Positions 1 through 27,222 of a stretch of DNA of 27,222 nt are shown here, piece by piece (position 1 is the first letter of the stretch; each line of letters begins with the position of its first letter). A program made the position numbers and the translations under genes. Under the pieces are notes generated by a model that was given only the letters and a program-made list of their open reading frames with translations, was not told where the DNA came from and did no database searches. This DNA comes from Deltaproteobacteria bacterium YD0425bin51 (GTDB lineage: Bacteria; Desulfobacterota; Desulfobacteria; Desulfobacterales; YD0425bin51): assembly GCA_002753225.1 (NCBI GenBank), contig PDZS01000015.1, positions 1 to 27,222 on the forward strand. Reading direction: 5' to 3'.

Positions 1-114
1 AAAAGATACTTCTTCTAAAATTTGAGTATGCTTATCCCATCCTGCTTTTTCAAGAGCAGGCATTATCAACTTTGTGCATATATCTCTCTCTGATAAATTT
101 TTCTTTGAGTTCAT
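1..114 (-). CDS. Partial CDS (N-terminal 38 codons; gene continues beyond window start): type I restriction enzyme R-subunit-like N-terminal (HSDR_N) domain
   Basis: Reverse-complement of 1-114 translates from ATG (114..112) as MNSKKNLSERDICTKLIMPALEKAGWDKHTQILEEVSF. The motif SE-x-D-x-x-TKLI-x-PAL-x-KAGW matches the conserved N-terminus of type I/III restriction endonuclease subunits. The start lies 4 nt downstream of the caspase-like gene stop. There is no stop codon before the window edge. Confidence 0.45.
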   Translation of the reverse strand, partial: MNSKKNLSERDICTKLIMPALEKAGWDKHTQILEEVSF

Positions 115-118
115 ATGA

Positions 119-1765
119 TTATTTCTTAAACCTTACTGCGAAACCCTGAATAGTACCAGTATCAAGTCCATGTAAAGGACGAATTGATGATATTCCATGC
201 ATAAAGTCAAAATAGAATGGTCTTCCATCATTAGTAATTTCAATAGACCATACTTCAAATCCCTGTAAATTTATATAAGGATTAATGTTTTTTTGACCAA
301 CTCCTTTTTGATAGAGAGATGCTAACTCTTCAACTGTCGGCATTCGCCACCCACCACCTTGAATATCCAAGTGTGAAATATAGATTTGTGCTTGATCACG
401 TAGACAAGAATAACCTTTTGGACATGCAATCCATTCAAGGTCAGTTAGTTTATCTAATACTACTCCATTTCCTTTTTGAAAAAAGCGATTAGGATCATTT
501 TTATCTAAAATTGGGGGAGCAAGTATTTGGTGATATTTGGGATCAGTAACAGGCAAAACCCTAGGGAAATTACCAACAATTTTTCTATGAGCGTCACGTT
601 TCCCTGTATTGAAATTAAAATAATAGGCAGCTTCTTCGCTTTCTACTTCATTGGACCATGGGCAGCATTCTCCAATATCAATAAGCTCTGTTACTGGAAA
701 ACCATGTTTATTTTTAGAGTTTGTATCATAAAGCGTAGATAATTCGTCTATGGTTGGGAGCCTCCAATGACTAAACCCGCCACCTCTAAAAGTTTTACAA
801 AATAAGTTGGCGTCCCACCAGGTTATTGCTTTCCCATTATCTTGGACAGCCCATATAAGACCAGTTTTAGTATCTAATACAGTTTCATTATTTTTTAATA
901 TAAAGCGATTATCTTTTGGTGTTTCATCCTGCTCAATATATTTCTGTTCAATTTTTAAATCAGGAACTTTTTCTTGTTTTTTTATAATAACAACTCCTCT
1001 TTGTTCTTCAGGATTAAAATAAAATTTACCTTTTAAACTTGTTGACTCCCAAGGAATTTGCTTTTTTTGTGATAATTCTTCAACAGATATGCGTACTTGT
1101 TTGAACATTTCCTCAATAGTAAGGCCAGGAGTTCGTATATGCTTTAAAATTGCAGAAGTATAAATTCCATTATTTTGAGAACCATCAGAAGCTGTTTTTC
1201 CAGGTGAAGTTGCATATGCAACAATAGATCCAGATGGAGCATCCATAAATGCTAAACCTTGTGATTTTACTCCTCTACTCCAGCTTCTTTCAAATGGGTT
1301 GTTTCGGCAGGCATCTAAAATAACAATATTTGTTTTTGATCCGGCATTTTCCATTTCAGAAAGTACTCTATCAGCACGTACACAATCGTATTCAACATCT
1401 TTTTCATTATCTAAAGCAGCATCAACTGGAATAAGATAGTTAATTCCATTTACTTGTATTCCATGACCTGCATAAAAAAATAATCCAATATCAAAATTTT
1501 TAAGTTTTTCACCAAATTCATCTATTGCTTTTTTCATGGCTTTTTGATCACAGTTGATGCGATCAATTACTACAAAGTTTAATTCTTTTAATGCTATTTT
1601 TATTCCCTTAACATCATTAACAGGATTTTTTAGTGTACCTCCATGAGTATAATTTGCATTACCCATAAGTAATGCAATTCGTTTTTCAGATGAAGCAATA
1701 CATGGTATTGCGGAAAAAATAACTGAAGCAAAAATAAGAGTTAATAAAGCAATTTTATTTTTCAT
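119..1765 (-). CDS. Secreted caspase-family (peptidase C14) protein with two C-terminal DUF1566 (Lcl C-terminal-like) domains
   Basis: The N-terminal signal peptide is MKNKIALLTLIFASVIFSAIPCIAS. The caspase His and Cys dyad motifs FFYAGHGIQV and IVILDACRNN are both present. Two C-terminal repeats (TGLIWAVQDNG...WDANLFC...GGGFSHWRLPTIDELSTLYD and TDLEWIACPKG...GGGWRMPTVEELASLYQ) carry the WR(L/M)PT-x-EL signature of DUF1566. Confidence 0.7.
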   Translation of the reverse strand: MKNKIALLTLIFASVIFSAIPCIASSEKRIALLMGNANYTHGGTLKNPVNDVKGIKIALKELNFVVIDRINCDQKAMKKAIDEFGEKLKNFDIGLFFYAGHGIQVNGINYLIPVDAALDNEKDVEYDCVRADRVLSEMENAGSKTNIVILDACRNNPFERSWSRGVKSQGLAFMDAPSGSIVAYATSPGKTASDGSQNNGIYTSAILKHIRTPGLTIEEMFKQVRISVEELSQKKQIPWESTSLKGKFYFNPEEQRGVVIIKKQEKVPDLKIEQKYIEQDETPKDNRFILKNNETVLDTKTGLIWAVQDNGKAITWWDANLFCKTFRGGGFSHWRLPTIDELSTLYDTNSKNKHGFPVTELIDIGECCPWSNEVESEEAAYYFNFNTGKRDAHRKIVGNFPRVLPVTDPKYHQILAPPILDKNDPNRFFQKGNGVVLDKLTDLEWIACPKGYSCLRDQAQIYISHLDIQGGGWRMPTVEELASLYQKGVGQKNINPYINLQGFEVWSIEITNDGRPFYFDFMHGISSIRPLHGLDTGTIQGFAVRFKK

Positions 1766-1790
1766 TCTTTTTTCTTTTTAAAAAATAAGC

Positions 1791-2342
1791 TTATTTAAAG
1801 ACTGATAATAAGTCATTAATTGTTCTGGAGATTTTATCTTTTAAATATAAATATCTCCATTCATCTGGAAAAGCAATAGGGCTGAATATGACTTCTAATT
1901 CTATTTCGTAGTTTTTATTGTCTTTAGTATATCCATGATTAAGTATGTTTAGAGGTAGACTTATCAAGCCTTCGTAGCTTACTATTATTTCATCATAAGC
2001 AAATACACTAAGATAGTAATTATTTTTGCTTTTTACTGAAATTAGTCCAAATTTTATGAGTAAATTTGAAATTGCGTTATGTTTTGCTGTAGATATTAAA
2101 TCAATATTGCTTGAAGAGTCAGCAATACCTTTTACTTTTATTGTATTGAATTTTTCTATCCTGAATTCTTCATAAGCTTGGGACATTGTCAAATTAGTCT
2201 CAGACATTATTCCATTTATTGTTTTAAGATCTAATCTAACATAATATAAGTCATTTGCATAAGACAGGGCAGGGGATAGTATAAAAAATATTTTATACAT
2301 CAAGTATAGGAGTTGCTTTAATTTGTCTTTCAATTGCTTCAA
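1791..2342 (-). CDS. Hypothetical secreted protein (signal peptide; no recognisable domain)
   Basis: A 183-aa ORF. The internal Met ([15 protein letters not shown]) gives a typical signal peptide and is probably the true start, near 2300. The 5' end overlaps the stop of the upstream hybrid kinase gene by 8-50 nt. Confidence 0.4.
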
Positions 2343-4338
2343 GAAGTTTTTCGGGTTTTACTGGTTTTGATACATAATCATTCATACCAGACTCTATGCA
2401 GCGTTCACGATCTCCAGTCATTGCATGAGCAGTCATTGCAATTATTGGAACATCATGATCTATAACATTTGAAGATATATCTCTAATTCTTTTTGTTGCT
2501 TCAAAGCCATCCATTTCAGGCATTTGTACATCCATTAAAACTATATCGTACCTTTTTTTCTCTAATGCTTTGACTGCTTCTAGCCCATTTATTGCTGTAT
2601 CAGCTTCATATCCGAATTTTTTCAAATGAAGGAGTGCCAGTTTTTGATTAACAGGATTATCTTCTGCAAGCAGTATTTTTAATTTTCGCTTAGCAATATC
2701 TGCCAACGAATGTTTTGTTACTATTTGGGTATCTTCTTTTTTATTTTCATTTGTTTCACAAGAAACGCCCAAAACTGTTACAAGACAGTCAAAAAGTTGA
2801 GCCCGTTTTATTGGCTTACTTAAATAAGCTGCAAAGCCTATTTCTTTCATTCTTACAGCATCTCCACGGAGACCTCTTGAAGTAAGCATAACTAAAGTAG
2901 TCTGTTCTATGCTAGGGTCTGCTTTAATAAGCCTTCCCAAAGCCTCACCATCCATACCAGGCATCATATAATCTATAATTGCAATATTAAAAGGATCTTT
3001 TTCTTCAGAAGCTTTAGAGAGTTTGGACAAAGCCTCTTGAGCATTTATTGCAGGAGCGTATCTGCATCCCCAGGATTTTAAATATGATTTTATTATTTCT
3101 CTATTGGTTGCATTATCATCAACAGCTAGAACTTTTTTACCTCTAATATCAGCAGGTATTATCTGTGACATTTCTTTACCTTTTGGCTGTTTGTCAAGAA
3201 GTGCCGTAAAGTAAAAAATAGAGCCTTTTCCTTCTATGCTTTCAACACCAATTTTTCCACCCATCATTTCAGCGAGTTGTTTTGAGATGGCAAGGCCTAG
3301 TCCTGTTCCTCCATATTTTCTAGTAGTAGATGTATCAACTTGTGAAAAAGATTTGAAAAGACGATCCAGGCGATCTTTTGGTATACCTATTCCTGTGTCC
3401 TTTACAGCAAAGTGTACCCTTGCATTAGTTTCAGTCTCTTTTTCTAGATTTACAGATATAGTGACTTCACCTTTTTCAGTAAATTTTATGGAATTTCCAG
3501 AAAGGTTTATAAGTATTTGGCGGAGTCTTCCAGGATCACCTTTTAGAAATATAGGGACATCATGATGAATAAAACAGGCAAATTCCAATTTTTTTTCATG
3601 TGCTTTCATAGATAATAGTTCAGATACGTCTTCAACCATTTTCCGGATATCAAAATCTATTGATTCCAGTTCCATTTTACCAGCTTCAATTTTTGAAAAA
3701 TCAAGAATATCATTTATAATAGAAAGGAGAGAGTCAGAGCTAAATATTATTGTATCAACAAATTCACGCTGTTCTTTAGAAAGTACAGTGTCCTTAATTA
3801 AACCTGCCATGCCAATTATTCCATTCATTGGAGTTCTGATTTCATGACTCATATTGGCAAGAAAATCACTTTTGGCTCTGTTAGCTGCGTCTGCTTCCTT
3901 TGCTAATCTCTGAGCCTCTTTTGTAGTTTCCTGAAGTTTCAATTTTGAAGCTTCAAGTTCTGTTACATCCTGAACCATTATATAGATATATTTAATTTGG
4001 CTATTTTCATCACGAAGAGGACCTATTGTACATTTCTGCTGCATGAATTCAAAATTATGTCCCATTGTATTTATTGCTTTGAAGGGAAAGAGATAGGGAT
4101 ATAATTTTTGAGATAAAAAAGAAAAATTGCCGAATGTGAAAACTGATTTTATATTTCGTTTAAATCTATCATTGTTTAAGTGAGGAAATAATTCGAAAAA
4201 TGGTTTTCCAATAACTTCTTTTGCCGGTATCTTGCCATAATTTTCCATCCATCTATTCCACTTGTGAACATTTAATTCTTTATCTAAAATTACAATACCA
4301 GCTGTAACCATATCGAATATTTGTTCAAAAATCATCAA
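2293..4338 (-). CDS. Hybrid sensor histidine kinase (PAS - HisKA - HATPase_c - REC - REC)
   Basis: A PAS-like N-terminus ([20 protein letters not shown]). An H-box [19 protein letters not shown]. The HATPase G-boxes DTGIGIP and [19 protein letters not shown]. Two receiver domains ([14 protein letters not shown]...DYMMPGMDG and [15 protein letters not shown]...[11 protein letters not shown]). A 4-nt overlap with the upstream CheC-like gene. Confidence 0.85.
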
Positions 4339-4979
4339 AAAGACTCCATAAAGTCATTTAATGATTTTCTTAACCATGCAATAGAGTCTTGATTTGTAAG
4401 CAAAAGCAAAAAACCATTCACATTCTTCTGTTCAAATTCAAAAACTGTTCTCATTATGATTGCACTTTGATCAGGATCAAAAGAACTTATCATGTATTTA
4501 TATTCTTCACTTTTGCTGTTTATAACCTCAGGAGGTGAATAAGTAACAAATGTTTTTAAAAGCTCAGAAATTTTTCCAACACAAGCCCCTATTAAGATAT
4601 TTCCAACTTCTGTTAAGGAATTATTTTCAAGAGCGTCCAACTGCTCTTTATCCATATTTTCCGCTTCTATATCTTGTTCAAATAGCCTAATTATTTGTTT
4701 GCTTGAATTAGCTGGAAAGACTAATAAACCAGAGCCTTTAAAATCTCCCCAAAATTTTTGATCAACTATGTTTACTTCAGAGTTAGAATCGCTCATTTCA
4801 TTTCTTATATAATCTGGAAGCTCGCCTGCACTTATAACTTTTATTTGGGGTATGCTTAATACTACACATATATCGATAACTTCAGCAAGATCTGCAGTTG
4901 CGCTTCCAAAAGCTATATTCATAACTTCTTGAAGAATATCTTTTTCTTCGTCAGAAAAAAGCTCATTGGCATCAGACAT
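4335..4979 (-). CDS. CheC-like chemotaxis phosphatase family protein (CheC/CheX/FliY superfamily)
   Basis: The N-terminal [20 protein letters not shown] is a D-x3-E-x2-N CheC active-site repeat. A second degenerate repeat is [16 protein letters not shown]. The gene overlaps the CheY-like gene by 8 nt and the kinase gene by 4 nt. Confidence 0.55.
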
Positions 4980-5373
4980 CTTGATTCACTCCTGCAATTT
5001 GTTGTATTTTCATTTCAGCTTTTTCTAATGCAGCCTCTATCGATTCTTTTTTTGCTGGTGGTTTTTTTATTAAAGTAAAAGCTCCAAGTTCTAGAGCCTT
5101 TGTAATTGATTGTCTTTGAATATCAGCTGTCATAACAATAATTATAGCATTTTTATCAAATTTTTTTATTTGAGCAGTAGCTCCATAACCATCTAAAACC
5201 GGCATGGTTAAATCCATTATTGTGACATCTGGTCTTATTTCTTGATACTTATTTACTCCTTCCTGCCCATTTGTAGCTTCAAATATTTCATAACCTTTGT
5301 TGTCAGGTATACATTTTTTTAACATTTTTCTAGCTACTGGAGAATCATCAACTATTAAAATTTTTTTAATCAT
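4972..5373 (-). CDS. Single-domain CheY-like response regulator
   Basis: MIKKILIVDDSPVARKMLKK...TIMDLTMPVLDGYGATAQIKK...IIVMTA. A canonical REC fold of 133 aa with no output domain. Confidence 0.85.
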   Translation of the reverse strand: MIKKILIVDDSPVARKMLKKCIPDNKGYEIFEATNGQEGVNKYQEIRPDVTIMDLTMPVLDGYGATAQIKKFDKNAIIIVMTADIQRQSITKALELGAFTLIKKPPAKKESIEAALEKAEMKIQQIAGVNQDV

Positions 5374-5391
5374 AAATTAAATCCTTTTTTA

Positions 5392-5859
5392 TTATGACTG
5401 GTCAGAAGCTGTTGGATTATCTATCAGTTTATTAAGTCCCTTTTTTTTAAGTTTTCCAGAGCGGATATTATTTATATGCTTATATAATTTACAATACTGC
5501 TCTTTTGATAAAATATTTTTAATTTCAAGGATACTGGCAGTTTTTATTTTCATTATCTGTTTTTTTATTTCTGAAATTTTATCAATAAGTGAGTCTAGTT
5601 TTGTCTTGTCAGACTTCTCTTTTTTTATTTCATCATAAAATTCCATTCTGCTTATATCAGTTTCATATCTCAACTTAAGAATATCTCGTTTTGATTTATC
5701 TCTTATTGATTCTATTTTTTTAGTTTGATCAATGTTTAAATTAAGGTTATTTAATATGTTATCAGAAATAGTCAAATCATTATCATTGTCTATAGATAAA
5801 GCTTGTATAACCCAAAAAGCACTTATCAATATAAAAAGAAAAAAAATTTTTATTTTCAT
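5392..5859 (-). CDS. Periplasmic Spy/CpxP-like (LTxxQ motif) protein
   Basis: A signal peptide (MKIKIFFLFILISAFWVIQALS). Two L[NT/S]xxQ motifs (LNIDQ and LSKEQ) lie in a lysine/glutamate-rich helical sequence of ~155 aa, resembling the CpxP/Spy periplasmic stress-chaperone family. Confidence 0.4.
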   Translation of the reverse strand: MKIKIFFLFILISAFWVIQALSIDNDNDLTISDNILNNLNLNIDQTKKIESIRDKSKRDILKLRYETDISRMEFYDEIKKEKSDKTKLDSLIDKISEIKKQIMKIKTASILEIKNILSKEQYCKLYKHINNIRSGKLKKKGLNKLIDNPTASDQS

Positions 5860-5884
5860 AAATTATCCCTTATCTTTATTAGTT

Positions 5885-7690
5885 TTAATAAATTTTTTCA
5901 TCTATTTGCTCAGGGTCAAGTTCTTTTTTAGCATACTCTCTATAAATACGGTCATTGACAAAAAGATCATAGATGTCTGGATCAATATGGCCATCTTTTT
6001 TCATAAATTCGATTATTTTAAGGGCTTGAGTAAGAGTCATTGGAGCTTTGTAAGGTCTATCCTTTGCAGTGAGGGCTTCAAAAACATCTGCAACTAACAT
6101 TATTCTAGCTTGGATTGGCAAGTCTTTTCCAGATAATTTACGGGGATAACCAGATCCATCCATTTTTTCATGGTGGCTTGCTGCATAATCTGGAACTTTA
6201 GAAAGCCTCTTTGGAAAAGGGATCTGCTCTAGAATTTTTAATGTCATAAGTGCATGATTTTCAATTATTTTTCTCTCTTCTTCGGTTAATGTACCTTTCC
6301 GTATAGATAAATTATAAACTTCATCTTTAGTTAAATAAGGATATGTTATTGTGTCCTTGATATATGTTTTTTTTGCTATTTTATTTAGCTTTTCTATTTT
6401 GGTATCATTCATGAATTCATAAGATTTATTACATTCTTTTATAAATTGAAGATCAGCAAATATTTGTTTTATTTCTTCTTCACAAGACTTATCTACTATT
6501 TGCAGCGCAGTTTCATTGATTGGGTCATTTTTTAAAATTTCTAATTTTTGGTTTAAAGATACAGCTTCAACTGATTTAGCAATAAAGTTAAATCTAAATT
6601 CGATTGCATCTATTCGATCAGATATTGTTTGCAGTTTAGTCGCTTTATCCACAATGTACTCAGGTGTTACAATTTTTCCTACATCATGCATCCATGCAGA
6701 AAGTCTCAGTTCTTCCAGTTCATCTTTATTAAAATAAATATCTTTAAGATGTCCCTCAGTTTTTTCATTAATTTTTTCAGCCATCATCATTGTAAGATCA
6801 ACTACTCTTCGTATATGACCTCCTGTGTATGGTGATTTTTTATCAATTGCAGTAGCAATGCTTTGAATAAAAGCATAAAATAATTCTGTCAAATCCTTTA
6901 TTAATCGTGCGTTAGTAAGAGCTACAGCAGCTTGAGAAGCTATTGAAGCAACTAAATCTGTATGAGCTTTTGAAAAAGGAATGACTTTTTCTGTTTCAAT
7001 ATCTTTAGCATTAAGTAATTGAAGAACTCCAATTATATCATTTTCATGATTTTTAAGTGGAATTACAAGCATTGATCTTGATCTATAGCCAGTGGCTGCA
7101 TCGTAATTTCTTGGACCTGTAAAATCAAATCCTTGAGCTTCATATACATCAGGAATATTAACTAACTCACCAGTAATTGCAGTATATGAAGATACATTTG
7201 AATGATTTGGAGTTCCATCTTGATGATAAAGCAGAACATTAGGAAGAGTAATTTCTTTGCCGCTAGTTCCTCCAAGCCTTGTTTTCATCGTATCATTATG
7301 CAGTATTCGAAAGCAGAGATATTTTTTTTCATCATCTAAAGTGTATAATGTACCAGCATCAGCATTAGATATTGCTTTTGCTCCATCAACTATGAGTTCT
7401 AAAAGTTTTTCAATATTTTTTTCAGATGAAAGTGCAATTCCAATTTGTGCTTGACGTTCAATATATCTAATTTGGTTTTCAGCATAACTAGTAACTTCAG
7501 ATATTATTGTTTTTAACAGTTTATTGCTTATATGAGAAAAGATTGGTATATGAGAAAGCTGGGTTATTTCTTTTACAATAGTCTTTATAAGCTTATCTAA
7601 TTTTTTATCCTCAGCTAAAAAGTTAATGATATCAAATTCGACACCTATTTTTTTATTAGTTTTTTCAATAAGGTTTGAAAAAAAAGTCAT
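5885..7690 (-). CDS. GAF domain-containing HD-GYP phosphodiesterase (c-di-GMP hydrolase family)
   Basis: An N-terminal GAF-like region. The HD motif is in WMHDVGKIVTPEYIVDKATKL. The GYP motif is in HHEKMDGSGYPRKLSGKDLPIQARIMLVADVFEALTAKDRPYK. Confidence 0.8.
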   Translation of the reverse strand: MTFFSNLIEKTNKKIGVEFDIINFLAEDKKLDKLIKTIVKEITQLSHIPIFSHISNKLLKTIISEVTSYAENQIRYIERQAQIGIALSSEKNIEKLLELIVDGAKAISNADAGTLYTLDDEKKYLCFRILHNDTMKTRLGGTSGKEITLPNVLLYHQDGTPNHSNVSSYTAITGELVNIPDVYEAQGFDFTGPRNYDAATGYRSRSMLVIPLKNHENDIIGVLQLLNAKDIETEKVIPFSKAHTDLVASIASQAAVALTNARLIKDLTELFYAFIQSIATAIDKKSPYTGGHIRRVVDLTMMMAEKINEKTEGHLKDIYFNKDELEELRLSAWMHDVGKIVTPEYIVDKATKLQTISDRIDAIEFRFNFIAKSVEAVSLNQKLEILKNDPINETALQIVDKSCEEEIKQIFADLQFIKECNKSYEFMNDTKIEKLNKIAKKTYIKDTITYPYLTKDEVYNLSIRKGTLTEEERKIIENHALMTLKILEQIPFPKRLSKVPDYAASHHEKMDGSGYPRKLSGKDLPIQARIMLVADVFEALTAKDRPYKAPMTLTQALKIIEFMKKDGHIDPDIYDLFVNDRIYREYAKKELDPEQIDEKIY

Positions 7691-7700
7691 TTTAGTGTCC

Positions 7701-9335
7701 TCACGATCCTGCTGATTTACTTGGATTTGTTCTAATTAGAGAAGTTGGGTTTAATTCATTAATGTAATCTTTTATTCCTTTAACTATAGCTTCACATAAT
7801 TCATTCTGATATTGATGAGTAATTATTCTTTGACATTCCTTAGGGTTGCTGATAAAGCCTGCTTCAACTAAAATTGCAGGCATATGAGCGCCTAAAAGAA
7901 CATAAAAAGGCGCTTGCTTTACTCCCTTATCCTTTATCATATCATATTTGTTTGATAGGTGACCTGTTAAAGATTTTTGAACATAACCAGCAAGTCTGCT
8001 TGATTCATTAATTTTGGCATTTTGCATTAAGTCATTTAAAATACTTTGAAGATCGCTTATATTTTTGGTTGATGTAGCGTTTTCTCTGGCTGCTACACGT
8101 ATAGCATCATCATCTGTGGCTAAATTTAAAAAATATGTTTCAATCCCATATGCACGTTGGTCCTTTGTAGAATTTGCATGCATTGATATAAAAATATCTG
8201 CATTTTTAGTGTTTGCAATAGCAGTTCTCTCTTCTAATGTTAAATAATTATCATCGTTTCTGGTAAGTATTACTTTGCAACCTAATTTATCATGAATTTT
8301 TTGAGCGAGCTTTTTGGATATTTCCATTACAATATCTTTTTCTGCAATTCCTTTAATACTAGTTGGTGCTCCAATGTCATGACCGCCATGTCCTGGATCA
8401 ATGATTACTAGTTTTACCCCTAAAGCCAATTGTTTAGCTATAGCGCTTGGCGGTATTTTGGTTGTTGTTGAAGGGGGGGTGATCGGTTGTTTCGGTTTTT
8501 CTACATAATGAGGCTTTTCTGATGGCTTGCCCCATATATCTATAATTATTCTAAAAGGGTTATTTAAAGAAAAAATTTTATAGCTTTGAAAAGATTTAAT
8601 ATCAACTACTATTCTAACAGTTGTAAGGGTATATTGCCCAGCTCTTGCGCTTGTAAGCAGATCGTCATTTATTGGAATTATACTTTTGATTCGTTTTGGA
8701 AGTTTTGTATTTTCAAAATCAATGTAAAGACGAGGTGGTTTTTGAATACTAGGATCTTTTTCAAGAAGTTTATGTACAAAAGGAGTTTCATGGTTTAAAT
8801 TTATAACAACCCTGGTATAATTAGGGTTTGACCAAAATCGTAAATCTTCAATAAGATAAAGAGGTTTATTTTGTTTATTGATTTGTTTCTCTACAGGTTT
8901 ATCTATGGATTTCTCTATAGGTTTTTCTATAGATTTAGATTTAATAGCTAATTCAGGAAAAGCACTTAATGCTTCTTCTGATTTAATTTTATATTCGCTA
9001 CCTGGAAAATGCTTTATAACTCTTTGCAAAATATCTATAGCTTCTTTTTTATCTGATGCTTTAATAGATATTTTATGAAGTTCCAAGTAAAGCTTGCCTG
9101 CCATGTATAAAGCCTGAGCGCTTAATTTACCTGAGGGGTCTGACTTGTAAACCTGTTCAAATTTTTCAATACATGGAAACCAGTTATCACGAAATTGTCG
9201 TTTTTTTTCATTTTTTGACAGCGTCTGATAGCATGCTTCAGCTTTTTTATAGTCTTCTTGCATAGATGCAAACAACCAAATAGGTTTAAATATAAAAAAA
9301 AATAATATCAGAACAATTTTACAACTATATCTCAC
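7701..9335 (-). CDS. amiC: N-acetylmuramoyl-L-alanine amidase, AmiC-like (AMIN + Amidase_3 domains)
   Basis: A signal peptide. An AMIN-like segment (YTRVVINLNHETPF...RLYIDFENTKL). A Pro/Lys-rich repeat linker (IEKPIEKSIDKPVEKQINKQ). The Amidase_3 core VIIDPGHGGHDIGAPT...EKDIVMEISKKLA...FISMHANS. An 11-nt overlap with mutS. Confidence 0.75.
   Translation of the reverse strand: MRYSCKIVLILFFFIFKPIWLFASMQEDYKKAEACYQTLSKNEKKRQFRDNWFPCIEKFEQVYKSDPSGKLSAQALYMAGKLYLELHKISIKASDKKEAIDILQRVIKHFPGSEYKIKSEEALSAFPELAIKSKSIEKPIEKSIDKPVEKQINKQNKPLYLIEDLRFWSNPNYTRVVINLNHETPFVHKLLEKDPSIQKPPRLYIDFENTKLPKRIKSIIPINDDLLTSARAGQYTLTTVRIVVDIKSFQSYKIFSLNNPFRIIIDIWGKPSEKPHYVEKPKQPITPPSTTTKIPPSAIAKQLALGVKLVIIDPGHGGHDIGAPTSIKGIAEKDIVMEISKKLAQKIHDKLGCKVILTRNDDNYLTLEERTAIANTKNADIFISMHANSTKDQRAYGIETYFLNLATDDDAIRVAARENATSTKNISDLQSILNDLMQNAKINESSRLAGYVQKSLTGHLSNKYDMIKDKGVKQAPFYVLLGAHMPAILVEAGFISNPKECQRIITHQYQNELCEAIVKGIKDYINELNPTSLIRTNPSKSAGS
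8885..8940. repeat. Imperfect tandem repeats encoding the Pro/Lys-rich linker (IEKP/IDKP) of the amidase
   Basis: gtttctctacaggtttatctatggatttctctataggtttttctatagatttagat. The repeated unit is tctat(a/g)g(g/a)ttt. Confidence 0.5.
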
Positions 9336-11859
9336 TACTTACTCCTTGATTCTCCTTAATTCTCTCAAATAGTCCTCTCTGTTTATGTTTATAAGGACTC
9401 TCCTTCTTTTTAATATTATAATCAACAGCCTGGTTGTTACTTTCAATTTTTTCTAAAATATTTTTTGCTCTTTCAATTACAGGTTCAGGAACCCCAGCAA
9501 GCCTTGCTACTTGAATACCGTAGCTTCTATTTGTACTTCCTTCAACTAATTTACGTAAAAAAATAATCCTATCATTTACTTCTTTAACCAGAATATTAAG
9601 ATTTTTGCATTTTGGTTTTAGTTTTGAAAGCTCTGTTAACTCATGGTAGTGCGTTGCAAAAAGAGTCTTTATCCCTGTTCCGTGTAAGTCATGTAAATAT
9701 TCAGCAACAGCCCATGCAATGCTGAGTCCGTCAAATGTGCTTGTTCCTCGCCCTATCTCATCCATTATTATAAGGCTTTTGGAAGAAGCATTATTCAAAA
9801 TATTAGCTGTTTCCTGCATTTCAACCATAAATGTGCTTTGTCCCTGAGATAAATTATCTAATGCTCCAACTCTTGTAAAAATTCTATCAATAATAGTTAT
9901 TGAAGCCTTTGAAGCTGGAATAAAAGAACCTATCTGAGCCATTAGAACAATTGCTGCAACTTGACGCAAAACAGTTGACTTACCAGCCATATTTGGTCCT
10001 GTTATAATTAGTATCTGATTTTCTATATCATCAAGCTTTATAGTATTTGGAACAAATCTTTCTCCAGTCAGAATTTGCTCTATAACTGGGTGTCTCCCGT
10101 CTTCAATATAAATAATACCATCTGTAGTAATATTGGGTCTACAGAAATTATTTTGACTGGCAACTTCTGCTAAACTTAGAATTACATCAATTTGTGATAG
10201 AAATTTTGCAGCTTCGTAAATAGTATTTGTGAATATATTAATTTTTTCTCTAAGCTCATTAAATAAATGATATTCTAGAGAATTTCTCTTTTCTTCTGAA
10301 TTAATTATTTTATCTTCAAATGATTTTAATTCTTCAGTAATAAATCTTTCAGCATTAGCTAGTGTTTGCTTTCGGATATAATTTGGAGGAACATTCTCAG
10401 ATTTTGCTTTGGGGATTTCGATATAATAGCCAAAAACTTTATTATATCGTACTTTCAGTGAATTTATTTTTGTTTTTTCTTTTTCAATAGTTTCTAAATT
10501 AGCAAGCCATCCTTTACCATCTCGTGAAATTTGAATTAATTCATCTAAATCCTTATCATACTCATTTTTTATAATATTACCTTCGTTTATTGTCATTGGA
10601 GCATCTTCACGTATAGCTGATTCAATAAGTATTGCTATATTATTTAAGGATTCAAGATCAATTGTTAAATTGTAAAAATTAGATTCAAATTGTGAAAGAT
10701 ATCCAAATATTTCTGGAAGTTTTAATAGAGATGTCTTTAAAGCAAGCAGATCTCTAGCATTTGCATGTTTCATTGAAATTTTGCTATTAATACGTTCCAA
10801 ATCCTGAATTGATTTTAGAGATTCTCTTATATTGTTTCTTAAATTTTGCTTTTTTATACCTTCATAAACAGCATCTAATCTCTCATTAATTTTTTTTATA
10901 TTTAGAAGAGGATATTTAAGCCAGCTTATAATTAATCTGCTCCCCATTGAGGTAATTGTTTTATCAATTGAACTTATAAGTGTTCCTTGTTTTGATCCAG
11001 TTTTTAAGTTTTTAAAAAGTTCTAAATTTCTAGAACTTGAATCATCAACTAAAAGATATTCTCCAAGTAAATATGTTTCTATTTTTGATATGTGACCTAC
11101 TTTTTGTTTTTGTGTATCTTTTATATAATTTAATATTGCTCCAGCAGCAGAAATCCCAGCTTTAAAATCCTCTAAACCAAATCCTTCTAAAGAAATGGTA
11201 TTAAATTGTTCAATTAATGTATCTCTAGATTTTTTTAAATCAAAAATTTCATCTCCTAAAAAAGTTATATATTGTTCAGGAAAAGCCTTTAAAAATTGAG
11301 AGAAAATTGAATTTTTAGGTGATGAATTTGGCAAAACTATTTCTTTGGGATCTATCCTAACCACTTCTTCTATAATAGCGTTAAGGTCTTGTGATTCAGT
11401 TACTTTAAAAGTTCCTGTTGAGATATCTAAATATGATAGTCCACACTTTTTACGGTCTATTGATAGACTTAAAATATAATTATTAGATTTGTCCTCTAAA
11501 AAATTATTATCAATAATTATACCTGGGGTTATAACACGTACAACATCTCTTTTGACTATTCCTTTAGCAAATGAGGGATCCTCAACTTGATCACAAACTG
11601 CTACTTTATGACCTTGTTCGATTAATTTTGCTATATAATTGGATGCAGCTCTAAAGGGGACACCACACATGGGAACAGGAGGATCCTCATATTTATTTCT
11701 AGATGTTAAAGTTATTTGCAGAGCGCGTGAAGCTATTTCTGCATCTTTAAGAAACATCTCATAAAAATCTCCAACTCTATAAAACAAAATAGCATCTTTA
11801 TTTTTCTCTTTTATTGAAAGATACTGCTTCATTAGTGGAGTTTCTTTTATAGAATTCAT
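9325..11859 (-). CDS. mutS: DNA mismatch repair protein MutS
   Basis: The classic N-terminus MKQYLSIKEKNKDAILFYRVGDFYEMF. Walker A GPNMAGKSTVLRQVA. ABC signature and Walker B (STFMVEMQETANIL...LIIMDEIGRGTSTFDG). The C-terminal HTH region YGIQVARLAGVP. 844 aa. Confidence 0.92.
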   Translation of the reverse strand: MNSIKETPLMKQYLSIKEKNKDAILFYRVGDFYEMFLKDAEIASRALQITLTSRNKYEDPPVPMCGVPFRAASNYIAKLIEQGHKVAVCDQVEDPSFAKGIVKRDVVRVITPGIIIDNNFLEDKSNNYILSLSIDRKKCGLSYLDISTGTFKVTESQDLNAIIEEVVRIDPKEIVLPNSSPKNSIFSQFLKAFPEQYITFLGDEIFDLKKSRDTLIEQFNTISLEGFGLEDFKAGISAAGAILNYIKDTQKQKVGHISKIETYLLGEYLLVDDSSSRNLELFKNLKTGSKQGTLISSIDKTITSMGSRLIISWLKYPLLNIKKINERLDAVYEGIKKQNLRNNIRESLKSIQDLERINSKISMKHANARDLLALKTSLLKLPEIFGYLSQFESNFYNLTIDLESLNNIAILIESAIREDAPMTINEGNIIKNEYDKDLDELIQISRDGKGWLANLETIEKEKTKINSLKVRYNKVFGYYIEIPKAKSENVPPNYIRKQTLANAERFITEELKSFEDKIINSEEKRNSLEYHLFNELREKINIFTNTIYEAAKFLSQIDVILSLAEVASQNNFCRPNITTDGIIYIEDGRHPVIEQILTGERFVPNTIKLDDIENQILIITGPNMAGKSTVLRQVAAIVLMAQIGSFIPASKASITIIDRIFTRVGALDNLSQGQSTFMVEMQETANILNNASSKSLIIMDEIGRGTSTFDGLSIAWAVAEYLHDLHGTGIKTLFATHYHELTELSKLKPKCKNLNILVKEVNDRIIFLRKLVEGSTNRSYGIQVARLAGVPEPVIERAKNILEKIESNNQAVDYNIKKKESPYKHKQRGLFERIKENQGVSSEI

Positions 11860-11863
11860 ATCG

Positions 11864-12238
11864 CTATTGTTGAGGTTCTAATGTTGTCGTATCAGCTTCT
11901 ATAACCTGTGTACTAGAAGGATTTGATGATAATCTTTCTAATTCTCTTTTTAAGTCAGCTATTGTTTGTTCGTAATGAGCAATGTCTGCAGTAAATTTTT
12001 TAATAGCTTTTTTTGCTCTAAATCGTTCTAAAAGACTTGCAAAATATGAAAATAAAACTCCAAAAATAAAAACTCCGAAGAAATGAACAGCAGTTGGAAG
12101 TAATGGAGTTTTATATTGTAAAAACATTAAATCTATCCCGATGCTTTCTTTTGATAAAAAAAATTCCTGATTTTGAAAAAACATTATTCCAACAAGAACT
12201 AATAATATTGTCCAAGAAACAAATTTTATCTTTCTCAT
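11864..12238 (-). CDS. LapA-family (DUF1049-like) inner-membrane protein
   Basis: Two predicted TM helices (VSWTILLVLVGIMFF and VHFFGVFIFGVLFSYFASLL). A C-terminal coiled-coil (IAHYEQTIADLKRELERL). The start abuts the HIT gene stop with 0 nt spacing, and the stop is 4 nt from the mutS start. Confidence 0.5.
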   Translation of the reverse strand: MRKIKFVSWTILLVLVGIMFFQNQEFFLSKESIGIDLMFLQYKTPLLPTAVHFFGVFIFGVLFSYFASLLERFRAKKAIKKFTADIAHYEQTIADLKRELERLSSNPSSTQVIEADTTTLEPQQ

Positions 12239-12739
12239 TTATTTTAATTCTCCTTTTTCATTTAAATTGTCAAAGTGTCCTTTTAAATTATTGTAAGTTG
12301 CTTTTATATGTTCTGGAATTACTCTTATATCAGCAAATACACTAAGAGCATTTACATCTCCAAACCATCTAGGAACAATATGAAAATGAATATGCTCTTC
12401 TATTCCTGCTCCAGCAACTCTTCCAAGATTAAGTCCAACGTTAAAACCATCAGGTTTCATTACTTTTTTTAATATTTGAATAGATTTTTCAACCATTGAA
12501 AGTAAAGATAGCATTTCATTGCTTTCAAGTTCTGAAAGAGAAGAAGTATGCTTTACAGGTGAAACAAGTAGATGTCCATTGTTGTATGGAAATTTATTCA
12601 TTATAACAGTGGTTAGATTACCTTTATGAAGAGTAAGATTATCATCTTCTGACAAAGCCTTGCAAAAAACACATCCTTTTCCTTTTTGATCATTATCTAA
12701 GATATATTCAATCCGCCAAGGCGCCCACATTGTTTTCAC
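12239..12739 (-). CDS. HIT-family (histidine triad) nucleotide hydrolase/transferase
   Basis: The N-terminal zinc-ribbon-like motif CVFCKA and the histidine triad HIHFHIVPR. 166 aa. Confidence 0.75.
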   Translation of the reverse strand: MKTMWAPWRIEYILDNDQKGKGCVFCKALSEDDNLTLHKGNLTTVIMNKFPYNNGHLLVSPVKHTSSLSELESNEMLSLLSMVEKSIQILKKVMKPDGFNVGLNLGRVAGAGIEEHIHFHIVPRWFGDVNALSVFADIRVIPEHIKATYNNLKGHFDNLNEKGELK

Positions 12740-12824
12740 AGTAATGCTCCTTTAATATAATATATAACGTTAATATTAAAATAAATTCTTTAACCTTTTC
12801 AAATTTAAAACTCAAATCTTTTTT

Positions 12825-13553
12825 TTAAATTGGAACAATCTCTAAATCTCCCCATGCTCCTAGTTTATCATCTATTATAATAACTATTCCTATTATCCCA
12901 TTAATATTTTTACCTGATCTTATAGCTTTATCTATATCTTTTTTTGATTTAACCATATTACCAATTGCAGTAGCACAAGAATCAGCAAGAGAACATGAAT
13001 GAGATACTACGCATACAGCATCAGCCTTTCCAAAACTTAAAGATGGTCCAACCTTTCCTGATGATGTACAAACTGCCATAGGTTTGTTAATTGAATTGAT
13101 TTTAAGTCCTATATGCAGACTAAGTGGTGAATCTCCAGCAAAAATTCCTACAGTTGCTGGATTGTCTAATTTAAGGAATATATCTCCGCCATTTTCAACA
13201 ATAACTTGAGGGCTGTAGGGAAGAATGCCATAGCCAACATGTTCAGCAATTGCTCCTGCAACAGATGCCATAGGGCCTACTCCTGCTTTTTTTGATGATT
13301 CTGACATTTCAGAAACAATAATGTGAACAGGTTCATTTATTTCCCATGGGACAAGGGTTTTAGCAAAGGATGGGTATCTTTTTATATAATTTTCTAAATA
13401 CCCTCTATATTCTAATACCAGTTCTCTAGTTATATCTTCAAGTGGAATTATGGAATGGACATGCAAATCAGTTTCTTTTACAACAACTCTATACTTTATA
13501 AGGTCATTTTTTTTTATTAAATTGCGATATGTACGTTCTTTATATTTCTCCAT
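12825..13553 (-). CDS. UPF0280-like conserved protein (ApbE-like superfamily), function unknown
   Basis: The N-terminal YRNLIKKNDLIKYRVVVKETDLHV pattern and the Gly/Ser-rich core (GVGPMASVAGAIAE, CTSSGKVGPSLSFGKADAVCV) recall the UPF0280/COG2122 family, recognised from memory only. A 14-nt overlap with the upstream ATP-grasp gene. Confidence 0.4.
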   Translation of the reverse strand: MEKYKERTYRNLIKKNDLIKYRVVVKETDLHVHSIIPLEDITRELVLEYRGYLENYIKRYPSFAKTLVPWEINEPVHIIVSEMSESSKKAGVGPMASVAGAIAEHVGYGILPYSPQVIVENGGDIFLKLDNPATVGIFAGDSPLSLHIGLKINSINKPMAVCTSSGKVGPSLSFGKADAVCVVSHSCSLADSCATAIGNMVKSKKDIDKAIRSGKNINGIIGIVIIIDDKLGAWGDLEIVPI

Positions 13554-14322
13554 TTTTAATAAGACTATCCATGAGGTTTATATAATCTATTCCAAGTTTT
13601 TTTAATCCTTCATGCCCATATTTCATATTTGCTTCTATTACATAAGCTTTATCTTTATAAATACATATATCTATTCCCACATCATTCCAATTAGTTTTTT
13701 TTGCTGTATATAAAGCAAGCTCATTAACACTTTGAGGTATAGGATCAAAACTGATTTTTCCACCAAGCGATACATTTGTCCGAAACTCATTGTTTTGTGC
13801 TATTCTCCAGTAAGAACAAATGATTTTTTCCCCAATTATCAAAACTCTTATATCTCGATTAATTGGTAAATATTCTTGAATATATGCAACATGAGTTTTG
13901 GATAGATAAATATATAAATCATCATAATTTTTAATAAGAAAGACACCTGCTCCTTTTGCTGATCCCCGTGCAATTTTAGCTATAAAAGGAAATTCAAAGT
14001 AATCAGTAATTTTTTTTTTTTGTTTTGTGCCATAAAAAATTTTTGTTCTTGGATGAGGGATATCAAGTAATTCAAATAAAGCTGTTTGTTTAATTTTATC
14101 CTGTGCATAAGCATAATTGCTATAACTCGGGAAAATATTTTTTCCCATTGTATTAAACAACTCACCATAAAGGCTTGTTGGATAATATATTTTACTAGCT
14201 GATTTTATAAGAAAAGATATTTCCTGTGGGTAGTCAGATAAATTGGGAAAAACCCCAACTGTTATAACATTTTTACATTTCCTAAGTCTTGAACCTAAAG
14301 CAATTACATTATTTTGCATCAT
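13540..14322 (-). CDS. RimK-like ATP-grasp ligase (glutamate-ligase family), substrate unknown
   Basis: The ATP-grasp motifs FPFIAKIARGSAKGAGVFLI, YIQEYLPINRDIRVLIIGEKII and FRTNVSLGGKI. 260 aa. The CDS contains an A12 homopolymer. Confidence 0.65.
   Translation of the reverse strand: MMQNNVIALGSRLRKCKNVITVGVFPNLSDYPQEISFLIKSASKIYYPTSLYGELFNTMGKNIFPSYSNYAYAQDKIKQTALFELLDIPHPRTKIFYGTKQKKKITDYFEFPFIAKIARGSAKGAGVFLIKNYDDLYIYLSKTHVAYIQEYLPINRDIRVLIIGEKIICSYWRIAQNNEFRTNVSLGGKISFDPIPQSVNELALYTAKKTNWNDVGIDICIYKDKAYVIEANMKYGHEGLKKLGIDYINLMDSLIKNGEI
14010..14021. repeat. A12/T12 homopolymer inside the RimK-like ATP-grasp CDS (encodes K-Q-KKK)
   Basis: Twelve consecutive T on the plus strand (A on the coding strand). 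The tract is in frame in the current sequence. Confidence 0.7.
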
Positions 14323-15083
14323 TGCATAGGATCTATAATAAATTTGAGTGGTGATACATAAACATTTGTCCAGTGTTTTTCTATTTGAAAATCAACACTT
14401 GTATCTTTTTTATTTGAAAAAACTATTTTTTTTGGAATTAAAAAACCTGCTTCATCATTATTATAATCAAATAAAGCTTCATATAATAATGAACCTGTTA
14501 AATCAAAGACTTCAACTTTTTCTACATTTTGCATATCTTTAGAAAAATAAATTTTTTCTATTATATTTCCAAGCAGCCCTTTTAAAATAATCATATTATT
14601 ATCTTTTGATATGCTGATTGAGCTATATTTTGGAATATAGATATGGCCTGATAAATATAAAATAATTTCATTAAGTTTGATCGGCAGAGAAATAATTCTT
14701 TTTAAGTTTGAATTTTTCGATGGATTTTTATAATATTTTTGTTCTATATGATTTACGGCATATAGCCATTCTCCATCATCAGCTAGACTCATGGCAGTTT
14801 GACCTGCAATTGGAAATATTTCAAATCTAATTTTGCTTGGAATTTCTGCTATCCATGCACAACGACTACTTTGAGACTTTCCTGAACTAAATAGCTTTAT
14901 TTTCCCTAGCCCTTTAAGAGTTTTTAAATTTTCATTTCGAGTGTTCAGTTTTTTAATAAGTTCTTCAGCTTCTAACTTATCATGGGTTACTTGAGGGCTT
15001 GGAGGCCTTTTTATTATTGAGCATCCAAAAAAAAATACAGAAAAACAAATCATTGCGGCTATTATACTTATATAAGTTTTCAT
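14319..15083 (-). CDS. Hypothetical lipoprotein (possible LolA/LolB-like fold)
   Basis: A lipoprotein signal with lipobox (MKTYISIIAAMICFSVFFFGCSII). 254 aa with no diagnostic motif. 4-nt overlaps on both sides. Confidence 0.4.
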   Translation of the reverse strand: MKTYISIIAAMICFSVFFFGCSIIKRPPSPQVTHDKLEAEELIKKLNTRNENLKTLKGLGKIKLFSSGKSQSSRCAWIAEIPSKIRFEIFPIAGQTAMSLADDGEWLYAVNHIEQKYYKNPSKNSNLKRIISLPIKLNEIILYLSGHIYIPKYSSISISKDNNMIILKGLLGNIIEKIYFSKDMQNVEKVEVFDLTGSLLYEALFDYNNDEAGFLIPKKIVFSNKKDTSVDFQIEKHWTNVYVSPLKFIIDPMQ

Positions 15084-16783
15084 TTATTTGTTAGTTCCTT
15101 TATTTTTTTTAGCATACTTTCTTTTTCTTTATCTTTTTTTTTAGGTAAAGACTGATTATACAATTTTAATGCCTTATCTTTGTTACCCATTTTAAAATAA
15201 ACGTCTCCCAAGTGTTCTAAAAGCGTGGGATCATCAGGAGCAAGACTTACAGCTTTTTCTAAATTTTTTAATGCTGCTTTCATGTTACCTTGCTTAAAGT
15301 AAACCCACCCTAAACTGTCCGTAATATATGCATCATCAGGTTTGTATTGTAATGCTGCTTTAATTAGTTTTTCTGCTTCATACAGATTTTCTCCTAAATC
15401 AGCATATGTATAACCAAGATAATTCAAAGCATCAGGATTTTTAGGATCAAGCTGTATAACTTTTTTCATCTGTTCTATACATTTTTCTTTTTTACCTGCT
15501 TTATCATAAATAACGCCTAACTGAAAATTAATATCAATATGATTAGGATCAAATTTTAGCCCTTCTTTTAAAATTTTTTCAGCTTCATTGTATGATTCAG
15601 TATCTATATAAATTAAGGATAGATAAATAAAAAGATTTAAATTGGGTTTTCCTCTAGATTCAGAAATAGCACTTTTAAGTAAAGAAATAGCGTAAGTTAG
15701 TTTCCCTTCCTCTTTATAAGTTAAAGCTAAAAATGTAGCCGCATTTTCATAAAATCTTGTTCCAGGTCTTACTTTTTTAAAATATGTTATTGCTAATTTC
15801 GGTTTTTTTAGTTCCTCATAAACAATACCTGTAATATAATTTATCTCAGAATTGTCAGGTAAAGTTTTTAGCATACCTTCAAGAACTATTAAAGCGTTAT
15901 CATATGTTTTGCTTTCAACGTAAAGTTGTACAATTATTTTTAATATTTCAGGATCAGATATACTTCTTTTGGCAAGAATATCAAATATTTCATAAGCTTT
16001 TTTAAGTATTTTTTCTTTATGATAATAAACAGATAGCTCAAGCATAGGAATAATACTATTATTATCTCTACTCAATATATCGAGATAACCTTCAATCACT
16101 TTTTTATTATTCTTTTCAATTTTATATATTCTTATCAGTTCATATTTTGATTGTAGAAAAGATGGCTCTATGTCTAAACTTTTTTTTAGATTTTTTTCAG
16201 CATCTTTTAATTCTTTGTTATCAATTAAAATTTTTCCTATTAAAAAATAAGCTATATAGGAATTTGGGAAATATTTAATCATTTGCCGATATAAATTTAA
16301 AGCTTTTTTTTCTTCATTTTGCTGCAGATATAAGTCACCTAAGAGCAAATAAGCATTTTGTTGGTTTGGATCTTTTTTCAAAACTTGTTCGTATATTCTT
16401 TTTGCTTCTTTTTCATTGTTTACAGATTGTTTTATTCTTCCGTAAAGAAATAATGCTTCAATATCATCAGGGTTTTTTTCATTAATATCTTGGGTAATCT
16501 TTAAAGCAGAATTATAATCTCGTTTTTGTAAATAAAGAGATATTACTTCTTTTTTCAAAAATAAAGATTCATTATCAAGCTCAAGAGCTTTTTGCATATA
16601 AATCAGAGATCTATCTATATTCCCTCTTTTTCTTTGAAGTTGTGCTTCTGTAAAGTAATAATATTTATTTTCCTTTGTAGGAGAGATATTTGTTGTTTGT
16701 GATAGAAATTTATTTTGTTGCAATGGGCATCCTATACAAAGTAATGAAATAAAAACAGTAAAAAAAAGTAAAAATTTTTTCAT
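15080..16783 (-). CDS. TPR-repeat lipoprotein
   Basis: A signal/lipobox LLCIGCPLQ. Numerous 34-residue TPR-like repeats (W/LG-Y-A-F-A-P pattern, e.g. AYLLLGDLYLQQNEEKKALNLYRQMIKYFPNS). Confidence 0.75.
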   Translation of the reverse strand: MKKFLLFFTVFISLLCIGCPLQQNKFLSQTTNISPTKENKYYYFTEAQLQRKRGNIDRSLIYMQKALELDNESLFLKKEVISLYLQKRDYNSALKITQDINEKNPDDIEALFLYGRIKQSVNNEKEAKRIYEQVLKKDPNQQNAYLLLGDLYLQQNEEKKALNLYRQMIKYFPNSYIAYFLIGKILIDNKELKDAEKNLKKSLDIEPSFLQSKYELIRIYKIEKNNKKVIEGYLDILSRDNNSIIPMLELSVYYHKEKILKKAYEIFDILAKRSISDPEILKIIVQLYVESKTYDNALIVLEGMLKTLPDNSEINYITGIVYEELKKPKLAITYFKKVRPGTRFYENAATFLALTYKEEGKLTYAISLLKSAISESRGKPNLNLFIYLSLIYIDTESYNEAEKILKEGLKFDPNHIDINFQLGVIYDKAGKKEKCIEQMKKVIQLDPKNPDALNYLGYTYADLGENLYEAEKLIKAALQYKPDDAYITDSLGWVYFKQGNMKAALKNLEKAVSLAPDDPTLLEHLGDVYFKMGNKDKALKLYNQSLPKKKDKEKESMLKKIKELTNK

Positions 16784-16810
16784 TAAATATTTCCTGGTAT
16801 AAAAAGTTAA

Positions 16811-17779
16811 TTATTCAGAAAAAGTGCCATTATTATATAAATCAAAATCAGGTATTTCCCGTTTAAAAAAATCGCGCATTTTATTTATTAAATTTTGTTC
16901 AATTTGACGCACTCTCTCTCTTGAAATTCCATATCGGTCTCCCATTTCTTGAAGTGTAATGGGATCATCTGAGAATACTCGCTGTTCAAACAATTCAATC
17001 TCTCTTTTAGTCAGCTTCTTTTTAAATTCATCAATTTTAGAGTAAAGAAGTTTATCCATTTCTTTTTTAGCCATTTGGTCTTCAATTGATTTAGCATCTG
17101 TTGATAAAAATTCTATTCTCTCAGTGTCTGAATCTTCCTTCAGAGGAGCATCTAATGATATATCCCAGCTATCTAACCTTTGATCCATGTCAATGACTTC
17201 ACGTTCAGGAACACCTAATCTCTCTGAAAGAAGCTTAGGTTTTGGATCAAATCCTTCTTCTATTAACTTTTGTTTTTCTTTTTTGAGTCTAAAAAAAAGT
17301 TTACGCTGTCCCTGAGTTGTTCCAATTTTTACAAGCCTCCAGTTATCCATAATAAATTTAAGAATATAGGCTTTTATCCAGAATGAAGCATAATATGAAA
17401 ATTTAACACCTTTATAGGGGTTAAATTTTTTAGCAGCTTGTATAAGGCCAATATTTCCTTCTTGAATTAAATCTAGAAGGTTGTGCATCCAAACCTTTTG
17501 AAATTCCAAAGCTATTTTAACAACTAATCTAAGATTAGAAACAATTAAAGTATAGGCTGCCTCCTTATCTTCATTTTCAAAAACGCTCATTGCAAGCTTG
17601 TTTTCTTGTTCTCTTGTAAGAAGTTTATAATTACTTATTTCAGATAGATAACGCTGTAGGGGATCATATTTAATAATTGCAGTTTCATATATTTTCTTTT
17701 CTGGCTGAATATAATTATAATCTTCATTTGATTCTAAAGCAGAATTGTTTTCCAAGTCATTGTTTCTATTTTTTTCCAT
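16811..17779 (-). CDS. rpoH: RNA polymerase sigma-32 (heat-shock) factor RpoH
   Basis: Sigma-70 region 2 (LIVSNLRLVVKIALEF...GNIGLIQAAKKFNPYKGVKFSYYASFWIKAYI). An RpoH-box-like QRKLFFRLKK. Region 4 HTH ITLQEMGDRYGISRERVRQIEQNLINKMR. 322 aa. Confidence 0.8.
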   Translation of the reverse strand: MEKNRNNDLENNSALESNEDYNYIQPEKKIYETAIIKYDPLQRYLSEISNYKLLTREQENKLAMSVFENEDKEAAYTLIVSNLRLVVKIALEFQKVWMHNLLDLIQEGNIGLIQAAKKFNPYKGVKFSYYASFWIKAYILKFIMDNWRLVKIGTTQGQRKLFFRLKKEKQKLIEEGFDPKPKLLSERLGVPEREVIDMDQRLDSWDISLDAPLKEDSDTERIEFLSTDAKSIEDQMAKKEMDKLLYSKIDEFKKKLTKREIELFEQRVFSDDPITLQEMGDRYGISRERVRQIEQNLINKMRDFFKREIPDFDLYNNGTFSE

Positions 17780-17867
17780 GGGAATCTTTATTTATTTAAT
17801 AAAATATTTATATTTTTTGTGGACAATTGTCAGAATATTTAGTAAATTAAATGTCAACATTATTTAA

Positions 17868-17941
<74 letters not shown>

Positions 17942-17953
17942 CTTACAAAATCA

Positions 17954-17988
17954 AGGGTTTACAGAATGTAATCTGTAAACCTTTTTTG
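17954..17988 (+). terminator. Rho-independent terminator downstream of tRNA-Arg
   Basis: A GGGTTTACAG - loop (aatgtaat) - CTGTAAACC stem followed by TTTTTT. Confidence 0.65.
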
Positions 17989-18200
17989 CTTTAGACAATT
18001 TAATCCTGCCATAGCTCCAATTGTTTAGTAATAACATTATAATTATCTTTAACTTTACATCATCAATTAAATTGTCTAACATATTTATTGTCCGCTATAT
18101 TTTATACCCTACATATTTAACAATATCAACTTTAAAGATAGAAATAAATCCGATAAACCATTATGTTGATCTAAATAGAAAGACCGGAAATTAGCTCTAA

Positions 18201-18262
18201 AAAAAGCCCCCAATAGAAAAATATGCAGTAGTTTCCTATTTTTTGTATTGGGGGCTTTTACA
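18201..18262. terminator. Long GC-clamped hairpin flanked by an A-tract and a T-tract (bidirectional terminator-like, with no obvious gene to terminate)
   Basis: aaaaaGCCCCCAATAGAAAAATA-tgcagtagtttcc-TATTTTTTGTATTGGGGGCtttt forms a 10-bp perfect GC-rich stem extended to about 18 bp with one mismatch. The extended-stem loop is 13 nt. Confidence 0.5.
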
Positions 18263-18340
18263 TAAAAAAAATTAAAGATAATTTTTTTTTAATTTGCTAT
18301 ATATACTATCATGAGCATAAATTATAGCTGAAGAAGCATA

Positions 18341-18370
18341 TTGAAAATAGAAATCAAAAAGCTTTAAAAA
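18341..18370 (+). promoter_or_regulatory. Candidate sigma-70-like promoter for the plus-strand operon (TTGAAA-N17/18-TTAAAA/TAAAAA)
   Basis: The -35-like TTGAAA at 18341-18346 and an A/T -10-like hexamer at 18364-18370. The call is weak because the region is extremely AT-rich. Confidence 0.2.
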
Positions 18371-18411
18371 TAAAACAGGTGAATGGGCACATATAAGTTA
18401 AATTGGAAAAT

Positions 18412-18418
18412 AAGGAGG
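18412..18418 (+). promoter_or_regulatory. Shine-Dalgarno site (AAGGAGG) for the ATP-grasp-GH3 gene
   Basis: A perfect AAGGAGG 6 nt upstream of the ATG at 18425. This supports 18425 rather than 18383 as the start. Confidence 0.6.
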
Positions 18419-18424
18419 TTTTTT

Positions 18425-21001
18425 ATGTACGGCTGGATACTACATGATAATACTGAAATCGCAGAGATTAAAAGGGCTACTGACGAAGCTGCCAAAGCTA
18501 ATGTCACTATTGAATTGGTTTATCCTAAGGATATTGAATTGATTTTAGAACATTCTTATGATGGGGTAATTTACGTAAGAGGTGTGAAAAAACAATTGCC
18601 TGAGTTTGCTATTGCAGCTTTTTTGAACGAAGTTGACTACTATAATCTTGCGATTCTTCGTCAGTTAGAGACATTAGGTGTTCTTTGTATAAATACAGCA
18701 GATGCCATATTAAACTCAAGCGATAAACTTTTGACCTCACAGCTTTTGATATCACATAACATACCTGTTGCAAAAACCGCTTTACTGCGGGCTAATTCAG
18801 ATTTGGAAATTTTAGAATCTGAGATTGGTTTACCTATGATAGCAAAGGTTATGAATGGAAGTAAAGGAAAAGGAGTCATTCTTATACAGACAAAAGCTGA
18901 GTTAAAGAATCTCTTAGAGCTTTATGTAGCCGGAGGTTTTAGAAGTGAAATTTTACTTCAGACGTATATAGCTTCCAGCAAGGGTAAGGATTTACGAGTA
19001 TTTATAATAGGCGGTAAAGCATTGGCCTGTTTCATTAGGCAAAACGCCAGTGATGGATTTAAGTCCAACATTTCAGTAGGAGGATTTGGCTCTCCGCATC
19101 CTCTAACAGATTCTATCAAAAAAATAGCTGAAAAAGTTGCTAAAATTCTTGGTTTGAATATGGCAGGAATTGATCTTATGTTTGGACCAGATGGCTATAT
19201 TGTTGGAGAGGCTAATTCACTCCCTGGTTTCCAGGGGTTGGAGGCTGCTACAGGGATTAATGTTCCGGTCAACGCCTTGTTTAGTATTGCTGGGCAATTG
19301 ATTTCTCGTCCTGCTCCACCATGGCGCATTAAGCAAATATTTTCAGAATCTATGAAAATGCCGATGCCGGAAGTTCTTTTACATCAGTCTAAAACTATAC
19401 TGCCTGGTGTTGCACGTTCTTTGTTCAATCACTGCCAAGAGGCTCAAAATATTGTATTGTTTAATATTATTAATTTTTGCCGAGATACTGAATTCGGCAA
19501 AGGGCATAATTTTTATGATATTAAATCGATCGATGATTTCCGAGAACGAGTACCTATATCAAGCTGGCCAGATTATGAGATCTATGCACAACGAATGGCA
19601 AATGGGGAGAAAAATATTCTTTTCCCTGGTGCTCCAGAGTATTTTATAACTACATCAGGGACTACATCTAATAAATTAAAAATGATTCCAGAGAGTAATT
19701 ATGGTGCTATTGCCAAAAAGGCTATATCGTTGGTTAGGCGGAATTTACTTTTTTCTCTGTTTCATGATATAGGTAAGTTAGGTCATTTTTTTGCACTTTC
19801 GAATTCTTCAAACCTTTCAGTTACTCCTGCAGGTATTCCTATTGGTTTTGCTTCTGGAATTACCAGATCACAGGTTGATGCATCTTTATCATCTTTAGAT
19901 GCTTATCCATCTGAAATCCTGAACATTTCAGATAATGAAAGTGTTGATTATCTTATCATGCGTTTTGCTCTTCATCACAAAGACATGATGGCTTTAATCG
20001 GTAATAATGCTGGACGGATGAGAGTGCTTGCCGATTATGCGCAAGAGCATGCAGAAGAGATTATTTCCGATATAGAGAAAGGAACAATCAGTAAAAGATT
20101 ATCCATCTCTGCAGAAGAAAGGAGATTGCTTGAAGAAAAATTAAAGCCTTCCCCTGAAAGGGCAGCTGAATTAAGAGATATTATAAAGAAAAACAATGGT
20201 GGATTTCTCCCCAAACATTATTGGCCTCAAATTCGTTTAGCTTGTTTCTGGCTGTCAAGTACAGTAGGCAATTACATAGATGATATACGTCCTTTGTTAA
20301 ACGATAGCGTTATATATATGGATGCAGGGTATGGTTCAAGTGAATTGAAGATCAATATCCCTATGAAACCTAATGAATCTTTTGCTCCAATAGCTCCATT
20401 TGTAGCATTTTTTGAGTTTTTGCCAATTGGTGGAATAAAGCCTCTACTTGCACATGAGCTAACCGATGGTTCTATGTATGAACTTATAATAACTACATAT
20501 TCAGGACTATACCGATATAATATTCAAGATTTAGTTAAAGTATGCGGTTTTACAGGCAATACTCCTAATATAGAATTTGTTATTAAAAGTATAGAGGTAG
20601 CTAATATTTCTGATGAAAAGATACCGGGATCAGTTATTAATTCATGTGTAAGAGAAACTGCAAGCTCCATAGGTATATCTATTAAGCAGTGTCAGGTATA
20701 TCCAGATCAGGATGCACGTAGATATGTTTTTCTTATCGAACCAGAAGGAACTACTTCTAATTTCCCAGTTGATGAATTTCTTATAATCTTGGATAAAACT
20801 CTTAAGGAACAGCATATGGCTTATAGAGTATTTAGAGGACAAAAGCTCATTCATCAACCAGTTATTAGAATTATGCGTCAAGGATGGCAGGAAAGTCTTT
20901 ATCGTGAGAAAATTAAGCCAGGAATTACAACTTCACAAATTAAATTGCCATATATTATTAGCCTTTTGCCTGATCCTACATGGTTTTTAAAAGGGGAATA
21001 A
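18425..21001 (+). CDS. Fusion protein: N-terminal RimK-type ATP-grasp ligase + C-terminal GH3-family adenylate-forming acyl-acid amido synthetase
   Basis: The ATP-grasp motifs GLPMIAKVMNGSKGKGVILIQT, DLRVFIIGGKALACFIRQNASDGFKSNISVGGFGSP and GIDLMFGPDGYIVGEANSLPGFQGLE. The GH3 motifs FRERVPISSWPDYEIYAQRMANGEKNILFPGAPEYFITTSGTTSNKLKMIP (adenylation P-loop-like motif), YMDAGYGSSE (the YxSSE motif) and YRYNIQDLVKVCGF (the YRYR-GD-like motif). 859 aa from the SD-supported ATG. Confidence 0.75.
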   Translation: MYGWILHDNTEIAEIKRATDEAAKANVTIELVYPKDIELILEHSYDGVIYVRGVKKQLPEFAIAAFLNEVDYYNLAILRQLETLGVLCINTADAILNSSDKLLTSQLLISHNIPVAKTALLRANSDLEILESEIGLPMIAKVMNGSKGKGVILIQTKAELKNLLELYVAGGFRSEILLQTYIASSKGKDLRVFIIGGKALACFIRQNASDGFKSNISVGGFGSPHPLTDSIKKIAEKVAKILGLNMAGIDLMFGPDGYIVGEANSLPGFQGLEAATGINVPVNALFSIAGQLISRPAPPWRIKQIFSESMKMPMPEVLLHQSKTILPGVARSLFNHCQEAQNIVLFNIINFCRDTEFGKGHNFYDIKSIDDFRERVPISSWPDYEIYAQRMANGEKNILFPGAPEYFITTSGTTSNKLKMIPESNYGAIAKKAISLVRRNLLFSLFHDIGKLGHFFALSNSSNLSVTPAGIPIGFASGITRSQVDASLSSLDAYPSEILNISDNESVDYLIMRFALHHKDMMALIGNNAGRMRVLADYAQEHAEEIISDIEKGTISKRLSISAEERRLLEEKLKPSPERAAELRDIIKKNNGGFLPKHYWPQIRLACFWLSSTVGNYIDDIRPLLNDSVIYMDAGYGSSELKINIPMKPNESFAPIAPFVAFFEFLPIGGIKPLLAHELTDGSMYELIITTYSGLYRYNIQDLVKVCGFTGNTPNIEFVIKSIEVANISDEKIPGSVINSCVRETASSIGISIKQCQVYPDQDARRYVFLIEPEGTTSNFPVDEFLIILDKTLKEQHMAYRVFRGQKLIHQPVIRIMRQGWQESLYREKIKPGITTSQIKLPYIISLLPDPTWFLKGE

Positions 21002-21003
21002 TT

Positions 21004-22512
21004 ATGAAAAAAGAAAAATGGAACAATAATCATTTTCACATTAAAGTTCCTAACTCTTTAAATTCCATACCAATTGTACAGTCATTTATCAAAAGTTGTG
21101 CTTTGATAATGGATTTTAAGGAACCAGAATTGACTCATTTGGAAATTGTTGCTGAGGAACTAAGCACTAATATTCTTCAACATGCTTACAGATCTGATGA
21201 ATTGGCTAACTTCACCATTGATTGCATACTTAACGTAGATCAGCTGGAAATTATTTTTCGAGATCAAGGACGTCCATTTGATCCTGAGCATTTGCCAGAT
21301 TTTTCGGGTATTGATCCGTCAACTCTTGATGCTCCTGCTGGTTTAGGACTCTATCTTTCTGCCCGTCTCGTGGATCTATTTAATGCAAGAAATCTAGGCT
21401 CCATGGGGAAAGAGATTCGCCTCATTAAAAGGCTTAAAGGCTCTTGGCAATTATCAAAAGAACCTGATGGTTTCCGTCAGATACAGACTTTATATCGCAA
21501 GGAAGATTTTGATATGGTGCAGGTTCGTTCTATGCGTCCTGAAGAAGCTATACAGGTTTCGAGGTTAATTTATGATGTCTATCACTATACCTATATGTCA
21601 GAAATCCCTTATAATCCACATAGACTTAGACAACTGCAAGAAGATGGACGTCTTTACTCCTTTGTAGCAGTTTTGGGAAATGGAGTTGTCGCATCTCATG
21701 TTGCCCTTCAGATTTCACCTGATATGCCAAGACTTGGAGAATATTGTCTTGCCGCTACTTTACCAGAAGCAAGAGGTTATAAATTGGCTGAAAAGGTTGG
21801 TTTAGCTCTTTTAGAGACTGTTATGGGGTTGGGGATAACTGGACTTTATGCTAATTTCACAACAGTCCATACAATTTCACAGCGAAAAAGACAGGGACTT
21901 GGAACTGCTGTAGGATTCTTGTTGGCTCGAAGTCCTGAAACTCTTCAAATGAAAGATATTCTTGAAACAGCCCCACAGAGAGTTTCCACTTTATTGATGT
22001 TTCAGAGCTTAGTTGAACGTGAACCTGTTATCGTATATATTCCTGAACAACATAGAGATTTTATATCTGATATATATTGCCGTTGTAAACTTCCTGTGAA
22101 ATTTGATACTAAAGTTACCGATCTTCCAGATATTAATAGCCAATTGGAGATTTTAATTGAGAAGGAGCGTAATATTGCTAAATTATCGGTGATAGAAGCT
22201 GGGAGGGATTTATTGCCTCAGATCAAGGAACGCCTTTTCGGCTTGCGTCTGAATAATACTTCGGTAGTTTTCTCTTTTTTGAACCTTATGGATCCCCATA
22301 CTCCAAAAGTAGCAGCTATACTTGAAGAAATGGGATTTTTTATAACTGGAGTTTTGCCTTTAGGGATAGGTATTAATGATGCATTGCTGATGACATGTCT
22401 TATTAACTGCGCTCTGGATTATGACAAGATTGAACTTTTTGACAAAGAAAGTAAAGATCTTCTTAATTATGTTCGAAGACAAGATCCTTCTTTACCAAAG
22501 CTATTATTATGA
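21004..22512 (+). CDS. Multidomain protein: RsbW/SpoIIAB-like HATPase (anti-sigma-factor kinase-like) N-terminal domain fused to GNAT-like acyltransferase domain(s)
   Basis: The start ATG is 2 nt after the upstream stop, giving translational coupling. The N-terminus has IVAEELSTNILQHAY and a G2-box-like GLGLYLSARLVDLF, as in HATPase_c_2. The middle has VQVRSMRPEEAIQVSRLIYDVYH...YSFVAVLGNGVVASHVAL...LPEARGYKLAEKVGLALLE, consistent with a GNAT fold and motif A. The C-terminal ~170 aa are unassigned and may be a second acyltransferase-like half. Confidence 0.5.
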   Translation: MKKEKWNNNHFHIKVPNSLNSIPIVQSFIKSCALIMDFKEPELTHLEIVAEELSTNILQHAYRSDELANFTIDCILNVDQLEIIFRDQGRPFDPEHLPDFSGIDPSTLDAPAGLGLYLSARLVDLFNARNLGSMGKEIRLIKRLKGSWQLSKEPDGFRQIQTLYRKEDFDMVQVRSMRPEEAIQVSRLIYDVYHYTYMSEIPYNPHRLRQLQEDGRLYSFVAVLGNGVVASHVALQISPDMPRLGEYCLAATLPEARGYKLAEKVGLALLETVMGLGITGLYANFTTVHTISQRKRQGLGTAVGFLLARSPETLQMKDILETAPQRVSTLLMFQSLVEREPVIVYIPEQHRDFISDIYCRCKLPVKFDTKVTDLPDINSQLEILIEKERNIAKLSVIEAGRDLLPQIKERLFGLRLNNTSVVFSFLNLMDPHTPKVAAILEEMGFFITGVLPLGIGINDALLMTCLINCALDYDKIELFDKESKDLLNYVRRQDPSLPKLLL

Positions 22513-22532
22513 ATGGAAAGGTAATATAGATT

Positions 22533-23753
22533 ATGTCTGGATTGTTAAGTGTATTTAGAGAACGTAATTATTCTTTTTTCTTTACCGGACAAGCTTTATC
22601 GTTTATCGGAAATTGGATGCAGAGTACCACATTTAACTGGCTTCTATATCAATTTACTGATTCGCCTTTCCTTCTGGGGTCTATGAGTGCTGCTATAAAC
22701 ATTCCATTACTAATTTTAATTCCATATGCTGGTTCTATGGTTGATAGATTTGACCATAGGAGACTACTTTTATTTTTACAGACAATCTTCATGATCCATG
22801 CTTCACTCCTTGGAGCGCTTGCTTATTTTGATTTATTGAATTTGACATTAATTGTTGCTATGGGATGCATTCAAAGTTTTTTAAATGCTTTCGATGGTCC
22901 TGCTAGGCAGGCTTTAGTTCCTCAATTGCTGAATGATCGCAGTAAAATGCCTGCAGCAATAGCACTTAACTCAGTAATGGTAAATACTACCCGTACTTTT
23001 GGACCTCCTTTAGCAGGTTGGATACTGACTAAAAACAGTTCTGTATCTTGCTTTCTACTAAATGCTTTAAGCTATTTTTTTATGTTATTAGCTTTGATGG
23101 CACTTCAATTCAGTAACTCTGATAATAAAGGCAAACATAGGGAATATACGAGTGCTTTAGATAATCTGCTGTTTATTGTTAGTCTCCCATCGCTGAGATA
23201 TCTGTTTATATCTTATATAGTTGTTGCTGTGGCAACAATGTCTGTTTATGTTCTGCTGCCAATCTGGTCTGCTGATATACTAAAAGCTGGTCCACAGGGA
23301 TTAGGTTTGATGATGGGAGGGATTGGAGCAGGGGCTTTACTTGGAGCTATTATTGTAGGTTCCCAAAGTAACCAAGTCCGTTTATGGCTATTATTTCGTT
23401 ATTCCTCTTTACTGCTGGGATTTGCTTTAATATTGATTTCTTCTATAAATGGTATTACCCCTATTATCATGGTTACTGTAATGCTAGGTATGGCATATAT
23501 AGGACAAAGTGTTGCTGCAAACACACTTCTTCAGATGAGTGTTGATGATTCTCGTCGCGGTGGCATCATGGCATTCTATCTACTTGTTGCATTTGGTTCT
23601 ATACCAGTTGGCAATGTTTTAGGTGGGTGGCTTGGACATATCATTGGATTGAAAGGTGCAGCTATGACAGCAGGTATAACAGTTTTGATCTCCATTTTTT
23701 TTCTTTGGAGAACTAGTAGCAGAGTTATGCAATTAGTATTCAAAGAAAACTGA
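22533..23753 (+). CDS. MFS transporter (EntS/MFS_3-like putative exporter)
   Basis: A 406-aa protein with ~12 hydrophobic segments. The N-terminal FFFTGQALSFIGNWMQ and the loop motif SMVDRFDHRRLL (the MFS D-R-x-x-R-R-like motif between TM2 and TM3). An RBS-like GGAAAGG lies upstream of the ATG. Confidence 0.8.
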   Translation: MSGLLSVFRERNYSFFFTGQALSFIGNWMQSTTFNWLLYQFTDSPFLLGSMSAAINIPLLILIPYAGSMVDRFDHRRLLLFLQTIFMIHASLLGALAYFDLLNLTLIVAMGCIQSFLNAFDGPARQALVPQLLNDRSKMPAAIALNSVMVNTTRTFGPPLAGWILTKNSSVSCFLLNALSYFFMLLALMALQFSNSDNKGKHREYTSALDNLLFIVSLPSLRYLFISYIVVAVATMSVYVLLPIWSADILKAGPQGLGLMMGGIGAGALLGAIIVGSQSNQVRLWLLFRYSSLLLGFALILISSINGITPIIMVTVMLGMAYIGQSVAANTLLQMSVDDSRRGGIMAFYLLVAFGSIPVGNVLGGWLGHIIGLKGAAMTAGITVLISIFFLWRTSSRVMQLVFKEN

Positions 23754-23784
23754 CAGTATTATTTTACTATTCAGTGTATTTACG

Positions 23785-24477
23785 ATGAAAAATAAAAAGG
23801 CTAATATTTTAGTAATTGAAGATGACATGGCAATTTGTCGTGGATTATTAGACGTTTTAGTATTTAATGGATATGAAGCAGAAGGTTCATTTGATGGCAA
23901 AGAAGGCTTTAAAAAGGGATTAGAAGGCAAATATGACCTTATTATGTTAGATGTTATGCTTCCAAATATGGATGGTTTTACTATTTGTCGAGAAATAAGA
24001 AAGAAAAAACCAAAACAACCAATTATTATGATAACAGCAAAAGGATCTGAAGATGATATTATAGCTGGATTTAAGGCTGGAGCAGATGATTATGTACCCA
24101 AGCCATTTTCATTAAGAGAACTCATGGTTAGAGTTGAAGCTATTTTGAGACGTAGTGGAAAAAATATAGGGGATGAGCAAATAGAATATCTCGGTATATT
24201 TTTTGACGGAAAAACCCTTAATGCAAAATATCAAGGAAAAATTATTGAAATGACAAGAAGAGAAATGGATATAATATTTTACTTGTATAAAAACAATGAT
24301 CGTATTGTATCCAAAAAAGAGCTTTTATCTTCCATCTGGGGATATCAAAATCCTGACATAGAAACTCGTACAGTTGATATTCATATGTTAAAACTTAGGA
24401 AAAAGATTATTGATTTAACCAATATTCAATCCTTTATCGCAACTATACGTGGTGAAGGATATAGATTAGAATTATAA
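23785..24477 (+). CDS. OmpR/PhoB-family DNA-binding response regulator
   Basis: The REC domain (ILVIEDDMAICRGL...LIMLDVMLPNMDG...IIMITAKG) plus a winged-helix output (TVDIHMLKLRKKI...GEGYRLE). Confidence 0.88.
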   Translation: MKNKKANILVIEDDMAICRGLLDVLVFNGYEAEGSFDGKEGFKKGLEGKYDLIMLDVMLPNMDGFTICREIRKKKPKQPIIMITAKGSEDDIIAGFKAGADDYVPKPFSLRELMVRVEAILRRSGKNIGDEQIEYLGIFFDGKTLNAKYQGKIIEMTRREMDIIFYLYKNNDRIVSKKELLSSIWGYQNPDIETRTVDIHMLKLRKKIIDLTNIQSFIATIRGEGYRLEL

Positions 24478-24480
24478 TAT

Positions 24481-26280
24481 TTGAAAAAATTACTCATATT
24501 AATAATTATTTTCTGCCTTTTTTTATCAATACCACTTTACTATTTTATCTTACGAACATATTTAAGCCTTGAACAAGAAGAGGTTTCAAAATTCAGATAT
24601 TTTGGAGAAACTCTTTTCGATCAAATGGAGGGTTTTCTTGCTGAATTAGTTGTTAAAGAGGAAAGTAGAGCAGTCGATGAATACAATTATTATTATAACC
24701 CTAAAGGGTTATCTTCTGTCATTTCACCTCTTTCAAAACTTCCTTATCCTTATTATATAATAGGATATTTACAAAATAATCCAGATGGCTCTTTTGAAAC
24801 CCCTGTTCTTGAAAAAAGACAAAATATCCCACCAAATTTAGCTTCTCTAATTACAAAGCTTACTGATGTAAATAATTCTTTTAATTCAAAAAGAGCTTCT
24901 ATTATTCATGAAAATATTGAAGCTCCCAGTCAGTCTTATACTGTTGCATCTAAAGAAGTAAAAAAAGATGAAAGTTTTGGAGGTAAATTTTTAGATTTTT
25001 CAAGATCTCAAAAGCAAAAGGTATATTTAGGTCAAGAAGAGAAAAGAGTTGAAGAAATTCCAGCATCTCAAGCGTTAAACCTTTCAAAACAGGAACAAAA
25101 TTATCCGCAAAATGAGATCATAAAAGGCGAAATCTATCATAATCAGGCAGAAATAACTCCAATGCAGTCATTAATTATAAATAATAGTGAAATTTTTATT
25201 TTCAGAAGAATTATGATAGCTAATAAAATATATAGACAGGGATTTGTTATTAATGCAAAAGCATTTTTAAATAATTTAGCAAATCTATATTTTAATGGAC
25301 AGCCAATGGCAAATTTTACTGGTTTAAAACTAAATATAAGTGACAGAGGTTATGAAATCTCATCATTTTTTTCTGGTGTTCAAATCAAAAACCTCAATTT
25401 TTCATTAAAGAGAGTATTCGGCCGTCCATTTTCTTTTCTGTCAGCAACATTATTATGTGAAGATATCCCAAAATCTTCTGGAAGAAAAACCTTAAACATT
25501 ATGATGATTATTTTGAATGCAATAATTTTTATAGGGATGTTTACAATTTATAAGAGTGCAAAAACAGTAATGGATTTATCTAATAAAAAAGCTAGCTTTG
25601 TTTCTTCTGTAACCCATGAGCTTAAAACTCCGCTTACAAATATTCGTATGTATATTGAAATGCTAGAACAGGGTATTGCAGGAAATATTGAACGTGAAGC
25701 AGAATATTTCCATATTTTGGAGAATGAGACTAGCAGGCTTTCACGTTTAATTAACAATGTATTGGAATTTTCGAAAATAGAACAAAAGCGATTTGATATT
25801 AAAGAAGGAACTTTTGATGATGTAATAAAAGATGTTTACGAAATAATGGGTAAAAGTCTTAGAAAGGAAGGTTTTATTTTTAAGATCAATTTAGATTCCC
25901 ATAGATTTTCATATGATCGTGAAGTTATGATTCAGGTAATGATAAATCTAATAGAAAACAGTATAAAATTTGGAACAGATGGAAATTTAAAAGAAATTGT
26001 GGTTAATATAAGACCTTATAAAAAGTGGATCAAAATAAGTGTATCAGATACAGGACAAGGTATTCCAGCAAAGGAGCTAACCAAAATATTTAATGATTTT
26101 TATCGGGCTGAAAATGCTAAAAATAAAAGAGGAACAGGTATTGGGTTAGCTTTGGTGAAAAAGCTTATTATAGGTATGGGAGGCCGGGTGTATGCAAAAA
26201 ATAATGAAAAAACACCCGGCTGCACAATAACTCTTATGCTTCCTAATATTTCCCAAACTCATTATCGTCAAGAGGTATGA
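24481..26280 (+). CDS. Sensor histidine kinase with a large periplasmic sensing domain (TM - ~300-aa periplasmic - TM - HisKA - HATPase_c)
   Basis: The TTG start lies two codons after the regulator stop, in the same frame. TM1 is LLILIIIFCLFLSIPLYYFIL and TM2 is TLNIMMIILNAIIFIGMFTIY. The H-box is FVSSVTHELKTPLTNIRMYIEM, the N-box MINLIENSIKFG, and the G-boxes DTGQGIP and GTGIGLALVKKLIIGMGG. Confidence 0.8.
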   Translation: MKKLLILIIIFCLFLSIPLYYFILRTYLSLEQEEVSKFRYFGETLFDQMEGFLAELVVKEESRAVDEYNYYYNPKGLSSVISPLSKLPYPYYIIGYLQNNPDGSFETPVLEKRQNIPPNLASLITKLTDVNNSFNSKRASIIHENIEAPSQSYTVASKEVKKDESFGGKFLDFSRSQKQKVYLGQEEKRVEEIPASQALNLSKQEQNYPQNEIIKGEIYHNQAEITPMQSLIINNSEIFIFRRIMIANKIYRQGFVINAKAFLNNLANLYFNGQPMANFTGLKLNISDRGYEISSFFSGVQIKNLNFSLKRVFGRPFSFLSATLLCEDIPKSSGRKTLNIMMIILNAIIFIGMFTIYKSAKTVMDLSNKKASFVSSVTHELKTPLTNIRMYIEMLEQGIAGNIEREAEYFHILENETSRLSRLINNVLEFSKIEQKRFDIKEGTFDDVIKDVYEIMGKSLRKEGFIFKINLDSHRFSYDREVMIQVMINLIENSIKFGTDGNLKEIVVNIRPYKKWIKISVSDTGQGIPAKELTKIFNDFYRAENAKNKRGTGIGLALVKKLIIGMGGRVYAKNNEKTPGCTITLMLPNISQTHYRQEV

Positions 26281-27222
26281 TATCTTCAGGATCAGATAAA
26301 TCAGTGGGAGCTGGCAGTTTTTTTACTTGTTGTTTAACTTTATGTTCTATAATTAAGTTTTGAGCTGCTTTTTTAGGAGTATAATCTTTTTTAAATTCTT
26401 TTGATTTCTTTACTTCTTTTACTTCTTCTATTTTAACTGTTTTTGCTTTTTTTACTTCTTTTACTTCTTTTAATTTAAATTTAGAAAGTAAAGTTTTTAC
26501 ATTATTAGCGTGTGATGAAAACTGTTGAGCTGTTGCAGAAGTAGCTTCAGCATTTGCAGTATTTTGATTTGTTATACTGTCTATTTGGCTTATACCTTGG
26601 TTGATTTGTCCTATTCCAAGAGCCTGTTCATTGCTTGCTGAAGCTATTTCGGTCATTATAGTTGCAACTTTTTTAATGTCTTCATTAATTTCATCTAATG
26701 CTCTTCCTGTATCTCCAGCAATAGCTGCTCCTTTTTCTATTTTTTGAATAGCATTTTCTATAAGATTAGCTGTTTCTTGCGCTGCTTTACCAGATCTTGA
26801 AGCAAGATTCCTGACTTCCTGGGCTACTACTGAAAATCCTTTTCCATGTTTTCCTGCCCTTGCTGCTTCAATTGCTGCATTTAAAGATAAAAGATTTGTC
26901 TGGAAAGCTATTTCATCAATAGCTTTCATGATTTTGCTGATTTCTTTACTTGATTCACTTATCTCACCCATGGCAGAAATCATTTCTTTTACCTGAACAA
27001 CGCCATTTTGAGCAGCGTTACATGCACTAGCTGATAGTTTGTTTGCTTCAGAAGCATTGTCAGCATTTGTTTTTGTTTGTGAGGCTAATTCTGTCATAGA
27101 ACTGCTTATTTCTTCAATAGAAGCAGCTTGAGTCGAAGCTCCTTGAGATAGTGAATTGCTAGAATTTGAAAGGTGGGAAGCTCCTGATGCTACTTGATCC
27201 ATCGACATATAAACTTCGCTGA
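26243..27222 (-). CDS. Methyl-accepting chemotaxis protein, C-terminal portion (N-terminal sensing part lies beyond the window end)
   Basis: The MCP signalling-domain core [41 protein letters not shown]. The frame remains open upstream of the first Met to the window edge. The C-terminal K/E/V-rich repeat tail is [28 protein letters not shown]. The gene overlaps the kinase gene 3' end convergently by 38 nt. Confidence 0.75.
26405..26475. repeat. Tandem short repeats (unit ~TACTTCTTTT) encoding the KEVKEVKK tail of the MCP
   Basis: ttctttacttcttttacttcttctattttaactgtttttgctttttttacttcttttacttcttttaa. The repeats can be seen directly in the sequence. Confidence 0.6.

Follow-up and report, generated by a model that had tools for sequence, protein, structure and literature searches.

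The stretch of DNA analysed here, hereafter the window, comprises 27,222 nucleotides of contig PDZS01000015.1 from Deltaproteobacteria bacterium YD0425bin51. On its plus strand, positions 18383 to 21001 form one unbroken open reading frame in the ORF list. We placed the start of the gene at ATG 18425, and not at the in-frame upstream ATG 18383, because the sequence AAGGAGG, a strong ribosome-binding site, sits at 18412-18418. The features of this gene and of the genes that follow it are listed below.

18412..18418, plus strand: ribosome-binding site AAGGAGG, 6 nt before ATG 18425 (read from the sequence)
18425..21001, plus strand: RimK-GH3 fusion gene, 858 aa plus stop (ORF list, Pfam, NCBIfam, homologues)
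18434..18709, plus strand: Rimk_N, pre-ATP-grasp N-domain, aa 4-95 (PF18030, 32.6 bits against a cut-off of 26.4)
18719..19270, plus strand: RimK ATP-grasp catalytic domain, aa 99-282 (PF08443, E 3.8e-35, 121.6 bits against a cut-off of 21)
19271..19423, plus strand: junction, aa 283-333 (limits of standalone matches; helical, pLDDT 86-93)
19424..20305, plus strand: GH3 N-terminal domain, aa 334-627 (PF03321, E 6.6e-60)
20390..20584, plus strand: GH3_M central domain, aa 656-720 (PF23571, E 3.3e-19; YRYNIQD inside)
20648..20959, plus strand: GH3_C mobile C-terminal domain, aa 742-845 (PF23572, E 2e-11; QIKLP with K840 inside)
21004..22512, plus strand: partner gene, with an RsbW/SpoIIAB-like HATPase_c_2 domain, a putative GNAT-fold acyltransferase and a C-terminal domain
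22533..23753, plus strand: MFS_3 (EntS-like) exporter (PF05977, E 1.8e-49; NCBIfam EntS 94 bits, under its cut-off)
23785..26280, plus strand: OmpR-type response regulator (23785-24477) and histidine kinase (24481-26280) (Pfam)

Judged from its sequence, the gene encodes a complete RimK-type ATP-grasp ligase (aa 1 to ~290) followed head to tail by a complete three-domain GH3 adenylating amido synthetase (aa ~295 to 858). A sequence-only reading of this DNA had claimed such a single-polypeptide fusion, and the claim holds: one 858-aa frame carries all of the Pfam domains, each above its curated cut-off. NCBI lists a protein of exactly this sequence (100% identity; P0001, from a Desulfobacterales MAG), which is annotated as 'RimK family alpha-L-glutamate ligase'. 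This name describes the RimK half only, and the present annotation thus masks the GH3 half. Neither the fusion nor the two genes behind it, for the partner and the MFS pump, matched anything in PADLOC, and they are therefore not a listed defence system.

The RimK half scored 192.8 bits with the NCBIfam model rimK_fam (TIGR00768; cut-off 143.4). Its catalytic set, aligned to E. coli RimK with the RimK structures 5zct, 4iwx and 7qyr as references, consists of K101, K141, D189-x-R191, S214-N215, G248-I-D250-L and E262-A-N264. Among these, K101, K141, D189, R191, S214, N215, D250, E262 and N264 are invariant in 12 full-length homologues. The N-half shares the pre-ATP-grasp and ATP-grasp fold and the Mg-ATP and catalytic residues with the RimK family (RimK, LysX/ArgX, MptN, CofF, RIMKLA/RIMKLB); FRSNLHRGG of RimK reads FKSNISVGG in the fusion, and, in the window copy alone, QTYI stands in place of QEYI. 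In contrast to these enzymes, only the fusion carries a GH3 enzyme. All equivalog models scored far under their cut-offs (RimK 128.9 against 331, LysX 131.8 against 275.6, MptN 127.4 against 350, CofF 83.5 against 300 bits), and membership in the S6-modifying RimK, LysX, MptN or CofF group was rejected on these scores. The best solved relatives of this half are the S6-modifying RimK enzymes, and the ATP-grasp domain of CphA1 gave a weak match to aa 99-205.

The three GH3 Pfam domains scored 203.3, 69.2 and 45.0 bits against a cut-off of 23.6. TSGTTSNKLK (aa 410-419), in the GH3 N-domain, is nucleotide motif 1 and pairs with SSGTSQGRPK of JAR1. YGSSE (aa 636-640), which lies slightly upstream of the GH3_M match, pairs with the identical motif of JAR1, and YRYNIQD (aa 696-702) pairs with YRYRLGD. 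A further motif, QIKLP (Q838, K840), which the sequence-only reading had not listed, pairs with QFKMP. Residues S411, G412, T413, K419, Y636, G637, S639, E640, Y696, R697, D702, Q838 and K840 are invariant in the same 12 homologues, and the K840 motif is also invariant in a mixed alignment that includes Firmicutes fusions. The diagnostic motifs reported earlier for both halves thus align with E. coli RimK and JAR1. Domains, the three nucleotide motifs, the C-terminal lysine and the fold are common to the GH3 half and the plant enzymes JAR1/GH3.11, PBS3/GH3.12, GH3.5 and GH3.6, and the two-step adenylation and amidation of plant GH3 is therefore to be expected. The identity is only about 21%, and, unlike the plant enzymes, the fusion is prokaryotic, bears an N-terminal ATP-grasp ligase and shares its operon with genes for an exporter and an RsbW/GNAT protein.

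In the AlphaFold model of the fusion (pLDDT 79, pTM 0.72), the RimK half matched RimK structures at TM 0.85-0.89 in the fold search, and the GH3 half matched GH3.5, GH3.6, GH3.11 and GH3.12 at TM 0.77-0.83 on target with Foldseek. Together with the conserved residues, this agreement with RimK and plant GH3 folds bears out the view that both active sites are intact. Standalone RimK relatives align to aa 1-293 and standalone GH3 relatives from aa 291-305, and aa 290-340 are modelled as confident helices of the GH3 N-domain. The real linker spans only about aa 285-295, the remainder of the junction being N-terminal GH3 helices, so that the halves are joined almost directly. The boundary had been put at residues 310-330, and is moved by this result about 30 residues nearer the N-terminus.

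We examined how RimK and GH3 are arranged in relatives, using the best 78 species-level genome loci for the GH3 clade of the window. The RimK-GH3 fusion is present in 30 of the 78, and a separate RimK gene lies within 10 kb in another 24. The remaining 24 loci, some of which are short contigs, show no RimK within reach, which suggests that GH3 can work without it. The separate RimK gene often overlaps the GH3 gene with the order unchanged, as in L055, L071 and L072, and fused and split forms interleave in a neighbour-joining tree of RimK domains. At least 30 species-level genomes carry the fusion, which falls into two large fused clades. Because RimK and GH3 are fused or adjacent, often overlapping, across many phyla, the two enzymes probably work in one pathway; this distribution lends independent support to the earlier proposal of two chemistries that follow one another in a common pathway. 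There are also variants of the module, such as a 1411-aa protein that is RimK-GH3-GH3 in one chain (P0008), a tandem pair of RimK-GH3 genes (L045), and operons with two to three GH3 and one to two RimK genes. Such variants are as expected of a modular assembly of several amide bonds. For P0008, an arrangement of fusion plus downstream partner was considered and rejected, since the sequence reads RimK-GH3-GH3.

The earlier view of the architecture as unusual and undescribed stands in part. A literature search on GH3 with RimK, ATP-grasp, partner switching or biosynthetic gene clusters found no description of the fusion, and one on RsbW with GNAT and STAS found nothing relevant. The count of at least 30 species-level genomes, in contrast, shows that the fusion is not a one-off. 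A repeat homologue search with the mixed alignment returned the same 16 proteins without additions, and the word-index search is therefore unable to size the family. An exhaustive representative search found 8 full-length fusions among the best 150, which is an undercount, because 30 fused loci were seen in species-level genomes. Operons of this kind are found in gut and rumen Firmicutes, Bacteroidota, Verrucomicrobiota, purple sulfur bacteria, Desulfobacterota, Methanobrevibacter and Methanomassiliicoccales, relatives being common in methanogenic archaea. Cultured carriers of the system are Sporomusa malonica DSM 5090, S. silvacetica, Thiorhodococcus drewsii, T. minor and T. fuscus.

The partner gene begins 2 nt past the fusion stop and is translationally coupled to the fusion. 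It adjoins the GH3 gene in every locus first inspected. Its RsbW-like domain, recognised both as HATPase_c_2 and by fold, retains the N-box Asn and the G1 and G2 motifs, although two RsbW equivalog models scored under their cut-offs (41.1 against 145 and 34 against 155 bits). The putative GNAT-type acyltransferase region spans aa ~180-330. Identity to the partners of the closest fusion homologues is only 22-26%, and most other fusions are accompanied by a partner subfamily in which other residues have taken the place of the N-box Asn and the G1 Asp. The window-type subfamily is also found in loci that have no GH3: in L094 it stands by itself, in L014 it is joined only by MFS_3, and in L012 by a GlnA-like ligase. 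The link between partner and fusion is therefore not obligatory. The closest standalone RimK (P0079), on a 1.6-kb contig, has a partner-like fragment upstream and no gene downstream.

Further components of partner switching are found in related loci, with STAS genes in 15, RsbW-like genes in 7 and PP2C genes in 12. The STAS genes have a canonical phospho-serine motif and abut GH3 genes, the RsbW-like genes overlap the end of a second GH3 gene, and Cache/HAMP PP2C phosphatases lie in the same operons. No STAS ORF was found in the 27-kb window. Compared with known RsbW/SpoIIAB-STAS-PP2C modules, the partner domain is joined to a putative GNAT, and there is no sigma factor as an obvious target. 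We weighed whether the RsbW-like domain might act on the product of a divergent sigma-70 gene at 16811-17779, and did not adopt this idea, because a tRNA gene and a terminator-like hairpin lie between that gene and the operon and the sigma-70 gene is not conserved in related loci.

Of the 78 GH3-clade loci, 59 contain exporters (ABC pairs, MFS, MatE); among the 43 that reach 15 kb or more, the number is 38. The presence of these genes is suggestive and not decisive, because exporters are common neighbours generally. Downstream of the MFS_3 gene, the gaps before the response regulator and the histidine kinase are 31 and 3 nt, with no convincing terminator, and the two-component pair is possibly co-transcribed with the fusion operon. 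Its membership is uncertain, since it is not conserved in related loci. In the Sporomusa malonica locus and in L006, genes for an AMP-binding enzyme and a carrier protein lie directly upstream of the partner gene, and patatin-like lipase genes adjoin the cluster in L006 and L013.

Comparable pairs of an adenylating amide synthetase and an ATP-grasp ligase are known from the pathways of dapdiamide (DdaG and DdaF), E-64 (Cp1B and Cp1D) and cystargolide (CysC/CysD) (PMC12568646). They follow the same logic, in which acyl-adenylate and acyl-phosphate ligases form successive amide bonds of a small secreted molecule, whereas their ligases are separate proteins and here they lie in one chain, or in adjacent genes in relatives. 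To our knowledge, none of the adenylating enzymes of these three pathways is a GH3. GshF and CphA1 are single chains in which an ATP-grasp and a second, unrelated ATP-dependent ligase form consecutive amide bonds; the second module is a gamma-glutamylcysteine ligase or a Mur-ligase-like domain, and not a GH3.

The conserved companions, namely the RsbW-like/GNAT protein, the exporter, and STAS and PP2C in relatives, shape the functional reading. With moderate confidence, we favour the explanation that the fusion is a bifunctional NRPS-independent amide ligase that forms two amide bonds, one after the other, in a small molecule destined for export. On our best reading, the product would be an acyl-amino-acid or a pseudopeptide, made by a GH3 step and then a RimK step; the acyl-oligoglutamate proposed earlier would be a candidate. 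We infer the substrates, the order of the steps, the export and the regulatory role as follows. The GH3 half would adenylate a carboxylic acid (ATP to AMP and PPi) and then attach it to an amino acid through the latter's amino group. The conjugate would retain a free alpha-carboxylate, which the RimK half could phosphorylate (ATP to ADP and Pi) and join to L-glutamate or a similar amino acid, possibly repeatedly. The opposite order of the two steps would also be chemically possible. The partner protein may perform a GNAT-type N-acyl transfer or add a cap, its RsbW-like domain may serve as a regulatory input of the partner-switching kind, and the MFS_3 pump would export the product.

The nature of the substrate is where other explanations enter. 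Prototype RimK and LysX modify protein C-termini and not small molecules, which counts against the small-molecule reading. N-acetylaspartate and citrate are among the small acceptors to which RIMKLA/B attach Glu (PMC3872778). A protein-modifying or regulatory system, in which one or both halves of the fusion act on a protein substrate, or in which the ligase is the output of partner switching, is in our judgement unlikely. Glutamates might, for example, be added to a C-terminus, as by RimK on ribosomal protein S6 and by LysX on LysW, and the RsbW-like protein might inhibit the enzyme, with an unphosphorylated STAS protein releasing it by displacement of the inhibitor. The S6-modifying enzymes as the nearest solved relatives, the partner-switching genes of related loci and a window RsbW-like domain that keeps its N-box Asn, G1 and G2 and is coupled to the fusion all agree with such a system. 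Purely intracellular modification, however, does not explain exporters in 38 of 43 longer loci, the STAS C-termini are neither acidic nor conserved like the tails of S6 and LysW, the window has no STAS gene, and the RimK, LysX, MptN and CofF equivalog scores are far too low. Only the protein-substrate part is a true rival, because regulation by partner switching is compatible with the amide-ligase explanation that we favour.

A lipid product was also considered, in which GH3 would join a fatty acid to an amino acid and RimK would add glutamate, giving a membrane or surface lipid or a biosurfactant. The sole biochemically characterised bacterial GH3 that we found, the planctomycete lyso-ornithine lipid synthetase OlsH, is a fatty acid:ornithine ligase characterised in 2025, and makes an N-acyl amino acid from free acid, amino acid and ATP (PMC12493201). 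With OlsH known, the earlier statement that bacterial GH3 homologues are uncharacterised no longer holds in full, and the OlsH study puts forward the making of N-acyl amino acids as a role of other bacterial GH3s too (PMC12493201). The AMP-binding enzyme and carrier protein of S. malonica and L006 would fit acyl-carrier-dependent N-acylation by the GNAT domain, and the patatin-like lipase genes point the same way. Both OlsH and the fusion contain a bacterial GH3-family enzyme, but clade and neighbours differ; the OlsH model (NF052613) matched only partially, at 69.2 bits against a cut-off of 620, and OlsH equivalog identity was rejected on this score. Moreover, no OlsI-type O-acyltransferase was seen in the window, and the AMP-binding/carrier pair occurs in only 3 loci. 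We therefore hold the lipid product to be improbable; it is a special case of the amide-ligase explanation, with the same enzymology and a lipid substrate. Least probable of all, and very much so, is intracellular tailoring of a cofactor or metabolite, with RimK adding a glutamate tail like MptN or CofF, GH3 serving an unrelated or salvage function, and the fusion reflecting co-regulation only. With 127 and 83 bits, MptN and CofF do belong to the better-scoring NCBIfam models for the N-half, and methanogenic archaea commonly carry relatives. These scores are nevertheless far under the cut-offs of 350 and 300, many hosts are without MptN/CofF-type cofactors, exporters and multiple GH3 copies would not be expected, and repeated fusion and adjacency argue for functional coupling.

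The GH3 enzymes of bacteria and archaea are almost unexplored, and we found just one with an established reaction. The present analysis defines a GH3 clade and a testable pathway hypothesis, with GH3 and RimK functionally coupled and an exporter alongside. Should a secreted acyl-amino-acid or pseudopeptide prove to be the product, the cluster would represent a GH3-based route to NRPS-independent amide natural products, and the fusion would be a naturally fused two-ligase biocatalyst. Gut and rumen Firmicutes, Bacteroidales and methanogens often carry the cluster, so the product could matter in host-associated communities. As a doubtful but conceivable extension, these operons may form an unrecognised widespread class in which GH3 and RimK make an exported pseudopeptide, the ligases and not a sigma factor are the output of RsbW/STAS/PP2C, and the RsbW-like domain, free or fused to GNAT, acts as an 'anti-enzyme' factor. 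That STAS, RsbW-like and PP2C genes recur in this setting, where no sigma factor is evident as their target, offers a further lead on partner switching at the level of enzymes.

A single open reading frame on the forward strand (18383-21001) was found to encode the fusion, with a ribosome-binding site, AAGGAGG, at 18412-18418 preceding the ATG at 18425. The 858-aa product from this ATG is identical to P0001, which comes from a Desulfobacterales MAG and which NCBI annotates solely as 'RimK family alpha-L-glutamate ligase'. In the Pfam profile-HMM scan that the sequence-only reading had suggested, RimK and GH3 domains were both detected, every match exceeding its curated cut-off.

Pfam domains of the fusion protein (forward strand, 18425-21001)
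aa 4-95: Rimk_N
aa 99-282: RimK, E 3.8e-35
aa 334-627: GH3 N-domain, E 6.6e-60
aa 656-720: GH3_M
aa 742-845: GH3_C

The NCBIfam model rimK_fam also matched the N-terminal half (192.8 bits; cut-off 143.4). NCBIfam scores for RimK-S6, LysX, MptN and CofF were far below the equivalog cut-offs, and the GH3 half reached 69 bits against the 620 required for OlsH. Judged from sequence, the halves are clearly members of known enzyme superfamilies at the family, not the equivalog, level. Alignment with solved RimK structures revealed that the Mg-ATP and catalytic residues are kept (K101, K141, D189/R191, S214/N215, D250, E262 and N264). Aligned with plant JAR1, the GH3 half has the three nucleotide motifs, TSGTTSNKLK (410-419), YGSSE (636-640) and YRYNIQD (696-702), and the C-terminal lysine within QIKLP (838-842). 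All of these are invariant across 12 full-length homologues, in agreement with the diagnostic motifs previously reported for both halves. The AlphaFold model (pLDDT 79.2, pTM 0.72) matched RimK structures with TM 0.85-0.89 and plant GH3 structures with TM 0.77-0.83; none of the structure matches listed was a solved chain spanning both halves. The single-chain fusion is thus confirmed by one reading frame, Pfam and NCBIfam domains, intact motifs and fold matches. The two halves meet at a tight junction. Matches to standalone RimK relatives cover aa 1-293, those to standalone GH3 proteins start at aa 291-305, and aa 290-340 are modelled as confident helices, which puts the boundary near aa 285-295 instead of at residues 310-330, where it had been placed before.

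In a word-index search covering 5.8 billion proteins, 13 full-length fusions were recovered, among them those of Sporomusa malonica (69% identical) and Thiorhodococcus fuscus (44%) as well as a RimK-GH3-GH3 protein of 1411 aa. Among the best 150 matches of an exhaustive search of 1.84 billion representatives were at least eight full-length fusions and many standalone relatives, both of GH3 (35-46% identical to the C-terminal half) and of RimK (39-46% to the N-terminal half). A scan with the GH3-half alignment, in which each of 185,579 species was represented by a single genome, gave 334 confirmed stretches, and the best 78 loci were analysed with profiles built from our own alignments. The fusion was present in 30 of the 78, a separate RimK-like gene within the same locus in 24, and no RimK in the other 24, several of which are short contigs. 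When the RimK domains were placed on a neighbour-joining tree, split and fused forms were interleaved. The tree contained two large fused clades, one of Firmicutes and another comprising the window, Sporomusa, Thiorhodococcus/Chromatium, Verrucomicrobiota, Lentisphaerae and Delongbacteria, with split relatives (loci L015, L018, L055, L071 and L072) nested in the second. These locus counts and clades demonstrate that the architecture is recurrent rather than the one-off first supposed. That RimK and GH3 are either fused or adjacent is a classical sign of functional coupling and supports that part of the earlier interpretation, which the conserved neighbourhood extends.

Higher-order forms were also observed. 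The 1411-aa protein (P0008) occurs in three loci of a Verrucomicrobiota MAG (L004, L005 and L033; gene 4561-8796 in L004), and an Alistipes MAG (L045, 8708-15790) has two consecutive RimK-GH3 fusion genes and, after them, a third gene for GH3. In locus L040 (9000-11575), the RimK part is near-identical to that of a fused protein in L073 (6858-9434), and the RimK and GH3 parts are overlapping reading frames in different frames. This split is probably a frameshift or assembly error, and given L040 some other split cases may in fact be fusions.

The partner gene starts at 21004, 2 nt past the fusion stop, and encodes three parts, of which the C-terminal domain folds confidently in the predicted structure. 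Each of the seven loci first inspected has a homologous partner beside GH3; these proteins are homologous over their full length, yet share only 22-26% identity with the window partner. We compared the kinase motifs in the RsbW-like domain of the window partner (21004-22512) with those of partners in L001 (8503-9981), L003 (8541-10001), L004 (3101-4558) and L006 (8501-9973). The N-box, G1 and G2 motifs are retained in the window partner (EELSTNILQHA, RDQG), the N-box Asn and G1 Asp being kept in its subfamily of 48-68% identical proteins, whereas both residues are replaced in the partners of most other fusions (EEIFAYIMEAF, SNHG). The motif comparison points to a non-catalytic binding domain in the latter subfamily. 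Since the settings of window-type partners differ, the ATP-dependent ligase is the variable part for this subfamily.

Settings of window-type partners
L013: standalone GH3 and MFS_3
L012: glutamine-synthetase-like ligase and MFS_3
L014: MFS_3 only
L094: alone

In L012 (1917-9722; one genome), GH3 is replaced beside the partner by the glutamine-synthetase-like gene, and genes for the MFS_3 pump and for Asparaginase_2 are close by.

In the window, the partner gene is followed by an MFS_3 exporter gene starting at 22533. The next two genes encode an OmpR-type regulator and a histidine kinase; intergenic gaps are short, and no convincing terminator was found. Clustering of neighbour genes in 84 loci gave the conserved companions.

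Conserved companions (loci of 84)
ABC exporter half-transporters, mostly paired: 38
Partner protein: 33
Standalone RimK: 29
MFS exporter: 24
STAS protein of about 100 aa with canonical Y(I/T)SS(A/S)GLR phospho-site: 15
SpoIIE-type phosphatase with Cache/HAMP: 12
PGA_cap (CapA-like): 8, including L042 11533-12690
Standalone RsbW-like protein: 7

Recurrent operon types
A (Firmicutes and archaea): phosphatase, STAS, GH3, RimK, two ABC genes, GH3 or RimK-GH3, RsbW-like
B (Bacteroidota and others): one or two partners, GH3, GH3, RimK, MFS
C (window type): RimK-GH3, partner, MFS

An exporter was present in 59 of the 78 genome loci (38 of the 43 of at least 15 kb), and at least one partner-switching component in 46 of the 78. 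Methanobrevibacter, Methanomassiliicoccales and Firmicutes loci (L084 7674-18193, L091 9021-20831, L047 8966-20587 and L049 2750-13812) combine GH3 and RimK in a single operon with an ABC exporter pair and a SpoIIE-type phosphatase bearing Cache/HAMP; the STAS gene (YISSAGLR site) abuts a GH3 gene, and a standalone RsbW-like kinase gene overlaps the end of a second GH3 gene. No sigma factor was found in these four operons.

The most economical reading, which we consider somewhat probable, is that the fusion system builds a small amide for export independently of NRPS enzymes; its substrates, step order and product we infer as follows. The GH3 half would convert a carboxylic acid to an acyl-adenylate, whose acyl group would then be joined to the amine of an amino acid. 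This chemistry is established for plant GH3s and for the bacterial enzyme OlsH (PMC12493201), so the earlier statement that bacterial GH3 enzymes are wholly uncharacterised needs correcting. The product would keep a free alpha-carboxylate. RimK-family ligases phosphorylate this kind of group and attach L-glutamate to it, as the RimK half would do here; within the family, RIMKLA/B are documented to use small acceptors (PMC3872778). The partner's putative GNAT domain could add or cap an N-acyl group, and the MFS_3 pump would export the product. Relatives with two or three GH3 and one or two RimK modules are consistent with several amide bonds being formed module by module. Dapdiamide and E-64 biosynthesis pair an adenylating amide synthetase with an ATP-grasp ligase in the same way (PMC12568646); the fusion is new in that its adenylating enzyme is of the GH3 type and that both ligases share one chain.

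A less probable alternative is a protein substrate, or a partner switch acting on the enzyme. It is favoured by the RimK and LysX prototypes, which modify proteins, and by the tight STAS-GH3-RsbW-like gene triad of archaeal and Firmicutes loci. This explanation is weakened by the near-universal exporters in the longer loci, by the non-acidic C-termini of the STAS proteins, and by the lack of a STAS gene within the 27-kb window, although its regulatory half is compatible with small-amide assembly too. An OlsH-like amino-lipid or lipo-amino-acid product would be a special case of such assembly; it is supported by the AMP-binding and carrier-protein genes that accompany the system in Sporomusa and L006, but the pair occurs in only three loci. 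Tailoring of a cofactor inside the cell is unlikely, given the exporters and the wide taxonomic spread.

We found no paper on the fusion or its split-gene relatives, nor one linking its GH3 clade with the RsbW-like/putative GNAT protein, exporters and STAS/PP2C genes, and PADLOC has no listing for the system.

Between a divergent sigma-factor gene and the fusion operon lie a tRNA-Arg(TCT) gene (17868-17942, forward strand) and a 13-bp hairpin with a T-run (17953-17984). The G+C content at 19 to 24 kb (0.35-0.38) is slightly above that of most of the window (0.26-0.34), and the fusion is 69% identical to its Negativicute (Sporomusa) counterpart, whereas the window partner is only 22-26% identical to Sporomusa partners. 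Together these features are suggestive of horizontal transfer and module shuffling.

The window has a second, short RimK-like ATP-grasp gene (13540-14322, reverse strand; 259 aa, PF08443 E 1.6e-26), in whose product no pre-ATP-grasp domain was detected. It reached only 73 bits on the fusion RimK-half profile and therefore belongs to a different lineage; the other genes of its reverse-strand operon encode a sigma-70 family member, a long protein with TPR repeats and one with DUF4292. At 119-1765 (reverse strand), a 547-aa protein fuses a caspase-like Peptidase_C14 domain to two Lcl C-terminal domains, and its gene adjoins those for CheC/CheX-like and CheY-like proteins and for a hybrid histidine kinase that has two receiver domains.

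Follow-up and report, generated by a model that had tools for sequence, protein, structure and literature searches.

We analysed a 27,222-nucleotide stretch of DNA from Deltaproteobacteria bacterium YD0425bin51 (the window), in which five co-directional genes, g1 to g5, occupy positions 18425-26280 of the + strand. The results indicated that g1, g2 and g3 recur together in distant bacteria as an undescribed cassette, whose probable role is to produce a small conjugate containing glutamate and to export it. We regard this make-and-export core as likely. The full proposal, in which the functional unit comprises these three genes, not five, and g2 gates the pathway, has about an even chance of being correct.

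Architecture of the operon

The gene and domain architecture was established directly from ORF positions, sequence and Pfam searches, and the five genes, the gaps and the domain content described in an earlier, sequence-only reading were all borne out (Table 1). Successive genes are separated by 2, 20, 31 and 3 nt, and none of the four gaps contains a terminator-like site. A bidirectional-terminator-like hairpin and a tRNA-Arg terminator insulate the operon against upstream transcription, so the operon promoter should sit in ~18260-18410; no Rfam riboswitch was found in the leader. From this layout, co-transcription of g1-g5 is plausible. The TTG start of g5 is the same as in the NCBI record (P0181); it does share the frame of g4 (696 nt apart), as the sequence-only reading had pointed out, but this has no functional meaning. 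A divergent sigma-70 gene, not conserved elsewhere, is also present in the window, and the 3' end of g5 overlaps a convergent MCP gene by 38 nt.

Table 1. Features of the operon and its surroundings, in window positions
Feature	Position (nt)	Strand	Residues (aa)	Description
sigma-70 gene	16811-17779			divergent
tRNA-Arg terminator	17953-17984
Hairpin	18202..18259	.		bidirectional-terminator-like; 20-nt arms between A-run and T-run
g1	18425..21001	+	858	fusion of two ATP-dependent amide ligases
g1, RimK	18434-19270		4-282	RimK-family ATP-grasp
g1, GH3	19424-20959		334-845	GH3 acyl-acid amido synthetase
g2	21004..22512	+	502	three domains
g2, domain 1	21031-21432		10-143	RsbW/SpoIIAB-like GHKL domain
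g2, domain 2	21517-22008		~172-335	GNAT acyltransferase
g2, domain 3	22015-22503		338-500	C-terminal domain, GNAT-like strand/helix order
g3	22533..23753	+	406	MFS_3 (DHA3-type) efflux transporter; 11-12 hydrophobic segments
g4	23785..24477	+		OmpR/PhoB-family response regulator; Response_reg + Trans_reg_C (Pfam)
g5	24481..26280	+		sensor histidine kinase, TTG start; HisKA + HATPase_c (Pfam)

The ATG of g1 lies 7 nt downstream of AGGAGG; a longer ORF from 18383 was rejected, since homolog N-termini gave it no support. In Pfam, g1 matched RimK (aa 99-282, 121.6 bits) with Rimk_N, and the GH3 N, M and C domains scored 203.3, 69.2 and 45.0 bits (cutoff 23.6). The protein also met the NCBIfam model TIGR00768 (rimK_fam; 192.8 bits vs cutoff 143.4), and its PDB matches included RimK (7qyr, E=7.5e-37) and both JAR1 and GH3.12 (E ~1e-31). 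Alignment of 12 fusions showed that the GH3 nucleotide motifs TSGTTSNKLK, GYGSSE and GLYRYNIQD (defined as (S/T)SGT..K, YGSSE and GLYRYxxGD in PMC12493201), the C-terminal QIKLP (pattern Q-x-K-x-P) and the ATP-grasp residues K141, D250, E262 and N264 are invariant. The GH3 motifs align to GH3.12 and JAR1, and K840, within QIKLP, aligns with QYKTP of GH3.12. The equivalog cutoffs for RimK as S6 ligase (128.9 bits; cutoff 331), LysX (131.8; 275.6), MptN (127.4; 350), CofF (83.5; 300) and OlsH (NF052613; 69.2; 620) were not reached, and TIGR03103, the model for bacterial Ngg, was matched only weakly (26 bits vs 569).

The first domain of g2 matched HATPase_c_2 (aa 16-142, 54.5 bits) and has a GHKL fold in which the ATP-binding boxes N, G1 and G2 (ExxxN, DxG, GxG) are retained; it did not reach the RsbW equivalog cutoff (41.1 bits; cutoff 145). 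For the second domain, the GNAT Pfam score of g2 alone was sub-threshold (Acetyltransf_1, E=0.06, 14.1 bits vs 20.7), a GNAT match at E<=1 was obtained for 12/12 close homologs, and fold comparison confirmed the GNAT fold. GNAT motif A, defined as R/Q-x-x-G-x-G/A, reads RGYKLA in the window; RGHGLA, found in most relatives, and the family consensus RGxGxx both fit the definition. The third domain has a GNAT-like topology (AF2 pLDDT 94). Literature searches returned no description of a RimK-GH3 fusion or of any RsbW-GNAT protein.

The third gene, g3, met the MFS_3 model (PF05977; 169 bits vs 27) and falls in the NCBIfam DHA3 group with the Tet(V), Tap and Mef efflux pumps. It had been read as an MFS_3/EntS-like exporter; the MFS_3 family held, whereas the score against the EntS equivalog was only 94.2 bits vs 324. 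Judged by these model scores, g3 is a DHA3-type MFS transporter, not EntS. PADLOC defence-system models gave no match to g1-g3, and Pfam gave no match to condensation, adenylation, PCP or IucA/IucC domains in g1-g5. The operon is thus unlike an NRPS or NIS siderophore pathway, as had been claimed, and can fairly be read as an NRPS-independent amide-ligase route.

Conservation of the ligases, g2 and the exporter

Sixteen non-redundant loci were found that bring GH3 and RimK ligases together; they span at least three phyla, and their hosts include Thermodesulfobacteriota, Bacillota (Sporomusa malonica) and Gammaproteobacteria (Thiorhodococcus fuscus). The RimK-GH3 fusion is present in the window and in L001, L003, L062, L064-L066, L076 and L077, and a RimK-GH3-GH3 arrangement occurs in L004 (P0008). 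Separate genes are found in L067-L071 and L073 (GH3 then RimK) and in L072 (RimK then GH3). An MFS, MATE or ABC exporter is adjacent in 14/16 loci: MFS in 9, MatE in L001 and L062, and an ABC pair in L070, L073 and L076, with a MatE besides the pair in L073. The L077 fusion has no adjacent exporter. A full g2 homolog is directly adjacent in 10 of the 16 loci, with stop and start codons that often overlap, and 2 more carry only its RsbW-like first domain as a stand-alone gene; L064 and L073 have no RsbW-like gene. Ligases and exporter are kept without the GNAT in L064 and L070-L073.

The conserved association of g1, g2 and g3 across phyla shows that their adjacency is not accidental, and there is no such evidence for g4-g5. 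The exporter is nearly always present while its family is interchangeable, which argues for product export and supports the export claim of the sequence-only reading. Some loci carry extra biosynthetic-looking genes, namely AMP-binding with PP-binding, and a further ATP-grasp; in Sporomusa and L076, the genes directly upstream of g2 encode an AMP-binding enzyme together with a carrier protein. Patatin-like lipases adjoin several related loci (L008-L010, L012, L076), a hint at fatty-acid substrates.

The OmpR/kinase pair was absent from every other cassette examined. In g5, hydrophobic segments at aa 1-19 and 336-354 flank a ~315-aa extracytoplasmic sensor region, which has no Pfam match. At least 155 homologs of this sensor domain exist, and the neighbourhoods of two were read; both kinases (L078 and L079, from other Desulfobacteria, one of them Desulfonema limicola) have unrelated neighbours and lack the cassette. 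Co-conservation of all five genes, which the sequence-only reading had set as a test, was therefore found in part: g1-g3 recur together and g4-g5 do not, which leaves the proposed sensing arm unsupported. These findings indicate that g5 is a lineage-typical kinase outside the conserved cassette. From the gene layout, g4 is probably co-transcribed with the cassette though not part of it, and the pair, as a lineage-specific neighbour, may drive transcription here.

Proposed pathway and alternatives

From family chemistry, we infer that the GH3 domain of g1 would adenylate a carboxylic acid and link it to an amino acid through the latter's amino group, and that the RimK domain would form an acyl-phosphate on a terminal carboxylate and then add L-glutamate, which most characterised RimK-family ligases use as their amine. 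Together the two domains would assemble, in the cytoplasm and with no NRPS, a conjugate of the acyl-aminoacyl-(alpha-)glutamate type. From what is known of the families, a poly-glutamylated or N-acyl amino acid product is a reasonable guess. Outward transport by the DHA3-type pump g3 is suggested by the constant exporter of varying family. Control of the pathway would fall to g2, in which a GNAT is joined to a putative partner-switching-type module. No STAS gene was found in the 27-kb window, and the predicted partner of the RsbW-like domain is a STAS antagonist encoded elsewhere in the genome. The GNAT may gate the ligase; one way would be to acetylate the conserved catalytic-type Lys in the adenylating domain, as Pat/AcuA do on acyl-CoA synthetases. 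We know of no acetylation of any GH3.

The wider g2 family, of ~650 clusters, was examined for its neighbours. Many of its genes are solitary; others adjoin GH3, LuxE/LuxC, acyl-CoA synthetases, a glutamine-synthetase-type enzyme or a possible circularly permuted ATP-grasp. In 7 loci the neighbours are LuxE with a LuxC-AMP-binding fusion, in 8 AMP-binding synthetases and in 12 an MFS. STAS proteins with the phospho-serine motif YISSAGLR were present in 16 non-redundant g2-related loci, PP2C (SpoIIE) phosphatases in L003 and L072, and an acetyl-CoA synthetase with an N-terminal STAS domain, divergent from the g2 homolog, in L004. The STAS links, the several unrelated carboxylate-activating neighbours and the GNAT-less cassettes mean that regulation or gating by g2 is no less likely than tailoring. 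In the g2 tree, 11/11 members of clade A have a GH3 neighbour; clade B, which includes the window, has GH3 neighbours in 4/9 and MFS neighbours in 7/9. The gene order of the window is unusual in combining a clade-A-type ligase with clade-B-type g2 and MFS, and it could be a recent, possibly non-functional assembly. This counts against the proposed pathway, as do the deviating motif A and low GNAT score of g2, the lack of a STAS gene in the window, the two loci with no RsbW-like gene, the fusion with no adjacent exporter and the many solitary g2-family genes.

Tailoring would mean that the GNAT of g2 N-acylates the amino acid or the conjugate, with the five genes forming a make-modify-export-sense unit whose kinase senses the product. 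The tight coupling of g1 and g2, which overlap in L003 and L004, and the terminator-free g3/g4 junction are consistent with this, and an acyl-S-carrier donor could come from the AMP-binding enzyme and carrier protein of Sporomusa and L076. Fold comparison ranked small-molecule amino-acid N-acetyltransferases (tabtoxin resistance protein TTR, BAR, ArsN, PaiA) highest for the GNAT, which favours tailoring or self-protection over protein acetylation and counts against gating; the protein acetyltransferases RimI and NatA are also among the matches, and GNAT fold ranks discriminate poorly. However, GNAT-less cassettes still retain ligases and exporter, g2-family genes also adjoin chemically unrelated activating enzymes and STAS partners, the RsbW-like domain stays unexplained, and neither the other cassettes nor the two sensor-domain homologs tie the two-component system to these genes. 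We consider this explanation rather unlikely. For the GNAT itself we lean towards gating of the ligase over N-acylation of the product, and hold the gating role tentatively.

A resistance function is improbable. Here GH3/RimK conjugation and GNAT acetylation would act on a toxic exogenous compound, either a carboxylic acid or an analogue of an amino acid, which the drug-type MFS pump would expel and the two-component system would sense. The pumps grouped with g3, the resemblance of the g2 GNAT to TTR, BAR and ArsN, and the position of the sensor system after the pump in the window all agree with it, as does the inactivation of hormones by conjugation through plant GH3s (PMC10747189). However, two or three ATP-dependent ligations per toxin molecule would be costly and unprecedented, some loci carry the extra biosynthetic-looking genes, and no NCBIfam resistance-gene model was matched at cutoff. 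Modification of a protein is the least probable reading, and we give it very little weight: the RimK domain would glutamylate a protein C-terminus, like RimK on S6, GH3 and GNAT would modify it further, and the transporter would be unrelated. The nearest solved relatives of the ATP-grasp are RimK enzymes acting on S6, and RimI and NatA would fit such a role, but g1 scores far under the S6-ligase cutoff and, to our knowledge, all characterised GH3s use small acids. Moreover, the window leader showed no conserved small ORF that could encode a substrate, and exporters from three families are conserved with the ligases.

Comparison with known systems

The preferred three-gene cassette is a new variant of NRPS-independent amide-ligase pathways, with making and export supported. 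In the dapdiamide pathway, the adenylating amide ligase DdaG and the ATP-grasp enzyme DdaF work without an NRPS. The fungal E-64 pathway combines an ATP-grasp enzyme with an amide bond synthetase (PMC12568646). As in both, an adenylate-forming amide ligase and an ATP-grasp ligase would act in succession to give a small acyl-peptide, and the cluster is compact with an associated efflux function. Unlike in these pathways, the adenylating enzyme is a GH3 in place of a standard ANL amide synthetase, the ATP-grasp enzyme is RimK-type, both ligases lie in one polypeptide, and the cassette lacks warhead-forming enzymes and has an added RsbW-GNAT protein. RIMKLA/RIMKLB, which make N-acetyl-aspartyl-glutamate, act with NAT8L, and in bacterial Ngg a GNAT and an ATP-grasp enzyme make N-acetylglutaminylglutamine amide. 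These systems share the combination of a GNAT with a RimK-type ligase giving an N-acyl di- or tripeptide that ends in glutamate or glutamine, and they have no GH3 step, exporter or RsbW domain.

OlsH, the only characterised bacterial GH3, converts a fatty acid and ornithine into lyso-ornithine lipid (PMC12493201). Like OlsH, g1 is a bacterial enzyme with the GH3 fold and its three nucleotide-binding motifs and, from its sequence, would use ATP and a free acid; unlike OlsH, it has no OlsI partner, is fused to RimK and is coupled to an exporter. For g2, the nearest parallels are Pat/PatZ, AcuA-AcsA and the cAMP- or ACT-gated PatA, regulatory acetyltransferases of adenylate-forming enzymes (PMC8556138, PMC11255334, PMC6434083), which control AMP-forming enzymes encoded beside them through the catalytic Lys of the C-terminal domain. 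The likeness lies in an N-terminal sensory domain on a GNAT (type III) or tandem GNAT (type V) and in genes that adjoin AMP-forming enzymes, whereas an RsbW-type sensory domain is not among the five known types. With RsbW-RsbV, SpoIIAB-SpoIIAA and SiaB-SiaC, the g2 family shares the three ATP-binding boxes, STAS neighbours with a phospho-serine motif and, in L003 and L072, a PP2C phosphatase. Unlike in those systems, the predicted kinase domain of g2 is covalently fused to an enzyme and appears not to be a sigma-factor-binding partner.

The operon and its double ligase

The sequence-only reading had described five tightly packed co-directional genes, g1 to g5. We recovered the same ORFs on the same strand, separated by gaps of 2, 20, 31 and 3 nt, so its description of the locus is correct. 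The window has a GC content of about 30%. No terminator-like site was seen in the four intergenic gaps, and judging from the sequence, co-transcription of all five genes is plausible. The 3' end of g5 and a convergent MCP gene share 38 nt. Upstream, a strong hairpin starts about 220 nt beyond the terminator region of a tRNA-Arg gene, and the AT-rich stretch between the two (17985-18200) carries no annotated feature. No riboswitch was found in the 440-nt leader. An upstream precursor peptide was rejected as a candidate, the leader yielding only low-complexity ORFs of 34-57 aa without support. The signalling cluster and the truncated MCP gene make the region rich in signalling genes.

Coordinates of features in the window and in related loci
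Feature	Location	Position	Strand	Remarks
Peptidase_C14 gene	window	119-1765	-	caspase-like domain fused to two Lcl_C domains
Signalling cluster	window	2293-7690	-	PAS hybrid histidine kinase with two receiver domains, CheC/CheX phosphatase, single-domain response regulator, LTXXQ protein, GAF-HD/HD_5 phosphohydrolase
Tight gene row	window	12825-16783	-	includes unknown 242-aa protein, DUF4292 protein, 567-aa TPR protein
Stand-alone RimK-like ATP-grasp gene	window	13540-14322	-	260 aa; RimK 93.5 bits; within the tight gene row
Sigma-70-family gene	window	16811-17779	-	full-length (regions 1.2, 2, 3, 4)
tRNA-Arg(TCT)	window	17868-17942		own terminator hairpin (pair spans 17868-17984)
Second strong hairpin	window	18202-18259		20-nt arms AAAAGCCCCCAATAG...CTATTGGGGGCTTTT; A-run and T-run on flanks
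g1, ligase fusion	window	18425-21001	+	ORF; ATG 7 nt after AGGAGG
g2, RsbW-GNAT	window	21004-22512	+	ORF
Acetyl-CoA pyrophosphate-binding motif of g2	window	21772-21789	+	aa 257-262, R-G-Y-K-L-A
g3, MFS	window	22533-23753	+	ORF
g4, regulator	window	23785-24477	+	ORF
g5, kinase	window	24481-26280	+	ORF
MCP gene	window	26243-27208		truncated
STAS-acetyl-CoA synthetase gene	L004	643-2964	-	ACAS_N, AMP-binding, AMP-binding_C; extra N-terminal STAS domain
453-aa protein gene	L009	9527-10888	-	no Pfam family
MatE-RsbW gene	L056 (Acetobacterium tundrae)	6121-7923		C-terminal RsbW-like HATPase_c_2

The g1 protein, 100% identical to NCBI protein P0001, consists of two fused ligases, an N-terminal RimK-family ATP-grasp part and a complete C-terminal GH3 part. 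The N-terminal part scored 192.8 bits against TIGR00768 (cutoff 143.4) and had RimK (7qyr, 4iwx; E ~1e-34 to 1e-37) as its nearest solved structures, while the GH3 part matched JAR1 and GH3.12 at E ~1e-31. The g1 scores lay far below the equivalog cutoffs for RimK-S6, LysX, MptN, CofF and OlsH; by this measure, g1 is an ortholog of no characterised family member. The results showed that the GH3 nucleotide motifs, as defined previously (PMC12493201), and the ATP-grasp metal-binding residues were invariant in 12 fusion proteins, and that K840 of g1 (QIKLP) aligned to the lysine in the plant GH3 motif Q-Y/F-K-x-P. Such fusions are rare. Against 5.8 billion proteins, a word-indexed search returned 12 full-length relatives and the window's own record, and the literature searched did not describe the fusion. 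The window holds a second, stand-alone RimK-like gene, whose sequence context is unrelated to the cassette.

Conservation and origin of the three-gene core

We assembled related loci from protein look-ups, a g2-seeded genome scan, a fusion-seeded metagenome scan and an ORF, HMM and clustering analysis. The g2-seeded scan used a 22-sequence alignment, a 145-sequence alignment being too diverse. Both GH3 and RimK were present in 16 non-redundant loci. They were fused as RimK-GH3 in the window, Sporomusa malonica (L001), Thiorhodococcus fuscus (L003), L062, L064, L065, L066, L076 and L077, and as a RimK-GH3-GH3 triple fusion in L004; separate genes occurred in L067-L071 and L073 (GH3, or two GH3s, then RimK) and in L072 (RimK then GH3). 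That the two ligases occur both fused and split, and in either order, is a classic sign that they act in one pathway.

Despite the rarity of the fusion, its context was strikingly constant. A full g2 homolog directly adjoined the ligases in 10 of the 16 loci, and in many of these the stop and start codons overlap. L070/71 and L072 had only a stand-alone RsbW-like protein (140-152 aa) plus a STAS protein, and L072 additionally encoded a dCache-HAMP-SpoIIE phosphatase. An exporter adjoined in 14 of 16 loci, an MFS protein in nine of them, MatE in L001 and L062, and an ABC exporter pair in L070/71, L073 (which has MatE as well) and L076. Because these families replace one another, there is good reason to see export itself as what is conserved. 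Another four loci (L008, L010, L011 and L074) carried g2 followed by a stand-alone GH3 gene; MFS came next in L008, L010 and L074, and the L011 contig stops inside the GH3 gene.

The five genes had been proposed to form one unit that makes, modifies, exports and senses a small molecule. Within this unit, the linkage of g1 to g3 was conserved across loci, whereas the pair of OmpR-type regulator (g4) and kinase (g5) occurred in none of the other cassette loci; the proposed unit thus shrinks from five genes to three. The exporter g3 proved to be of the DHA3/MFS_3 efflux type and not EntS. The extracytoplasmic sensor of g5, about 315 aa without a known domain, had at least 155 homologs (33-53% identity), mostly in Desulfobacteria. 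In the two contexts examined, no cassette genes lay near such homologs: in Desulfonema limicola the sensor-sharing kinase, an orphan, is flanked by cysS and a diacylglycerol kinase gene, and in L079 a regulator-kinase pair stands beside VWA and PspA genes. The sensing arm was thus not borne out. The two-component system is independent and lineage-typical, its place behind the pump in the window being a matter of chance; it could, but need not, control the operon. In annotation it should stay out of the pathway, which corrects an over-reading of the locus.

A neighbour-joining tree placed the GH3-linked g2 proteins in two clades. The window g2 and MFS belong to clade B (Competibacteraceae-type), which typically has a stand-alone GH3, MFS_3 and patatin, whereas the window ligase was closest to Sporomusa-type (clade A) loci (compared with L001 and L008-L012) and shares 69% identity with the Sporomusa fusion of that clade. 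The gene order of the window, with the ligase ahead of g2, is the reverse of that in all other cassettes. The operon therefore looks like a chimera in which the same three functions were reshuffled, and this reinforces their functional linkage.

The RsbW-GNAT family and the role of g2

We modelled g2 with AF2 using 145 family representatives (pLDDT 94.3, pTM 0.84); a 12-sequence alignment reached only pLDDT 56 and was unusable. The model showed three domains, the C-terminal one GNAT-like in its strand and helix order. Profile-profile comparison of GNAT1 with this domain revealed no similarity (hhalign probability 1.5%), so its GNAT-like label refers to strand and helix order only. The acetyl-CoA pyrophosphate-binding motif reads R-G-H-G-L-A in most family members, and its central glycine is also missing in two of 11 aligned close homologs (P0019 and P0027); the R-G-Y-K-L-A variant of g2 may affect CoA binding.

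Searching 1.84 billion representatives (clusters at 50% identity) with a profile returned 650 g2-family clusters at E<=1e-30; among the best 150 matches, nearly all were about 500 aa and aligned over their full length. Many phyla are represented among the 53 genomic loci, archaea (Methanosphaerula, Thermoplasmata) included. Some neighbours were GH3 or RimK-GH3. In seven loci (L017, L027, L032, L051, L054, L055 and L060), one of this type being in the methanogen Methanosphaerula subterraneus, the neighbours were a LuxE acyl-protein synthetase and a fatty-acid-reductase-like LuxC-AMP-binding fusion, which with g2 form a different, equally uncharacterised cassette. AMP-binding acyl-CoA synthetases (among them the STAS-acetyl-CoA synthetase of L004) adjoined the family in eight loci, a glutamine-synthetase-type enzyme in L006, and PPDK_N-domain proteins were also among the neighbours. 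These enzymes share a theme, all being carboxylate-activating. A conserved 453-aa protein took the GH3 place in L006, L009 and L012, on the opposite strand between g2 and MFS; its sub-threshold matches to circularly permuted ATP-grasp (E 0.04-0.11) are suggestive and are not counted as evidence.

Single-domain STAS proteins occurred in 16 non-redundant loci and, like anti-sigma antagonists, kept the YISSAGLR phospho-serine motif. The STAS-acetyl-CoA synthetase gene of L004 is divergent from the RsbW-GNAT gene of its triple-fusion cassette, and the MatE-RsbW gene of Acetobacterium tundrae lies directly upstream of a g2-family gene. Literature searches for HATPase_c_2 with GNAT and for partner switching with GNAT found nothing relevant; the RsbW-GNAT family is large and wholly uncharacterised, and its constant coupling to RimK-GH3 is undescribed in the literature searched. 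The sigma-70 gene lies upstream of the operon and divergent from it. No comparable gene stood out in a non-systematic look at other g2 loci (L007 has a 114-aa Sigma70_r4 protein), so its position beside an operon with an anti-sigma-like domain is probably a coincidence.

A regulatory, gating role for g2 seems slightly more probable than one in tailoring or self-protection. Gating is favoured because the family adjoins chemically unrelated activating enzymes and STAS partners, because L004 carries the STAS-Acs fusion, because some cassettes without the GNAT retain ligases and exporter, and because there is precedent in Pat, AcuA and PatA, whose acetylation target is the catalytic lysine of adenylate-forming enzymes (PMC8556138, PMC11255334). 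Tailoring or self-protection is favoured by the resemblance of the g2 GNAT fold to amino-acid-analogue N-acetyltransferases, together with tight translational coupling. A further-reaching and less probable form of gating would have a STAS protein, when unphosphorylated, bind the RsbW-like domain and so switch the GNAT. The GNAT would in turn modify the catalytic lysine of whichever adenylate-forming enzyme (GH3, LuxE or acyl-CoA synthetase) is its neighbour, by acetylation, and thereby turn secondary-metabolite or lipid-conjugate synthesis on or off upon stress signals. The STAS and adenylating-enzyme links suggest that partner switching controls metabolic enzymes besides sigma factors. An RsbW-fused type is absent from the five known architectures in a review of regulatory acetyltransferases. 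In this less probable joint reading, RsbW-GNAT would be a sixth, undescribed and STAS-gated class modifying its neighbour's catalytic lysine, and RimK-GH3 would become the first GH3 from bacteria shown to make a glutamyl conjugate for export.

Candidate product, rival readings and known systems

A GH3 enzyme activates a carboxylic acid by adenylation and passes it on to an amino acid. Those RimK-family ligases that have been characterised (RimK, CofF, MptN, RIMKLA/B) attach L-glutamate to a terminal carboxylate, with the exception of LysX and ArgX, which link aminoadipate or glutamate, through its amino group, to the terminal carboxylate of a carrier protein. From this family chemistry, the simplest g1 product would be an acyl-aminoacyl-glutamate or oligo-glutamate conjugate that needs no NRPS for its synthesis and leaves the cell via the g3 pump. 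Patatin-like lipases in five related loci, together with the OlsH precedent, hint at fatty acids as the acid substrate; in Sporomusa-type loci, the pairing of AMP-binding enzymes with carrier proteins suggests that the acyl donor may be carrier-bound.

The cassette probably yields a new exported metabolite. It could possibly be a conjugation-and-efflux resistance cassette instead, which would suit the DHA3 pump, the TTR/BAR-like GNAT and the local sensor system but is the less economical reading. C-terminal glutamylation of proteins is unlikely, because exporters are present. Anti-phage defence was discarded, with no PADLOC matches, and a siderophore route found no support, NIS and NRPS domains being absent.

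Bacterial GH3 enzymes are widespread, and only OlsH (2025) has a known function (PMC12493201). The cassette offers a defined, compact and phylogenetically broad context for finding a second one, with two fused ligases and a dedicated exporter in three genes small enough for heterologous expression. Dapdiamide and E-64 are precedents for combining an adenylating with an ATP-grasp ligase and with efflux. The cassette shares their logic, and its component families are known, whereas the RimK-GH3 fusion and its constant coupling to RsbW-GNAT are absent from the literature searched.
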